A stretch of DNA of 64,000 nt from Candidatus Bathyarchaeia archaeon (GTDB taxonomy: Archaea > Thermoproteota > Bathyarchaeia > Bathyarchaeales > DTEX01): contig JAWBXL010000004.1 in the NCBI GenBank assembly GCA_038867895.1, forward strand, positions 3,117 to 67,116, given 5' to 3'. Shown here piece by piece: positions 1 to 64,000 of this stretch (positions are counted from its first letter, which is position 1; each line of letters starts with the position of its first letter). The notes below the pieces were generated by a model. That model did no database searches, had not been told where the DNA came from, and saw only the letters and a list, made by a program, of their open reading frames with translations. A program made the position numbers and the translations under genes.

Positions 1-344
1 GCCTCTGCTCTTTGATAATCCAAGATTTTGCTCTTAGAGCCCGCCAAACATTTCACCAGCAACAGACACAATATCTTATAAAGAAAATAAATGCAAATCT
101 TTTGCATTAAAACTTTCTGTTATTAATTCATTCGTCTAAAAAAGGCCGAGGATTAGATTAAACATATCCTGAAAGAGCTTAAAGGTCCGCGTTAACGCTT
201 AGAAAGAAAAATTAGACCCATTTGGGTTTTTGATCCTACAGAAGAGCCACATTTAAGTTTAAGGCCCTATCAGATCGGCTATTATGGATGGCACTGAAAA
301 TAGCTATTCTTCCTGACCCCCTGGCGATATTATCTTTCGTAATG

Positions 345-638
345 TTACGCTGCTCTTCTGCGAATAGCACATTTTGGATCTTTGAGCAGTAATATTATTT
401 CCCAGATGATTAATGCTGCCGTTAGCATGGTGAAGCCTAAGGCGGCGGCCTCTGGCGTTAGCTCAAGGAAAGCCCCGCCCTCCATGAAGTAACCCATCAT
501 GCGATCTACGAGAGTCATTATTGTTGCACCCCAGAGAATTAGGCAGAGAATTCTAAGCATATATTTATCATCCTCAGCCCTTGAATACCATATTGGTGTA
601 ACCACTGTGGCTGCAAACGCTAAAATTAGGAGCCACAT
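345..638 (-). CDS. small integral membrane protein (97 aa), unknown function
   Basis: ORF track. Hydrophobic helices. Shares an LWG(A/G)-x-I ... FL pattern with the divergent neighbour at 712-1080. Confidence 0.45.
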   Translation of the reverse strand: MWLLILAFAATVVTPIWYSRAEDDKYMLRILCLILWGATIMTLVDRMMGYFMEGGAFLELTPEAAALGFTMLTAALIIWEIILLLKDPKCAIRRRAA

Positions 639-711
639 GCGCTTTCCACCAATAGGCTTATATTAGTGTTACGAAATATAAAATTTGTGTTACTAAAAGG
701 AGTTGAAGGGT

Positions 712-1080
712 ATGGGGTGTTTTCTAGTTCCTATGGCGTTAGCAATAATAACATCCACCATACAGAAGACTGCGCAGAGCCTATCTGAAAGACTGAAGAT
801 CTGGATCCTTAATGCCCTGCTCTGGGGAGGAGTAATACTGCTGGCGCTGGAGCATATATGGCACGGCGAGATTGTCCCATGGCCACCATTCCTAACTGCT
901 ATGACTAACCCAGCAGACATACCAATAATACTACACGAAATGGCGACGATTGGAACAATGATGACTATTACAACCATCACGACTTGGGGAATAATACTCG
1001 CGGTAAGCTGTTTTATGCAGAAGATTGCGACGGCGAAAATAACGGGGCTTCTTAAGAAAACACTCATTACCACTAAATAA
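712..1080 (+). CDS. small integral membrane protein, apparent paralog of 345-638
   Basis: The track ORF starts at TTG 703. ATG 712 sits about 10 nt after AAGGAG (696-701), so it is preferred. The protein is hydrophobic. The antisense ORF 693-1142 is judged a shadow ORF. Confidence 0.45.
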   Translation: MGCFLVPMALAIITSTIQKTAQSLSERLKIWILNALLWGGVILLALEHIWHGEIVPWPPFLTAMTNPADIPIILHEMATIGTMMTITTITTWGIILAVSCFMQKIATAKITGLLKKTLITTK

Positions 1081-1138
1081 ATCTTAAATCTCTTCTTTTT
1101 TGGTTCTATTTTTTTAAGGTGGCTTCTATTATATTTTC

Positions 1139-1627
1139 TCATCTTGTAGAGTGGGCGTATACGCGTCTTATAATCTCTTCAAGAGCGAATCCCATCACAT
1201 TTATAGCGATTATTGAGCCTACAAGAATCCCTAGTAAACTTAACTCCAACGGTATATTGAATAGGTATGCTAGGTATCCGCCGACTATAACTGTTATAAT
1301 TATTGTTTCGGTGAGGGAACCGAGAAACCTCGCGATGAAACCATTTTTCCTTCCTATCTGATATGCAATGAAGCATGCTATGAAATTCGCAATTGACCCG
1401 CCAATAATGTCTATTGGTCCTAGGCTACCATATATGTTCCCTATAATGCAGCCTAGACTCAAGCCCACGGCGCAGGGCATGCCGAAGACCATTGATAGCG
1501 GTAAAAGTGCATCTGCCACCCGAACCTGCCATACACCGAAGCTTATCGGCGCCAATAAGATAACTGCCACCGCGTAAAGAGCTGCGAAAACTATAGTTAA
1601 CGATACTTCTCTCAGCCTAAATTTCAT
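1139..1627 (-). CDS. queT: queuosine/archaeosine-precursor transporter QueT family (ECF S-component-like)
   Basis: From MKFRLREVSLTIVFAALYAVAVILLAPISFG..VRVADALLPL the protein matches my recollection of QueT N-termini and length (~160 aa). ATG 1627 is preceded by GGGGGTGA 10 nt upstream. The track's TTG 1744 overlaps the TATA-like box. Confidence 0.7.
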   Translation of the reverse strand: MKFRLREVSLTIVFAALYAVAVILLAPISFGVWQVRVADALLPLSMVFGMPCAVGLSLGCIIGNIYGSLGPIDIIGGSIANFIACFIAYQIGRKNGFIARFLGSLTETIIITVIVGGYLAYLFNIPLELSLLGILVGSIIAINVMGFALEEIIRRVYAHSTR

Positions 1628-1742
1628 ATATCCTTTTTCACCCCCACTTTCTGCGGAGGCCGGTTGATTTCCCCTTTCGGCTGCCCTATCATCCAAGGGC
1701 TCGTCACATATGGGGTAGAGGCGGAACTCAACCCCGCCTAAC
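1628..1742 (-). promoter_or_regulatory. GC-rich structured 5' leader of queT (candidate cis-regulatory RNA), downstream of a TATA-like box at 1743-1754
   Basis: Minus-sense ATTTTTATATTT lies at 1754-1743. Three hairpins follow: GGCGG/CCGCC (1738-1720), GCCCT/AGGGC (1700-1683), and CCTCC/GGGGG (1659-1641). The last one pairs with the 5' part of the SD. Confidence 0.4.
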
Positions 1743-1834
1743 AAATATAAAAATCTATTAGTATAAATGTATGCTTAACACTACAAAAGGAGATTAAAGT
1801 AACGAAGCTCTTGTTTTAATAAGTTTATGATCGT

Positions 1835-2278
1835 TTACTTCTTGGTTTCTTCTGGCTCGTTTAGGGTTGCTATAACAGCTATTTCTATTTCCATGCCCTT
1901 TCTGCCGAGCGCTGTAACGCCTATGAGATCTGAGGGGATATCGGCTGGATCCAAGCCATTCTCTCTAAAGAATTCATCTCTAACTTTTGCCATCTTCTGG
2001 TACTTTTCTGAGGCTACTATCCCCTCAGGGAAATCCCCAGCTATATAATATGTTATCTTAACAATGTTATGCAGCGATGAACCCATCTCCTCTAACCTAG
2101 CCTTAACCTTTTCCAGCGCCAACCTTGTCTGAGCCTCTATCCCCTCAACTGGCTTCAAGGTCTCAGGATCAATCCCCTCGGTTCCCGCTAGGAAGACAAA
2201 GCCGTTTGCAACAGCACCTTTAGCCCAATGCATCCGCCTTCCACCATAAAAGAGCGGATATGTTTTTGGCTTTACCAT
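1835..2278 (-). CDS. ridA: RidA/YjgF family reactive-intermediate deaminase
   Basis: FVFLAGTEGIDPET...IEAQTRLALEKVKARLEEMGSSLHNIVKITYYI fits the YjgF pattern. ATG 2278 is preceded by GGGTGGA, whereas the track start 2302 has no SD. Confidence 0.7.
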   Translation of the reverse strand: MVKPKTYPLFYGGRRMHWAKGAVANGFVFLAGTEGIDPETLKPVEGIEAQTRLALEKVKARLEEMGSSLHNIVKITYYIAGDFPEGIVASEKYQKMAKVRDEFFRENGLDPADIPSDLIGVTALGRKGMEIEIAVIATLNEPEETKK

Positions 2279-2456
2279 ACTTCCACCCAAATAAATAGAC
2301 ACGCTCTCTTTTAATCTTGATGTTTATCTCTTAAAAACCTTATGAAAATTATCCCCACCTTCCTCCGATAATAAAACGGGTGAGAAAATTATGACGGAAA
2401 AATTAGGGTTTGACTATAGAGTTTGAAGTCATAATAGTTTTTGAAGTTCCACTGGA

Positions 2457-3893
2457 CTAGGAAATCCCTCTAATCTTTCTTACCTCATGGAGTACTTTGT
2501 GGAGTATTTCCATATCTGGGAGAATACCCTCAGGCGGCTCAACAACCTTCTTTAGTGGGAGTGGAACGTGATCCATACGATATGTCGTTCCCTCCGCTTC
2601 TATTCCAACGAATGCTGATGGAATAACTACGTCAGCCATCAGTGCTGTTGGTGTCATACATGGGTCAATAACCACAAGCGGTGTTTTAACGAGATTTTCA
2701 ACAGCCTTTCTTGGAAAGCTTGAGACCGGATCTGAGGCCACGACAAGCGTTGCATCAACGTCCCCCCTAGATAAAATGTCTATAGCTGATGTCTCTCCGG
2801 GATTATATCTTGGGTATCCATGGGAGAAATCGATGGCATAGGGATATCCCGTCTGCCAAGTAAAGACGATGTTTGCTCCGGTTACATTAAAGTGGCCCCT
2901 CATGGGCATGATAAGGAACTTAGTATACATGTTTAAATCTCTAGTCAACTTTATCGCAACTTCAATATTTCGGGACTTGCCGACACTCATCGTTAAGCCG
3001 AGCCCGAAGAAGAGTATGCCAAACCTAGAATTAACCATAAGGTCTGCAAGCTCCTCAAGCTCTTCAATTGGAACCCCCGCAACACTATCCGCATCGAGCT
3101 CCCCGTCTCTAATTAGAGCCCTGAGGGCCTGCAGGACATCGTAGTCTCCGCCCGGCTCAACCTTAATAAACACGTCAGCCAAGTCGGCAGACCTAGTCCT
3201 CTGAACATCCACAACAACCAGCTTCCTCTCTTCCGGCGGAGGCAGCATCCACTTTTCCTCTTCAGCAGCCTGTAATGCTGCGGCGCCCCCCTTAAGGACC
3301 CTACCTGCAGCCCTATATCGCCTCTTCCTCGCGGACTCAAGAATTAAGCGTGAGAGATAGCGCTTCCACACAGCCCTTTGGAACCTTCCCTCGGCCAAGG
3401 CTGTGTAGCGCTCTAAGTGACGTGGGTGCGCGCTCCATGGGTTGCATCCCCAATAAATTATTAGGTCCGCCCTATGCCTTATCTGCCCAAGAGTGCATCC
3501 CGGTATTCCAACTTCCTGTATTGCTAGGATTGATGGACCATGACAAACTGTGGTAGTGTTGTCTATAACTCCACCCACCTCCTCGGCGAGCTCTAAGCCA
3601 ACCTTTATCGCCTCACAGCTAGTGTTGCTCCAGCCGTAGAGGAGCGGGTAGGATGCCCCTGCGAGAATCTCAGCGCACCTCTTTATTGCCTCATCAAGAG
3701 TTGTTTCGACAAGCTCACCATTCTTTCTTATGAGCGGTTTAGTATTTCTATGCGTAGCATATTCCATGAACTTTGAGGCGCCTAGGGCACACGCATTTCT
3801 AACATCAATAATAGCGTTATTTTCAACAAGCACCTCGATATCATCACAACAGCACCCGCAGAATGGACATAAAACTCCAGAGACAACCTGCAT
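2457..3893 (-). CDS. fwdB: formylmethanofuran dehydrogenase subunit B-like molybdopterin oxidoreductase
   Basis: The N-terminal CPFCGCCCDDIEV motif and overall MopB-like sequence fit FwdB. It is followed by fwdD and sits divergent to ftr. Confidence 0.8.
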   Translation of the reverse strand: MQVVSGVLCPFCGCCCDDIEVLVENNAIIDVRNACALGASKFMEYATHRNTKPLIRKNGELVETTLDEAIKRCAEILAGASYPLLYGWSNTSCEAIKVGLELAEEVGGVIDNTTTVCHGPSILAIQEVGIPGCTLGQIRHRADLIIYWGCNPWSAHPRHLERYTALAEGRFQRAVWKRYLSRLILESARKRRYRAAGRVLKGGAAALQAAEEEKWMLPPPEERKLVVVDVQRTRSADLADVFIKVEPGGDYDVLQALRALIRDGELDADSVAGVPIEELEELADLMVNSRFGILFFGLGLTMSVGKSRNIEVAIKLTRDLNMYTKFLIMPMRGHFNVTGANIVFTWQTGYPYAIDFSHGYPRYNPGETSAIDILSRGDVDATLVVASDPVSSFPRKAVENLVKTPLVVIDPCMTPTALMADVVIPSAFVGIEAEGTTYRMDHVPLPLKKVVEPPEGILPDMEILHKVLHEVRKIRGIS

Positions 3894-3896
3894 TTA

Positions 3897-4295
3897 TTAT
3901 CCCTCGACCCTCTTATTTCCATAGGTTTTTAAAAGTAATTCTTTTATGCCTGGTACCGGTTCGCTTGTGGGCTCAATCTTAACTTTAAATCCCTTGAAGT
4001 TCGGCATTCCAGTTCCCTCCGTCTCGGATGGTAATATGGAGTTGACCCATGGACCGAATGGTATAAAGACTAGTCCCGGCGTCTTAATTCTCTTTGATCT
4101 CTTGGCCTTAACGACAACCGACCCGACAACAGTTGTGACCTTAACATTATCTCCATCCCTCACACCAATCTTAACCATATCCTCGGCATGCATTTCACAA
4201 ACAGCTACGCTCGCCATGTATTTCTCAGTGATTTTAGCGTGCTCCTTAAATTTACCTTGGTTAATGGTTCTACCGGTAATAAGAATAAACTCCAT
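3897..4295 (-). CDS. fwdD: formylmethanofuran dehydrogenase subunit D (molybdopterin dinucleotide-binding beta-barrel)
   Basis: At 132 aa, ILITGRTINQG...VCEMHAEDMVKIGVRDGDNVKVTT is typical of FwdD. A 3-nt gap separates it from fwdB. Confidence 0.75.
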   Translation of the reverse strand: MEFILITGRTINQGKFKEHAKITEKYMASVAVCEMHAEDMVKIGVRDGDNVKVTTVVGSVVVKAKRSKRIKTPGLVFIPFGPWVNSILPSETEGTGMPNFKGFKVKIEPTSEPVPGIKELLLKTYGNKRVEG

Positions 4296-4415
4296 ACTTC
4301 AAGACCATCCAGCCATTTATTCCATCTAAACTCTACTAAGATATTTATTTTTTCTCTAAAAACCTTATTAAGAAAAACATGTTTAAGTTAAGTAAATTAG
4401 CGGAGGCGATATTGG

Positions 4416-5318
4416 TTGTCAGCTCTTAAATATGGAGATGTCGAAATTGAAGATACTTTTGCGGAAATGTTTGAGATGTGGACTAGTAGGGTTTTGATAA
4501 CTGCTGAGAATGAAAAGTGGGCTTTTAGGGCCGCTGAGAGCGCCGTTGGCTTCGCATCTTCAATAATAGGCTCGCCAGCTGAGGCCGGGATAGAGCGGCT
4601 TGTCCCGCCTGAAGAGACGCCTGATGGGAGGGTTGGCATACTAATACATTTTTATCATCGAACAAGAGGCGATTTAAAGAGGCAGATGATTACTAGAATA
4701 GGACAGTGTGTTATGACATGCCCGACAACGGCCGTGTTTGATGCCCTCAAGGAAACCGCCAGGAAACTTAAGGTTGGGAGGAGCCTGCGATATTTCGGCG
4801 ACGGCTTCCAGAAATTCGATGAGTTATATGGCCGAAAGGTGTGGCGCATACCAGTCATGGAGGGCGAGTTTCTAGTTGAGAATAGCTTTGGTGTAAAGAA
4901 GGGTATTGCTGGAGGAAACTTCTTCATAATGGCAAGGGACTTGAAGTCCGGCTTAACCGCCGCCGAAGCTGCCGTTGAGGCCATAAAAAGAAATGTTAAG
5001 GATGTAATAATGCCATTTCCCGGGGGGATATGTCGCTCAGGCTCTAAGGTCGGCTCACTTAAATATAAAATCCCAGCATCAACAAATCACCTCTACTGTC
5101 CAAGACTAAGGGGCATCGTGACGGATACCCGTGTTCCTGAAGGCGTAAATGCGATATATGAGATAGTGATAAATGGGCTGAATTTAGAGGGAGTTAAGGC
5201 TGCTATGGCGGAAGGCCTTAGGGCCGCGGCTAAGGTTCCTGGAGTCATCAGAATATCTGCTGGAAATTATGGGGGGAAACTCGGTCCATTTAAAGTTTAC
5301 CTACGCGATCTGCTCTAG
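4416..5318 (+). CDS. ftr: formylmethanofuran--tetrahydromethanopterin N-formyltransferase
   Basis: VEIEDTFAEMFEMWTSRVLITA...GFASSIIGSPAEAGIE fits Ftr. The protein is 300 aa with a TTG start. Confidence 0.9.
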   Translation: MSALKYGDVEIEDTFAEMFEMWTSRVLITAENEKWAFRAAESAVGFASSIIGSPAEAGIERLVPPEETPDGRVGILIHFYHRTRGDLKRQMITRIGQCVMTCPTTAVFDALKETARKLKVGRSLRYFGDGFQKFDELYGRKVWRIPVMEGEFLVENSFGVKKGIAGGNFFIMARDLKSGLTAAEAAVEAIKRNVKDVIMPFPGGICRSGSKVGSLKYKIPASTNHLYCPRLRGIVTDTRVPEGVNAIYEIVINGLNLEGVKAAMAEGLRAAAKVPGVIRISAGNYGGKLGPFKVYLRDLL

Positions 5319-5328
5319 GAGGAAGCCC

Positions 5329-6036
5329 TCAATCCTCTCTTAATCTTCTTCTTAAGGCTGGGTTTTTATCGGCTAACCTCTTTAACACAACCTCAAATGT
5401 CTCATCCTGGGAAATCTCTCTTTCAATAAATAGGCCCGTCCTTCCAACAGTATCCCGGCGTAGGAGAACGTGAACTCTGTTGAACACTGTTTCAACAGAT
5501 ATCCCAAGCATTTTAGCTACTCTCTCCTCCTGCCCAATAATGCTGCTCTCAACGTGACCGTTCTCCGTCGGCTCAATAAGCATTAACCTCTTATCCACGC
5601 CGGGCACCCTAATATTTCTTTTTAGCATTTCCAGAGTTGCTTCGCCACCAAACTTATAGAACTCCCTCTCAACAGTCCTCATCTTCGAGAGGGGAAAAGA
5701 CACGAATGTCCGCTCATCGACCTCGATATAGCCTTTAACTGCATAGAATGGTGTCGCTTGAATCAATATTCGCCTAGAGATTGGGAATCCAGATAACCTT
5801 AAAGCGTTTTCAATCGCGAATGATGAGTAGATCTCCGAGATAAATACGTCAACATCGCTTTTAGGCGATACATCTCCACGGGCAATACTACCATGAACGA
5901 TGCAGGGAATATTAAATTTTTTAAGCGCCTCCATGAGACATATGGCTTTCTTTCTCAGATCCGCTAACAGTCTCCAGTGCTCGGCGCCATAATTAACCTC
6001 AATCCTCTCAGCGTGGATTAAAGGCTTCTTAGCCAA
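5329..6036 (-). CDS. Pol-beta-type nucleotidyltransferase domain protein with C-terminal HTH-like region
   Basis: The NTase motif HGSIARGDVSPKSDVDVFI (G-S...DxD) is present. The C-terminal ERVAKMLGISVETVFNRV looks HTH-like. Confidence 0.55.
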   Translation of the reverse strand: MAKKPLIHAERIEVNYGAEHWRLLADLRKKAICLMEALKKFNIPCIVHGSIARGDVSPKSDVDVFISEIYSSFAIENALRLSGFPISRRILIQATPFYAVKGYIEVDERTFVSFPLSKMRTVEREFYKFGGEATLEMLKRNIRVPGVDKRLMLIEPTENGHVESSIIGQEERVAKMLGISVETVFNRVHVLLRRDTVGRTGLFIEREISQDETFEVVLKRLADKNPALRRRLRED

Positions 6037-6150
6037 ACCAGCAACCCTTAAACACTTCTTTAATAGAGGTTACCCATAATATTTTATGAGAAACAGATTG
6101 TTGAAAAAAGAAAATGAGAAAGTGAAAACAGTTGTTAAATAAATTTTCTT

Positions 6151-7467
6151 TTAAGGCTTCTCTAATAGCATCGCCATCCCCTGCCCTCCGCCTATGCAGA
6201 GGGCTGCTAGGCCAATTTTGAGATTTCTTCTCCTCATCTCATGTATCATTGTAACCACAAGTCTCGCCCCGGTGCAGCCTATCGGATGCCCAAGCGATAT
6301 GCCACTTCCATGAAGGTTAGTTTTGTTTAAGTCTAGGTTAAGTTCTCTTTGACACGCTATAAACTGGGCCGCAAAGGCTTCGTTGAGTTCTACAACATCT
6401 ATATCATTGATCGTTAACCCAGCTTTATCCAGAACTTTCCTCACCGCTGGAATGGGGCCAAGCCCCATATACGCCGGATCTACACCAGCAGAAGCATAAC
6501 ATTTAATGTATGCTAACGGCTTTAAGCCGAGCTTCTCAGCCTTCCTTTCGCTCATTAGGACCACCGCGGCTGCAGCATCGTTGATGCCGCTGGCATTTCC
6601 GGCGGTTACAGTTCCATCCTTCTTGAATACTGGTGGTAGCTGGGCCATTAGTTCCATGTTTGTTTCCCTTGGGCGCTCGTCAGTATCAAATATTTTGGGC
6701 GGCTCGCCTCTCTTCGCCGGCGGGATCGTGACTGGAACTATCTCCTCCTTAAATATTCCCTCCCTTATCGCCTTCAAGGCCCTTTGATGACTTAAGACTC
6801 CTATTTCATCCTGCTCCCTTCTAGAGATGCCATATTTTTCGGCTATGTTCTCCGCGGTGAAGCCCATATGATAGCCATAGAATATTTCCCAGAGTCCGTC
6901 TAGAACCATTAGGTCCACTAAATCGGCTTTAACATTGACGTCCATTCTATATCCCCAGCGGGCCTTCGGCAACCCATATGGAACTTGACTCATATTCTCC
7001 ATCCCGCCAGCGATAACAACCTCAGCTTCACCAAGGGCTATCTCTTGGGCCCCGAGGGCTATCGCCTTCAGTCCAGAGGCACAAACTTTATTAACGGTGA
7101 AGGCAGGTGTCTCTTTTGGTATTCCAGCATATATTGAGGCCTGGCGCGCCGGGTTCTGCCCCAAACCAGCCTGGAGAACATTTCCCATGATAACCTCGTC
7201 TACGTGCACACCAATCAGCGAATTGTCATAATCATAATATTGTTTTTCAAGGTCTATCATTCCAGCATCCTTGAAGGGTGTTGGAGCATATTTTTTTACC
7301 TTCTCATTAACTATCGGTCTGAGACCAGCCTTCTTAAGCGACTCTTTGATGACTATGCTGCCGAGCTTAACTACAGGTATATCCCTCAGCGCCCCGCCAA
7401 AATTCCCTATAGCTGTTCTAACCCCGCTCACAATGACAACTCTATTGCTCATAGTGACTCGCACCAT
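6151..7467 (-). CDS. acetyl-CoA C-acetyltransferase (thiolase II)
   Basis: VNKVCASGLKA carries the active-site Cys. GNASGINDAAAAVVLMS and the C-terminal CIGGGQGMAMLLE are classical thiolase signatures. Confidence 0.9.
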   Translation of the reverse strand: MVRVTMSNRVVIVSGVRTAIGNFGGALRDIPVVKLGSIVIKESLKKAGLRPIVNEKVKKYAPTPFKDAGMIDLEKQYYDYDNSLIGVHVDEVIMGNVLQAGLGQNPARQASIYAGIPKETPAFTVNKVCASGLKAIALGAQEIALGEAEVVIAGGMENMSQVPYGLPKARWGYRMDVNVKADLVDLMVLDGLWEIFYGYHMGFTAENIAEKYGISRREQDEIGVLSHQRALKAIREGIFKEEIVPVTIPPAKRGEPPKIFDTDERPRETNMELMAQLPPVFKKDGTVTAGNASGINDAAAAVVLMSERKAEKLGLKPLAYIKCYASAGVDPAYMGLGPIPAVRKVLDKAGLTINDIDVVELNEAFAAQFIACQRELNLDLNKTNLHGSGISLGHPIGCTGARLVVTMIHEMRRRNLKIGLAALCIGGGQGMAMLLEKP

Positions 7468-7553
7468 AAACCTAGTTAATTTTAGAATTTATTCTTGGCA
7501 GGCAACATATATATCTTATGCTTCACAGGAAGCCCTTAAGTTACATATGGAGT

Positions 7554-7700
7554 CTACTGGCTCTTCGGCACCTCGTAGAGAACATTATCCTCTGATAAAA
7601 TCAGAATATTACCGCATTTTAGGCACTTAAAATATTTATTAACGGACTTTTCACCCCTCTGCTCTCCTAAAAGCATAACTTCGCCATGCTCGCACTTCAT
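7554..7700 (-). CDS. small (48 aa) putative zinc-ribbon protein, below the ORF-track cutoff
   Basis: My own translation gives MKCEHGEVMLLGEQRGEKSVNKYFKCLKCGNILILSEDNVLYEVPKSQ, with C-x-H ... C-x2-C. An AT-rich TATA-like stretch lies upstream. Confidence 0.3.
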   Translation of the reverse strand: MKCEHGEVMLLGEQRGEKSVNKYFKCLKCGNILILSEDNVLYEVPKSQ

Positions 7701-7791
7701 TTCTTTTACCCGAAAGTAACATTAATCACTCCCCTTATATATTTATTTTTATTCTACTCATCTCAAGAAGAGAACATACTGGTGTGCACCC

Positions 7792-8904
7792 TTGAGTGAG
7801 ATATATCTCTTTTTAATTTCCTTCCTGATATTCTGGCTACTGATGTATATTCTCGGCAGGAGAATTCTTCCAAAAAAATATGGCTTAAGCATCCAGCCAT
7901 TTTTCATTAAATGGGAGTCAAGAAGATTCAGGGATTTCCTATATAAATGTTCAAATAAATGGAGATTGTTCTGGAGAATCTTCTCTTGGATAAGCGTATT
8001 TATCGGTTTCGGATTAACATGCTTTTCACTGGTCTTCTTCTCATGGAATATTATCAGAGCTACCTTCTTTTATGAGCGGGTTTCCTCAGCGACCCTGGTT
8101 ATACCAGGAGTAACCCTAAAGTTATATTGGCTACCATATTTTTTGATCGCGGTTGTCATAACAGTTCTTCTCCACGAATCTGCGCATGGAATAGTCGCCT
8201 CAAATGAAGGTTTAAGTATAAAGTCTGCTGGGGCGCTGCTACTAGCGATCTTCTTTGGGGGCTTCGTTGAGCTGGACGAGAATGAGTTAAACAAGGCTTC
8301 ACGCGCCACCAGAATGAAGATTTTTTCAGCTGGTTCAGCGTCAAACATGCTTGGCGGACTAATAGTTCTCCTTCTTCTCTCAGGACTCTTTATCCAAAGT
8401 CCCTCAGGCCTAATAATCCTCGAAACACTTGAGGGGGGGCCACTCCAGAGGGCGGGCATCGGGCCCTGGGACATAATATATACATTAAATAACCAGAAAA
8501 TCCGCACTCTACAAGATTTGGCGGATTTTATGTCTAATATTAGGCCTGGGGAGAAAATTATTGTTGGGACGGGAAGGGGAGACTTTATCATAACCGCCGC
8601 GCCAAGCCCTGATGGAAGCCAGAGAGCCATTATTGGGCTTGTCTCGTCGCTCCCATATTATCCAAGTATGCTTAGGTTTGGCTATCTACTCGACGCACAA
8701 ATATACCTCACATTAAATTGGCTGTTCATAATGCTTATTAGCGTCGCAATATTTAATATGCTTCCAATCCCGCAGCTCGATGGAGACAAGTTACTCCAAT
8801 GCCTACTTGAGAAGACCCCTAAAGCAGGAGCAGTATTAAAGAGAACCTTTAATGCGCTATCAATTTTTCTGCTTATTGCAAATATAATAATATCAAGCGT
8901 CTAA
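7792..8904 (+). CDS. site-2 protease (peptidase M50) with PDZ domain
   Basis: HESAHG (HExxH) sits in a TM helix. The protein has FNMLPIPQLDGDKLL, a central PDZ-like segment, several TM helices, and a TTG start. Confidence 0.8.
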   Translation: MSEIYLFLISFLIFWLLMYILGRRILPKKYGLSIQPFFIKWESRRFRDFLYKCSNKWRLFWRIFSWISVFIGFGLTCFSLVFFSWNIIRATFFYERVSSATLVIPGVTLKLYWLPYFLIAVVITVLLHESAHGIVASNEGLSIKSAGALLLAIFFGGFVELDENELNKASRATRMKIFSAGSASNMLGGLIVLLLLSGLFIQSPSGLIILETLEGGPLQRAGIGPWDIIYTLNNQKIRTLQDLADFMSNIRPGEKIIVGTGRGDFIITAAPSPDGSQRAIIGLVSSLPYYPSMLRFGYLLDAQIYLTLNWLFIMLISVAIFNMLPIPQLDGDKLLQCLLEKTPKAGAVLKRTFNALSIFLLIANIIISSV

Positions 8905-8920
8905 TGGATTACTAATTGGA

Positions 8921-9877
8921 ATGAAAACGAGAATGATTCCAGTTAAATGTACTTCATGCAGCATCAGAGAAGCCTTCTACTTCAGGGCGTACTCCGGCGA
9001 GAAACTCTGCCCTAAATGCTTCATCGAATCTGTTGAAAATAAGGTTAGGGCGACGATCGCCAAATATATGATGTTAAAGTTTGATGATAGGATCGCCGTG
9101 GCAGTCTCTGGTGGGAAGGATAGCGTGAGTCTACTACATATTCTGGCGAGGATTGAGAGGGATTTCCCGAAAACATCATTATGCGCAATCACAATCGATG
9201 AGGGGATAGAGGGTTATAGAGAAGAGGCTGTTAAAATAGCCTCAGAAAACTGTAGAATTCTGGGCGTCGAGCATTATACAATCTCATTCAAGGACCTTTA
9301 TGGCTACACATTAGATGAAATTGTTAAGAAGATTAGAGATTCTGGAAGCAATTTAACGCCCTGCTCCTATTGTGGGGTTCTAAGGAGAAAGGCGCTTAAT
9401 ATATTAGCCAGAAAGATCGGTGCAACAAAGATCGCGGTGGCTCATAATCTTGATGATGAGATACAAACTTTCATACTCAACATAATGCATGGAGACCCCA
9501 TAAGGATAACTAGAGCCGGACCAGTCTTCGAGGAGGAAAGAGAGGGCCTTATACCTAGAGTAAAACCGCTCTGCGAGATTCTAGAAAAAGAGGTAACCCT
9601 ATACGCATACTTAAAGGGAATAAAATTTCAGGAGAATCCATGCCCATACGCCGGAGAAGCCCTAAGAAACGACGTAAGGAATATGCTTAACAGGCTTGAG
9701 GAGAAACATCCCGGAACAAAATATACAATCTTTAGATCGGCCGAGAAGATAAGGGAGAAAATGAGAGAATCAAAACCAGAAATAAATCTGAGAACATGCA
9801 AAATATGTGGAGAGGTAACTGTTGGTGAGATATGCCGAGCATGCAAGCTGCTTCAAAACCTTTCCATCCAAAAATAA
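8921..9877 (+). CDS. PP-loop tRNA 2-thiolation ATPase (TtuA/Ncs6 family)
   Basis: SGGKDS is the PP-loop. N- and C-terminal CxxC...CxxC zinc fingers are present, with a central CSYCGVLRR. Confidence 0.8.
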   Translation: MKTRMIPVKCTSCSIREAFYFRAYSGEKLCPKCFIESVENKVRATIAKYMMLKFDDRIAVAVSGGKDSVSLLHILARIERDFPKTSLCAITIDEGIEGYREEAVKIASENCRILGVEHYTISFKDLYGYTLDEIVKKIRDSGSNLTPCSYCGVLRRKALNILARKIGATKIAVAHNLDDEIQTFILNIMHGDPIRITRAGPVFEEEREGLIPRVKPLCEILEKEVTLYAYLKGIKFQENPCPYAGEALRNDVRNMLNRLEEKHPGTKYTIFRSAEKIREKMRESKPEINLRTCKICGEVTVGEICRACKLLQNLSIQK

Positions 9878-9886
9878 ATTCATTTT

Positions 9887-10220
9887 GGACGGCGGGTCAC
9901 TGAGGCTCGACGCACAGAATCCGCAGACCCAAGCCAACCCGCCACTCATACCCGCACCCCTCTGAGCGCTGAGCGCCCGGACTTAGGTTGCTCCCTCCCG
10001 GGCCTGGCCAGGTTCGCCCGGCAAACGCGGTTACACCCCTCCTACGGGGGGTGCCCCGCGACCGTCAGCCCCAGAGGACAGATATTCATTGTTTAGGGTT
10101 GACTGGGACTACGGCCTTACGCGCCTTACCTCAGCTTTCGGCCCGCCGTATAGGGGGTTTGCGGTCGAGGCCCTTTGCCTCTCAGGGGACCCCTAGCCCC
10201 CCGCCTAAGACCCGCCGTCC
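9887..10220 (-). ncRNA. signal recognition particle (7S/SRP) RNA
   Basis: This is a GC-rich island with complementary termini (GGACGGCGGGT ... ACCCGCCGTCC). Minus-sense GGCCAGGCCCGGGAGGGAGCAACC (10009-9986) matches the conserved helix-8 core (compare E. coli CCAGGUCCGGAAGGAAGCAGCC). A downstream GGGGTGCGGG resembles the M. jannaschii S domain as I recall it. Confidence 0.8.
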
Positions 10221-10264
10221 AAAATAGATTATTGAATTGGGCGCTAATAAATTCTGTGCTTTAG

Positions 10265-11560
10265 TCAAATGCTTTTGCCTCTGAGGGCCTCCATTAGCAG
10301 TGGCATTAGCATCGTTCCCCTTTCCAGTATTCCTAGGCTTCCACGTCGGCACTCTTTCTCCGAGAACTTTTCTATTCCATCACTCTTGATTTTTCCGCCT
10401 GAGATTAGTAATGGAACCGGGTCATCCGTATGCGCCCTTGCTCTGCATGGTGTTGAGTGGTCGGCCGTCACGCATATGATTGTATCTTTTAAGTCGATTT
10501 TAGGTAGAATATTTCCAAAGAAAAAGTTGTCTATTGAGGCGATCATCTTAGCTTTAAGCAGGCTGTTTCCATCATGCCCAGGCTCATCTGGCCCCTTGAT
10601 ATGTATGTAGAAGCAGTCGAACCTTTCCAAACTATCTAATAGTTTCTTAGCTCTAAGTAAGCAGTCGCCTTCTAAGTCTCTTGAGGGAGGAGGAACCTCA
10701 ATTAAATGCATGCCAGCAAGCCTAGCAACCCCCTTCTCAACTGGCATGTCAGCTAGGCATGCAAAACTAACCCCATATTTCTCACATATATTGAAGAATC
10801 TTGGTAGGGCGTTGCCAGCGCCACGCACAATTATCGCATTTGCCTTAAGCTTGCCCTCAGCTTCACGCTTCTTATTAACCTCATGCTCCTCTAAAATCCT
10901 ATGACTTTTAAAAACAAACTCGTTTACAAGGTCTGCTGAAACCTTGGCAGACTCGCTATCCTCTAATGGAATACATTCTCTCAGAATCATATTAGTGTTT
11001 GACTTCGCAACCTCTAGCTCGGCAACTCTACTATATACAGGGTCCATAACTGAAATCATATCTGAGAGCAGGAGATTCTTACCCCTTATTACTAGGACCC
11101 CGCGGTAGCCTACGGTACTTTTGAATTTGAATTCTGCCGGATGAGACTCCAGCTTAACCATTTCATTAATGGCCTGAGCGAGCTCAAAGGCCTCCTCGGT
11201 CGTCAGGTTTCTTCCAGCTCTCCTATCAACTATAACTCCATTTGGGCCTAGCGTTGCGAAATTGCATCTTAACGCCAGGTCTCCGTCTATTACGTCTAAA
11301 CCAGCTCCATAGGCCTCTATTGGCCCCCTCCTAATGTAATGTGCGTGAGGATCGTATCCTAAAATTGATATCGCGGCTACATGACTCTCAGGCGCAATGC
11401 CACGCCCAACAGTATACATGAGACCAAGTTTACCTTTACCGGCTAGGGAATCCATGTTCGGCGTCTCGGCAAATTCAAGCGGCGTCTTGTTTCCAAGATT
11501 CTCTGCTGGTAGATCTCCCATTCCATCAATGATCACATATAAAAGCTTCAATCTGGACAC
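10265..11560 (-). CDS. apgM: 2,3-bisphosphoglycerate-independent phosphoglycerate mutase, archaeal type
   Basis: LLYVIIDGMGD at the N-terminus and TADHSTPC near the C-terminus. The length is 431 aa. Confidence 0.85.
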   Translation of the reverse strand: MSRLKLLYVIIDGMGDLPAENLGNKTPLEFAETPNMDSLAGKGKLGLMYTVGRGIAPESHVAAISILGYDPHAHYIRRGPIEAYGAGLDVIDGDLALRCNFATLGPNGVIVDRRAGRNLTTEEAFELAQAINEMVKLESHPAEFKFKSTVGYRGVLVIRGKNLLLSDMISVMDPVYSRVAELEVAKSNTNMILRECIPLEDSESAKVSADLVNEFVFKSHRILEEHEVNKKREAEGKLKANAIIVRGAGNALPRFFNICEKYGVSFACLADMPVEKGVARLAGMHLIEVPPPSRDLEGDCLLRAKKLLDSLERFDCFYIHIKGPDEPGHDGNSLLKAKMIASIDNFFFGNILPKIDLKDTIICVTADHSTPCRARAHTDDPVPLLISGGKIKSDGIEKFSEKECRRGSLGILERGTMLMPLLMEALRGKSI

Positions 11561-11685
11561 CAGGGACGCCTTTTCACATACACATAAAAATTAACTGAAC
11601 ATAAAACTTACTTAAACAGAGGGTAATCACTGAAACTTTATATTGATAACTTTATATCCCTAAGTTATTGAAGAGTTGGGATTCT

Positions 11686-13242
11686 ATGATAAAGCTTAGG
11701 GCTAGGTTGCTTGATTTGGAGGCGGGTGGAAAGTTCATTGTTATTTTGAATCGTGATGATGCTGAGGAGATCGGTGCGCTTGGTCCTAGCAGAGTTAGGG
11801 TGTCAAAGGGCTCTAGGGATCTCATTGCAATAGTCAATTTGGCGGTTGAGAGTATTCCAAGGGGTTATATTGGCATATATAATGAAGTTAAAGGTTATCT
11901 GGGTCTGAAGGATGGAGAGGAGGTTTATGTTGAGTCTATTGGTATACCGGCATCGGTCTATCATATAAGGAATAAGCTGGGCGGTAGGAGACTAACCTAC
12001 GAGGAGATATATGAGATAGTTAGGGATATTGTTAATGGGAAGCTTAGTGAGATAGAGACAGCAGCCTTTATAGTAGCCCTCCACACGTTTGGATTAGATT
12101 TAGATGAGGCTACAAGCCTATCGCTCGCCATGGTTGAGACTGGGAGCAGGCTGGATCTAAAGAAGCCGCTTATAGTGGACAAGCATTCAATAGGTGGGGT
12201 TCCCGGAGATAAGACAACCCTTTTAGTAGTTCCGATTATTGCAGCTTCGGGTTTAACGATACCCAAGTCCTCTTCTAGAGCAATAACATCCGCGGCTGGC
12301 ACAGCTGATAGGGCTGAAGCTATAATGCCGGTTAATCTCCGGCTGGATGAGGTGCGTGAGGTTGTTGAGAAGGCGAATGGATGTATTGTTTGGGGTGGGA
12401 CTCTCGATTTGGCGCCAGCAGATGATATATTTATAAGAGTTGAGCATCCATTATCAATAGATCCTATTCTTCTCCCATCAATAATGAGTAAGAAGAAGGC
12501 TGTTGGAGCCAATTTCCTAGCGATAGACATACCGACCGGAAGAGGAACAAAAGTGAAGACCATTGGGGAGGCAGATTTGCTGGCCAAGGACTTTATTGAG
12601 TTGGGTAGGAGACTTGGAATTAGGGTTAAGTGCGCGGTAACCTATGGGGAGCAACCAATAGGCTACGCCATTGGGCCAGCTCTCGAGGCGTGGGAAGCTC
12701 TTAACACGTTGATGGGAAGAAGCAGACCCTATGATTTAATCGATAAGGCCACCCATATAGCTGGCATACTATTAGAAATGAGCGGGAAAATAAGGAGCGG
12801 TGGCGGAAGAGACCTTGCCCTCAAAATCTTAGAAAGCGGGAAAGCTGAGGAGAAACTTAGGGAGATCATAAGCGCTCAGGGTGGAAACCCAAAGATAACC
12901 CCGGAGGATATAGCTTTGGGCTCTGAAAAATATACTGTTTATTCAAGGAAGAATGGATTGGTTCTATGGATAGATAATTCATTAATAGTTGAGGCAGCTA
13001 GGATGGCTGGTGCGCCCAGAGATAAGGGCGCTGGCATCCTACTACATAAAAAGATAGGAGATAAGGTTTCTAAGGGTGAACCGCTGGTAACAATATACGC
13101 TGAAAGATCTAGTAAGCTCGAGAAGCCTATAAAGGTTTTTGAGGAGACGCCAGCTATAGGCGTAGGAGACCGGATGGAGATGCTTATTCATGAGATTGAG
13201 GAGAGACCTATAACGAAAAAGACATTTATTCTAGAGCGCTAG
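11686..13242 (+). CDS. AMP phosphorylase (thymidine phosphorylase family with N-terminal extension)
   Basis: DKHSIGGVPGDKTT and SSRAITSAAGTADRAE are present. The ~85-aa N-terminal extension is typical of archaeal AMPpase. ATG 11686 is preferred over the track's TTG 11668. Confidence 0.8.
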   Translation: MIKLRARLLDLEAGGKFIVILNRDDAEEIGALGPSRVRVSKGSRDLIAIVNLAVESIPRGYIGIYNEVKGYLGLKDGEEVYVESIGIPASVYHIRNKLGGRRLTYEEIYEIVRDIVNGKLSEIETAAFIVALHTFGLDLDEATSLSLAMVETGSRLDLKKPLIVDKHSIGGVPGDKTTLLVVPIIAASGLTIPKSSSRAITSAAGTADRAEAIMPVNLRLDEVREVVEKANGCIVWGGTLDLAPADDIFIRVEHPLSIDPILLPSIMSKKKAVGANFLAIDIPTGRGTKVKTIGEADLLAKDFIELGRRLGIRVKCAVTYGEQPIGYAIGPALEAWEALNTLMGRSRPYDLIDKATHIAGILLEMSGKIRSGGGRDLALKILESGKAEEKLREIISAQGGNPKITPEDIALGSEKYTVYSRKNGLVLWIDNSLIVEAARMAGAPRDKGAGILLHKKIGDKVSKGEPLVTIYAERSSKLEKPIKVFEETPAIGVGDRMEMLIHEIEERPITKKTFILER

Positions 13243-13328
13243 CCACGGTATAATTGTCGCCGCTTGAGGCATAAACAATAAATACTTGAAGAATATTTTT
13301 TAAAGATCTTGTTTGAAAGGGTGGTCTA

Positions 13329-14678
13329 ATGGAAGAGTTCTTTAAGATGGCGCTTGATCTTATTGAGGCAAGCGAGAAGCATGAAAGGTATAGGGGCGAA
13401 GAGTGTATAAACCTTATAGCTAGTGAGGGCTTAAAGTCCCCGGCTGTTAGGGAGATGCTACAATTAGTGATGGATCTTGAGTGCAGGTATGCTGAAGGAG
13501 AAAATGATCTTACAGGGCATGTTAAAAAAAGGTACTATCAGGGGCAAAAATACATTACAGCTATAGAGAACTGTGTAACAGACCTAATGAAGATGCTATT
13601 CAAGTGTAATTGGGCTGACGTGCGCCTGGTCTCAGGGACACACGCTAACCTAGCAGCCTTTAAGGGGATATCCCTAGCCACGAGGAACAGGAAGATGGTT
13701 GTCGCCCCATTGAGTGCCGGGGCGCATATTTCGCATGATTATACGGGTCTCGCCGGGATGGTTTTGGGTCTAGAGAACATAGAATTAGCATATGACATTA
13801 ATGAAATGAATATAGACCCGGAAAAGTCGGCTGAAATTATTAGAGCGGCTAAGCCTGGGATAGTAACTCTTGGTGGAAGCCTATTCTTATTTCCACATCC
13901 AGTTAAAGAGGTTAGCGAGGTTGCCCATGAGGTGGGAGCATACCTGGTTTACGACGCAGCCCATGTGCTTGGATTAATAGCTGGCAGTGAATTCCAAGAT
14001 CCCCTTAGGGAGGGCGCAGACTTCATGACAGCCTCAACGCACAAGACTTTCCCAGGCCCTCAAGGAGGCGTGATCCTCGCTGAGAATAGGGATGAGCGCA
14101 TGGAGAAGGCTATAAAAAGTGTCCAATACGCAATATTCCCATTAAGCACGTCGAACACGCATTTAGGGAGGCTTCCAGCGACGGGCATAGCCGCGCTTGA
14201 ACTAAAGCTTTTCGGTGAGGCTCTGGCCAGGCAGACTGTTAGGAACGCGCAGACTGCTGGGCAATACCTCTATGAGGGAGGTCTAAAAGTTCTTGGGGAG
14301 AAAAAAGGTTTCACGAGGTCGCATCAGCTTGCCGTGGATGTGCGGGAGTATGGTGGAGGGGGAAAAATTGCTGAGAACCTTGAAAGGGCGAACATAATTC
14401 TAAATAGAAATATACTGCCATACGACGACCAGAATAACCGGGAGAACCCATCTGGATTAAGAATAGGCTTCCAGGAGATAACGAGAAGGGGCTTCACAGA
14501 GAGCGACGTAAAATATTTATGCGACCTAATGCTGGGCATAATTAAGGGAAAGCGCAAACCAGAGGAAGTAAGAGAGGAGGTTATAGCCCTAAGAAAACAA
14601 CACAATGAAATCAAATATGGATTTAAGAGCCTAAGAGAAGTTATAGAATACCTACAAAAGAGCCTAAAAGGAATATAG
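13329..14678 (+). CDS. glyA: serine hydroxymethyltransferase
   Basis: INLIASEGLKSPAV and TASTHKTFPGPQGG (PLP lysine). The length is 449 aa. Confidence 0.85.
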   Translation: MEEFFKMALDLIEASEKHERYRGEECINLIASEGLKSPAVREMLQLVMDLECRYAEGENDLTGHVKKRYYQGQKYITAIENCVTDLMKMLFKCNWADVRLVSGTHANLAAFKGISLATRNRKMVVAPLSAGAHISHDYTGLAGMVLGLENIELAYDINEMNIDPEKSAEIIRAAKPGIVTLGGSLFLFPHPVKEVSEVAHEVGAYLVYDAAHVLGLIAGSEFQDPLREGADFMTASTHKTFPGPQGGVILAENRDERMEKAIKSVQYAIFPLSTSNTHLGRLPATGIAALELKLFGEALARQTVRNAQTAGQYLYEGGLKVLGEKKGFTRSHQLAVDVREYGGGGKIAENLERANIILNRNILPYDDQNNRENPSGLRIGFQEITRRGFTESDVKYLCDLMLGIIKGKRKPEEVREEVIALRKQHNEIKYGFKSLREVIEYLQKSLKGI

Positions 14679-14738
14679 AGGGAGAGAGGCTAGGCCAGTA
14701 AAAAGGCAAAATACCAAAGATAACATTAAAACACGCAG

Positions 14739-15851
14739 TTAACTTTCCCTGAAACTTTTGATTATTCTTGGTATTTTCTCGGCTCTTAGCGCGTGGTCTG
14801 CTAATACAAATGCTAGGCATGCTTCGACGACGGGGACCGCTCTTGGGACTATACATGGGTCGTGCCTACCAGCAATTTGAATTTCTTCCTCCTCCATCGT
14901 TTTCAAGTTTACTGTCCTCTGCCTCTTTGATATTGATGGGGTTGGCTTGAATGCAACCCTAACCTTAATTGGCATGCCATTTGATAATCCGCCGATTATT
15001 CCACCAGAATTATTTGTTAATGTAACGATTTTTCCATCCCTTATTGCATATTGATCGTTGGCTTCTGAACCCTTCATTGAAGCTATTCTGAAGCCGGCCC
15101 CGAATTCTACGCCCTTAACAGCCGGTATATTGAATAGCATCTTTGCTATATCTGCATCTAGAGAATCGAATATTGGCTCACCCAGCCCGGCTGGGACATT
15201 TAATGCGATACCCTCAACAACCCCGCCCACGCTATCTCCCTTCCCAGCGGCCCTAAGCACCTCTCCAACCATTTTATCGGCTATTTTCGGAACCGCGCAT
15301 CTAGCAGGATTTGAGTAAACGTTCCTTCTTATATCGTCATATGACACTTCACAGTCAACACTAACGCCGCCAATTTGCACAGCATGAGCTAGAACCTCCA
15401 CCCCAATTAAGCCTAAAAGCTTCTTCGCGACTGCGCCGGCCATAACATAGGCTACCGTCACTCTTCCGGAGAACCTTCCTCCCCCGCGCGGATCATTGAA
15501 GCCGCCATACTTCACCCTAGCCGTGTAATCCGCGTGGCCAGGCCTGGGCTTAATCATAAAGTGTTCATATGGTCTGGAATCTACATCCCTATTCCTAACA
15601 ACCATACATATTGGCGCGCCAGTGGTATAGCCCCTGTAGATGCCCGATATTATTTTAACCTTATCCTCCTCCTTCCTAGACGAAGTTATCTCCGAGAGAC
15701 CAGGCCTCCTCTTGTCGAGCTCAGCCTGTATATCCGCCTCGCTCAGAGGCAGCCCAGCTGGGCAGCCGTCGATAACGGCTCCTATATATGCTCCGTGGCT
15801 CTCGCCAAAGCATGTAAGAGCCAGAGCTTTACCTATCGAGTTACCGTTCAA
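14739..15851 (-). CDS. aroC: chorismate synthase
   Basis: FGESHG, RPGHADY and GGGRFSGR motifs. Confidence 0.9.
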   Translation of the reverse strand: MNGNSIGKALALTCFGESHGAYIGAVIDGCPAGLPLSEADIQAELDKRRPGLSEITSSRKEEDKVKIISGIYRGYTTGAPICMVVRNRDVDSRPYEHFMIKPRPGHADYTARVKYGGFNDPRGGGRFSGRVTVAYVMAGAVAKKLLGLIGVEVLAHAVQIGGVSVDCEVSYDDIRRNVYSNPARCAVPKIADKMVGEVLRAAGKGDSVGGVVEGIALNVPAGLGEPIFDSLDADIAKMLFNIPAVKGVEFGAGFRIASMKGSEANDQYAIRDGKIVTLTNNSGGIIGGLSNGMPIKVRVAFKPTPSISKRQRTVNLKTMEEEEIQIAGRHDPCIVPRAVPVVEACLAFVLADHALRAEKIPRIIKSFRES

Positions 15852-17136
15852 TAATCTCAGCCCCGAGTAGACGCATATCCCTAATAAAATTTGGGTAGGA
15901 TTTACTTATACATTCAGCATCACGTATAATTGTCTCGCCATCAGCTCCCAGGGCGGCGACGGCGCAGGCCATGGCTATCCTATGATCCCCATGCGGATCT
16001 ATTATAGCCCCATGAAGACGCCCCCCGCCACGAATAATCAATGAGTCTTCTAGAACTCTTATCGACGCGCCCATCTTCCCAAGCTCGCTCAACAGCACCT
16101 CAACCCTATCAGACTCCTTAAACCTAAGCCTTCTAACACCGCTAATCACCGATTCTCCATCGGCAAAACATGCGAGGACAGCGCAGACCGGGACTAGGTC
16201 CGGGTTATCCCTCATATTAATGTTAACTGGCCTTAAACTTCCATCAATGTCCCTAACCTCAACACAATTTAGGCCGACATCGATCACCGCGCCCATATCG
16301 CCGAGGATACTAATTATCCTACGGTCCCCCTGGAGACTATCCCTTAAAAGGTTCTCAACCCTAACATTCGACCTTGTTATTGCCGCGGCCGCCAACAGGA
16401 ATGATGCCGAGGAGTAATCGCCCTCAATAGCATGATTATATGGCTTATACTCCTGTCCACAAGGCACATGAAACAGATTTTCAGAGGAGGCCACTTTAAC
16501 ATTATGTTTCGTGAGGATATCTAGTGTTATGTCCACGTATGGCTTAGACTCAAGGGATGTCAAAAGACATATATATGTATCGTTCTGGGCCATTGGAGCC
16601 GCAAAAAGTAAGCCTGAAATAAACTGCGAGCTTACATCACCCCTAATCCTGGCTCTTCCACCCCTAATCCCGCCGCCAAACACTATTATGGGCGGTCGGC
16701 CGTCACCCCGGGCCGAATAACATTTAACCCCAATCTGGCCTAGAGCATCCAGTAATGGGCCCATCGGCCTTCTCCTTAAACTTTCGCCCCCGGTGAGAAT
16801 GGAGATCCCGTCGGCGAGGGCGCATACAGGAGTAATAAACCGCATGGTGGATCCGGACTCGCCGCAATCTATGACGTCTTCTGGGGTCTTAGGCTTCGGG
16901 GAGCCCCCCACTCTTACCTCGCCACATTCTGAGACTGTTATCTCGGCCCCAAGCATTCGGCAGGCATTAATCGTCGCTATTGTATCATCGCAGAATAATA
17001 TGTTATGAATCTTTGATTCTCCTCGTGAAAGGGATGAGGCTATTATAGCTCGGTGTGTATGGGCTTTTGATGGAGGAGCCACTATAGAGCCATATAATGC
17101 GGCCCCACCCCTAACAATTAATTCAACCATTAACAT
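15841..17136 (-). CDS. aroA: 3-phosphoshikimate 1-carboxyvinyltransferase (EPSP synthase)
   Basis: PPSKAHTHRA, GESGSTMRF and DHRIAMA motifs. It overlaps aroC by 11 nt. Confidence 0.9.
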   Translation of the reverse strand: MLMVELIVRGGAALYGSIVAPPSKAHTHRAIIASSLSRGESKIHNILFCDDTIATINACRMLGAEITVSECGEVRVGGSPKPKTPEDVIDCGESGSTMRFITPVCALADGISILTGGESLRRRPMGPLLDALGQIGVKCYSARGDGRPPIIVFGGGIRGGRARIRGDVSSQFISGLLFAAPMAQNDTYICLLTSLESKPYVDITLDILTKHNVKVASSENLFHVPCGQEYKPYNHAIEGDYSSASFLLAAAAITRSNVRVENLLRDSLQGDRRIISILGDMGAVIDVGLNCVEVRDIDGSLRPVNINMRDNPDLVPVCAVLACFADGESVISGVRRLRFKESDRVEVLLSELGKMGASIRVLEDSLIIRGGGRLHGAIIDPHGDHRIAMACAVAALGADGETIIRDAECISKSYPNFIRDMRLLGAEIIER

Positions 17137-17148
17137 TTCCGCCTCATG

Positions 17149-18027
17149 CTATAATGGATGAGCCTTCTCACGGTTAATTACAGCCTCTATAACTTCACCA
17201 TCATATTTGCTCCAAGCGCGGCGGGCACTCTCAACTTTATCCCTTGGTACCACCGCGGCTACCGCCGGGCCCTTGCCGGAAAGCCCCGCTGCAATAGCCC
17301 CTGAAGATAGGGCATCTATAGCTACGTTTGGATCATATCCAAGGACCGCCGAGTAGGCTAGACCGTTAAGTGTCATTGCACGCCAATAGTCTCCGGAGAG
17401 GGCCATCCCATGTAGAGCCTTAATCTCCCTGGATATAATTTTCATTCTATTTACATCCGATTTAGCCGTATATGCTTTTCTTGGCGGAACATAAATTAAG
17501 ACTGCATAGTCTTCTTCTGGCTGAAAGATCCGTAAGATCTTTCTCTCAATATTGTCCGTTACGACTATGTTTCCGAAGTATGAGGCGCATGCATCATCAA
17601 ATGCTCCTGTCACTGTTACACCAGCCTCGATGGACGCTTCAACCCCAATATTAATTATCGTTAAATCATCTACTTCTTCGCCCAGCGCCGAGACTGTTGC
17701 AAGGGCTATTGCATTAGCCGCAGCGCTGCTACTCTTCAATCCACGTGCAATGGGAATGTTAGAATCCGTCTCAACATATGCTCCATACTGATCCTCAACA
17801 CCAAAATATTTTAGAAAGCGGCGGACAACCTTCTCGATCAAAATTATGCTCTCAGATGGATCTGAGAGGATTCTCCCCATGATCCTCCCAGGCTCATTTG
17901 TGAGCTTGACTCTAGCCTCAGTCTTAAGGTTTATCCCAAGGGCTGCGCCCAGACCGCAGGATATAGCATTAATGATGGTCACGGCCCCATACGCAATCGC
18001 CCGCCCAACCAAAGCCAAGAGCCGCAC
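17149..18027 (-). CDS. aroK: archaeal GHMP-type shikimate kinase
   Basis: GAVTIINAISCGLGAALGI and GLKSSSAAANA (GHMP motif). It lies between aroE and aroA. Confidence 0.8.
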   Translation of the reverse strand: MRLLALVGRAIAYGAVTIINAISCGLGAALGINLKTEARVKLTNEPGRIMGRILSDPSESIILIEKVVRRFLKYFGVEDQYGAYVETDSNIPIARGLKSSSAAANAIALATVSALGEEVDDLTIINIGVEASIEAGVTVTGAFDDACASYFGNIVVTDNIERKILRIFQPEEDYAVLIYVPPRKAYTAKSDVNRMKIISREIKALHGMALSGDYWRAMTLNGLAYSAVLGYDPNVAIDALSSGAIAAGLSGKGPAVAAVVPRDKVESARRAWSKYDGEVIEAVINREKAHPL

Positions 18028-18028
18028 C

Positions 18029-18895
18029 TCAACAACCTTTTTCCATAATTTTCTTTAGAGCTGCCTCCCTCATAACCTCTATTGGCGCCTTAACTCCAGT
18101 CCATATCTCGAAGGATAGTGCCCCCTGGTGGACGAGCATTGAGAGCCCATCAACAGTCTTTGCGCCAACGGACTTAGCTTCCCTGAGAAGTCTCGTCTCA
18201 AGCGGATCATAAACTATGTCGAAGACAGTTAAATTTCCATGAAGCATTTCTCTTTTAACGGGGGTTTCATCCTCATTTGGCTTCATGCCAACTGAGGTTG
18301 CGTTTATCAGTATGTCAGCATTTCTTAGCTCGTCCCCTAAAACCCCTTCTAAGAGGGGGCCAGCCCTAATCTCAACCGAGCTGGAAACTCTCCTTAATTC
18401 ATCCGCCAGCTCCTCAGCCTTCCTCAAAGTCCTATTTAATATTACTAGTTCTTGGGCGTGATTGACAAGCGTGAAAGATATTGATTTTGAGGCTCCCCCA
18501 GCCCCTAAAATAACAACTTTTTTTCCGAGGGGGTCGGAGCCAGCATACTTTAGGGCGCTAAGCGCGCCCAATCCGTCAGTCGTGTATCCTATAAGCCTGC
18601 CATCCCTATTAAGGATAGTGTTTACTGAACCAGCCATCTTAGCTCCCTCATCAAGTTCATCAAGATATTTTATCACGTTTATTTTATAGGGCATTGTTAC
18701 ATTTACTCCGCGGATACCGAGACCCCTTATGCCAGAAACGGCTTCCCCAAGATTCTCTGGTGGAACATTGAATGCCACATAAATGTAGTCTAGGCCAAGA
18801 TGCTGAAAGGCAGCGTTATGCATTATTGGGCTCAGCGAGTGCTCGATTGGATATCCTATTAGGGCGCAGACCCTCGTCCTACCAGTTATCTCCAT
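18029..18895 (-). CDS. aroE: shikimate 5-dehydrogenase
   Basis: SLSPIMHNAAF, NVTMPYK and GAGGASKS motifs. Confidence 0.9.
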   Translation of the reverse strand: MEITGRTRVCALIGYPIEHSLSPIMHNAAFQHLGLDYIYVAFNVPPENLGEAVSGIRGLGIRGVNVTMPYKINVIKYLDELDEGAKMAGSVNTILNRDGRLIGYTTDGLGALSALKYAGSDPLGKKVVILGAGGASKSISFTLVNHAQELVILNRTLRKAEELADELRRVSSSVEIRAGPLLEGVLGDELRNADILINATSVGMKPNEDETPVKREMLHGNLTVFDIVYDPLETRLLREAKSVGAKTVDGLSMLVHQGALSFEIWTGVKAPIEVMREAALKKIMEKGC

Positions 18896-19620
18896 TATTC
18901 TAACCTCATCCTCCTATAGATTTCCCTCATCTCATGAATAGATATTTGGCCCGGAGCAGTTTCAAGGCCCGCTCCAAGCGACGCATACGTAAATGACGCT
19001 CCAAAGACCGGGGATAAAATCCTCGAGAGCAAGCCCTTCTCGCCCATGGCGAAGCAGACTAGGCTGGTCCTCTTGCTCATTTCATACGTGAAAACCAGGC
19101 ATCTAACGCTATCTAACAGGCTATTCGCCATAGAAACAACCTTGCATATGTCAGCATTAGCCTCAACCTGCCTCCTGACGAGAGCCTCCAATTCTTCTGT
19201 TTGCGGCGTATGGGTGAAGATATGATAAGAAATTATTACTTTGGCTCCATGGGCTTTAATTTTGTCAACAACTTCATGAAGGTTCCGCGTGTCCAACTCT
19301 ATATCTATATAATCGAAGCCGGCTTCAGCAGCCATAATAAGCGACTCAATTCTCTCCCCCTCGCTTAACATGCATTCTCCGCCTTGCCCCTTATGCCTAT
19401 TAGTCGCTATTAACGGAACAGAACAGACGCTGACAACCTCTTTAAGGCGGTTAACGCTCTCCAATAATTTTTCACTCATATAGTCTAGTCTAATCTCAAT
19501 CAGATTAGCGCCGCTCTCTTCAGCCTCACGGACCCTATTAAAAAGACCTTGAAGATCTCTAGCGGGAATAGGAACGCAGACCCTTACACCCAAATTAACC
19601 CAGCCTTCCCTTTCACACAT
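18895..19620 (-). CDS. aroD: 3-dehydroquinate dehydratase, type I
   Basis: LIEIRLDY and a TIM-barrel type I DHQase pattern. It shares a 1-nt overlap with aroE. Confidence 0.8.
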   Translation of the reverse strand: MCEREGWVNLGVRVCVPIPARDLQGLFNRVREAEESGANLIEIRLDYMSEKLLESVNRLKEVVSVCSVPLIATNRHKGQGGECMLSEGERIESLIMAAEAGFDYIDIELDTRNLHEVVDKIKAHGAKVIISYHIFTHTPQTEELEALVRRQVEANADICKVVSMANSLLDSVRCLVFTYEMSKRTSLVCFAMGEKGLLSRILSPVFGASFTYASLGAGLETAPGQISIHEMREIYRRMRLE

Positions 19621-19756
19621 TAATCTTTTAATATAAAGGTTATTTGATTTTTCGGGATCATTGTGCTTTCGGATTAATATCTATTAATAAAGCAATTAAA
19701 TAAAAAAATGATTTAAGCTTCAGAGTTGAAAATCAAAAGAATAAAGCAATTGCCTG

Positions 19757-20767
19757 GTGACGGTGATGCTTGAAACTCTTATCTTGAGTGATGAGGAAGT
19801 TAGAGATCTCCTCTCGATGAGCGATGTTATGAGGGTTGTGGAGTTTGCCTTTAGAGAGAAGAGTCTTGGGCGCACCCAAATGCCCCCAAAGCTATACCTA
19901 ATTTTTGATAAGTATAATGGGGATCTAAGAGCCATGCCCTCATATATAGAAGCGATTGACGTGGTGGCAGTAAAAATAGTGAACTCGCATCCGGAGAATA
20001 GAGAGAAATATGGTTTGCCATCAGTTATTGCAACAATAATTCTAGTAGACCCAAAGAATGGCTTTCCATTAGCAGTTATGGGCGGGACAACTATAACGAA
20101 TATGCGGACTGGCGCCGCTGGCGGAATAGCCGCAAAATATCTCGCTAGAAATGAATCAAAGGTTATCAGTCTCATTGGGGCCGGTGCGCAGGCTAGAACC
20201 CAGCTCGCAGCCCTCATAGAAGTCTTCAAGTCATTAGATGAAGTTAGAGTCTGGGACATAAATGAGAAGAACATGAGAGCCTTTAAGGAGGAGATGGATG
20301 CGAAGTATGGGCACATATGCCAAATAAAGACTGTTAAAAATGCTGAGAACGCTGTTAGGGGGGCAGACATAGTTGTGACGGCAACGCCATCTAGGGCGCC
20401 AATAGTTATGGATGAGTGGGTCTCTCCAGGAATGCACTTTAATTGTATAGGCGCAGACGCGCCCGGCAAGGAGGAGCTGGATCCGCGTATTCTTAAGAGG
20501 TCTAAAATAGTTGTTGATGATTGGGAGCAGGCTGCCCATAGTGGTGAAATAAATGTGCCGTTAAGCATGGGGATTATCTCAAAGAGGGACGTGTGGGCGG
20601 AGCTTGGCGAGATAGTTGCCGGAAAGAAGCCTGGGAGAGCCGGAAAAGACGAGATAACAGTTTTTGTTTCAACTGGTCTTGCAATACAGGACGCTGCAAC
20701 TGCAGATCTCGCCTATAGGCGGGCACTGGAGAGAGGTGTCGGGAAAAGGGTTAGGATTGCTCTATAG
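19757..20767 (+). CDS. ornithine cyclodeaminase/mu-crystallin family protein (possibly archaeal alanine dehydrogenase)
   Basis: The Rossmann motif LIGAGAQARTQL and the overall OCD/mu-crystallin pattern. The antisense 282-aa ORF is judged a shadow. Confidence 0.7.
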   Translation: MTVMLETLILSDEEVRDLLSMSDVMRVVEFAFREKSLGRTQMPPKLYLIFDKYNGDLRAMPSYIEAIDVVAVKIVNSHPENREKYGLPSVIATIILVDPKNGFPLAVMGGTTITNMRTGAAGGIAAKYLARNESKVISLIGAGAQARTQLAALIEVFKSLDEVRVWDINEKNMRAFKEEMDAKYGHICQIKTVKNAENAVRGADIVVTATPSRAPIVMDEWVSPGMHFNCIGADAPGKEELDPRILKRSKIVVDDWEQAAHSGEINVPLSMGIISKRDVWAELGEIVAGKKPGRAGKDEITVFVSTGLAIQDAATADLAYRRALERGVGKRVRIAL

Positions 20768-20782
20768 GAAAAAAATAAAATC

Positions 20783-21050
20783 TCAGTAAACGTTACATGC
20801 TCTTCTTTTTCTTTCGCCTATCACAAGCAGTGTTTGCGCCCTGCTAAAGTGCTCTAGAACCTCACGACCTTTCTCCGTTAATTTATAGAGCCTTCGGCCA
20901 TTCTCCTCAATAACGCTAACAAGATTCTGCTTAAGGAGAGAATTTAAAATTTCCCTGGAGTTTTCCCAAGATAAATTGCACTTATACATAATATTTTATG
21001 GCCCTTAAAACATCTAAATATAATTCGAGCTTAGATCTCTTTTTAGCCAT
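20783..21050 (-). pseudogene. small winged-helix regulator (HTH_45-like) interrupted by one frameshift
   Basis: ATG 21050 has a strong GGTGAT SD and encodes MAKKRSKLELYLDVLRAIKYYV*. The rest of the wHTH (MYKCNLSWENSREILNSLLKQNLV...LTEKGREVL) continues in another frame from 20989. Confidence 0.5.
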
Positions 21051-21170
21051 CCTCATCACCAATTTATACGTTATTTAAATTTAACTTGAAGCTTGTGTAA
21101 CCAACATAAGCATACTGACGGTTACACCACAATCTTCTCTTTGAGGAGCACTCAGTATAGGTTCCCCTTT

Positions 21171-21934
21171 TCAATTCCTTAGATAGGTTTCCTCCCAAGT
21201 GCTCCAAAATATTCTGTTAAGGGCTTTTACTAAGACCGTGCAGTTCGTGTAGAGGGTGACTGGCTTCCCCATTCTTCCTTCATCACTAAATTTTGGTTCG
21301 AGAAATAGAAACAGCCTTTCATCGTCAGAAGTCATAAAAGATGGTATTTCATGAAGCCCGCACCCAATATATTTGACATGGCATCTCCTCAAATCTCTCG
21401 TAAAGAAGATGGCTCCAGGTGAATCTATAGCAATGAGCATCACTTTAACCCCTCTCCCGGCAGCTTCTTCTATAGAGTCTAATAGTCCAGCATAATAGAA
21501 CTTATATAAGTGATTCTCAAGGGCAAATATTCCGCATACCCTTCCTGTAGAAGCCTTAATGACGTCCTTCACTTTCAAGATGAGATTTTCATATCCCTCA
21601 AGAACCTGGAAAAATTCCTTTTTAGTTGGAGAGAGATCAATTTTAGGCAGAATCCTCAAGTGGCAGGGCGATGAACCTTAAAGGCTCTTCAAGTATGGCT
21701 GATACAAGCCCAATTTTCTGCAACTTCATCAGCACCTTATAGGTTTCAGCTATATTAAGCGAGAGAGCAGACGAGACCTCGCTGGCCTTTTTCTCCCTCC
21801 ACTCCTTGCAAGAAAAATATATACTCTAGCCTCATTCTTTGAGAGACCGAGATTAATTAGGGCTCTTTCGATCTCACCGATCCTCTTTTCGCCTGATTCA
21901 CCAGTCAGAATATTTTTTAATCTGTTTTTATCAT
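21171..21934 (-). pseudogene. TrmB-family transcriptional regulator disrupted by at least two frameshifts
   Basis: My translation finds the HTH split over two frames: ...ERALINLGLSKNEARVYIFLARSGG, then REKKASEVSSALSLNIAETYKVLMKLQKIGLVSAILEEPLRFIALP. The TrmB C-terminal domain is the track ORF 21171-21659 in a third frame. The breaks lie near 21786-21800 and 21655-21665. Confidence 0.6.
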
Positions 21935-22007
21935 GCCAACCCTTTATATATCCTTCCTTAGATAATTTTTAGAGAATCTGTGTACTAAAGAGCTTTGAGG
22001 GTTTTGA

Positions 22008-22976
22008 ATGGTGCCTAAGTGCAGGAGATGCCGTGTAAACGGGGCTGAAGTTTACTTAGCCCATTCAAACCTGAGCTTATGCCCAGACTGTTTTATGCTC
22101 CTAACGGAGAGAAGAGTGAGACATACAATTGAAGCATATAAGATGATCTCCAGAGATGATAAAATTGGGGTTGCGGTTTCCGGCGGGAAGGATAGCTCAA
22201 GCCTAGCATATATATTAAATAGCCTCTATAATAAACTGGATATGATTCTAATATACATTGATCTAGGTATGCCAGAATATTCCAAGCACTGTCTAGAAAA
22301 GGTTGAAGATCTTACTAAGATGCTTGGAAGGGAACTCGTTGTTTATAGTTTAGAAAAGGAAATGGGATTCACGATAATGAACCTTAAAAGCACAATTTAT
22401 GGCAGAAAACCGTGCTCCGCATGTGGAGCGATAAAGCGTTATCTATTTAATAAAATAGCATTTGATCTGGGATTAACGAAGATAGCTACTGGACATAACT
22501 TAGATGATACTGCTGAAGCCCTATTCAACTTTTACATTGAGGGGAACGTCAAGTCCCTCGTGAGACTTAAGCCATACCTGCCTAAAACACACCCAAAGAT
22601 AGTGCCAAAGATAAAACCCCTAATAGGCTTAACTGATATGGAGTGTCTCTTTTACGCCGAGTATAGAAGACTGCCAATAAGAACCCTAGAATGCCAGTTC
22701 TCCAGAGGCTCTAGATCAGTTAGGCGAAAAGAATTATTGAATATGATAGTGGAGAAAATACCAAATTTCAAGCATACCTTCATAAACTCTCACTATAAGA
22801 GGATTCTACCACTACTGGAGCAGGCTCTTAAGGATCAAGGGGAGACAGAAATATATGATTGCCCAGCCTGTGGGATGCCAACATCATTGAGGGGGGCTCC
22901 ATGCCACTTCTGTAAAATAGTTAGCCTAGCTAAGAGAGGAGAGATGAAACGGATAAAGTTGGAGGGCCCCCAATGA
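22008..22976 (+). CDS. second PP-loop tRNA thiolation ATPase (TtuA/Ncs6 family paralog)
   Basis: SGGKDS, N-terminal CRRC...CPDC, central CSACGAIKR, and C-terminal CPACG...CHFC. Confidence 0.75.
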   Translation: MVPKCRRCRVNGAEVYLAHSNLSLCPDCFMLLTERRVRHTIEAYKMISRDDKIGVAVSGGKDSSSLAYILNSLYNKLDMILIYIDLGMPEYSKHCLEKVEDLTKMLGRELVVYSLEKEMGFTIMNLKSTIYGRKPCSACGAIKRYLFNKIAFDLGLTKIATGHNLDDTAEALFNFYIEGNVKSLVRLKPYLPKTHPKIVPKIKPLIGLTDMECLFYAEYRRLPIRTLECQFSRGSRSVRRKELLNMIVEKIPNFKHTFINSHYKRILPLLEQALKDQGETEIYDCPACGMPTSLRGAPCHFCKIVSLAKRGEMKRIKLEGPQ

Positions 22977-22986
22977 ATTAAAGTGA

Positions 22987-23346
22987 TTATTTTTTGAGTC
23001 TCTCCGCCTCACTTAACCTATTGTGGAAGCAGGTTTCTTCGCCTAGATGGCATGCTGGCCCCCTTGGTCTAACAACATATAGTATTGCATCTGAATCACA
23101 GTCAACAAGTATATCCACAACTTCTTGAACGTTCCCGGAGGTCTCCCCTTTCATCATAACCCTTCCATGAGACCGCCTATAGTAATGCGCGTAACCGGTC
23201 TCAATAGTCTTTTGGATGGCTTCCTTATTCACGTAAGCCAGCGTTAAAACTCTCCCAGCGCTCTCATCCTGAACAACAACTGGAAGTATTCCTCCGCCCT
23301 TCTCAAAATCCAGCTCATCTATGCTTATGTTCTTCAGAACCCTCAT
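22987..23346 (-). CDS. hisI: phosphoribosyl-AMP cyclohydrolase (monofunctional HisI)
   Basis: [26 protein letters not shown] and [12 protein letters not shown] motifs. At 119 aa there is no HisE domain. Confidence 0.85.
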
Positions 23347-24161
23347 AACCTAACAGGCACACCCCTCTCGCGGAGATACCGTTTAATGACTGGTATTGGA
23401 TATTTGCTGTAATGGAAGACTGAGGCGGCTAGAGCTGCATCAGCCCTCCCAGCAGTAAATGCCTCTAGAAAATGCTCGGGTTTACCAGCCCCACCGCTCG
23501 CGATGACGGGTATGTTGACGCGCTCAGAAATGCTTCTAGTTAATTCAATGTCATAGCCGAACTCTGTTCCATCCCTATCCATTGATGTAAGCAGTATCTC
23601 TCCAGCGCCCAATCTTTCTCCTCTCATAGCCCAATCAATGGCGTCTATGCCAGTTGGCTTCCGCCCGCCATAGATATAAACCTCAAACCAGCATGGCCCC
23701 TCAGAAGTATCAACGACATTTCTATCTGACCTCCGCTCATATCTTCTCTTCGCATCTATTGCTAGGACCACGCATTGCGATCCAAATGTCTCCGCGAGCT
23801 CTTTAATGAACTCTGGTCTCTCAACGGCCGCCGTGTTAACTGAGATCTTGTCGGCGCCATTAGATAGGACTGTATAGGCATCTTCAAGGCTCCTTATTCC
23901 GCCGCCAACGGTAAATGGTATATTTATCTCTGAGGCAACGGCCCTTACAACATCCTTTAAAATTTTTCTCTTCTCAGCCGACGCGGTTATATCAAGGAAG
24001 ACCATCTCATCAGCCCCATCATCACGGTATCTCCTAGCCATCTCAACGGGGTCTCCGGCATCCCTCAAGCCAACAAAATTTATACCCTTAACAACCCTCC
24101 CATGATCAACGTCTAGACACGGTATTATACGCTTAACCAAAACCATTTCAGGGCACCACAA
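23343..24161 (-). CDS. hisF: imidazole glycerol phosphate synthase cyclase subunit
   Basis: [16 protein letters not shown] and ASGGAG. Confidence 0.95.
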
Positions 24162-24170
24162 GATAGTACT

Positions 24171-24890
24171 TCATTTAGAGGAAACTTTTAAAGCTTCCTT
24201 TAGGCTGAAGCAGCCCTCATAGAGCGCCCTACCCACGATGACCCCGTAAAGGCCGAGGTTCTTCAGTAACATTAAGTCTTCTAGGCTTCTAACTCCACCG
24301 GATGCTATTATATTGGCGCCAAGATCCAGAATTTTAGAGAGGTTCTCAACGTCCGTTCCAGTGAGCAAGCCATCACGCTGAATTGATGTTACCAAGAGAA
24401 ATTTTACGCCCATATCCACAAATTTTTTCGCAGCCCTCCTAAGATCAATACCCGTCTGTTCCCTCCAGCCATCTGTCATAACCCTTCCCTCCACGTGATC
24501 CAGGGCGACAACAATCCTACTATAGCCGAGCTCCTTCAGGAGGGTTTCAAAAGTTTCTGGGCTTTTGAAGGCTAATGATCCGATCACGACCCTACTGGCC
24601 CCAAGATCAATTAGTTGGCGCGCCCGATGAACATTTCTTACTCCACCGCCAACCTGAACAGGAATTTTCAGGGCCCGGATAATATCGCCTATAACACTGA
24701 TGTTATCACCCCTTCCAAGGGCAGAATCCAAGTCAACTATGTGGATTAGCTGCGCACCCTCCGACTCCCACATCTTGGCGATCGCTACCGGGTCGCCGAG
24801 GCGATCATAGAATAATATGTGTTTGGGATCCCCCCTCAACAGCCTAACGACTCTGCCACCCATTAAATCAACTGATGGTATAACGAGCAA
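24171..24890 (-). CDS. hisA: ProFAR isomerase
   Basis: IPSVDLMGGRVVRL and a (beta/alpha)8 HisA pattern. Confidence 0.9.
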   Translation of the reverse strand: MLVIPSVDLMGGRVVRLLRGDPKHILFYDRLGDPVAIAKMWESEGAQLIHIVDLDSALGRGDNISVIGDIIRALKIPVQVGGGVRNVHRARQLIDLGASRVVIGSLAFKSPETFETLLKELGYSRIVVALDHVEGRVMTDGWREQTGIDLRRAAKKFVDMGVKFLLVTSIQRDGLLTGTDVENLSKILDLGANIIASGGVRSLEDLMLLKNLGLYGVIVGRALYEGCFSLKEALKVSSK

Positions 24891-24905
24891 GAATAATCAC
24901 CTAAG

Positions 24906-25508
24906 CTAATGCTTGATTATCTTCACGAAATTTCTTATAATTTGCTCGCCCGGCTTCTCCGACTTCTCCGGGTGGAACTGAACTCCGAAAATGTTTCCGC
25001 TGAAGATGACTGATGGAAAATTTACACCATATTCTGTTTCCGCGGCAACTATATCTTTATTCTCTGGAGAAACATAATAGCTATGGGCGAAGTAAAAGTA
25101 GTCTTTCTCGTCTATTCCGTCCAGAATCGGGGTCTGCTTAATTATCTTAAGGTTGTTCCAACCCATGTGGGGAACCTTGACAAATCTAGGGAGCCTAACA
25201 ACCCGACCAGAAAATATGCCCAACCCCTCTCCAAAGCCTTCATCACTCCCCCAAAAAAGAACCTGCACGCCAAGACATATCCCAAGAACTGGAACCTGAT
25301 CATCGAAGATAAGATTTAAGAGAACATCTTTAATCTTTCTGATCTTCTCGGAGCCAGCCATAAAGTTTCCAACTCCGGGGAGAACTATCCCACTAGATTT
25401 TTTCAGATCATTAGCGTCAAAGCATATTTTTACCTCGCAGCCGATCCTTTCAAGGGAACGCTTCACGCTAAAGAGGTTTCCAATGCCATAATCTACTATT
25501 GTAATCAT
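24906..25508 (-). CDS. hisH: imidazole glycerol phosphate synthase glutaminase subunit
   Basis: The GATase class I pattern VLGICLGVQ (Cys nucleophile) and FHPEKS. Confidence 0.9.
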   Translation of the reverse strand: MITIVDYGIGNLFSVKRSLERIGCEVKICFDANDLKKSSGIVLPGVGNFMAGSEKIRKIKDVLLNLIFDDQVPVLGICLGVQVLFWGSDEGFGEGLGIFSGRVVRLPRFVKVPHMGWNNLKIIKQTPILDGIDEKDYFYFAHSYYVSPENKDIVAAETEYGVNFPSVIFSGNIFGVQFHPEKSEKPGEQIIRNFVKIIKH

Positions 25509-26083
25509 TACAGGGCACCCTTTGAGCTCGGTATGCCATCTCTCTCAACATCAATTGATACTGCCTGTCTAAGGGATAGGGCGAGGGCCTTGAAGGCCGC
25601 CTCAACCTTATGGTGGTCATTTAATCCATACTGAACCCAGACATGCATATTTGCTCTGAGGGAGTTCGCCAGGGTTTCTAGGAAGTGATATATATCCTCG
25701 CACCGCATATCCTCGACATTCCTCCCCTCAAGCTTAAGATCTATCTTTGGGTAGGGCCTATTGGAGAGATCGATTGCTGCGAAGGCTAATGAGCAGTCCA
25801 TTGGGACTATAGCGTATCCAAATCTCCTTATGCCGGCATGGTCTCCGAGAGCCCTCTTCAATGCCTCGCCTAAGCACATGGCTACATCCTCAATAATGTG
25901 GTGGCTTAGGTCGCCCCTAGCCTCAACGTATAAATCTATTAGACTATGGGTTGCCAGAGACCTGAGCATGTGATCTAAAAATGATATGCCAGTATTAACG
26001 CTCGCGGAGCCAGATCCATCCAGCCTAACGCTAACTTTAACCTCGGTCTCGGCGGTTCTCCTATAATAATCTGCCTCCCTCAA
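25508..26083 (-). CDS. hisB: imidazoleglycerol-phosphate dehydratase (dehydratase-only form)
   Basis: RTAETEVKVSV, HHIIEDVA and DHHKVEAAFKA. At 191 aa there is no fused phosphatase domain. Confidence 0.9.
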   Translation of the reverse strand: MREADYYRRTAETEVKVSVRLDGSGSASVNTGISFLDHMLRSLATHSLIDLYVEARGDLSHHIIEDVAMCLGEALKRALGDHAGIRRFGYAIVPMDCSLAFAAIDLSNRPYPKIDLKLEGRNVEDMRCEDIYHFLETLANSLRANMHVWVQYGLNDHHKVEAAFKALALSLRQAVSIDVERDGIPSSKGAL

Positions 26084-27270
26084 ACTCTCATTCTCCTGAC
26101 GGCCTCAATTATGAATGGTATTTCATTAGCGGATGGAGAAATAATATCACAGCCAAATTTAAGGAATTCCCCCAGAGCTTTATCCCGCGCGCCCGTGTAC
26201 ATATATACTCCGGCAAATATAAACCTTGGATCCAACTTATTAGCCCTATCAACTGTTAGGGCGTCCTCCATCGAGTCGCCTACATAAAGAGCCATTCTGA
26301 AGGGCTCTAGACCCCATGCTGACTTAAACAGCGGGTATGGATTGGGCTTTCTGAGACCAACCTTTAATAAACCCCTATTCAGGTATTCGCCCTCAATCTT
26401 CTCTATATCATCTAAGAAGACCAGCGCCTTTTGGTTAAAGAGGTCTAGAAGGAAACCAAGAACATATTTTGCGGGAGCAAATCTGCTTCCTGAAACTATC
26501 CCAAACCTAGCCCCGCTAATAAGCGTGGATAGCCTGCTGAAAGTCTCGGGATTAATTATGATCTTACTGTTATTTATTGTTCCAAGACCATAGAAGAACC
26601 TCGGCTCAATACCATACATTTTCCTAAAAAGTTCCGCCCCGCAAAAAATCTCCTCAAACACCGTCGTAATAACGCTCTCGCCAACCCGCTTTGAACCATA
26701 GAGGAAATCCTTTAAGAGAAAATAGATTTCCTTAGGAGTATTTTTTGAGGAGAAGATCGCCCTATCAACCGAGTTTACTCCAGTCTCATCAAGCATTAGA
26801 GTGAATTTTTTAAGATTCTCAGATAAAATTTTGACGTCAAAATTTATGTTTTCTCCATATGTTTTCTCTTTTATCGTCTTGATACGTTCAGCGACACCTT
26901 TTTCATGCCTGAGAAGCCCCACCATCTCAGTAAGCTCTCTTAGAAACTTTATTGGCATCTCACATAGCAGGAACATGAGTATGCCATAAGCTATGTCACA
27001 ATCATCGTTAAATCCCCCGCTTCTCCTAAAAAGAAATATTATTTCATCAGAGACCAATTCCTCTGGGATGAGGTGGCCCGTAAGCGCCTCAAATATCCAT
27101 TTAACAGTTTTTGATATCGCTTTATCGTAGGTTTCCCTCACATCTATTAGGACGCCGTCGCAATCGAATATTACCGCGTCTATTCTCTTAATATCCTTTA
27201 GCTTACTTTCCTTAACATAGGCATCGCCGAGATCGAATCCTATCCTAATATACTCTTTAGGCGCCTCCAT
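26080..27270 (-). CDS. HAD-superfamily hydrolase with oversized cap, embedded in the his operon (candidate histidinol-phosphate phosphatase)
   Basis: HAD motifs are FDCDGVLID (D36/D38), VSGS (~260), GLRKPNP and YVGDSMED. It overlaps hisC by 14 nt and hisB by 4 nt. Confidence 0.7.
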   Translation of the reverse strand: MEAPKEYIRIGFDLGDAYVKESKLKDIKRIDAVIFDCDGVLIDVRETYDKAISKTVKWIFEALTGHLIPEELVSDEIIFLFRRSGGFNDDCDIAYGILMFLLCEMPIKFLRELTEMVGLLRHEKGVAERIKTIKEKTYGENINFDVKILSENLKKFTLMLDETGVNSVDRAIFSSKNTPKEIYFLLKDFLYGSKRVGESVITTVFEEIFCGAELFRKMYGIEPRFFYGLGTINNSKIIINPETFSRLSTLISGARFGIVSGSRFAPAKYVLGFLLDLFNQKALVFLDDIEKIEGEYLNRGLLKVGLRKPNPYPLFKSAWGLEPFRMALYVGDSMEDALTVDRANKLDPRFIFAGVYMYTGARDKALGEFLKFGCDIISPSANEIPFIIEAVRRMRV

Positions 27271-28375
27271 GCATAACCTCCCTAAGCTCCTTGATGAAGC
27301 GCTCCATCATATGGCTTGGGGCAACAGTAACCCTTAAACAATTATTGAAGCTCAGCACCTGACCAATATTCCTTATAATGACACCCTTCTCCAAGAGATT
27401 CTTGTATACGGCTAAGGAATCTCTATCCACCTGAAATAGCACAAAATTTGTTTCGGAGGGGAATGCCCTCACGCCCACAATATTGTTGAGCGCGGTTATG
27501 AGATTAGCTCTCTCCCGCCTAATAGCGCTAATCGTTTCTACTATTTCATCCCATCGTTCAAGCATCTTAGCCGCCGCCTTAAGCGCTACCGTCGAGACGG
27601 AGTATGGCATCTGAAATCTCTCCTCAATAACCCTGGCGAGCCTCCTATTGGCCACGGCATAGCCAACCCTCAAGCCCGCTAAGCCAAATGTCTTAGAAAA
27701 TGTTCTGAAAACTATTAGATTGCTAAGATCCAGCGCGGCGTCGGCCAATGTTGCGCCGGCAAAGTCGGCGTAAGTTTCATCTACCGCCACAGGCCCATCA
27801 AATCTTCCGGCCAGATCCAGTATATCCTCTCGCCTAAGCTGGTTAGCCGTGGGATTATTTGGTGAGCATAAGAAAATGATTCTTAATCTTGAAGTAGCCG
27901 CGGACAACATCGAATTAACGTCTAGGGAGAAGTCGTCTTTTAGCGGTATTCTCCTATAGTCGGCTCCCTGAATCCTAACGCAGCGCTCATAAATAGAGAA
28001 GGTTGGCTCTATTGACAGCGCCTCATCTCCATCCCTAAGAAAGATCCTTGAAACAAGGTCTATCAGCTGATCGCTCCCAGCCCCAATCACTATACATTCC
28101 TCTGGAACACCGATGAAATTGCTTATAGCCTTCTTCAGGAAACCATATTCATCTCGGGGGTATATTCTCGGATCAGCCTCCTCGATAACCTGCCTTAAAA
28201 CATCCTTTAGAAGGTCGAGTGGCACAAAAAAGTTCTCATTTGAGTTAAGCTTAAGTATTTCATCGGGCTTTCTCCTAAGTTTTAAGGCTAAACCCTCAAT
28301 TGTTTCTCCAACATCATATATGCTTAGGCTCCGAGCCTCGCCAATAGTCTCCTCAATAATCTTTTTTCCAGTCAA
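27257..28375 (-). CDS. hisC: histidinol-phosphate aminotransferase
   Basis: CSPNNPT and FSKTFGLAGLRVGY (PLP lysine). Confidence 0.9.
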   Translation of the reverse strand: MTGKKIIEETIGEARSLSIYDVGETIEGLALKLRRKPDEILKLNSNENFFVPLDLLKDVLRQVIEEADPRIYPRDEYGFLKKAISNFIGVPEECIVIGAGSDQLIDLVSRIFLRDGDEALSIEPTFSIYERCVRIQGADYRRIPLKDDFSLDVNSMLSAATSRLRIIFLCSPNNPTANQLRREDILDLAGRFDGPVAVDETYADFAGATLADAALDLSNLIVFRTFSKTFGLAGLRVGYAVANRRLARVIEERFQMPYSVSTVALKAAAKMLERWDEIVETISAIRRERANLITALNNIVGVRAFPSETNFVLFQVDRDSLAVYKNLLEKGVIIRNIGQVLSFNNCLRVTVAPSHMMERFIKELREVMHGGA

Positions 28376-29646
28376 CCCTTAACCCTCTCGCCTATAGCTA
28401 ATGCATGATTTACTAGGCCCTCGCTCTCAGCCATGGTTATAGCGCTCTCCGATAATTTTCTCAAAGCCTCCTGGGGGCACTCGGCAATAACAGTAAATTT
28501 AATGAAGTTTAGGACTGAGAGGGGCTGATAAACGTGGCCGTATCCACCTGTTGGGATCACATGGTTTGTTCCTAAGCAGTAATCGCTTATGGGTGCTGGC
28601 GACGAGCCGCCGATCAATATTAGCCCAGCAGAATAAACTTCCATGGATAATCTATGAGCATCCTCAGCGATTATTTCCAGGTGCTCCGGAGCAAAATTGT
28701 TTATGAATTTTATGGCCTCGTTCATGTCATCTGCAGTCAGCAATAATATATCTCCGTTCAGCCGGGCATCTTTAACCAAGCATTTTATATTCTCATACAC
28801 ACACTCAGCCAATCTTGATGACGCGGTAACTAGAATGGCTATGCTTCCGGGACCATGCTCCATCTGGGATGCTAGGTCTAATGCAACATGATATGGATTG
28901 GCGGTCTCATCCGCTAAAACCATTATCTCGCTTGGACCAGCTGGATGATCAATTGGAACATCCCGGGAAACCAGCAGTTTGGCGGCCATAACATACTGAT
29001 TTCCTGGCCCAACAATCTTTTTAACTGGTTTGATGCTCTCTGTTCCATAAGCCATTGCGGCTATGGCTTGTGCCCCTCCAACTCTGTAGACTTCATTTAC
29101 ACCGCATATGTCGGCTGCCACAAGGGTTAAAGGGTGAACCCCACCGTTTTTTGATGGGGGGGTGCAAACAATAACCCTTGATACGCCTGCAACCTTTGCT
29201 GGGATAACTGCCATCATGAGTGTGCTTGGGTATGGAAATCTTCCTCCCGGCACATAGCAGCCTATGCTCTCAATAGGCTTTGGTCTCCAGCACACCTTAA
29301 CGCCTAGTTCATCAGTATACTCGAAATTCATTTTAGAGAGGAGATTCCTCTCAACATCATATATTCTCTTTTTAGCGGTCTCAAGCGCCGATATCTGCTT
29401 CTCGCTAACCATGCCATAAGCTTCCATGATCTCTTTTGGGTTAACCCTAAGCCTATCAGCATTCAATTTGACTCCATCAAATTTTTCGGTGAGCTCTATT
29501 AGGGCTTGGTCACCCCGCTCCCTAACGTTTTTGATTATCCCCTCAATATAGCTCAGTAATTCATTGTTTAGGATCCTCTTTCTTGGCCACCTATTCCTCA
29601 GGAGAATCTCCTGCATCTCGTTAAGCCTCATTATCTTCGCTGGCAA
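28372..29646 (-). CDS. hisD: histidinol dehydrogenase
   Basis: GPGNQYVMAAK, QMEHG and the overall HisD pattern. Confidence 0.95.
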   Translation of the reverse strand: MPAKIMRLNEMQEILLRNRWPRKRILNNELLSYIEGIIKNVRERGDQALIELTEKFDGVKLNADRLRVNPKEIMEAYGMVSEKQISALETAKKRIYDVERNLLSKMNFEYTDELGVKVCWRPKPIESIGCYVPGGRFPYPSTLMMAVIPAKVAGVSRVIVCTPPSKNGGVHPLTLVAADICGVNEVYRVGGAQAIAAMAYGTESIKPVKKIVGPGNQYVMAAKLLVSRDVPIDHPAGPSEIMVLADETANPYHVALDLASQMEHGPGSIAILVTASSRLAECVYENIKCLVKDARLNGDILLLTADDMNEAIKFINNFAPEHLEIIAEDAHRLSMEVYSAGLILIGGSSPAPISDYCLGTNHVIPTGGYGHVYQPLSVLNFIKFTVIAECPQEALRKLSESAITMAESEGLVNHALAIGERVKG

Positions 29647-29648
29647 CT

Positions 29649-30641
29649 TTAGATCTCTCCAGTCTTCTCTTCATTCATGGATATCTCCTCTAATGGGAGA
29701 ACCTGCCTAGGCTCATAGACAACCAATCCTTGGGCGAGTCTCCTTAATGTTGGGAGAATTTCTAGGAACTGGTTTTTATCTATCACTGTATTTACGGAGT
29801 ACCAGTTTTCGTCTGCTAGGGGCGCTATCGTCGGCTTTTTGAGGGCTGGAAGCTTCTCTAGAAGCTGTGGGAGATTATCCTTGTGTACGTTAACGAATAT
29901 GTGCAGTTTCTTTTTGCCGTCAATTGCACCCTTTAGGAGGGTTAGGACGTCATATATTTTCTCACGCTTCTCCGGATCCTTGAGGGAACCCCTATTCGCT
30001 ATCAGCATCGCTGAGGACTCCATTATAACTTCAACCGGCTTTAAATTGTTCCGCTCAAGAGACTCGCCGGTCTCCATCACGTCGATTATTGCGTCTGCCT
30101 CCTCCGGGGGCTTGGCCTCGGTTGCCCCGAAGGAGAGATACAATGCAACCCTGTAGTTCTCACCTTTCCTCCACCATGGTGTAACCATCAATGGCTCCTT
30201 ATCGCCATAAAGCCTTCTATAAGCTGGATCATTCATTAGATACTCGGCTGAAACATTAAGGTACTCCGTTGATATCCTTAGAATTCTGTCTTCCCGGCTG
30301 AACTTCTCAAGTAGGCTTGAGAGATCCTTCACGTCGGTCCAGACTTTTGGAACTGCCAGGACGAGCTTAACCCCACCGTACTCAAGGTTTAATAGGACCT
30401 CCACGTCTACGCGCGCCTCTCTTATCCAGTCTATCCCGGTTATGCCTATGTCATGAAGCCCATCTGCGACGAGCATTGGTATCTCCTGTGGCCTGAGGAT
30501 CTTCAGCTCTATCTTCGGGTCGTTTATTGAGGGTCTATATGAGCGGTCTGCGCCCGATATAACGTAGCCAGCCCTCTCCAGCAGCTTGAAGGCGCCGTCG
30601 GCAAGGTGTCCCTTTGGTATAGCAAAACTAATCTTGCTCAT
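29649..30641 (-). CDS. hisG: ATP phosphoribosyltransferase, long form with C-terminal regulatory domain
   Basis: FAIPKGHL at the N-terminus. At 330 aa it has a HisG_C-like tail. It is the first gene of the his operon. Confidence 0.85.
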   Translation of the reverse strand: MSKISFAIPKGHLADGAFKLLERAGYVISGADRSYRPSINDPKIELKILRPQEIPMLVADGLHDIGITGIDWIREARVDVEVLLNLEYGGVKLVLAVPKVWTDVKDLSSLLEKFSREDRILRISTEYLNVSAEYLMNDPAYRRLYGDKEPLMVTPWWRKGENYRVALYLSFGATEAKPPEEADAIIDVMETGESLERNNLKPVEVIMESSAMLIANRGSLKDPEKREKIYDVLTLLKGAIDGKKKLHIFVNVHKDNLPQLLEKLPALKKPTIAPLADENWYSVNTVIDKNQFLEILPTLRRLAQGLVVYEPRQVLPLEEISMNEEKTGEI

Positions 30642-30956
30642 AATAGGTCACCATCATTTCCATCATCTTATCTGTTAATATGTGCCAAAAATTATGCATA
30701 GACAATAATGTCTTTCTGAGGGAAGAGAATACGCTAATAAAAGTGAATACGTTCACCTGACAATCCTTGCACCACAAGTAAAGATGTAAACAATGGCTTT
30801 CTATATAAATTTTATCCCTTAAACCTTAAACTTTGAACTTTAGACTTTTGTTTCAGAAACTACCTCTCCCTCTAGGGAGAATTATTTTATATTACTCTGC
30901 CAGCCGGGGGTCTAGATTTTATGCTTATAAAATTTCAGCCGTTGAAGTTGATTTAG

Positions 30957-31241
30957 CTATAAGCCCTTAGGTTCGACTATGTCGCCCGTGGCCTTTAGAA
31001 CCCATATGCACTCTTTTTCGGCTCTCTCGGTTAGGTCTGGCATGGCTAGGCTTGTGTAAACGACCCTAAGTATTTTTGGTCTCAGCCTGTCTTGGTATAG
31101 GTTTCTAAGCGTATCTGGTTTGCTGTTTAGTTCGTCTATGATGTTTTGGTATGCTCTAACGGGTGCCTCACCTATAACGCATAATCCTTCTGTAGCCCCG
31201 TGGATGCTCAGATTTAGCTCTGGTAGGGTTTGGGTGTTATT
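30957..31241 (-). other. start-less stop-free frame (94 codons), possible 5'-truncated gene remnant
   Basis: My translation gives NNTQTLPELNLSIHGATEGLCVIGEAPVRAYQNIIDELNSKPDTLRNLYQDRLRPKILRVVYTSLAMPDLTERAEKECIWVLKATGDIVEPKGL*. The only ATG/GTG/TTG is 28 codons from the end. Confidence 0.25.
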
Positions 31242-31336
31242 TTAATATTATAGCATAATTTAATGATCCGAAAACTCTCTGAGAAAAATTTCAATAAAAT
31301 AAAAAATAGGGAGTGGTGTTATGTTGCTTTATGCCA

Positions 31337-33607
31337 TTATGGTAATGTATCCCAGAAGCTTCTGTCTGCTGTTTTCTGTGCGGTTTTCGGATCAGCTGGG
31401 CCCGGATATACGCCTTCGGGTAGCGGTAATGTGTCACCTGAACTATTGAATTCTTCAAGGGCCTTAGCAACGCTTAGAATCAAGGTTCTATTGTCACTAG
31501 CGAAGGCTTCTTTCCCTTTAGCGACGAGACTTGCTCCTGTGCCTAGGTCATCGTCTCCGAAGGCTTGGACATTGAGTATAGCCGCAACCAATTGCTGAAG
31601 CAGTTGCATCCTGGCCTGATCAAGCAAACTCCTCCTAGTCTTACCATCAGATTTATATGGAATGCTCGACCAGAAGGCGCCAAAGAGACTACCTGTATTA
31701 TTGATTTCTTTTGAACCTATAGTTTTATTTTCTATGCCCTGCCAAGTGCTCCACGTGAAATTATAATGGGTTGCCCAGAAACCTTGAGTTCTCGTGATAA
31801 TCTTAGTGTTGCCAAAGTTATTTCCTTCACTAATCTCTCCAGATCGCAGAGTGACAGTTAATTCTTTAGAAGTTGTACTTCTCCAATATTTTTCCAGAAC
31901 CTCCACAATAGTGTAGTTTCCAGCATCCAGCCCATCAAAGCAGTAGTATCCATTTTCATCTGTGGTTGTCTCAATACATGTGCCATTTTCATAGTAGAGC
32001 CGTATCTTAATGCCTTTAACACCGGGTTCGCCATCATCCCATACACCATTCACGTTGGCGTCATAGAATTTGTATCCGCATATCTTAGCAACCAAGTCTA
32101 CTGAGGCGGTCGCATTAGCCGAGACAACTAGGCCTAAGGCATCCTCACCCTCTACAGTAACCGTGTTCACTAGCGGATCTGGATCTCCAACTTTAACAGT
32201 ATATGTTAGCGTAAAGATTTCGCCTTCGCCTACACCTAGTTCCTCGATGGTCAGCGGTTCTTCCAATAATAATGTATCTGTGACGTTCACGTTGTATAGT
32301 GGGCAGTCGCCGATGTTAGTCACATTAATGGTGTATTCGATTACGTTCCCGGCGTAAGCCCTAGTAACATTAGCAACCTTAGTAACGTTTATGGCTGGAT
32401 GGAGAATGTCAACAGTCCATGAAGCGCTGTCAGAAACCTCCTTGCCTAGTGGGTCTACTCCTGTGGCGTTAGCCGTGTTCTCTGTTGGATCTTCAGTCGG
32501 CTGAATAGTGACTATCTCTTCATGTTTTTCGCCTGGCTTAAGCGTTCCAGTCCAGCTTATGCCGAGTAGTTCATCCTCAAGCGTGACGTCAAGATCGCAG
32601 TCGCCTGTGTTAACAACCGTAACATTATATTCAACCCAGTCTCCACCATGAATCATGGTCACATTAGCCGTCTTAATAACATCTATGCTCGGATGGAGAA
32701 CATCAACAGTCCATGTATCCCATGCTGATACGCCTTGATCGCAGTATACTGTTGCATTATTTATCAGCGGGTCCGGATCAGTACCCTTAACAGTATAGTC
32801 ATAGTGGACTAGAATCCAATGGTTCAGATCTAATGCGTCAGTAACATCGATTGTTCCAGTAACATTATCATCTATGCGTATGTTGGTTAACTGGACGTTC
32901 CCAGTATTAGTCACATTATAATAATATCTTATTGTGTCGCCGACATGAGCCATGGTTGTATTAGCGGTCTTCCAGATATTTATGGAAGGATACTCTTGTG
33001 GCGGCGCGGCTGGTTTAACTTTAACTGTAACTGGAACATCCCTATGTCCTTGACTTATACTTGTGGAAGGATCCGATGTTATACTATGTATGTGTACATG
33101 AACCTTTGATCCTGGATAGTTGTGCGCGCCTTCAGCGATATGCGCCTCGAAATAAAGTGTGCAATTGTCACCCTTATTAATCGTGAAATTCCAGCTGAAT
33201 TGGAGCTGCTGTATACCGCTCTCCCACTCATTGGGTGATGGACCAGCGATGGATGGAGCCACGTGATCACCATTTCTCCACATCATGAAATTTCTGGTGT
33301 CATTTAATGCGTAATAGGAACCATCATAGTAGTCAAGGTGAACCGTCACATTTAGGTTGTAAGATCCCTCTTCATCGCTTGTAATCTCTATTTTGAATGG
33401 AATCCAGTCACCCTCATAATATCCTTTAACATCACCATGAGTCCACTCCGGTGTAGGGGTAAGAGTATAACCCCACAGCTTTGGAGTTATTGCTCCAGCC
33501 CTAACGGGTACCGAGAATGCTGCCAGCATTGATGCTGCCAAGACCGATACTATCAATAGCCCAATAAACTTGCTCCTCATATTTTTAATTTTTCCTCCCT
33601 CTTTCAT
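31337..33607 (-). CDS. secreted or surface-associated repeat protein (DUF11-like repeats plus SdrD B-like/CnaB-like domain), probably N-glycosylated
   Basis: An N-terminal signal/TM segment (FIGLLIVSVLAASMLAAFSVPVRA). Three repeats of type HP(S/A)I(D/N)V.K.ANVT...Y.(V/I)NVTN(T/I)GDC. CGYKFYDANVNGVWDDGEPGVKGIKIRLY...TDENGYYCFDGLDAGNYTIVE. I count about 23 NxS/T sequons. The start may be M10 (33580). Confidence 0.8.
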   Translation of the reverse strand: MKEGGKIKNMRSKFIGLLIVSVLAASMLAAFSVPVRAGAITPKLWGYTLTPTPEWTHGDVKGYYEGDWIPFKIEITSDEEGSYNLNVTVHLDYYDGSYYALNDTRNFMMWRNGDHVAPSIAGPSPNEWESGIQQLQFSWNFTINKGDNCTLYFEAHIAEGAHNYPGSKVHVHIHSITSDPSTSISQGHRDVPVTVKVKPAAPPQEYPSINIWKTANTTMAHVGDTIRYYYNVTNTGNVQLTNIRIDDNVTGTIDVTDALDLNHWILVHYDYTVKGTDPDPLINNATVYCDQGVSAWDTWTVDVLHPSIDVIKTANVTMIHGGDWVEYNVTVVNTGDCDLDVTLEDELLGISWTGTLKPGEKHEEIVTIQPTEDPTENTANATGVDPLGKEVSDSASWTVDILHPAINVTKVANVTRAYAGNVIEYTINVTNIGDCPLYNVNVTDTLLLEEPLTIEELGVGEGEIFTLTYTVKVGDPDPLVNTVTVEGEDALGLVVSANATASVDLVAKICGYKFYDANVNGVWDDGEPGVKGIKIRLYYENGTCIETTTDENGYYCFDGLDAGNYTIVEVLEKYWRSTTSKELTVTLRSGEISEGNNFGNTKIITRTQGFWATHYNFTWSTWQGIENKTIGSKEINNTGSLFGAFWSSIPYKSDGKTRRSLLDQARMQLLQQLVAAILNVQAFGDDDLGTGASLVAKGKEAFASDNRTLILSVAKALEEFNSSGDTLPLPEGVYPGPADPKTAQKTADRSFWDTLP

Positions 33608-33637
33608 TTATTTTTCCAACTGGTTTGAGACCTCCTT

Positions 33638-33865
33638 TTAGCCCTCTTCTGTCTTTTTGAGCTTCTCTTTTTCATGCTTGATCTTCTCTAGGCAGGCTTC
33701 CCGGACGAAGGCTGAGCGGCTAGGCCAGTAGCCGAGCTCCTCGATTAGGCGGTCGATCTCCCCAAGTATATTGATGGGGATTGAGACAACGCCGAAGGTG
33801 ACGCGTGCCCTCCGCCCAGCCTCGCCATTATTCTTATCCTCATCCTCCGGATCTACGGCAATCAA
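33638..33865 (-). CDS. ribbon-helix-helix (CopG-like) DNA-binding protein
   Basis: VSIPINILGEIDRLIEELGYWPSRSAFVREA is an RHH pattern. It lies 30 nt upstream of the surface protein gene on the same strand. Confidence 0.6.
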   Translation of the reverse strand: MIAVDPEDEDKNNGEAGRRARVTFGVVSIPINILGEIDRLIEELGYWPSRSAFVREACLEKIKHEKEKLKKTEEG

Positions 33866-34097
33866 TGATTTTTTTACCTCATGGGCTAGAACCCCAGACC
33901 GCAGAGAACAGCCGGAGGTCTAACCATAGATAATAAATCTATATTTGTAGCATATATGCTTTTTCCATAATTATGTATAATCATATATAATATAGTGATC
34001 AATCTGGCGGGAAGAAAGAAAAATTAACAAGAACATTTAACATTGAGACTAAATTTCCATTTGAGTGGTGATTACCTGTCATCCTCGACATAGCCGA

Positions 34098-35052
34098 TTA
34101 TGAGCCTCCGCTTCTGAGCGGTTTCCATTCTTCTTCAATATTGGTTCTCTCAGAGACCACGATAAGCCTCCCTGAGCTCGCCACATATGTCATCTGCATC
34201 CCAGGCTGATCACCATAGCATAGTGATCTAATAGCCCCATCATCAGTAACCCTTAAAACCGCTTTAACCCAACCAGCGTATCCAGAGAACCTCCCGATGA
34301 TCATCTAATATCTCACACCAAGACTTAACAGGCTCAAACTCCACCTTTATCCTCCGCCTAGAAAGGCTGTCATAGAAGACCCCATAAATCATCTTCCGAC
34401 GCTGATGCCAAAGAAACTCTTTTGGGCTCATGTTCTTGAAGCGCCAGACCTTACCCTCAATAGCGCTTTCACCCGCAAACTCATTCTGAGGGGTGAACCC
34501 CGCTGGCCACATAAATCGCTTAGTCTATCGCGAAGCTTCCTCAAGCATTCTCCACCATAAACGATTATGTCAAGGTCAGAAAACTTTGGGTTATGGAAGC
34601 CATAGAGAAGCGAGCCGAAAACGCCGAAATCTTCTAGCGAGAACCCCTGGCCCTCAATGAGCAGCGCAAGGACCCTTTGAAGAGAACGAATCAAATCATC
34701 GGTCTGATCTAATCCAATAAGTCTTCGGAGACCCTCACAGGGCCTCCTAAACCTCTCTAATGGCCTCATATCTCACCCCAATAACCCTCCTACCTAGAGG
34801 CCTATAATCCAGCATGTACTTAGGATATCTTTCCGATAGTAATCTCCATCCCTCATCCCCATAAAACTTGTAGAAGACTGTCTTTCCATCGCTTCTGAAT
34901 GCCTTTGGATTACTTGATCGATAGATTTCTGAGGGGGCATACTCGACATCACATATATAACCATTTGAGGGATGAGAGTAGCCTAAAACCCTAAAGATGA
35001 GGCCCTCAGGGGTAATTATTGCGTCGCGGTCTCTAAGCCTTATATGGGCCAA
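34098..35052 (-). pseudogene. frameshifted paralog of the upstream nucleotidyltransferase gene (four fragments, three frame changes)
   Basis: Fragments 34747-35052, 34428-34769, 34264-34512 and 34098-34304 alternate between two frames. Together they align to the neighbour: IITPEGLIFRVLGYSHP ~ LLTSEDFIFSVFGYEHP; LEDFGVFGSLLYGFHNPKFSDLDIIVYGG ~ LEDFGLHGSIALNMHSGESDIDIVVYGG. Confidence 0.65.
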
Positions 35053-36068
35053 ATGTACTCTTCCCCGCCGCCAGCAGTTCCAACAACAACTTGATGGAAG
35101 AGCCCGCCGCTTAAAGTATCCTCAACGCGCTCAAGAACCCCGGAAACCATAATTCTATCTCCTCTCCTCGCAACATTCCTATAACATCCAATCATTGAAA
35201 CAACCCTTCTTGGAACCATCTCGCCCGGAAGCTCCGAGCTATACTCGAGCGGAGAATAATCTTCTATCTCATAGATTGCCGGGCGGAACATTGCTTCGCT
35301 ATCGTCTTTAATCCTACACTTAAACCTAACTGGCTTTATAGGCGTATAACGATACTGGCCATATCTAACATTCACCTCCTCAGGCTTTCGGACGGCAGTA
35401 TACATGAAGAGCCTATCCCCATATCTAAGCCTGTATTTCCTCGCAGCATCCAACCTATTCTTAAAGATATATTGGAGTAAGCCCTCCTCAGCCATTCTCT
35501 TCACGGCGGCTTCAACCTTCCTAAAGTTGCCCCCACCATACACGACGATGTCTATATCAGACTCCCCGCTATGCATGTTTAGGGCTATAGATCCATGCAA
35601 GCCGAAGTCCTCAAGAGGAACATTAGATGCACCTGAAATAAGCATTATAAGGTCTAAAGCCATCTCCTGGAGCCTATCCCTGCCCGTCTTCTTAAGAAGG
35701 GCCTGTAGACAGACTCTTGGTACAAAAACTTTTCTGACATGACTGAGTGGAACACTGATGATCTCCTTACCCCTAAATGGACAGAAGTAAACGTAGTTGG
35801 GGAAACTCGATTTTAAAGTTTTTATAAGCATTTTATAGTTGTCGGCGGTGTAGAGCTTCTCGGCGCGGAGAAACTCGATCCCGCAGCACTTCCACCTTCT
35901 TTCCAGTAAGCGAATATTAAATAGGTCTTTAAACCTTGAGGGAATATACTTGAGGAAAGAAAAGACACGACCTTCCGGATGCTCGTAACCAAACACGCTA
36001 AAGATAAAATCTTCACTAGTTAATAGTATATCTCCATCCATGGGAGGCAATTTCTTAGTGGATACCAT
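35040..36068 (-). CDS. archaeal Pol-beta-type nucleotidyltransferase with N-terminal and C-terminal (OB-like?) domains (COG1665-like by recollection)
   Basis: The NTase motif GLHGSIALNMHSGESDIDIVVYGG. The length is 342 aa. The next copy overlaps its stop by 13 nt. Confidence 0.6.
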   Translation of the reverse strand: MVSTKKLPPMDGDILLTSEDFIFSVFGYEHPEGRVFSFLKYIPSRFKDLFNIRLLERRWKCCGIEFLRAEKLYTADNYKMLIKTLKSSFPNYVYFCPFRGKEIISVPLSHVRKVFVPRVCLQALLKKTGRDRLQEMALDLIMLISGASNVPLEDFGLHGSIALNMHSGESDIDIVVYGGGNFRKVEAAVKRMAEEGLLQYIFKNRLDAARKYRLRYGDRLFMYTAVRKPEEVNVRYGQYRYTPIKPVRFKCRIKDDSEAMFRPAIYEIEDYSPLEYSSELPGEMVPRRVVSMIGCYRNVARRGDRIMVSGVLERVEDTLSGGLFHQVVVGTAGGGEEYIWPI

Positions 36069-36344
36069 AGGGCATCAGCAACAATACCATGTAACCCACA
36101 ACAAATATTTATTCCTCCACATATTATACTCAAATCCTTTCTTCAGCGAGAAATAAACCTTTCACAGTTTTCAAATAACAGCTAACCTTTAATAAATAGG
36201 TGCTCTTTATTTAAGATTGTTGAATCCATGGCATTACCAGTGTTTCCGCAGAGATATTGCGGCTATTGATGGATGCCCCCATGCAAAAGATCACTAAAGA
36301 AGAGCAAGGGGATAATTAAGCGTGATCCCAGTTAAGGTGATAGA

Positions 36345-36560
36345 TTGGAGGAGAGGAAATTGGTATTGCAGACTTTTATGCTTATTTTAGTGGCGCTTAT
36401 ATTGTTTATTACAGTAGCATTATTTCTGATATCAATTCTGATCACTGGAACCCTTCTAGGGCTTGTTTTACTCGCCCTCTCATCTAAAAAAGCCGCTGTA
36501 ATACTGATTATCCTAGGGTCAATATTAATTATCTCTGGGGTTCTAGCACTATTACGCTGA
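36345..36560 (+). CDS. small membrane protein (71 aa, about 3 TM)
   Basis: TTG start with AGGTGAT 3 nt upstream. The protein is strongly hydrophobic. Confidence 0.5.
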   Translation: MEERKLVLQTFMLILVALILFITVALFLISILITGTLLGLVLLALSSKKAAVILIILGSILIISGVLALLR

Positions 36561-36606
36561 GAACAAGAATAGAACTAAGATTTCCCCTTGTGGTAGGACT
36601 CAATCT

Positions 36607-37488
36607 TTATCTCCCAGAGCCTCTCTTAGCTAAGCCCTCAATATACTCTTTTCTCTCTAGTTCCCTCAACCATTCAACCGGTATAGCTTCCACGCCATGG
36701 TATGCGCCCCCTATGGCCCCGGCCATAGCCCCAATAGTATCCACGTCGCCGCCGAGGCTCACGGCATATTCTAAAGCGCTCCTAAAGCTAGGAAGATTGC
36801 GTAGAAAATAATATATTGCAGTTGGGACAGAATTAAATGTCTCGAGACCATTCCCAAGCTCCCTAATAATAATAGACTTATTCTGCTCATTAAGCAAAAC
36901 ACGAACCTTCTTGAGCTTAAGCTTATAAACATCGCTTTTTTGTAATGCCTAAAAGCTCCTCAATAAAATCGTTTGGATTAATCCCCCTGCGTCTGTCGGA
37001 TCTAACAGCTAGGGCGACTGCGCACGCCTGTATGACGGTGCCCTCAATTCCAAGCTTATGCGCATAAGTTGTTATACTCTGATTGCAAGCAATCTCCACC
37101 AGCGTCTCCAGATCGTCAAAGTAGAGGCCAACCGGAGCAACCCTCATGGCAGCCCCATTTCCAAAGGAGCCCGCTCCGCCAAAAAGCCTTTTAGCAGCCT
37201 CATTCCATGGAACACCCGACTTAATCAGCCTAAAAACTCTTGGCGGGCCAATCGCATAGCCTCTCCAGGGCTCCTCTTCATAGTTTCTTATGAAGATCCA
37301 CGCCATATGGTCTCCATTGAAGCACCTGTTAGCGATGAGCGATTCAGCAACACTATCATCATATGCGTATCGTCACTCCACCTTCTACTGTAAGAGCCAA
37401 GCCAGTATCCATAACCCAATGCGTCACTAACAGCACAACCAAGCATGCACCCAATAAACTTGGATAACACGTTATTATCCAGCATCAA
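36607..37488 (-). pseudogene. ADP-ribosylglycohydrolase (DraG/ARH family) disrupted by two frameshifts
   Basis: There are three fragments: LGCAVSDALGYGY...SDDTHMM; (AESLIANRCFNGDH)MAWIF...GSFGNGAAMRVAP; and GGDVDTIGAMAGAIGGAYHG. The breaks lie near 37343-37356 and in the A-run at 36933-36943. The outer fragments share one frame. Confidence 0.7.
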
Positions 37489-37564
37489 ATGGTAAATTAA
37501 TTATAAACTTTAATTAATGATACCCTTAAAAATATAATTATAATCGCATGGGAGATTTCTTGAG

Positions 37565-38785
37565 TTGCCAGAAAGTTGGAGACAACAGATAAGGTATGGT
37601 TGGATTATAGTTGGTTTAAGCTTCGCAATGTTTTTTATGGCTTCAGGGGCGCAAATGGCTTTTCCAGTCTCGCTCGTCTCTATATCGAAAGAGATGGGCT
37701 GGGAAATATCTTCACTAGGCCAGGCTATGAGCATCTGCATGCTGGCTACGGGTCTCTCAATGCCAACAATTGGAAAAGTAACTGATAAGTATGGCCCCAG
37801 AATTGTCAGCTTGCTTGGATATACTATATCTGGAATAAGCACACTCCTCTTACCTTTTGTCTCAGCGATATGGCAAGTTTATCTACTTTATGGAGTTCTA
37901 TTAGGCTTCACTTGGCATAGCACTGGCATGGTTGCTTCAACAACCTTAATATCAATGTGGTTCACTAAGAAGAAAAGCTTACCCCTAAGCGTTTTCCAGT
38001 CCGCTTATCCGATTGGCTGGTTTTGCACAGCGCCTTTAATTGGGAGTCTCATACAATATTATGGATGGAGGGGTACGTGGCTTTTACTTGGCATAGCATT
38101 CATGTTGGTAGTTGCCATCTCAAGCTACTTTATCAGAGAGCCGGAAAAATCTTATATTAAGATCTTAGGCAGAGATGGATTGAATGAGAAGATCCATGTG
38201 AGAATAGCTGTAAAAACACGCTTTTTCATGATTATTGGAGTTATTATTATGTTTATGTGCGGATTTACGGATATACCCTTCGCTCAACTTTGGCTTCCAA
38301 TAAGCATTGAATGGGGAATAGGGGAGGTTGTAGCATCTTACGGGCTTGGGTATATGGCAGCAACGGCGTTTATTGGAACCATAGCTATAGGGTCGCTGCC
38401 AAAAAAACTTGGCTACAAGATGCCATTTACAATCTTTTATATAATTAGGGCCGTCGCTTTGGCGTTACCTCTATTCTTAGTAAAGTCAGTAGCGGCATAT
38501 TACATGTTTATAGTTTTATTGGGTCTAAGCTTCTTTGGGATGGCTCCAGTCTCTTCTGCTTGGATTGGGGAAGTATTTGGGGAAAAGATTTTAGGTGGGC
38601 TGCTTGGGCTCTCAGGGTTTATACATTTCGTAGGCTCTGCGCTCGGCATATACGTATTTACTATAATGAATAGCATTTATGGAACATATTATACAGCGTT
38701 TCTCACGAGTTTTGTTCTAGCATTAATAATACTTGTTTTTTGCTGCCTAATTAAATCGCCAAACCCCAAAAATATAAAAAACTAA
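37565..38785 (+). CDS. MFS transporter
   Basis: 406 aa with about 12 TM helices in a 6+6 layout with a central loop. TTG start. Confidence 0.75.
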   Translation: MPESWRQQIRYGWIIVGLSFAMFFMASGAQMAFPVSLVSISKEMGWEISSLGQAMSICMLATGLSMPTIGKVTDKYGPRIVSLLGYTISGISTLLLPFVSAIWQVYLLYGVLLGFTWHSTGMVASTTLISMWFTKKKSLPLSVFQSAYPIGWFCTAPLIGSLIQYYGWRGTWLLLGIAFMLVVAISSYFIREPEKSYIKILGRDGLNEKIHVRIAVKTRFFMIIGVIIMFMCGFTDIPFAQLWLPISIEWGIGEVVASYGLGYMAATAFIGTIAIGSLPKKLGYKMPFTIFYIIRAVALALPLFLVKSVAAYYMFIVLLGLSFFGMAPVSSAWIGEVFGEKILGGLLGLSGFIHFVGSALGIYVFTIMNSIYGTYYTAFLTSFVLALIILVFCCLIKSPNPKNIKN

Positions 38786-38819
38786 ATAAAGGGAAACTCC
38801 TTTCCTCTGAAGGATTTTC

Positions 38820-39389
38820 CTAGTCCTTAGGTTGCCGCCCTATTATCTTTATTGCTGAGTGAATAATACATGATGTGACGGCTAATGCTGATATTGTCTC
38901 TGGAACGGCTATCCCCATCTTATACACACCCGCCCACCAGAGCGCCCAAGACAGAAAACCCACTGCGAATGCCAACGCCGCCAAAATCGACTTTTTCTCT
39001 AGAGAATAAATGATGCATGAGATCCCAGCCAAAATGAAAAATATTACTGACACAATAAAATGGATTTGCCCATATATTTCATCAAATGCCGCAACTGCCT
39101 GTAGCATTAAAGCTGATAACGTAAGCGAAACGCTAGTATACTTAGCGTAGCCTGCCAAGGATTTAGCTGAATATAGGGCTACCAAGAAGCCAGATACCAG
39201 CAGGCCGAAGTTAAAAATAGGCGCAACAATACTATTCTTGGCGTGTCCAAGATCACTCAATGCATTAACACGCCAGCTAAAGGATGGCGATAAATAAATT
39301 GAGAGACCAATACAAGTATATGCTATTAGCGGACCAATTATTCCCAAAATGACAAAAATTTTATCCTTTCGCAGATCGCTTTTCCCCAT
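38820..39389 (-). CDS. DUF998-like integral membrane protein
   Basis: IIGPLIAYTCIGLSIYLSPSFSWRVNALSDLGH resembles the DUF998 N-terminus. It has about 6 TM helices. Confidence 0.55.
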   Translation of the reverse strand: MGKSDLRKDKIFVILGIIGPLIAYTCIGLSIYLSPSFSWRVNALSDLGHAKNSIVAPIFNFGLLVSGFLVALYSAKSLAGYAKYTSVSLTLSALMLQAVAAFDEIYGQIHFIVSVIFFILAGISCIIYSLEKKSILAALAFAVGFLSWALWWAGVYKMGIAVPETISALAVTSCIIHSAIKIIGRQPKD

Positions 39390-39446
39390 TTGAGCCCTCC
39401 TATATCACCCAATAGAATTTATTAGAGCCTATAAACCTGAGTTAAT

Positions 39447-41576
39447 TTAACCCTGAGGAAGGGTTCTTCTCCTAGCAAAGTATATTGTTGTTACCGTTAA
39501 AAAGCAGCAGACAACAAGCAATATTATTGCCAAAGATCTAAAGAGATTTAGCTCACTTAGATAAGTCTCACATCTTGATGAGAGACTCACATAACTACTC
39601 ATCAATTCATTATACTTGGATGTTAATTCTTTATATCTAAGTGTTAATTCAGAGTAGCCCTGATTTAGACGCATTATTTCCATCTCCTTTTCCTTAAGAA
39701 TCACCATGATATTCTCTGGAATCGATGGGAGACCTTCCGCAACCTCACGTATTTCACGGGCCATTTTATAAGCATCTAGCGCCATTCTCCAAGCCTCCAC
39801 ATAATTCATTCTAGAATATTCATCATCTATCTCACCCAGTAATTTTCTAGCCCCGTTAATTCGATCTTTTATTTCCCTCATCTTTTCTGAATCAATCTTT
39901 TGGGGGAGAATACCCTCAATCTCCGAGATAATCCTATAGGTTTCTATAAGGAGTTTATCCGTGTGTATGCGGGCTAAAGCATCCTTATCAAAGGTGCTGA
40001 ATCCATACTCGTATGAGAAGTAGCTCATGGCGGAGCATACGAAATCCTCAAGATCACCGTAGACGTGCGGGTGGGCTAAGCCGAGCATATGCCCAACCTC
40101 ATGTATAATTGGCTGGGTGAAGCCAAAGCCCTTCCCCTCTTGTCTGGGCTCAACATGCTCGCCATAAAGAAGATCCTTTTGGCTTAACCCTATTAGGGCG
40201 AACTCCTCGAAGGCAGCACCCCATATCGTAGAGGGCTCTGGGCTACGCCTCAGTATCAGCCACTTATACTTGAACATGAAGTGATAGTCTTGGCTCAGGG
40301 CGAGGGCTATTACTGGTATAACATGCCCATCTTCTTCAATACTTTCTGGGATGAACATGTTTAGGTTTTTCTTAAGATATTCGTATATTGGCTGGGCATC
40401 TATATAGGATTCATTCATTGGAGAAGAAAAGAGATACCTATGCATCCAGGAATCAAGCCTTCCAGAATATTTATTGAGTAGATTGCCAAGTTCGGGCAGA
40501 TCCGTAATATTTAAGAATCTAACTTCAACGTTAACTTTGGATAAAGGCAACAAGCTATTTACAGCCTCTCTAATTAATATAGGATCCACAGATTCACTTA
40601 TTGGAGCAATCATCTTCTCGGATTCATTTCTACAATCGATTATTGATATTTTAACCGTAAATTTTTCGCTCCATGGAGGATTATAAACGAAGTCCGGCGC
40701 TGCCAAGTTATAAATAAATTCCCATATATGATCGGCTAAGAATTCCATTATCCATTGTGAACCACCACTCGTGTAGGGATCAATGGACTGATCCTCCATG
40801 ACAACCTGGATTGGAAGGTCATACCACATTGAGACGAAAGTCGGCCCAGCGCTTAAATCGAGGAACCAGAACCTTCCTGATCCACCCCACCCGACAGCGA
40901 ACTCCCTATATCGTAGTCTATAGCCCCTATCAAGATCAGTATAATTCACTTTATAGTAATGAGCTTCAACCTTTGGTGGAGTAAGCCCGAATGTCCTTGT
41001 CACCAAAAAGTTTCTTATGTCCTTATAGGCTGCTGAGGGTAAACCATCCCTTAGATCCGCTATTATAAACATGTATCCATTCTCAGGCAGCCCGCCAAGC
41101 TCATCTAGATGCTCCATCAGCCACCCTTCAACCCTTCTAGCATCGTAGAGGGAAGCCGAAACCATTGTAGGCTTCGTCACGAACCAGTCTCTTTCAAAAT
41201 CAAAAATGTAGAACCATGGATTCTCCCCCTCAAACCTCTCCTCAATACTCTTAAGGAACTTTATAAAGCGCGCCCTAAACGATGAAGAAGCAAACACAAA
41301 ATCATAGTTAAACTTATAGATAACGCCAGTAACATTATCATCCACAAGAATGCGGCAAACCTTCTCCTCCGGAAGCAATTTTTCAAGCGCATCTACATTA
41401 ATTATTTCCTGATCAAAGTATGGACCTATAAATGCCACCTTAATTGTTAATGGGACAATTCTAGATACATTTATCTTCCCAATAACTGTTTGATCAGCAA
41501 ACGCCACATCGAAAAGATAACATGAAAGCAGGAGTATTAATATGAAAAATACCATTGAATACGCGTGTCTTTTCAT
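39447..41576 (-). CDS. extracellular metzincin-like zinc metallopeptidase with C-terminal coiled coil and TM anchor
   Basis: A signal peptide is present. HEVGHMLGLAHPH (HExxHxxGxxH, nt 40065-40103) is followed by CSAMSYF (a serralysin-like SxMSY Met-turn). The C-terminus has a heptad-like region and LAIILLVVCCFLTVTTIYFARRR. Confidence 0.65.
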   Translation of the reverse strand: MKRHAYSMVFFILILLLSCYLFDVAFADQTVIGKINVSRIVPLTIKVAFIGPYFDQEIINVDALEKLLPEEKVCRILVDDNVTGVIYKFNYDFVFASSSFRARFIKFLKSIEERFEGENPWFYIFDFERDWFVTKPTMVSASLYDARRVEGWLMEHLDELGGLPENGYMFIIADLRDGLPSAAYKDIRNFLVTRTFGLTPPKVEAHYYKVNYTDLDRGYRLRYREFAVGWGGSGRFWFLDLSAGPTFVSMWYDLPIQVVMEDQSIDPYTSGGSQWIMEFLADHIWEFIYNLAAPDFVYNPPWSEKFTVKISIIDCRNESEKMIAPISESVDPILIREAVNSLLPLSKVNVEVRFLNITDLPELGNLLNKYSGRLDSWMHRYLFSSPMNESYIDAQPIYEYLKKNLNMFIPESIEEDGHVIPVIALALSQDYHFMFKYKWLILRRSPEPSTIWGAAFEEFALIGLSQKDLLYGEHVEPRQEGKGFGFTQPIIHEVGHMLGLAHPHVYGDLEDFVCSAMSYFSYEYGFSTFDKDALARIHTDKLLIETYRIISEIEGILPQKIDSEKMREIKDRINGARKLLGEIDDEYSRMNYVEAWRMALDAYKMAREIREVAEGLPSIPENIMVILKEKEMEIMRLNQGYSELTLRYKELTSKYNELMSSYVSLSSRCETYLSELNLFRSLAIILLVVCCFLTVTTIYFARRRTLPQG

Positions 41577-41815
41577 GGCTATATTATCCTTTCCGCTTTA
41601 TATAAATATTAAGGTATAAAACGCGGCAAGAGAAGCCCCCTTACATCATCAGGAAAATGCCTAACCAAACCAATAGAGACAGCCTCCACCTTACCACTCG
41701 GAGTATCAAAAATATCATGTATGGCTGCAAGGTTAACGTAACGCGTTCCACAACCTCAGGATAATGAGGACAAACCTAAAAGTTTTATAAAAAGAGGACA
41801 AAAAAAGAGGAAGAG

Positions 41816-42433
41816 TTATTCCTTACGGGTTGGAGGTTTATAGTCAGGGGGTAGCACTGGAACCGCATGTTCATCTAAAACTGGCTTTGTGTAACAAATT
41901 ATTTCTATAAATGGTCTACGGACGTTTCTGAAAACAATTGGTGCATGAACTAATCCTGCAGGTATATGAATACACGAGGGCTTTGTAATTATATATTTCT
42001 CTGCATCTTCTCCACAACCAAGCCAGAACTCGACCTCTCCTCCCAGGTCTGTAGGATTATCGGGGTCGGTTCCAACGAAAAGGAAAACTTCATCCGCTGT
42101 ATGATACATTGGCCAGCCGCGAAAAACTATTTCTCCCTCTTTAGTGCGAAACAGGGGAGGCCATACCTCACCTTCCGGTTCATTTGGTAATCCAGAACGC
42201 GCCCTTTTCATATGCTCCTTAACAAACTTACTGTTTGGGGGTATTACAGTAACGTCTGAAATACCATCCCGAACACCATCTCTCCTTATTATCATTATTT
42301 CAAAGTGGTGAGTAAGCGAAGGTATATCATTAGAATCTACCCAAAACATTTCACGGAAAGGCTTTTGACCTGCTGGCGCTGGATAAGACACATATAATAT
42401 TTCATTAATATACCGTTCATACTTTCGCTTCAT
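41816..42433 (-). CDS. cupin-like protein of unknown function
   Basis: HTADEVFLFVG...GEVEFWLG...CIHIPAGLVHAP resembles a cupin two-motif core. There is no closer assignment. Confidence 0.4.
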   Translation of the reverse strand: MKRKYERYINEILYVSYPAPAGQKPFREMFWVDSNDIPSLTHHFEIMIIRRDGVRDGISDVTVIPPNSKFVKEHMKRARSGLPNEPEGEVWPPLFRTKEGEIVFRGWPMYHTADEVFLFVGTDPDNPTDLGGEVEFWLGCGEDAEKYIITKPSCIHIPAGLVHAPIVFRNVRRPFIEIICYTKPVLDEHAVPVLPPDYKPPTRKE

Positions 42434-42682
42434 TTTTTATCACCATAAACCAATGGTTAGTAATTGATATTTAAGCCTTGTGACACGAGCACGGATGTTC
42501 TAGGATATGTTTCTGACCTTAAAAACTAAACCTCCTCTTAAAGGGTGAGATATTTTAGAGCACGCTCCTAAGAAACTTTTCACAACCTTTTCCTCTCCTA
42601 TATTTAAAGGTAAACAATAACAAGAAGCTTTTATATCCATTAAGAAAAACAAATTACAGGACGAGTTATAAGGTGAGATCAT

Positions 42683-43579
42683 TTGATATTTGGCATTGCA
42701 TCCACCCCATACTTTTGGGACGATATAAAAAAGTTTATAGAATGGTGTACTAGGGTTGAGGAGATGGAGTTTGATTCTATTTTCATCGCTGATCATTATC
42801 AATTTCCAGTGCCTCCATTTTATTCCAACAGCTTAATGGATGCTTGGACAACTATATCGTATATTTCAGCTAAAACTAGCAGAATCAAACTAGGTAGTCT
42901 TGTCAGCCCCATACCAAGATATATCCCAAGTCAGTTGGCAAAACTGATAGTTAATGTGGATATATTTTCTAATGGTAGAGTTATAGCTGGCTTCGGTATG
43001 GGATACTCTCCCGAGGAATTCATAAATTATTCACCCTTTTATTCCATTGATGAGCCAAAGGTATTGTTTGAGAAATTTAAGGAGGGGCTGGAGGTCATAC
43101 TTAAGCTCTGGACGATGGATACGGTGACATTTAGGGGAAAATATTATACTCTAACTGATGCTGTACTCTCACCTAAACCATTACAGAAACCGCATCCCCC
43201 AGTATGGATTGGAGGGGTTGGAACGAAGATATTAAAGCTCACGGCAAAATATTCTAATGGTTGGGTGCCTTCAGCCCTTCCAACCCGTATATTCACTTCA
43301 CGTACTGTTCAATCTATTGAGAATTATGAGAATTGCATGAAGATCATACAAGAACACCTTAAACACTATGGAAGAAAAACTAGCGAATTCACATTCAGCG
43401 TTTTAATTAGATTTGAATCTGATCCCATCAACCTAGAAAAAGAGGCCGCAAGCATAATAGAGAAGTATAAGGAAGTTGGGTGCCAATACATAGTTATAGA
43501 ATTCTCCCCAATATATCTTAAAAGATATATGGAATTGACAGAAAAGTTTGCCTGCGACGTAATGCCTTCATTTACCTAG
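42683..43579 (+). CDS. luciferase-like (LLM class) flavin/F420-dependent oxidoreductase
   Basis: FDSIFIADHY, GRVIAGFGMGY and PHPPVWIGG fit the LLM pattern. TTG start with AGGTGA 6 nt upstream. Confidence 0.7.
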   Translation: MIFGIASTPYFWDDIKKFIEWCTRVEEMEFDSIFIADHYQFPVPPFYSNSLMDAWTTISYISAKTSRIKLGSLVSPIPRYIPSQLAKLIVNVDIFSNGRVIAGFGMGYSPEEFINYSPFYSIDEPKVLFEKFKEGLEVILKLWTMDTVTFRGKYYTLTDAVLSPKPLQKPHPPVWIGGVGTKILKLTAKYSNGWVPSALPTRIFTSRTVQSIENYENCMKIIQEHLKHYGRKTSEFTFSVLIRFESDPINLEKEAASIIEKYKEVGCQYIVIEFSPIYLKRYMELTEKFACDVMPSFT

Positions 43580-43673
43580 ATTATCTCCATGAAACGCTTG
43601 CCAAATCTCTCTGAAAAAATGTGGAGAAAAGATTATTTTTTATGAGGGAAAGATAAGTAGATTGTGATATATT

Positions 43674-45470
43674 ATGGAGAGATTAGAGAAACTTCAAGAA
43701 GATCTTGAAAAAGCCAATTTGAGACTGAGACCCTACTGGGATCGCAGATATCTAAAGAATGTTGAAAAGTGGTCTAAGCCTGTTTATAAAGTAAAAGAGG
43801 AAAGAGACATATATATTACTATGTCTGATGGGACAAAAATATGCCTAGATGTCTTTCGCCCTGACGATGAGGGATGTTTTCCAGCGTTAGTAGCTTGGGG
43901 AGGATACGGAAAAGATCTTCAGTCTATAGATATACCTCCTCAGCCATGGGAATCCTACATGTTTAATCATGATGTAGAGGTCCCAGATATCAAGTTTTTT
44001 GTCAAGCGTGGCTACGCCGTTGTTATTCCAGATCCACGCGGCATAGGTAAGTCTGAAGGTGTATGGAAGATGCCTTTCAGCAGGGAGGAAGTGCAGGATT
44101 GCTATGAGATAATAGAGTGGGCTGCTAGACAGTCTTGGTGCGATGGGAATCTTGGCATGATCGGGCTCTCCTATTTTGGAACAATACAGTTACTGGTTGC
44201 GGCTCTACAACCACCCCACTTAAAAGCGATATGCCCGTGGGAGTGCCATTATAATTGGTATGACCGAAACTATCCAGGTGGTATCCTAACAACATTCCTC
44301 TGGGTTTGGGAGAGCGAGGTTCCCTTCCGAAAAGCTAAGCCATATTCTATTGAGTTGTATAGCGAGGAGGATCTTAAAAGAAAAGTTAGAGAGAGACTAG
44401 AGGATCCAGATATAAAAAATAACCCTTACTTCTATCAATTCCTAAAACCCTGGGAGAATGGCGGATGGCCACAATCACACCCATGCTTCTTTGATGTGAT
44501 TCTCCATCCTACTGATGGAACCTTCTGGCATGAAAGATGGGCAATCGCCTCAATAGTCAATAGAATAAAGATTCCAGTATATTTTGGCGGCCCATGGTAT
44601 CTAACAGCTTACACTGTGGGCCTCATCAAAAGCTTTCTTGAGTGCACAAGTCCCCATAAAAAGCTGATATTTTTCCCGTCAGAATTCAAGTTGCCTAAGC
44701 TGCCGGAATTAAAGGAGGAGATTTTACGCTGGTATGATTACTGGCTAAAGGGTGTAGATACTGGGATTATGGAGGAGCCGCCGATAAAAATCTTCGTTAT
44801 GGGCGTTAATAAATGGCGCTATGAACATGAATGGCCCCTTGCGAGAACAAGGTGGACCAAGTTATATCTAAAGTGCTTTAATAAGCTTGAGCCTGAACCT
44901 GAGGAGGAAGAAAATCTTCCGCCAGACGCATTTGTTCATAAGCCACCAACAGTTTCAACCGAAATACAATCGCTAACTTATATAACGAGGCCGCTTGCAA
45001 GCCCCTTGGAAATCACAGGGCAGATAGTAACCTATATTTATGCTTCAATTGACCAAGAGGATGCAGCATTCTATGCTACGCTATACGACGTTTCGCCTGA
45101 TGGTCATAAGACAGCTGTCTCAAATGGATGCTTAAAAGCATCGCATAGAATTATTGACGAGACAAAGTCTAAGCCTTGGCAGCCATGTTATTTACATTCG
45201 AGCCCACAGCCAATTAGACCTGGAGAAATCAACTTATACCCGATTGAAATGGAAGCAAAAAGCTACGTGTTCTTCCCAGAGCACAGGATCCAGCTAGAGA
45301 TCACATCGTGGAAACCGCTCCCCAGCGTTCACCATCATAAGATGCAGCTCATGCTCACATTACCAAACACGAGACCAACAACATACAAAATATATCGTGA
45401 TGCCAAACATCAATCCCACATATTACTGCCAATAATTTCAGAAACTCCGGAAGAACTCTGGATAAAATGA
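43674..45470 (+). CDS. CocE/NonD family alpha/beta hydrolase (S15 X-Pro dipeptidyl-peptidase-like)
   Basis: RGIGKSEG, GMIGLSYFG (nucleophile elbow) and a C-terminal jelly-roll region. The length is 598 aa. Confidence 0.75.
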   Translation: MERLEKLQEDLEKANLRLRPYWDRRYLKNVEKWSKPVYKVKEERDIYITMSDGTKICLDVFRPDDEGCFPALVAWGGYGKDLQSIDIPPQPWESYMFNHDVEVPDIKFFVKRGYAVVIPDPRGIGKSEGVWKMPFSREEVQDCYEIIEWAARQSWCDGNLGMIGLSYFGTIQLLVAALQPPHLKAICPWECHYNWYDRNYPGGILTTFLWVWESEVPFRKAKPYSIELYSEEDLKRKVRERLEDPDIKNNPYFYQFLKPWENGGWPQSHPCFFDVILHPTDGTFWHERWAIASIVNRIKIPVYFGGPWYLTAYTVGLIKSFLECTSPHKKLIFFPSEFKLPKLPELKEEILRWYDYWLKGVDTGIMEEPPIKIFVMGVNKWRYEHEWPLARTRWTKLYLKCFNKLEPEPEEEENLPPDAFVHKPPTVSTEIQSLTYITRPLASPLEITGQIVTYIYASIDQEDAAFYATLYDVSPDGHKTAVSNGCLKASHRIIDETKSKPWQPCYLHSSPQPIRPGEINLYPIEMEAKSYVFFPEHRIQLEITSWKPLPSVHHHKMQLMLTLPNTRPTTYKIYRDAKHQSHILLPIISETPEELWIK

Positions 45471-45716
45471 GAGAAAGGCGGAAGACTCTTCTCCTTTTCA
45501 TTTCCTTTTTAACGGAAAATTGCACATTTTAAAAAATTTAAGATCTTAATAAACTTAGTCTCTTCGAGAGCAGACGCATTTCTTTGCTTACGGTTTTATG
45601 ACAATGGATTATGTTAAAAACTTATAAATAATCTTATCATAAAATTATTCTCGGTTAAGAATAAAAAATGCTTGGATAATCCTTGGTTATATCATCAAAA
45701 ATTTGGGGGAAGCCTT

Positions 45717-47582
45717 TTGAAACCTGAGGCAAAAAATTGGTTTGGTTATGCTGGTAAAATTTTGAGGATAGACTTAACACACCATAAAAGCGTTACGGAG
45801 CCTTTAAATAAAGACTTGGTCGAAAATTTTATCGGTGGGCGGGGCTTCGGCATCAAAATTCTTTTCGATGAGATGACAAGAGGCGTGGATCCATTAGGTC
45901 CAGATAATAAATTAATTTTTGCTGTAGGCCCTTTAACAGGTACCAAAGCTCAAAGCGCCAGTAGATGGATTGCCCACTTTAAATCTCCCCTAACTGGAAC
46001 GTACTTCAGAAGTGTGGGGGGAGGCTTCTTTGGCGCCGAGCTAAAGTTTGCAGGTTACGATGCAATAATAGTGGAAGGCTCTTCTGAAAAACCCATTTAC
46101 GTGTGGATAAATGATGAAAACGTCGAGTTCAGGGATGCATCTAAAATTTGGGGAATGATAACTTCAGCCGCGAAAGAATTTATTCATGAAGAAACCGATG
46201 AGAAGGCTAGAATTGTTATGATAGGTCCTGCTGGAGAGCGACTGGTAAAAATCTCAGCTATAATGACTGATGACATGCGAACTGCTGCAAGGGGCGGCGG
46301 GGGCGCCGTTATGGGCTCAAAGAAGCTTAAGGCCATAGCTATTAGAGGCTCCAATAGACCAACAATTTATGATGAGGAAGCATTCGATGAAGCAATAAAG
46401 GAGCAGGTAGAGAGTTACCGTAAGAATCCCGCTTTCGAACGCTTCAGAAGCATTGGCACGAACGGTATAGTTTACTTCGCCTATACTACTGGCAATTTTC
46501 CCACATATAACTTTAAGCAGGTTCCATTTGATGGGATCCATAGATTTAAGCCAGAAGTTCTAAGCAGATATATAGTTAAGCATGGCGCATGCTATGGTTG
46601 CATACTGAGGTGCTGGAAAACTTTTAAGCTTACAGAGGGGCCATATGCTGGCATTGCATGGGAGTTTCCAGAATATGAAACCCACTGGTCATATGGAGGA
46701 AATCTGGGAAACTGTAATATAGAGTCTATAACGTATGCCAACATGCTATCTGATCTTTATGGTTTAGATACCATATCTGTAGGGGTTGTAATAGCCTTTG
46801 CCATGGAGCTTTATGAAAAAGGTATTATAAGCAAAAGTGAGACGGATGGACTTGAGTTAAGATGGGGTGATCCAGAAATACTCGTAGAACTTGTGAAGCG
46901 TATAGCTTTAAGGACGGGTATTGGGAATATACTGGCAGAGGGGGTTAAACGAGCGGCTGAAATAGTTGGGAGAGGGGCGGAGAAGTACGCGATGCACTGC
47001 AAAGGTCTTGAATTCCCAGCTTACGATCCACGTTCAGCTAAGGCGCACGGGCTTAACTACGTGACCTCTCCAATGGGAGCAAATCATAACATAGGCTGGG
47101 GCAGGTTTGAGATTAGAGGAATTCCCTGGAAAGTTGACCCATTAATTACTGAAGGAAAGGCTGAGATAACTAAATATGTGCAAGATGAGACGGCAGCTAT
47201 TGAAACTGCCGTCTTCTGTGTTTTCCCATTAAACAATGGGATGATAACCCTAGACCTCTATAGTAAGCTTCTGTACTCGGTTACTGGTGTTGAGAAGTTT
47301 AGAGAGCCAAAGTATCTATGGCTTGTTGGTGAGAGAATCTTTAATCTTGAGAGGGCTTTCACAGCCAGGGAAGGGTTTGATGTTAGCCAGGACACCATGC
47401 CCGAGAGAATACTAAAGGAGCCTGTTCCAAGAGAACCATCAAAAGGACACATATTCGAACTAGACACACTACTCAAAGAATACTATAAAATCAGAGGATG
47501 GAACGAAAAAGGAAAACCCACAAAAACTAAACTAGAAGAGCTAGGCCTATCTGAAGTTGCTAGAGAGTTAGAAGTGCCCTAA
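45717..47582 (+). CDS. aor: tungsten-containing aldehyde:ferredoxin oxidoreductase family protein
   Basis: WFGYAGKILRIDLT at the N-terminus. GGRGFG and the overall AOR pattern fit. TTG 45717 (GGGGGA 8 nt upstream) is preferred over the track start 45672. Confidence 0.9.
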   Translation: MKPEAKNWFGYAGKILRIDLTHHKSVTEPLNKDLVENFIGGRGFGIKILFDEMTRGVDPLGPDNKLIFAVGPLTGTKAQSASRWIAHFKSPLTGTYFRSVGGGFFGAELKFAGYDAIIVEGSSEKPIYVWINDENVEFRDASKIWGMITSAAKEFIHEETDEKARIVMIGPAGERLVKISAIMTDDMRTAARGGGGAVMGSKKLKAIAIRGSNRPTIYDEEAFDEAIKEQVESYRKNPAFERFRSIGTNGIVYFAYTTGNFPTYNFKQVPFDGIHRFKPEVLSRYIVKHGACYGCILRCWKTFKLTEGPYAGIAWEFPEYETHWSYGGNLGNCNIESITYANMLSDLYGLDTISVGVVIAFAMELYEKGIISKSETDGLELRWGDPEILVELVKRIALRTGIGNILAEGVKRAAEIVGRGAEKYAMHCKGLEFPAYDPRSAKAHGLNYVTSPMGANHNIGWGRFEIRGIPWKVDPLITEGKAEITKYVQDETAAIETAVFCVFPLNNGMITLDLYSKLLYSVTGVEKFREPKYLWLVGERIFNLERAFTAREGFDVSQDTMPERILKEPVPREPSKGHIFELDTLLKEYYKIRGWNEKGKPTKTKLEELGLSEVARELEVP

Positions 47583-47658
47583 AATATTCCTATTTTCTCA
47601 CTTTTTAGTGTGAAAGGCGCTTTAAAGGGGTCTGAAGAACAAAGAGATAAAAACATTT

Positions 47659-48798
47659 CTATTTTTCAGATGCTGATTTAAATCTATCCTTTAATCTATT
47701 TATTATCTGTGTTATTGCAGTATACTCCATGTATTCTGTGCCTAAGCGGGCTGGCTCAAATTCTCCCATCCGCCTTAACATCACAGCATATTCTAAGCAT
47801 TCTCTCCTTGCTAATTCAAAGGCGGGGTCATCGAAGAAATCTGCAATTAGAGGTTTATCTTCTTCATCGCCAGATATCTTTCCCTCGGTTATCTGAAGAC
47901 CCAGAGCAACTATTCTTGGCGGTCCATCAAAGATTGTGCATTTCGCATCCTTTAAACTGACGGGCATTACTGGTCCCCAGTGGCTTCCACGCATCCACCC
48001 GGCAGTAAGATAGCTATGCATGAATGGTGTTAAGATCTCACCAACCGCTGGTAAACCATGCTGAGCGCGTATTATTGCAACTGGATCATCTTTACCAACA
48101 TATTTTCCGGCAATTTGTGAGAGACTTGTTATGCTGGTTGAAGCACATATTAAATTATCTTCTGCACGCCAAACTCTTGAAATCACATAGCGTTCAACGC
48201 TGCCTATTAGCGCTATGAGCTCATACATTTCCTCCGGGCACTTCAGCACTATCTTTTTATCCTCAACAATATCCGTAACCTCAAATTTGAAGCCTCCTAT
48301 CATCGTTGGATCTATCACGAGGCCGGCAGTGTTCATTGGATCAGCAAATATTTTAAAGAGTGGTAGATTAAAGATTCCAATCGCAGCCTTATCAGCGGCA
48401 AGAATAACTATTGGGTCGGACTCTCTCTCCTCAATCTCCATTTCTGCCACTCCCGGACCAAGCCCGCTAACCGTGCCTGTAAACGAATCCTTCAATAAAT
48501 CCTGCCCAGCACCATAAAGCTTAAGTTTTCTAGCCTTATCAGCAGCCTCTTGAAAAGTCTCCCAAGCCAACTGATGGATTTTCTCATTCGATTCTCCCAT
48601 ACCATGTATCATAAGGAGCTCAACGTCATCACCGACATTAAAGACATAGTAACTATTTATTAGCCCCTCTTTCTTAGCCTTCTCCATTCTCTTCTTAGCA
48701 ATATCAAGTATAGGCTTAGGAACCACATGATGTCCAGCTAAGGAGCCAACATCGCATTTTATCAAAGAGATTGTTGTCTTCCTGCCCACCGTGGGCAC
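47659..48798 (-). CDS. fbp: fructose-1,6-bisphosphate aldolase/phosphatase (class V FBPase)
   Basis: TISLIKCDVGSLAGHHVVP and overall similarity to archaeal FBP A/P. The length is 379 aa. Confidence 0.9.
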   Translation of the reverse strand: MPTVGRKTTISLIKCDVGSLAGHHVVPKPILDIAKKRMEKAKKEGLINSYYVFNVGDDVELLMIHGMGESNEKIHQLAWETFQEAADKARKLKLYGAGQDLLKDSFTGTVSGLGPGVAEMEIEERESDPIVILAADKAAIGIFNLPLFKIFADPMNTAGLVIDPTMIGGFKFEVTDIVEDKKIVLKCPEEMYELIALIGSVERYVISRVWRAEDNLICASTSITSLSQIAGKYVGKDDPVAIIRAQHGLPAVGEILTPFMHSYLTAGWMRGSHWGPVMPVSLKDAKCTIFDGPPRIVALGLQITEGKISGDEEDKPLIADFFDDPAFELARRECLEYAVMLRRMGEFEPARLGTEYMEYTAITQIINRLKDRFKSASEK

Positions 48799-49079
48799 CT
48801 CAAACTAAATTTAATCTCTCAATAAAATAAAGTTTAGATATTTTAATCCTTTTATTTTTTCGAATAAAAATTGGAAACCTTAATAACCATTTTAGAAAAA
48901 TGATATGCTCTCTAAAGATTCGTCTTCTTGATCCCTAGTTACTTTTAGCATTCTAATCAAAAGAACATGTTTACCAAGCAAAATTAGAAGGGGATTATAT
49001 TAGAATTCAAAAAGAAATTGTTAAAAGTAAGATTATAGTTTTTGTTCTCTAATATGGAAAAGAGGTAAACTATTTGGGA

Positions 49080-50324
49080 ATGCTTGATCCACTTCTCTCA
49101 ATGCTGATATCTTTTTGTCTTTTGGGAGTTATGCTTTACAAAAGAGTGAAGCTTGGGATAGCGTTGATAGTAACACCTATAGTTTTAGCTTTATTAGCGC
49201 TTAATTGGTCTGATATTCCAGAATTGCTTTATGCCACAGTGGATCCATTTAAGCAGGATGGTCTTCTTGCTCTATTAGTTATCCTTGCAACCTTTAGTTC
49301 ATCTTGGTTTAGTTATCTCTACAAGGAGACGAGGGAAGTGGTGGTTTTTAGTGAGGGATTAAGCAATATTATTAGGAGGCCGAAACTCATATTATTTTTT
49401 CTTCCAGCCATAATAGGTCTCATTCCAGTTCCTGGAGGTGCTTTACTTTCAGCGCCAATAGTGGAATCTGAATCTAAAAATCTTGGTCTTAGCTCGGAGA
49501 AGATGGCTTACATTAACCTTTGGTTTAGACACACTATTTTCCCAATATACCCGCTGAGTCAGTCTCTTATAGTGGTGGCTGCTTTAACGGGTATTTCGCT
49601 ACTTACAATACTTTTGCTTCAGATACCAGTTATTGCGATGATGGTTGTGGTTGGATACTTAATAGGCTTAAAGGGCGCCTCTTCCCCAGAGAATAGGAAA
49701 TCAAGAGTTTCTGGAGTGTCTTCAAGGTCAGCGCCATTTATAGCCTTTCTACCCCTCCTGACAGCGATTCTCCTAGCGGTTATTTTAGGCGCCATAAACC
49801 ATAAATTGTTTCAGCAGGGTCTCAATGTTGTCATAGCGTCTTTTACTGGTTTAGTGCTCTTGGCCGCTATATCACATTCAGACTTTAAGATTTTTATAAA
49901 ACCTTTAACAAATTTATGGGTTTATGATGTAACATTCGCCACTTATGGCGCTTTTTTACTTCAAAATGTCATAAAAAGCATTAATATAATTGACTTATTT
50001 AAGTCTATGGTCTTAGAGAGGATGATAAGTGAAGCATGGTTATTGACGATTATTCCAGCATGCTTAGGTTTCTTCATGGGCTCTCCTATGGGAGCAGGAG
50101 CCATCGCTATATCAATTTTTTCCAGTCTCTCTATTTTTTCGCCAAAATCTGCAGCCCTCTTATATGCCAGCGCATACCTTGGATATATAGTTGCACCAAC
50201 CCACCTATGCCTTGTCTTCACAGTTGATTATTTTAAAAGCTCACTAGCTAAAGTCTATGAATATATAATTCCATCATTCATTACAGCCTATTTGACAGCT
50301 CTACTCCTATACTTCTTGCTTTAA
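49080..50324 (+). CDS. DUF401-like polytopic membrane protein
   Basis: More than 10 TM helices. The family assignment is recollection only. The track start is TTG 49074. Confidence 0.5.
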   Translation: MLDPLLSMLISFCLLGVMLYKRVKLGIALIVTPIVLALLALNWSDIPELLYATVDPFKQDGLLALLVILATFSSSWFSYLYKETREVVVFSEGLSNIIRRPKLILFFLPAIIGLIPVPGGALLSAPIVESESKNLGLSSEKMAYINLWFRHTIFPIYPLSQSLIVVAALTGISLLTILLLQIPVIAMMVVVGYLIGLKGASSPENRKSRVSGVSSRSAPFIAFLPLLTAILLAVILGAINHKLFQQGLNVVIASFTGLVLLAAISHSDFKIFIKPLTNLWVYDVTFATYGAFLLQNVIKSINIIDLFKSMVLERMISEAWLLTIIPACLGFFMGSPMGAGAIAISIFSSLSIFSPKSAALLYASAYLGYIVAPTHLCLVFTVDYFKSSLAKVYEYIIPSFITAYLTALLLYFLL

Positions 50325-50403
50325 GAATTTTAAGAAAAATCTCTAAATCATGTAATAAGTTAAAAAATTTAGTTGTTATAAACTTTGTTCTTCTCTCATC
50401 CAT

Positions 50404-51543
50404 TTATTTGTTTAGTCCTAGCTCGCGTAGGATCTCTTTGTTATGCTGCCCGATTTCTGGTGGCGGGGATCTAATTTCCAGTTTAAAGTCTGAGAACTTT
50501 AAAGGTATTCCAGGCATCTTTACCTTTTTACCTTTATATTCAACCTCAACTATCATGTTTCGGTGGAGTAGTTGCGGATGGTTTAGGAGATCAAGTGTCG
50601 TATTAACTGGGCCGCAAGCTATTCCAGCGTTGATGAGGGCGTTTTCAAGATCTTTTGTCTTCCACTCTTTAGTTAGCTTCTCAATTAATTGAGAAAGCTT
50701 TTCTCTATTTTTGGCTCTACTTTCTCTTGTAGAGAATAAAGGATCATTCACGAGATAATCCGCCTTTAAGATTTCACAGAATTTCTTCCAAGCGTCATCT
50801 TCATAGGCGGCTATAAATATATAACCATCCTTTGTCCTATAAACCTGATAAGGTGCCCCAATTGGCGCTGCTGAACCCATCCTCTCTCTAACCTTACCAG
50901 TTAGGGAGCTCCACGCTATCCAGTATCCAGCCCACATTGATGCAACATCTAACATGGATATATCTATGTATTGTCCTCTCCCAGTCTTTTCTCGGTAAAT
51001 AAGTGCCGCAAGTATCGCTAATGCCGCGTATGCTCCAGTTCCATAATCAACTATCGATGCTGGTATTCTTGATGGTAAACATGGCTCTGGGTCCCCAGTC
51101 ATCGACATGAGCCCAGATTCGGCTTCTATAACTGGATCCCAAGCAGGGCGTTGATAATATGGCCCGGTTTGTCCATAACCTGAAATTGAGCAGTAAATTA
51201 TTCTAGGATTAATTGCCTTAACACTTTCATAGTCTAATCCAAACTTCTTCATAGTTCCTGGAACAAAGTTTTCAACCAGAACATCAGCCCTCTTTACTAA
51301 CTCAAGAGCGACTTTCTTCCCCTCCTCAGTTCTGAGATCCAAGGATATTCCTCTTTTATTCCTATTGTTAACTATGTATGCTGTCTCCAGCATATCAACC
51401 CAGTACCTTGCCCGATCCCCCCTAGGCGGCTCAATTTTAATTACATCAGCGCCTAAGTCTGCTAGAAGAGCTGCGCAATGCGGTCCGGCGACCTCATGTG
51501 TAAAATCAAGAACTTTTATTCCTTCTAATGGCGCCCTAACCAC
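50404..51543 (-). CDS. family III CoA-transferase (CaiB/BaiF/BbsF-like)
   Basis: PLEGIKVLDFTHEVAGPHCAALLADLGADVIKIEPP is a typical N-terminus. The length is 379 aa. Confidence 0.85.
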   Translation of the reverse strand: MVRAPLEGIKVLDFTHEVAGPHCAALLADLGADVIKIEPPRGDRARYWVDMLETAYIVNNRNKRGISLDLRTEEGKKVALELVKRADVLVENFVPGTMKKFGLDYESVKAINPRIIYCSISGYGQTGPYYQRPAWDPVIEAESGLMSMTGDPEPCLPSRIPASIVDYGTGAYAALAILAALIYREKTGRGQYIDISMLDVASMWAGYWIAWSSLTGKVRERMGSAAPIGAPYQVYRTKDGYIFIAAYEDDAWKKFCEILKADYLVNDPLFSTRESRAKNREKLSQLIEKLTKEWKTKDLENALINAGIACGPVNTTLDLLNHPQLLHRNMIVEVEYKGKKVKMPGIPLKFSDFKLEIRSPPPEIGQHNKEILRELGLNK

Positions 51544-51794
51544 GATTTTTCCCTCCCTAATCTTTAATCTTTTTGAATGATCTCAGTAATAATGTTTTCG
51601 TTAGCATGATTTGAAAGCATTGTTATATCTATAAGATGAAAAGTCTAAAAAGTATAGTTCAATTTTCCTTGCTGAGAATTTTTCTTAAGCGTGTGCTCCC
51701 ATGAAACCTTTTATGCGAATCATATATAAGAGCATCGATCCTAAAAGATTATATCGAAGCTGCAACCATTATCTTGGTTAGAAAGGTGATCAAT

Positions 51795-52676
51795 ATGGTG
51801 GGCGAGAAAGAGAAAGAAAAGTTGATGGAAGCATATCTCCATGGCTTCTTAGACAAGGCTCTCTTAGGAACTCGCGAGGATGCTCTGAAGAAGCCCATGG
51901 TGAAAATATTCGGAAAGGAAGTTGAGATATATGATCTATCCCATCCAGTCAGCGAAAGGACGCCGACATGGCCGTATGGCGCTGCAGGCATCGAGACATC
52001 TAGGTTGCGTTCCCATGCGCATGATCGTGTCCTCGCCGTAAAACTCTCCCATACTATGCATATGGGAACACATATAGATGCGCCTTTACACGTGGAGGAG
52101 GGTTACCCATCCATTGACGAGATGCCCTTAGAGCGTTATATCGGGGATGGAGTAGTTGTATCGATTCCTAAGAAGGAATGGGAAATAATAACCCCCGAGG
52201 ACCTTGAGAAGGCTAAGCCGAAAATAGAAGAGAATGACATAGTTATCATTAACACCGGCTGGCACAATTATTACGGAGACTATACTAGATACTTCTGTTT
52301 CGGCCCAGGGCTCTATAAAGAGGCTGCCGAATGGTTCGTGAAGAAGAGAGTTAAGGGCGTTGGAGTTGACCTACAAGCCATGGATCACCCATTAGGTACC
52401 AGACTTGTCCAGACGGGTGGCGGAATGCCTCCTCTTGAGCCATGGCTAATAGATCTCTATAAGAAAGTGACTGGGAGAGATGTTTATCAAGACTTTCCAT
52501 ACTGGGAGCCATGCCACAGACTCTTATACACACATGGAATCTTTGGAATAGAAAACATCGGCGGTGACATAGACAAGGTTACTGGTAAGAGATGCGTCAT
52601 TGCAGCCTTCCCACTTAAGTGGGTTGGTGGAGACGGATCAATGGTTCGGGTAGTAGCAATAGTCGAGAAAAAATAA
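51795..52676 (+). CDS. cyclase-family metal-dependent hydrolase (kynurenine formamidase-like fold)
   Basis: HMGTHIDAPLH (HxGTHxDxPxH). ATG 51795 follows AAGGTGAT. The track start is TTG 51774. Confidence 0.75.
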   Translation: MVGEKEKEKLMEAYLHGFLDKALLGTREDALKKPMVKIFGKEVEIYDLSHPVSERTPTWPYGAAGIETSRLRSHAHDRVLAVKLSHTMHMGTHIDAPLHVEEGYPSIDEMPLERYIGDGVVVSIPKKEWEIITPEDLEKAKPKIEENDIVIINTGWHNYYGDYTRYFCFGPGLYKEAAEWFVKKRVKGVGVDLQAMDHPLGTRLVQTGGGMPPLEPWLIDLYKKVTGRDVYQDFPYWEPCHRLLYTHGIFGIENIGGDIDKVTGKRCVIAAFPLKWVGGDGSMVRVVAIVEKK

Positions 52677-52737
52677 GTGGAAAATATTCCTGATGCCCCT
52701 AACATTGATGGATAGAGGTTTTCTCTACAAGCTTTTT

Positions 52738-53532
52738 TTATTTTCCCTTCCAAACTGGTTTTCTTTTTTCTAAAAATGCCTTTGCCCCCTCTTTTTGATC
52801 TTCCGTGCTGAATAACTGTGCAAAGATTTGCGCCTCATACTTAAAACCCTCTGTTAAACTCACTTCTAGAGCTGCGTTTATTGCTTCTTTTGCCGCTGCC
52901 AAGGCTACGGGACTCTTCTCCTTAATTTTCGCGATGAATTCGTTAACAGCATCCATAAGCTTATCCGCTGGAACAACCTTGTTAACTAAGCCCATCTGCT
53001 CCATTTCTTTGGCAGGGATTCTTTCTCCAGTAAATATGAGCTCTTTAGCCTTCTTCTCGCCGATAAGCCTTGGCAATCTTTGGGTTCCACCACCCCCTGG
53101 GATTAAGCCGAGGTTTATTTCTGGTTGGCCGAAGACAGCATCTTCAGAAGCAATTATTATATCGCATGCCTGAGCTAGCTCGAAACCAGCGCCTAGGCAA
53201 TATCCATGGACTGCGGCTATCACTGGTTTCGGAGCGTTTTTAATTATCTCAGAGAGGACTAATGCTGTCCCAACTTCTCTCGCCATGTTTAGAATATCAA
53301 GTGGCTTCATTTCTGCCATGGCGCGTATGTCCCCTCCAGCGCTAAAGGCCTTTCCAGACCCCCTTATAACAATCGCTAAAACACCGCTATCTCTGCTTGC
53401 GTCTTCTAAAGCCTGCTTCAGCTCCCTGCGCGTCTTAGCGTCAAGAGCATTATAGCGCTCTGGATTATTAAGTGTAATCCAGGCAACTCCATCTTTCTTC
53501 TCATATATAATGCGGCTAAATGTTGCACTCAT
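52738..53532 (-). CDS. enoyl-CoA hydratase/isomerase (crotonase) family protein
   Basis: GKAFSAGGDI, GYCLGAGFELA and the GQPEINLGLIPGGGGTQRL oxyanion-hole motifs. Confidence 0.9.
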   Translation of the reverse strand: MSATFSRIIYEKKDGVAWITLNNPERYNALDAKTRRELKQALEDASRDSGVLAIVIRGSGKAFSAGGDIRAMAEMKPLDILNMAREVGTALVLSEIIKNAPKPVIAAVHGYCLGAGFELAQACDIIIASEDAVFGQPEINLGLIPGGGGTQRLPRLIGEKKAKELIFTGERIPAKEMEQMGLVNKVVPADKLMDAVNEFIAKIKEKSPVALAAAKEAINAALEVSLTEGFKYEAQIFAQLFSTEDQKEGAKAFLEKRKPVWKGK

Positions 53533-53673
53533 ATTCGCTCCCTCTCTTTAAATATTTTCAGAAGAAGATTTTTATTTATTATTTTAGTTTTGTTTTGACG
53601 TGATTTTTAAGTTAAGTAAAGTTTAAAAGTAATATGGTTCTTGTATAGAGAAAGGAGGAAGGGGAGATAGTAT

Positions 53674-54096
53674 ATGAAGAAAGAGGTCCCGATAATGGAA
53701 GGCATTTTCGAGTGGCCTTCGGAGAATCCGAGGTTAATAGCGACGAGATGCCCACTTTGTGGAAGTATACAGTTCCCTAAGTCGAGCGTTTGCAATAACC
53801 CCGACTGCGACCATAGTGCGCCTGTAGAACAATGCTACCTAAGTACTGAGGGAACATTATATACATATACTATTCACGCCTACAGTTTACGAGAACCATT
53901 CGAGTATCATAAAGGGCCATACATAGTCGGCGCAGTTGAGCTGCCAGAAGGGTTAATTGTGGTTGGGAGAATCAAGGCGGAGGACGAAAAAATGTTAAAG
54001 ATTGGGATGAAAATGAAGTTAAAAATAGATAAGCTCTATGAGGATAGTGAAAATATCTATTTAGGTTATTTTTTTGAGCCGGTGGTGGAAAAATGA
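53674..54096 (+). CDS. DUF35 zinc-ribbon/OB-fold protein (thiolase partner, BbsA-like)
   Basis: CPLCGSIQFP...CNNPDC zinc ribbon followed by an OB-like segment. Its stop overlaps the thiolase start by 4 nt. Confidence 0.8.
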   Translation: MKKEVPIMEGIFEWPSENPRLIATRCPLCGSIQFPKSSVCNNPDCDHSAPVEQCYLSTEGTLYTYTIHAYSLREPFEYHKGPYIVGAVELPEGLIVVGRIKAEDEKMLKIGMKMKLKIDKLYEDSENIYLGYFFEPVVEK

Positions 54097-55313
54097 CTGA
54101 GAGCGCGATAGTTAGTGCGGCTATAACGGAATGGGTTGAAGCTGGCCATCCGACTCCTCTGCTAATAGATAAGTTAGCCGAGGTTACTGTGAGATCTCTC
54201 AGAGAAGCAAATTTAAGACCGCGCGATCTAGATGCCATAATTACGAACACCACAGCGATACCATTTGATAGCCCATCCTATATAACGACAAGCGCGCAGC
54301 ATTTTGCCCATAGGCTTGCAGAGAGGATCGGTGCTAAGGGAGCCCAATGCATTAATGTTTGCGCTGCGTGTGCAAGCGCCTCAATAGCTTTCGCTCTTGC
54401 CGACTCGCTCATAAAGACTGGCGCGATAAAAACGGCGCTTGTGGCGGGCGTTGATAATTCTCCACGAGGCTTCTACCTGCCAGGCCAATCCGTTCTTGAT
54501 CCCGATCCATATGCGGCTGCTATAAAGGTTATTGGGGCGACTAATCCAGCTTATTGGGCTATGTGGGCTAGGAGACGGGCATATGAAATGGGCCGGCCAG
54601 TTGAAAGCATTAAAGAGCTTATGGCGTTGGTGAAAGAGATAAACAGCAAGTATGGCTCTCTGAATCCCTATGCAAGATACAAGAAAATTTTCACTGTTAA
54701 GGATGTTTTGGCATCGCCTGTCGTTTGTGATCCACTACACCTTTATATGATATGTGCAACAAGCTCTGGCGGAGGAGCTGTGGTAGTTACAGAGATGGAG
54801 AAGGCAAAAAAGATAACTGATAAACCAGTAAAGATAGCGGCTTCTACTGTGGGTGGACCGATTTATGGCGAGCCTATGCCAAGATTGAGGGTTTTTTCGA
54901 CGAAGAATATTGAGAAGCCCTTTACTGAGTGGCGTCTTCCCATCGAGAAAGCCTATAAAATGGCTGGTATAACTGCCGAGGACATAGACATTATAGAGTG
55001 CCATGATACAAGCTGTTTTCACACGATAAACTGGATAGATCAGATAATGGGCTGGGAGCGGGAGGAGACCGATAAGCTAATAAGAGATAGGCAGATCGAG
55101 CATACCGGTATGGTCCCAGTGAACCTAAGCGGTGGAACAGCTTCATTTGGAGAGGCTGTGATGAGTCAAGCCTTCATGATGATACATGAGCTATTCAGGC
55201 AATTGAGGGGAGAAGCTGGCGAGAGACAGGCGAAAAAGAACCTTAAAATCGCGATCTTTACAGCCTATGGAGCCTATGGAGCATACGGATGCGCAATACT
55301 TGAAAAAGTCTAG
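54093..55313 (+). CDS. thiolase-like protein, SCP-x/BbsB type
   Basis: INVCAACASAS (Cys nucleophile), ECHDTSCF and GGTASFGEAV. It is coupled to DUF35. Confidence 0.8.
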   Translation: MTESAIVSAAITEWVEAGHPTPLLIDKLAEVTVRSLREANLRPRDLDAIITNTTAIPFDSPSYITTSAQHFAHRLAERIGAKGAQCINVCAACASASIAFALADSLIKTGAIKTALVAGVDNSPRGFYLPGQSVLDPDPYAAAIKVIGATNPAYWAMWARRRAYEMGRPVESIKELMALVKEINSKYGSLNPYARYKKIFTVKDVLASPVVCDPLHLYMICATSSGGGAVVVTEMEKAKKITDKPVKIAASTVGGPIYGEPMPRLRVFSTKNIEKPFTEWRLPIEKAYKMAGITAEDIDIIECHDTSCFHTINWIDQIMGWEREETDKLIRDRQIEHTGMVPVNLSGGTASFGEAVMSQAFMMIHELFRQLRGEAGERQAKKNLKIAIFTAYGAYGAYGCAILEKV

Positions 55314-55370
55314 TCTACTTTTACGAATAATCTCTCCTCTGTTATTTTTAATTTAATTGTCTCTATATTT

Positions 55371-56459
55371 TTAGATCTGCTCCATTAATATTTTCGCGAT
55401 TAAGTTGTTTATTTCGCCGCTTTTTATATCCTCGGATGAATCTCGTGTTCCCAATAATAGGTCTAGAACATGTTTAGTCTGGATATTTGGTTGTGTGTTC
55501 CAGAAGATCTGCGCGCAGGTATAGCAATAGACCACCATTAAATCCGCGCCAGTTGATGAGAACTCCTCCGTTCTCGCTGATGAAAGTTTTAATGTGAGAT
55601 TTGGGTCAGCTATAGAGGCCATGCCGCCAGCACCGCAGCATAAAGACTTTTCCCTAGAATGTTTCATCTCTATGATTTTGCAGTCTTTAAGTAGGCTTCT
55701 AACCTGTGTGGCTAAGATGCCCTCAAATCTATCTGGGCAGCTATCATGAATAGTTACTTTCAGGCCTAAATAATTTGTTTCTTTAATAAGGGTTTCGCCT
55801 AAGGTCTCATATACAGTTAAAATTCTATATGATTTTGGAAGAGAGTTTTTAAGATGATAGTAGCACATGGGGCATGCAACTATTATATTTCTACACCCGT
55901 GTTTTATAAAGTGATTTTCTAGGTTCAGGAGCCATCTTGAAGCTCTTTCGGTTAAGCCTATATCTGCTAATGGTTTACCGCAACATGTGTCGGTAAACCC
56001 CATACTGCAAAATTTCTCTCTAAGTCTCTGGTATACTTCCTTAACAGCTTCTGGAGAGTAAGAGGACATGGAGCATCCTGGAAAGAAAATGTATTCAAAA
56101 GAATCATTTTCTGGGAAACTATATGTTATTCCCTTATAGGTCTTGTAGGCTCTGGGAAAGAAGAGGGGATCATCTGGTAGAGAAAATCTATAATATATTT
56201 CGTTGGCCACGTATTTTGAGAAGGATCGTCTAGCGTGGGCGATTATCGAAGGAAAATCCAGGGTTTTTGGGCAAACAATTTTACATAGACCGCATAAAAG
56301 GCACTCCATTACATACCTTTTATTTTGGTCAATGCCGTTAAGGAGGTCCTTAGCGATATTCTTTGGCATCCAATTATATTTTGATAGAAAGGGGCAGTCT
56401 TCAACGCATAACTGGCATTCTATACACTCATCAAGAATAAGTTTGAGAGACTCATTCAT
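55371..56459 (-). CDS. Fe-S oxidoreductase with two ferredoxin-type 4Fe-4S motifs and two CCG domains (HdrD/GlpC/LutA-like)
   Basis: CIECQLCVEDCP and CLLCGLCKIVCP, then DTCCGKP and SLCCGAGG (CCG motifs). Confidence 0.8.
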   Translation of the reverse strand: MNESLKLILDECIECQLCVEDCPFLSKYNWMPKNIAKDLLNGIDQNKRYVMECLLCGLCKIVCPKTLDFPSIIAHARRSFSKYVANEIYYRFSLPDDPLFFPRAYKTYKGITYSFPENDSFEYIFFPGCSMSSYSPEAVKEVYQRLREKFCSMGFTDTCCGKPLADIGLTERASRWLLNLENHFIKHGCRNIIVACPMCYYHLKNSLPKSYRILTVYETLGETLIKETNYLGLKVTIHDSCPDRFEGILATQVRSLLKDCKIIEMKHSREKSLCCGAGGMASIADPNLTLKLSSARTEEFSSTGADLMVVYCYTCAQIFWNTQPNIQTKHVLDLLLGTRDSSEDIKSGEINNLIAKILMEQI

Positions 56460-56489
56460 TGATTATTCCTCCAAATAGATGTTTTTATT

Positions 56490-57689
56490 TCAAACATAAG
56501 TTATCATTCTTCCTCTTTCTGTTTGTCTTATAGCTATAGGCGGTTTAATCGATGTGATCTTATCTATCATCCGTCTTATCCTTTCAATATATTTTTTCTC
56601 AAGATCTAGATCAGTTTTAACAACTTTTTTTGCAACCTCCCCGCAATAGTTGCAATCGCCACAGCCGATTATGCATGGCGGGTTATTTTTCACGAAGAAT
56701 TCATACCATCCGTCGAGCGATCGATTATCAATTGAAATTTTCAGTAGAGGTAAAGGTTCAGCGTCTAGGTCAAACATGTCCCAGCAAAAATGCATGTAAG
56801 AATTATCAATGAGGGCATATATATCGCCATCATATCTCCCGGCAAGATAGGCTTCAATAAGTCTTAATAGATCATCTGCCGGCAGCCCTCGCCCGGCTAT
56901 CTTAATATAATCTATCCCTAATTGAGCATAATATTTAATATCCTCTGGCCTAATCCAAGGCGCCTTCATGATCTCCTTATGATCACTCAATCTCTTAAGA
57001 GTGCATCTCATGAATGGATATGGCTTATATGTAAATCCTATTGGATCATCTATTGGGCATTGAGAGACATGAGCCGTTATAGTGTTATGGTAAGTTCTAA
57101 ATGGACATTTTAGCAGGCAGCCATTATTGGCTATAACTTCCAGTTTAGCTCTACACTTCTCTCTTATTATTCTTAGCACTCTAAAGGACTTGTTGAGATC
57201 TTCGCTCAGCGTGAGTCTCGTAGCTCCTAAACTCTCATATGTCAACGCCCGATTCAAAGAATCTATATAGCATAGGGATGAAGCATTAACTTCGAACTGC
57301 GGGAAATTCTTCACCACATACTCAATAAGGTATGGTATGGCAATAATAAGTGTATCAACCTTAAACTCCAAAAGTTTCCTTAAAAGATCATTTAAGGCCA
57401 CCCTCCCCTCCTCCGTATACTCGGCGAGGCCCATGCATACTGGATTTAACGTGTAGGCGAACCTAATCCCGTAAGCATGAGCCTTCCCTATATGCCGGGC
57501 AAGCCTATCTTCACTTATATCTGGGAGAATAGTTGCTGGCCAACCAGTACCAAAAATAGAGAACTTAAATGAGCCATAAACCTCGTAAACGTAAGATCCT
57601 AAATCACGATATTTCTCATTCAAATTACCTATCCTTTCTAAAAAGGAGTCCTCAAAAGTTGTGGGAACGCAGAGCCTAATAATGGTCAT
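56490..57689 (-). CDS. divergent U32-family (UbiU/UbiV/collagenase-like) TIM-barrel protein with C-terminal Cys cluster
   Basis: VDTLIIAIPYLIEYV..FEVNASSLCYIDSLNRALTYESLGATRLTLSEDLN...LEVIANNGCLLKCPF follows the U32 core pattern loosely. C-terminal CIIGCGDCNYCG. A 30-nt gap separates it from the CCG protein gene. Confidence 0.5.
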   Translation of the reverse strand: MTIIRLCVPTTFEDSFLERIGNLNEKYRDLGSYVYEVYGSFKFSIFGTGWPATILPDISEDRLARHIGKAHAYGIRFAYTLNPVCMGLAEYTEEGRVALNDLLRKLLEFKVDTLIIAIPYLIEYVVKNFPQFEVNASSLCYIDSLNRALTYESLGATRLTLSEDLNKSFRVLRIIREKCRAKLEVIANNGCLLKCPFRTYHNTITAHVSQCPIDDPIGFTYKPYPFMRCTLKRLSDHKEIMKAPWIRPEDIKYYAQLGIDYIKIAGRGLPADDLLRLIEAYLAGRYDGDIYALIDNSYMHFCWDMFDLDAEPLPLLKISIDNRSLDGWYEFFVKNNPPCIIGCGDCNYCGEVAKKVVKTDLDLEKKYIERIRRMIDKITSIKPPIAIRQTERGRMITYV

Positions 57690-57864
57690 CTTTAAACACC
57701 AATATGAATATGAGCGCTCTTAGATTTTAGCGTTCTGAAGCATATTTGAGAGTCTTAAAGAATTGGGTGAAATCCTTTCCTCGTAACTAGGAATTTGGCT
57801 TATTCTCAGAAAGGTTTAAATTTATTAATTGCTATTTTAGGTAAGTTTAGGTTTAGGAGGATTC

Positions 57865-58140
57865 ATGATGATATTTCTGCCGCGGGCCTCTTTACCCCCG
57901 AAGCTTCAGATAATTGTTAGAAAGGTTGGGGAAAAAGACTATGAAATAACAACTGAACCTAAGCTGGAGCCAATGGTTTTCGCCACATTTGTTGTAACAT
58001 TTAAGCAGTGTGCGAAAAATTGCGTAGTTAAGCTCTCTGGCGGCAAACTTAATCTTTCTGGTGAAGCCCCTGACTTTAAAACAATACTTGATTGTATAAG
58101 TAGCCAGTCCCCAATACCAGTTGAACTTCAAATGGTTTAG
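57865..58140 (+). CDS. small protein of unknown function (91 aa)
   Basis: TAGGAGGA lies 4-5 nt upstream of the ATG. It is convergent with the radical SAM gene and overlaps its stop by 4 nt. The antisense ORF 57892-58131 is considered a shadow. Confidence 0.4.
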   Translation: MMIFLPRASLPPKLQIIVRKVGEKDYEITTEPKLEPMVFATFVVTFKQCAKNCVVKLSGGKLNLSGEAPDFKTILDCISSQSPIPVELQMV

Positions 58141-59504
58141 AGGAGAGATCTATACAATTTTTTCTTATCAGTTGCGGTCACATTATATAGGCAGAACGGT
58201 ATGAGCCTACCGTTACCTCTAACTTCATGGACACAGCATTTATTTAGTCTCTCAATATCTATCGTCCAAGCGTCCTGAGCGAAGTGACAGCCCACCGAGA
58301 AAAATCCCTCCGGCCTTAAATATTCAAGTAGAATCCTAAGGAAGGAACCAGCTGCTTGTGGTCTAAGATTCCTTGCGAACTCCCTTGAGATATTAAGCTC
58401 ATCCGCAATCGCCTTCAAAATGTCATCGAAATCCACAAATCTATTGGTTAATGAGTACTTATCTATTAGCTCCTCTACATCAACCAGTCTAGTTAAAACA
58501 TAAGGATTTCCATCTTCTCTAAGATAAGTGTAGAGAAGCGATGAGCACCTTGGATCTGGGCATGGAACAGGAATAAAATCAGTAGCTTTTATTTTCCCCT
58601 CACTTCCCCTCTCAATCTCTTTTTGAACATCACTTATAGTAACCCGATCTACTGGATCAAAGACTTTTGGGGGGTATCTTCCAAGGGCTGCAAATGGTTG
58701 AAAATTCACTCCTATCGCTCTCCTTTTAATAGCATATTTGATGATATTCCATGCCTGGTCATCATTGACGCCCTTTATGAGAGTTGCCGCTAGAGTTACG
58801 CTTAGACCTGCCTTAATGCAGTTTTCAATCGCTCTCTCCTTAACTTTTGTCAGGTCCCGTCCCCTTATTACCTGATAGACCTCAGGTGCTAAACCATCGA
58901 ACTGTAAATATACACCACTAATTCCATCGTCTGCTAGATCTTTGGCTAGGGCTGGATTTTTTGAAAGCTCTATTCCATTTGTATCCACCTCAATTAGCCT
59001 GAAGCCTAAGTCTCTAGCCAATCCAATAATTTCAATTAGATCATTTCTTATAGTGGGTTCTCCACCTGAGAACTGAATCGCTGTGGGTTTTCCCTCACAT
59101 CTTAAGAGGGCTTTGAGAATCTCCTCTATCTCTCCTATTGAAGGATTCCAGCTTGGCTCCTCTTGCGAGTCTGCGAGACATACTGGGCATAATAGGTTGC
59201 AGGTATCTGTAATTTCAAGTATCGCTAAGCAAGTATGCTGTCTATGAGATGGACAGAGACCGCAATCAAATGGGCATCCCCTCTCAGTCTCTTTGACATA
59301 AAATTCATTCGGCTTTTTGCCAACTCTAGAGAATTTTAAGGCTCTTTTGTACAAGTTCAGATCACTCCAAAGCAATGCCCGAGTAGATCCGTGTTCTTTA
59401 CAGTACTTCTCCATGTAAACCTGCTTTCCATCAGTGAAAATTCTAGCCGGAATAAGGTTTAGGCACAAGGGACATAAACTTTTGGTCTCGCTTAGAGTCT
59501 CCAT
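58137..59504 (-). CDS. radical SAM enzyme of the MJ0619/Tes (GDGT-MAS)-like family
   Basis: TKSLCPLCLNLIPARIF...YMEKYCKEHG, GCPFDCGLCPSHRQHTC, CNLLCPVC (CX3CX2C), QFSGGEPT, and the C-terminal HFAQDAW..ERLNKCCVHEV...RLIPFCLYN. This architecture matches my recollection of MJ0619. Confidence 0.65.
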   Translation of the reverse strand: METLSETKSLCPLCLNLIPARIFTDGKQVYMEKYCKEHGSTRALLWSDLNLYKRALKFSRVGKKPNEFYVKETERGCPFDCGLCPSHRQHTCLAILEITDTCNLLCPVCLADSQEEPSWNPSIGEIEEILKALLRCEGKPTAIQFSGGEPTIRNDLIEIIGLARDLGFRLIEVDTNGIELSKNPALAKDLADDGISGVYLQFDGLAPEVYQVIRGRDLTKVKERAIENCIKAGLSVTLAATLIKGVNDDQAWNIIKYAIKRRAIGVNFQPFAALGRYPPKVFDPVDRVTISDVQKEIERGSEGKIKATDFIPVPCPDPRCSSLLYTYLREDGNPYVLTRLVDVEELIDKYSLTNRFVDFDDILKAIADELNISREFARNLRPQAAGSFLRILLEYLRPEGFFSVGCHFAQDAWTIDIERLNKCCVHEVRGNGRLIPFCLYNVTATDKKKLYRSLL

Positions 59505-59597
59505 AAAAATAATAAAACAATGTTACTAATTAAAGGATTATCCTGAAGAGCTAGGAATAAAAAATTGAATGATGTTGTAAAGGATTTTTTCTTCTTT

Positions 59598-59861
59598 TTA
59601 GCTAATTAGTTTTAAGCCCATTTCAGTTGTTTTCCATTTTCCTTCCCAGCGAAGGCCACCTGTCTTCTCTAGTTCCCAGATAAAGTACGCTGGCCAAACT
59701 TTTGTCTTCTCATAGGTGGCTTTGAGATCCTCAAGCACAAACCGCTCTATCTCATTTTTTGTTTTTGGCTCGCGGCAGAACTTGAGAATCTCAGTATAAA
59801 TATTTCCAAATTCAGGATCGCGTAAAAGATCACCCAAAGTTTTCGTGACAACCCCATTCAT
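59598..59861 (-). CDS. small possible winged-helix protein (87 aa)
   Basis: ORF track. It lies on the same strand 93 nt upstream of the radical SAM gene. The wHTH call rests on a weak pattern only. Confidence 0.4.
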   Translation of the reverse strand: MNGVVTKTLGDLLRDPEFGNIYTEILKFCREPKTKNEIERFVLEDLKATYEKTKVWPAYFIWELEKTGGLRWEGKWKTTEMGLKLIS

Positions 59862-60206
59862 ATCCTCTCACCTTAGATTATCTATTTTAGCTTTGCAATT
59901 AATAAAATTTTATCTATTTTTGGCATTATACTTTGGAAATAAAGTTATTTTTCCAACCTCCAGGTTATACTTCGGTCTCTACTGGCCAGATTGCTGATAG
60001 GTTCTTTAGAAGTTTCCAGTATTTTTATAGGTGATGAAAGCAAAGCGGAAAGAAGAGCTTGAGTTTTGTCATAAAACTTCGCGAAGGAATGGTGAAAATA
60101 AAATCTTTTAGAGTCCTCATTTAAATATCTTTATGTTTATAAGTTAGAGAATGAAGACGTTAATCCAAGTGAAATTTGATGCAAAATATGTGGGGGTAAT
60201 ACGCTT

Positions 60207-60932
60207 ATGTCGAGCTTTGAAAGTTCTATCAAAGAAAGGCTAATTGTATGTTTTGGAGGACGGGAAAAATTGTATAAATTTTTAGGGAGAATATATGAGA
60301 AGGAAGTTGATGAGCAACTAATTAAAGAGTGCATTATACGCAAGGAATTATTTCTAAAATGTAATTTGATTAGAGAAGTGGATGCTGATATAATGGAAGG
60401 CTTCATGGAACTATACAAATACCTTAATGGGTTAAAAGTGGGGAACTTAAATGAGATTATACTGGAACTTGCAGTTGATTATGCAAACCTATTCTTAGGA
60501 GTTAAATATTTTCGTGAGAAGAAAGGGATACCTCATCCCTCAGAATCGGTTTACTTAACTGGTAATATGCTTAGCGAAGAAGAAACTATATCAGAAATTT
60601 ACTTGGAAGCAGGTCTCATTAAGTCTCCGGAATTTAAGGAGCCTTATGATCATATTGCACTTCAACTATATTTTATGGCCCACCTGTGTAAAAAGGCAAT
60701 TGACTTTGTAAAAAGTGGAAACCTGCAGGATCTGTTGAGAAATCTTCAAATGCAAAAGAGTTTTCTAAGCGAGCATTTGTTAAAATGGGTTCCGAAATTT
60801 GCTGGTGATGTGATAGAGAATTCAGAGACTAGTTTTTATAAAGCTATTGGAAAAATAACAAGAGGATTAATATGCATGGAAAAAGATGTGATAGAGGAAA
60901 TTATTGAGCAGGCTAAAAAATTATTACTTTAA
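60207..60932 (+). CDS. TorD/DmsD-family molybdoenzyme maturation chaperone
   Basis: LAVDYANLFLG...PHPSESVYL...EPYDHIALQLYFMAHL fits the TorD family pattern. Confidence 0.7.
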   Translation: MSSFESSIKERLIVCFGGREKLYKFLGRIYEKEVDEQLIKECIIRKELFLKCNLIREVDADIMEGFMELYKYLNGLKVGNLNEIILELAVDYANLFLGVKYFREKKGIPHPSESVYLTGNMLSEEETISEIYLEAGLIKSPEFKEPYDHIALQLYFMAHLCKKAIDFVKSGNLQDLLRNLQMQKSFLSEHLLKWVPKFAGDVIENSETSFYKAIGKITRGLICMEKDVIEEIIEQAKKLLL

Positions 60933-61792
60933 CCTTTTTCTAAGCCTATTGTTCCCAGATTTATGTCTTTACTCGTTAGGTATACGCCGAGAGTCTTACC
61001 TTTATAACCACTTTTCTCAATTTTAATTAAGTATTTGTGGTTCCATTCAAGATCTTTAAGCCAGAAGTCTCCTAATTCATCCGTGTTTGTCTCATGTTTT
61101 TCGCCAGTATATAAGTCTAGAGCGGTAACTTTAGCGTCGATCACGACCTCTTTCTCATCAAAATCTACCACGCAACCTGCAATAAAGGGTTTAGGCAAGT
61201 TTAGATAGCACACTCTTGGCCTCGTATTATATTCTCGCCCTATAACATCCGCGTTCCTTATTAATTCCTTGATTTTACTATCGCTTTCATCTCCGTAGAT
61301 TATTGCCCCCGTGGGGCACGCATCATGGCATCTAGGCCCGTATTTCCAATCTGGGTCATCAAGCAAATGAGAACATCCAGTACACTTTTGTGCGATTCCC
61401 AGCTCACTATTGAAATATATTATGTTATATGGGCATGCCTCAATACATAAAGGCTTGTTAACCCCTAATGGCTTACATCCATTACATTTGTTTGGATCTA
61501 TTAATACTATACCATCAGGCCTCTTAACTATGGCGCCTATTAAGCAGGCTCTCATGCATGGTGGGTTGTTACAGTGCATGCATAAAATCGGTATATATGT
61601 TACTTTAACTTTTGGTATTGATCCTCGTTCTTGCATATCAACTTTTATCCAGAATTGTCCATATTCGGGTTGTGGTTTAGAGTATGGGCTCCAGTCATTG
61701 CCGACAAACTCGTCTTTACAAGATATGACACAGCTCATACAACCTATACATTTATTCACGTCAATAATGAAAATTTTCCCCATCTTTCTCAC
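60929..61792 (-). CDS. 4Fe-4S electron-transfer (beta) subunit of a Mo/W-bisPGD oxidoreductase, with a C-terminal Ig-like/carboxypeptidase-regulatory-like domain
   Basis: Several CxxCxxCxxxC(P) groups (CIGCMSCVISC, CMHCNNPPC, CNGC...CIEACP, CTGC...CHDACP). The C-terminal ~90 aa beta-rich tail is AGCVVDFDEKEVVIDAKVTALDLYTGEKHETNTDELGDFWLKDL. Confidence 0.85.
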   Translation of the reverse strand: MRKMGKIFIIDVNKCIGCMSCVISCKDEFVGNDWSPYSKPQPEYGQFWIKVDMQERGSIPKVKVTYIPILCMHCNNPPCMRACLIGAIVKRPDGIVLIDPNKCNGCKPLGVNKPLCIEACPYNIIYFNSELGIAQKCTGCSHLLDDPDWKYGPRCHDACPTGAIIYGDESDSKIKELIRNADVIGREYNTRPRVCYLNLPKPFIAGCVVDFDEKEVVIDAKVTALDLYTGEKHETNTDELGDFWLKDLEWNHKYLIKIEKSGYKGKTLGVYLTSKDINLGTIGLEKG

Positions 61793-61794
61793 CT

Positions 61795-64000
61795 CTAGGT
61801 GACAAGATAAATTTCTGTTGTTGGGCCGATTATTGGATGCATTTTTCTCTTAAAGGCTTCAGGATACTTGCTCATCAACTCATTTATATCAACCTTTTTA
61901 ATATTTACAAGAATGCCGGAGCAAACCTGTTCTGGCACTCTTATCTCTTCTCCTGGCATATACTTGAAGGTTGGCGTCGGCATCAAAAGGTCAATTGCTC
62001 CTCCTCTATCGATCTTATCATCAACGCTAATCATATCAACTCTCGCTCCGTGGTCGATCGATATTGCCCCGGGGATAATCCTCTCAGTAATTATTGCTCC
62101 AGCGAGGGTTGATCCATAATCGTTATAGATCATTATTATATCTCCATCTTTAATGCCTAGTTTTTCTGCATCAGATGGGTGAATCCAGACTCCCTCATAT
62201 AAATATCCATCTGGTCCTCTGACCTTATAGATCTCTCTTAACCATATTATCTCATCCCCTTGCGAATGAAATCTATATCTTGGATGATTGGAGCAGACAA
62301 TGAATGGATACTTTCTCCTTTTAGTTGAAATAGGTAGCTCGTCATGCTCAATCCACCTGGCGACTGGAGGTCTCTCATTATCGGTAGGAGCATATTTTAG
62401 AGCTAGCTGTGACTGATACTCTATTTTGCCGCTGGGAGTCTCCAGATTACTTTTCGCTTTATAGAATTTGCTCATAAATGAATCATAAGTATCATATCCA
62501 AATTTTTTCTTAATTTCGACCCACTCTTCCCATGTGGGATGACTGTAGATCATTATTTTCTTTTTCGTCTTAAATTCTTCCCAGCTTATCCCATTCTTCT
62601 TAAATGCAAGGGTTTTTTCATAGAATTCTTTTAGAATCACCTCTGGATCTGGGAACTTTTCTATTAGTTCAGGCTTGTTAAATTCTTTTGCTAATCTTTC
62701 CGCAATCATTCGGTGAATCTCATAGTCGCTCTTAGATTCGCCGATAGGTTCGATACATTTATCATGATATGCTATTCCCACTATCTCTGAGCGGGCGCTT
62801 ACTACAAGGTCTGCAACCTCATGGTCCGTCAGCGCGGGTAAAACGAGGTCTGCAAATAATGCATCATTTTCAAACCAAGGATGTATTACTAGGTGAAATT
62901 CTATCTTTGGATTTCTGAGAGCCTCAATGAACTTATATCCATGCCAGCATGTCGTGTAGCATGCGTTTTCATTCCAGATCATTCTAATACCAGGGTGGTC
63001 ATCGGTTGGCGGATATCTATATTTCACGAAAAGATCCTCTACAACGTTAAATTGAGCGCCAGAACACCACCATTTAACTGGGGGATTTAATATTGCGTCT
63101 GGAACCAACGTCTTTATGAGAGGAATCGCTGGTGGAGGCTGCACCTTAAATGCATATTTTGTTCTTTCAATATAGGAGCGCGCTTCCTCAACCACTTCTG
63201 GGTAAGAAGGCAGCAATGACACATCTTTCATATTAAGTCTTGATGAAACCCAGAATCTCAAGAATTGTCTTCCGGGCTTCCCAAGCCCTTGCATCGCTAA
63301 AACATATGCCTCCATTCTACCCGCGATGTGAGAATAAGGTCCCCTGATCTTGCTGCCCCCATAAACGACGGCGAGAGAGGTTCTCTTTTTGGCCCATAGT
63401 CTAGCCAGCGCCTTTATTGTCCATTGCGGTACTCCAGTTATTTTCTCAGCCCACTCTGGAGTCTTCGGAATCCCATCATCTTCCCCTAAAACATGCTTTT
63501 TAAATTCCTCAAAACCCACGGTGCGCGTATTAACATAATCCTTATCGTAAAGTCCCTCTTTAATCCAAACATATGCTATAGCCAGATAGAGAGCGGCATC
63601 CGTGCATGGATTAACTGGAATCCATTTATCAGCCCAAACAGCCTCACTATAGTTTAGATCCGGAGATATTGCGATTATCTCAATTCCAGCCTTTTTAAGG
63701 GCCTCGCACAAGTGTGACACGTGCGAACTGAAACCCGCAGCCGTTGTTTCGGGGTCGCATCCAGAGAATATTACTACTTCTCCATACTGTAGAACATTAT
63801 CCCAAGCTCCATCTTGATATGGCTCCCCAAGCGTTGAATCAAAGCCCCATACTAGCTTAGCCCCCCAATAATAACCCTCCCAGCTATCTGGATTTCTAAT
63901 TTGTTGAGTCCAGCCGAATCCCAGGTGATCAAAAAGCATGTGGCCATAAAAGTGCATTGTATGTAAGAAGCCTGATTGACCGTGTCCGTCGCCCTGCACT
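61795..64000 (-). CDS. Mo/W-bis(pyranopterin guanine dinucleotide) oxidoreductase catalytic (alpha) subunit, DMSO reductase superfamily, 5' end outside the window
   Basis: The 734-aa partial ORF is open to the window edge. It has MopB-type domains and a C-terminal dinucleotide-binding barrel (DGDIIMIYNDYGSTLAGAIITERIIPG). A 2-nt gap separates it from the beta subunit. Confidence 0.85.
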   Translation of the reverse strand, partial: VQGDGHGQSGFLHTMHFYGHMLFDHLGFGWTQQIRNPDSWEGYYWGAKLVWGFDSTLGEPYQDGAWDNVLQYGEVVIFSGCDPETTAAGFSSHVSHLCEALKKAGIEIIAISPDLNYSEAVWADKWIPVNPCTDAALYLAIAYVWIKEGLYDKDYVNTRTVGFEEFKKHVLGEDDGIPKTPEWAEKITGVPQWTIKALARLWAKKRTSLAVVYGGSKIRGPYSHIAGRMEAYVLAMQGLGKPGRQFLRFWVSSRLNMKDVSLLPSYPEVVEEARSYIERTKYAFKVQPPPAIPLIKTLVPDAILNPPVKWWCSGAQFNVVEDLFVKYRYPPTDDHPGIRMIWNENACYTTCWHGYKFIEALRNPKIEFHLVIHPWFENDALFADLVLPALTDHEVADLVVSARSEIVGIAYHDKCIEPIGESKSDYEIHRMIAERLAKEFNKPELIEKFPDPEVILKEFYEKTLAFKKNGISWEEFKTKKKIMIYSHPTWEEWVEIKKKFGYDTYDSFMSKFYKAKSNLETPSGKIEYQSQLALKYAPTDNERPPVARWIEHDELPISTKRRKYPFIVCSNHPRYRFHSQGDEIIWLREIYKVRGPDGYLYEGVWIHPSDAEKLGIKDGDIIMIYNDYGSTLAGAIITERIIPGAISIDHGARVDMISVDDKIDRGGAIDLLMPTPTFKYMPGEEIRVPEQVCSGILVNIKKVDINELMSKYPEAFKRKMHPIIGPTTEIYLVT

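Follow-up and report, generated by a model that had tools for sequence, protein, structure and literature searches.

A predicted soluble alpha-beta oxidoreductase of the transhydroxylase/resorcinol hydroxylase family, encoded beside a TorD/NarJ-family chaperone in a hot-spring Bathyarchaeia archaeon

A 64,000-nucleotide stretch of contig JAWBXL010000004.1 (the window), derived from a Bathyarchaeia archaeon of a hot spring, encodes a TorD/NarJ-family chaperone, a beta subunit and the C-terminal part of an alpha subunit in positions 60207-64000. The locus is best explained as a soluble Mo- or W-bis-PGD alpha-beta enzyme of the pyrogallol-phloroglucinol transhydroxylase (TH) / resorcinol hydroxylase (RhL) family, which would have its own chaperone and be redox-active on hydroxybenzenes; we assign this reading a probability of roughly 0.55. 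For the activity, our best guess is hydroxylation or dehydroxylation of hydroxybenzenes by a redox-active enzyme. The three genes were located by open reading frames and Pfam domains where a first-pass annotation had placed them (Table 1). The TorD and beta genes are convergent with a 4-bp overlap, which corrects the earlier description of the chaperone as divergent. No membrane protein was detected between 59.9 and 64 kb, where the remaining reading frames are short antisense ones nested inside the three genes, consistent with the earlier statement that this interval holds no membrane-anchor or cytochrome b gene. An 87-aa protein is encoded in divergent orientation on the other side of a 345-bp AT-rich spacer from TorD and gave no match in Pfam or the PDB. 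Since its homologue (53% identity) sits between two alpha/beta pairs in locus L004, it may be tied to the TH-family module, the association being weak.

Table 1. Features of the chaperone-beta-alpha locus and of the neighboring cyclase block in the window.
Feature	Position	Strand	Evidence
CoA-transferase III	50404-51543	-	Pfam
"Cyclase"-family (PF04199) protein, candidate dihydrophloroglucinol cyclohydrolase	51774..52676	+	PF04199 E 4e-39; synteny
Enoyl-CoA hydratase	52738-53532	-	Pfam
DUF35 protein	53674-54096	+	Pfam
SCP-x-type thiolase	54093-55313	+	Pfam
Small 87-aa protein, possible module associate	59598..59861	-	Homologue (53% id) in L004
TorD/NarJ-family (PF02613) maturation chaperone, 241 aa	60207..60932	+	PF02613 E 8e-24
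Beta (electron-transfer) subunit, 284 aa	60929..61783	-	Fer4_11, CarboxypepD_reg, TH beta match, ATG 61783
Beta C-terminal transthyretin-like / Ig-like beta-sandwich, residues 204-287 (287-aa numbering)	60932..61183	-	PF13620, model, Foldseek
Beta Cys group III, C103-x2-C106-x9-C116-x3-C120	61433..61486	-	Alignment of 58 betas
Alpha (catalytic Mo/W-bisPGD), residues 173-906 of 906	61795..64000	-	Molybdopterin, Molydop_binding, TH alpha match
Alpha N-P-D-S-W-E-G motif with Ser ligand	63874..63894	-	HMMER alignment to 4v4c_A

The window end cuts the alpha gene, which runs on to about coordinate 64515, and leaves 734 C-terminal residues with Molybdopterin and Molydop_binding domains (Pfam) inside. 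By sequence this part matched the TH alpha subunit (PDB 4v4c) with E 4.8e-84, and the AF2 model of the 93%-identical protein P0001 (pTM 0.90) gave 4v4c_A as the top match (E 1e-63). HMMER alignment to 4v4c_A superimposes the serine of the NPDSWEG motif, residue 211 of the full alpha, on Ser175 of TH, and its neighbors on Asp174 and Trp176. Of 108 aligned family alphas, 98 have the D, S and W of this motif unchanged, and the alignment identifies the serine as the predicted metal ligand. A weak match to the N-terminal domain PF21423 (AhtL-like) was also detected on an identical full-length alpha.

The beta subunit contains Fer4_11 (E 6e-23) and CarboxypepD_reg (PF13620; residues 204-275, 1.8e-9) domains. 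The mechanically called frame starts at GTG 61792 and gives the 287 aa reported earlier; the gene is present at 60929-61792, but its product is most likely the 284-aa chain from ATG 61783 (MGKIF...), because this ATG is preceded by AGGTGA at 8 nt and the database contains an identical protein of 284 aa (P0121). Sixteen cysteines form four complete groups, in line with the four-cluster arrangement noted from the letters. Residues 8-282 were aligned with TH beta at E 2e-42, and the AF2 model (pLDDT 88.7) gave 4v4c_B as the top Foldseek match (E 6e-27). TH is hence the best solved match of both subunits in sequence and predicted fold, which bears out the earlier call of a transhydroxylase-like Mo/W oxidoreductase. 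The C-terminus of approximately 85 aa, for which the first-pass annotation had proposed a structure prediction, was modeled as a seven-stranded beta-sandwich (pLDDT 95-98) that matched the carboxypeptidase D transthyretin-like domain (5aq0, TMt 0.75-0.78) and the corresponding domain of 4v4c_B. DmsB/NarH-type subunits do lack this domain, as had been remarked, but it is an already known hallmark of TH betas and was found in every TH-family beta examined.

Contigs L083/L089 and L084 extend the window because they are 99.98-100% identical to it over 59834-64000; the alpha of L083 shows zero mismatches to the window alpha over 734 aa. They supplied the alpha N-terminus that had been said to lie outside the window, giving a protein of 906 aa. 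It contains no RR motif, and its first 74 residues lack cysteine and thus an FS0 motif. The genes upstream of alpha, past position 64000, comprise one for an MFS transporter, those of a second alpha/beta pair and one for a polyferredoxin, and none in the approximately 6.7 kb past the window end encodes an NrfD/DmsC-type anchor or a cytochrome. Similarly, the closest orthologous loci have no conserved membrane subunit after beta and no anchor or cytochrome within 10 kb, and no conserved redox partner was found beside close relatives. The earlier suggestion of a soluble alpha-beta enzyme holds on these grounds, namely the lack of twin-arginine and FS0 motifs and the MFS transporter in place of an anchor or cytochrome, and the enzyme is predicted to be cytoplasmic.

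Sequence comparison places the window enzyme as a paralogue of TH, not as its orthologue. Its alpha is 33-34% identical to TH alpha and its beta 35% identical to TH beta, while the second alpha (alpha2) beside the window shares 59% identity with TH over 806 aa. That second pair, located about 2 kb past the window across the shared MFS transporter and having a three-cluster beta, is assigned as the true TH orthologue. Distance clustering of the alphas gave an 8-member TH group and an 89-member group holding the window protein, which spans Bathyarchaeia, other Thermoproteota, Alpha- and Betaproteobacteria and other bacteria and constitutes a large sister clade. The true-TH clade, with eight members, retains H144, H145, R/K153, F468, Y560 and two insertion loops; Y404 is kept by five of them, the two Bathyarchaeia alpha2 copies among these. 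The window clade lacks R153, W354, F468 and the Y560-bearing insertion loop and does not keep H145; H144 counts among the residues that set the true-TH clade apart, yet is probably conserved. The Y404 equivalence is ambiguous, as HMMER aligns a conserved Tyr in "SYPE" where MAFFT puts Val. The roles of these TH residues (H144, R153, Y404, Y560 and others) are taken here to be those given by Messerschmidt et al. 2004. An alignment of 58 betas split cleanly by Cys pattern: window-clade betas read CCCC in all four groups, whereas in TH and the true-TH clade betas group II is CCC(A/G) and group III is A(Q/K/R)(I/L/V)C. Group III and C83 would jointly ligate the fourth, distal [4Fe-4S] cluster (FS4). 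According to this pattern, the true-TH betas are predicted to have lost the distal cluster and to hold three, and the window beta to retain ligands for four; the four clusters described earlier as usual are present, but their number sets the window beta apart from true TH betas.

These comparisons make it unlikely that the locus encodes a second isofunctional TH, transferring OH between phenols as in Pelobacter with no net redox and with 1,2,3,5-tetrahydroxybenzene as co-substrate. TH is nevertheless the closest solved relative of both subunits, D174, S175, W176 and probably H144 are conserved, and PgthAB is the routine annotation of such genes in MAG surveys. Furthermore, L013, L004 and L054 have related enzymes from outside the TH clade directly upstream of cyclase and SDR genes, and the retrieved flanking sequences contain no true TH; some enzymes outside the TH clade must therefore supply phloroglucinol. 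Against an isofunctional TH are the low identity beside an adjoining 59% orthologue that has all signature residues, the missing R153, W354, F468 and Y560-bearing loop, and the fourth cluster, lost in every true-TH-clade beta. Two isofunctional neighbors of which just one has a dedicated chaperone would also be unparsimonious.

We infer that the PF04199 cyclase of the window belongs to the same catabolic route as the alpha-beta enzyme. Cyclase and SDR directly follow alpha-beta in L013 and L004, in the order [TorD]-alpha-beta-cyclase-SDR-thiolase/DUF35-ECH-CoAT. The window cyclase is 38% identical to that of L054, where TH-family alpha/beta genes occur with SDR, cyclase, 3HCDH and BKACE; this set matches the one characterised in Clostridium scatologenes, and the characterised DPGC is a member of the PF04199 family (PMC10470551). 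The CoA-transferase/cyclase/hydratase/DUF35/thiolase block (50404..55313) is syntenic with TH-family genes in L001, L002, L004 and L013, adjoining the module in L001 and L002, and its genes are candidates for the further conversion of the ring-cleavage product to acetyl-CoA. The SDR, a candidate phloroglucinol reductase, is absent precisely beside the window cyclase and has no homologue in the 64 kb, so that the pathway may be incomplete in this genome. The TH module sits 8 kb from the cyclase block, a distance that is weak evidence alone because the module is translocated relative to the sister species.

That translocation would also fit a substrate unrelated to hydroxybenzenes, such as another small oxo- or hydroxy-compound, with the proximity of phloroglucinol genes being coincidental; we regard this as rather improbable. 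The alpha- and betaproteobacterial members (53-56% identical) recurrently adjoin FAD-binding proteins, 2-hydroxyacid dehydrogenases, TctC receptors and ECH, no aromatic-pathway genes were found in the bacterial neighborhoods, and the neighbors vary among the orthologous archaeal loci L003, L005, L016 and L025. On the other hand, TH and RhL, both characterised family members, act on hydroxybenzenes, a true TH is syntenic in L083/L089 and L001, and cyclase plus SDR are syntenic in L001, L002, L004 and L013.

It is quite improbable that the locus encodes a DorA/TorA/BisC-type S- or N-oxide reductase, a reading implied by the JGI auto-annotation of homologues as "trimethylamine-N-oxide reductase (cytochrome c)". 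Such reductases have the Ser ligand in common with the window alpha and likewise lack FS0; DorA, TorA and MtsZ are the next-best folds (E about 1e-51), and bisC_fam is the top NCBIfam match (267 bits for the fragment, 318 at full length), followed by TorA. DMSO can also serve TH preparations as an oxygen donor. However, the scores are far under the curated cutoffs (318 versus 1017; 266 versus 909), the type III enzymes are monomers without a beta, whereas all full clade loci have a beta that is translationally adjacent and carries the TH-specific domain, and the alpha has no Tat signal, unlike the exported TorA and DorA. A catalytic module that belongs to a membrane-bound respiratory reductase (DmsABC/Psr/Ttr type) and has its anchor gene at another site is largely refuted and highly improbable. 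The ferredoxin part of beta resembles TtrB, ArrB, DmsB and PsrB, a four-cluster wire is typical of respiratory enzymes, and in the distant loci L066, L077, L045, L059 and L081 other alpha types are accompanied by proteins of 300-325 aa for which 6-7 TM helices are predicted. However, the alpha has neither a Tat nor an FS0 motif, its predicted N-terminus is soluble and flexible, no anchor or cytochrome gene was found in the approximately 6.7 kb past the window end or within 10 kb in the closest orthologous loci, and the alpha groups in phylogeny with cytoplasmic TH/RhL and not in the respiratory clade that had been raised as the alternative.

The chaperone scored 93 bits against NCBIfam TorD, under the 132-bit cutoff, and its sole PDB match was TorD 1n1c (9.5e-15). 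It belongs to a small group, for which 81 homologue clusters were found. An HMM of its homologues matched in only 8 of 82 TH-family loci; six carry the names Bathyarchaeia/Bathyarchaeota, Nezhaarchaeota or Methanomethylicota, and the remaining two lack a printed title. In all seven alphas encoded near a TorD gene, 50-69 residues precede the conserved core, compared with a median of 27 in 95 others; among the latter, the L016 alpha, 81% identical to the window alpha, has neither TorD gene nor tail. The chaperone thus co-occurs with an N-terminal alpha tail of about 40 aa, which is predicted to be flexible (pLDDT 38-51 in the P0001 model). This resembles NarJ binding a NarG N-terminus that is not exported, and, as for NarJ, TorD and DmsD, a PF02613 gene adjoins that of the presumed client. 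Differences from those systems are a tail without a recognisable twin-arginine remnant and fusion of the chaperone to alpha in two other archaeal MAGs (L031 and L036). To our knowledge, no TorD-family chaperone has been described for the TH family.

Compared with TH, an enzyme of anaerobic polyphenol metabolism, the window enzyme is likewise an alpha-beta heterodimer with a Ser-ligated bis-PGD alpha bearing the D-S-W motif and lacking FS0 and Tat, and with a beta of ferredoxin-like domains plus the transthyretin-like domain; the tail and the dedicated chaperone distinguish it. RhLS of Azoarcus (Aromatoleum) anaerobius, of the RhL/PgtL family, is cytoplasmic, Ser-coordinated and hydroxylates phenols (PMC10100899). 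This enzyme performs true redox hydroxylation with water, chemistry of the kind proposed here, but its first ~430 aa fall on the TH side (61% identity to TH versus 37% to the window alpha) and carry the TH-clade signatures SHHQWGNIGY and GGLGAGFGGA. The soluble catechol dehydroxylases of Gordonibacter (Dodh/Cldh) also lack Tat, have a small FeS partner, an adjacent MFS and many paralogues per genome, and act on phenolic hydroxyls; they nonetheless belong to a separate bis-MGD clade that lies closest to acetylene hydratase and is described as "clustering away from" TH (PMC7028382), and their FeS subunit has no C-terminal sandwich.

For the redox-active TH/RhL-family enzyme, the chaperone would bind the flexible tail of apo-alpha until the cofactor is inserted. 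The MFS transporter would import a polyphenol-derived hydroxylated benzene as the substrate. Since the four-cluster wire is intact out to the distal position, which the redox-neutral TH has discarded, the enzyme may exchange electrons with a soluble partner and would then be a water-dependent hydroxylase or reductive dehydroxylase, not a net-neutral hydroxyl shuttle; retention of four clusters is no proof of electron flow, since TH itself keeps three with no known role. The product would enter the phloroglucinol route through an SDR reductase, a cyclase-family ring hydrolase, CoA-transferase and thiolase to acetyl-CoA. As judged from sequence, the window clade is an uncharacterised sister type within the pyrogallol transhydroxylase / resorcinol hydroxylase (PgtL/RhL) family, and its activity may not be confined to phenols.

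The region from 60207 to 64000 encodes a TorD/NarJ-family chaperone, a beta subunit and the C-terminal part of an alpha subunit, as the first-pass annotation had described, and the remaining ORFs of 59.9–64 kb are only short antisense ORFs inside these three genes. Two points of that description required correction. The beta subunit had been listed at 287 aa; as AGGTGA lies 8 nt upstream of the ATG at 61783 and an identical public protein (P0121) has 284 aa, translation almost certainly starts at this ATG, giving 284 aa. The chaperone gene had been termed divergent, but it actually converges with the beta gene in a 4-bp overlap. The alpha–beta spacing as listed amounts to three bases past the stop codon.

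Features in and beyond the window, in window coordinates (for genes past 64000, the L089 coordinate + 59833)
Feature	Position	Strand	Description
Cyclase	51774-52676		PF04199 protein
Gap at the SDR position	52677-52737		57 bp, versus ~800 bp in relatives (L001 19484-20285)
HdrD-like, U32 and radical-SAM genes	55371-59504	-	HdrD-like Fer4+CCG (362 aa); U32 (399 aa); TrsS/Tes-like radical SAM (455 aa)
p87	59598-59861	-	87 aa
TorD/NarJ-family chaperone	60207-60932	+	241 aa; PF02613, E 8e-24
Beta	60929-61792 as listed; true start almost certainly ATG 61783	-	Fer4_11 four-cluster region; CarboxypepD_reg, residues 204-275
Alpha, C-terminal 734 aa	upstream of beta, runs off window	-	molybdopterin oxidoreductase
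MFS transporter	~64681-65862	- (as alpha)	extension contig
Second alpha (alpha2)	~66337-68907	+ (divergent)	856 aa; extension contig
Second beta (beta2)	~68908-69759	+	283 aa; extension contig
FwdF-like polyferredoxin	~69865-70758	-	extension contig

The alpha fragment matches PF00384 (8.5e-15) and PF01568 (5.6e-16) in Pfam, which places it in the DMSO reductase (Mo/W-bisPGD, MopB) superfamily, and its best solved relative is pyrogallol-phloroglucinol transhydroxylase (TH; PDB 4v4c, E 4.8e-84). An AlphaFold (AF2) model of P0001, a full-length orthologue of 93% identity, was obtained with pLDDT 88.8 and pTM 0.90 and superposes on many structures of the DMSO reductase family; Foldseek placed the TH alpha subunit first (E 1e-63), followed by DorA, TorA and MtsZ (~1e-51). 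The segment RNPDSWEG was aligned with D174-S175-W176 of TH, where the Ser occupies the metal ligand position. Close homologues carry the name Candidatus Bathyarchaeia. Contigs L083/L089 (GCA_038842775.1, JAWBSJ010000022.1) and L084 are 99.98–100% identical to window positions 59834-64000, and the L083/L089 alpha is identical to the window fragment at all 734 residues. This near-identity enabled us to use them as an extension of the window. The full alpha comprises 906 aa and begins with MVSTGFYGFLAGALPTENFSSPLKEASREEIEEIKKFKNEIKVEYLPSGLGG...; its N-terminus contains a single Arg and no RR, and no Cys occurs ahead of residue 75, so that it has neither a Tat signal nor an FS0 motif, the two features that had been left open because the N-terminus lay outside the window. 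With a Ser ligand in a D-S-W context and without the FS0 Cys motif or Tat signal, alpha belongs to the RhL/PgtL family in the broad sense. A match to PF21423 (AhtL-like first domain), a further mark of this family, was recorded in P0001 and, as a weak hit, in the L083/L089 alpha, in the region beyond the window.

The stretch past the window end (L089 4848-10925) runs from an MFS transporter through a second alpha/beta pair to a polyferredoxin, and these genes were found where an anchor gene had been sought. No NrfD/DmsC-type anchor or cytochrome was detected in the window, the 6.7-kb extension or the close orthologous loci, and no conserved membrane protein stands beside alpha-beta in L001-L005, L016 and L025, where only transporters (MFS, MatE) recur. 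Together with the lack of Tat and FS0 motifs, this supports the first-pass proposal of a soluble alpha-beta enzyme. Neighbors of the close archaeal orthologues are mixed, including MFS, MatE, flavin reductase, nitroreductase, chaperonin and an Sdh-like flavoprotein. In the sister species L001, an ABC transporter (substrate-binding protein and two permeases) lies between alpha2 and the MFS gene. The alpha2 protein is 59% identical to Pelobacter TH, and beta2 is of the three-cluster type.

The best solved relative of the window beta is TH beta (E 2e-42), whose alignment covers residues 8-282 and includes the C-terminal domain. The AlphaFold model of beta (38-sequence alignment; pLDDT 88.7, pTM 0.82) likewise retrieved TH beta first in Foldseek (E 6e-27, TM 0.78 across the full chain), while the matches of other DMSOR-family betas were confined to the ferredoxin part. 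Residues 204-283 were modeled as seven strands with pLDDT of 95–98; this domain alone resembles the transthyretin-like domain of carboxypeptidase D in Foldseek and is a transthyretin-like/CarboxypepD_reg beta-sandwich (PF13620) in Pfam. The beta-rich C-terminal domain that had been singled out as foreign to standard subunits is hence real, but it is not unusual, as a C-terminal beta-sandwich is present in every TH-family beta aligned. The "Ig" domain is a hallmark of these subunits and no oddity.

The Fe-S clusters of beta are what set the window enzyme apart from TH. When 58 betas, each paired with its alpha, were aligned, betas of the window-type group possessed all 16 Cys, CCCC in each of four groups, with no exception, in agreement with the four-cluster beta noted at first reading. 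TH and the true-TH-group betas, including beta2, lack group II Cys4 and group III Cys1-3; the residues lost are those that bind the distal cluster, and three clusters are left. The window beta is thus no TH beta in the strict, three-cluster sense. Some other groups exhibit CxCC in group III (e.g., spirochaete L054), reminiscent of a 3Fe-4S site, and the distal cluster was independently lost in some betas (L039, L041 and Sporomusa L079).

Relationship to TH was further examined by rebuilding TH residues 14-846 from the printed alignment and aligning them with 107 alphas from 82 related loci (MAFFT). Average-linkage clustering on Kimura distances, which is neither a rooted phylogeny nor a maximum-likelihood tree, yielded a TH group of 8 members and a separate group of 89 that includes the window protein. 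The true-TH group (L001_1580, L083 alpha2, L038_5606, L044_12734, L063_13464, L065_3180 and L070_3307; 49–59% identical to TH) retains H144, H145, R/K153, D174, S175, W176, F468 and Y560, and has two insertions, GGxGGACRA at ~residues 350-358 and GYxP...NHR at ~559-571. Y404 is retained in 5/8 of its members, among them both Bathyarchaeia alpha2 copies. H144, R153, Y404, W354, F468 and Y560 are taken here to be the substrate/co-substrate pocket, following roles reportedly assigned by Messerschmidt et al. in 2004. At 33–34% identity to TH, the window alpha has preserved RNPDSWEG, the metal-ligand motif, and a His at the H144 position (GDGHGQSG). R153 is replaced by M or L and F468 by A, the W354 position falls in a 3-residue deletion, and the Y560 loop is lacking. 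For Tyr404 the equivalence is uncertain, since HMMER pairs it with the almost invariant Tyr of "SYPE" and MAFFT does not. By these pocket residues, the window enzyme is not TH in the strict sense, nor is it the orthologue of AthL/BthL, given its identity and its place in the 89-member group; alpha2 is that orthologue. Resorcinol hydroxylase RhLS was also rejected: the first ~430 aa of RhL (A0N0U2), the part compared, contain the TH-group motifs and share 61% identity with TH but 37% with the window alpha. Both characterized enzymes of the family therefore group together, and the window enzyme falls in an uncharacterized sister group. That it acts as a second TH of the same function, beside alpha2, is unlikely.

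The window-type sister group is large, with at least 5114 database proteins at E ≤ 1e-20, and 563 of the 599 pattern matches listed for species-representative genomes encode a relative. They originate from Bathyarchaeia, Nezhaarchaeota, Methanomethylicota, Alpha- and Betaproteobacteria, Dehalococcoidia and others. Loci from Dehalococcoidia, Desulfatiglans and other bacteria (L038, L044, L063, L065, L067, L070 and L077) contain as many as four or five TH-family alphas of differing active-site type within ~20 kb, and at the distal-cluster site their betas vary (four Cys, CxCC, or lost). The pattern suggests diversification of substrates, comparable to the catechol dehydroxylase expansions of gut Actinobacteria.

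Several members lie beside candidate genes of a phloroglucinol pathway. In Clostridium scatologenes, PGR, DPGC, TfD and TAL convert phloroglucinol to acetoacetate and acetyl-CoA (PMC10470551). The spirochaete MAG L054 encodes a family alpha/beta with an SDR, a cyclase, a 3-hydroxyacyl-CoA dehydrogenase and a BKACE enzyme, which are the same four protein families as in that route. In the archaeal loci L013 and L004, [TorD]-alpha-beta-cyclase-SDR leads into thiolase/DUF35, enoyl-CoA hydratase and CoA-transferase, and in L001/L002 (sister species, 82% nucleotide identity) this block also lies immediately beside the window-type module. With the L054 genes, identified by gene context, as a proxy for the characterized CsPGR and CsDPGC, identity to the L054 protein is 48% for the archaeal SDR and 38% for the cyclase. 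PDB matches do not identify either function, being isatin hydrolase and kynurenine formamidase only for the cyclase, and generic gluconate 5-dehydrogenase and FabG for the SDR. A CoA-transferase and a thiolase stand in the archaeal block in place of the dehydrogenase and BKACE, which fits an older CoA-dependent scheme said to have been proposed for Pelobacter by Brune and Schink in 1992. The alphas beside cyclase and SDR in L013, L004 and L054 lie outside the true-TH group, so some members outside this group presumably deliver phloroglucinol. In L013, HdrC-like (Fer4_8), HdrB-like (CCG) and DUF1284 genes (7260-9048) are located directly upstream of the TorD-alpha-beta-cyclase-SDR genes on the same strand.

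For the window itself the case is weaker: it contains the cyclase, CoA-transferase, hydratase, DUF35 and thiolase genes, from which the SDR is precisely missing. The SDR lies between the cyclase and ECH/thiolase genes in L001, L002, L004 and L013, and no SDR homologue was found across the 64-kb window. The phloroglucinol route may be broken or rewired in this genome. The module is translocated and inverted relative to the sister species (window 47659-55313 versus L001 14554-22721): it abuts the FBPase gene in L001/L002 and lies on the far side of the thiolase in the window, separated from the block by CCG, U32, radical-SAM and p87 genes. The TrsS/Tes-like radical SAM protein scored 426 bits on NF045646, below the 490-bit cutoff, and in L059 and L045 TrsS-like and CCG genes are again found together with a distant DMSOR alpha and a 7-TM protein. 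U32 proteins are proposed to be O2-independent, prephenate-dependent hydroxylases (PMC10990095). The p87 gene is divergent from TorD across a 345-bp AT-rich spacer, and a 53%-identical homologue is located between two alpha/beta pairs in L004 (3415-3717). Pfam and PDB searches gave no match for p87, perhaps a small regulator or an accessory factor in TH-family loci. Elsewhere in the window, the regions scanned (2457-5318, 14739-17136, 27257-30641, 31337-33607 and 45672-47582) contain mostly housekeeping ORFs, including an Fwd-like molybdopterin subunit fragment, FTR, chorismate and EPSP synthases, histidine biosynthesis and aldehyde:ferredoxin oxidoreductase (AOR). A 756-aa surface-type protein with DUF7507, SdrD_B and CarboxypepD_reg repeats was also found there, and no gallate decarboxylase or tannase was present among these ORFs. 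Neighbor clustering for the window-type clade returned FAD_binding_2, 2-Hacid_dh, TctC and an ABC ATPase, with no clue to a substrate. A substrate unrelated to hydroxybenzenes, for which the uninformative neighbors of the proteobacterial members are the main support, is considered quite unlikely.

The TorD-like protein scored 84.7 bits on PF02613 (Nitrate_red_del; Pfam gathering 22.2), and its sole PDB relative is TorD (1n1c, 9.5e-15). It is no equivalog of E. coli TorD, DmsD or EbdD, as its NCBIfam scores were 93.1, 27 and 30 bits against cutoffs of 132, 162 and 360, respectively. Searching the 82 loci with an HMM of 72 window-TorD homologues gave matches in only eight (L001, L002, L003, L005, L013, L025, L031 and L036). 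Six of these bear the name Bathyarchaeia/Bathyarchaeota, Nezhaarchaeota or Methanomethylicota; the other two, L001 and L002, carry a protein annotated as Bathyarchaeia, and the L031 record is labeled uncultured Nitrosopumilales. The database search gave 81 homologue clusters, every named one archaeal, and no TorD-family gene was found among the bacterial loci of the 82-locus set. In two archaeal MAGs, TorD is fused in frame to the alpha N-terminus (L031 9290-12691, 1133 aa; L036 249-3686, 1145 aa) with the Pfam order PF02613, PF21423, PF00384, PF01568. All seven alphas with a nearby TorD gene have 50–69 residues ahead of the conserved "VEYLPSGLGG" core, versus a median of 27 in 95 other alphas, whose maximal ORFs make this at most an overestimate. 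The tail is absent in the true-TH alpha2 and likewise in L016, which is 81% identical and the nearest of those relatives whose flanks contain no TorD gene. It exhibits a conserved pattern, (S/D)FYxxLxE ... PLKE(V/A)S.EE, contains no twin-arginine remnant, and is predicted to be flexible with two short helices (pLDDT 38–51). NarJ holds NarG by its N-terminal tail. From the co-variation of tail and chaperone and from the fusions, we infer that the chaperone holds apo-alpha1 via this tail in a similar manner. In the spirochaete L054, an FmdE-domain protein (treble-clef zinc finger; 11529-12104) is encoded directly after beta, and such FmdE-like proteins might be a bacterial accessory or maturation factor.

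We favor, at a confidence of roughly 0.55, a window enzyme that acts as a cytoplasmic four-cluster alpha-beta Mo/W redox hydroxylase or dehydroxylase, encoded beside a true TH. Its hydroxybenzene substrate would be imported by the MFS transporter, alpha would be matured by the TorD-like chaperone, and electrons would pass through the four clusters. TH catalyzes a net redox-neutral reaction and needs 1,2,3,5-tetrahydroxybenzene as a co-substrate (PMC13039779). The intact wire to the distal position suggests electron exchange between the window paralogue and a partner. The close loci share no redox partner; candidates are the polyferredoxin in L083 and L001 and, in L013, the HdrC-like/CCG proteins upstream of TorD.

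TH requires tetrahydroxybenzene in catalytic amounts only, and to our knowledge the biological source of this co-substrate has never been identified. A more speculative version, to which we attach a low probability, is that the four-cluster paralogue serves as a "priming" partner that makes or recycles it for the adjacent TH. This would proceed by water-dependent oxidative hydroxylation of pyrogallol or phloroglucinol or, equally, by reductive dehydroxylation of the tetrol to phloroglucinol, with the four clusters relaying electrons to a soluble carrier, of which the neighboring FwdF-like polyferredoxin would be one example. All eight true-TH-group members with genomic context, in a sample biased by the choice of loci by similarity to the window alpha, have a second family pair adjacent, in which the distal cluster is complete or 3Fe-type; such paired loci occur in Bathyarchaeia and Dehalococcoidia. 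Priming would explain why a true-TH pair adjoins a second family pair, why only the redox-active paralogue keeps the distal cluster, and why only that paralogue has a dedicated chaperone.

An S/N-oxide reductase, as stated by automatic annotation, is improbable: the conserved adjacent beta does not fit type III enzymes, which are monomers without a beta subunit, and the NCBIfam scores were far below the cutoffs for bisC_fam (318 versus 1017 bits) and TorA (266 versus 909). NCBIfam contains no TH, RhL, PGR or DPGC models, and every match was under its cutoff. A membrane-bound respiratory reductase of the DmsABC/Psr/Ttr/Nar type is essentially excluded by the lack of an RR motif, an FS0 motif or an anchor gene across the window, the 6.7-kb extension and the close orthologous loci.

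Bathyarchaeia are among the most abundant archaea of anoxic sediments; degradation of lignin-derived aromatics has been proposed for them repeatedly, and we know of few concrete enzymes. No published link between Bathyarchaeia and the phloroglucinol pathway was found in the literature searched. Homologues have already been annotated as "pyrogallol hydroxytransferase" or PgthAB in studies of Chloroflexi, SAR116 and peat MAGs, and the TH/RhL family, its transthyretin-like-domain beta and soluble bis-PGD enzymes are likewise known. What is new, as judged from the sequences compared, is the placement of the window enzyme in a distinct uncharacterized clade with simple markers and a four-cluster beta, and a TorD-family chaperone that is apparently dedicated to it, co-varies with an N-terminal tail of alpha and occurs naturally fused to alpha. 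Also new is that, in Bathyarchaeia, the enzyme is paired with a true TH orthologue. A hot-spring Bathyarchaeia genome thus holds a bona fide TH orthologue and an uncharacterized four-cluster paralogue with its own chaperone, for which close relatives show operon-like linkage to candidate genes for the phloroglucinol reductase and the ring hydrolase, then CoA-transferase and thiolase. Surveys that call every homologue "PgthAB" probably merge at least two functionally different clades; SSHHxWG and the Y560 loop are the alpha markers that separate them, and three versus four Cys groups the beta marker. The chaperone, tail and fusions provide a new and clean system in which to study how cytoplasmic bis-PGD enzymes mature, and the paired arrangement offers a testable handle on the origin of the tetrahydroxybenzene co-substrate of TH.
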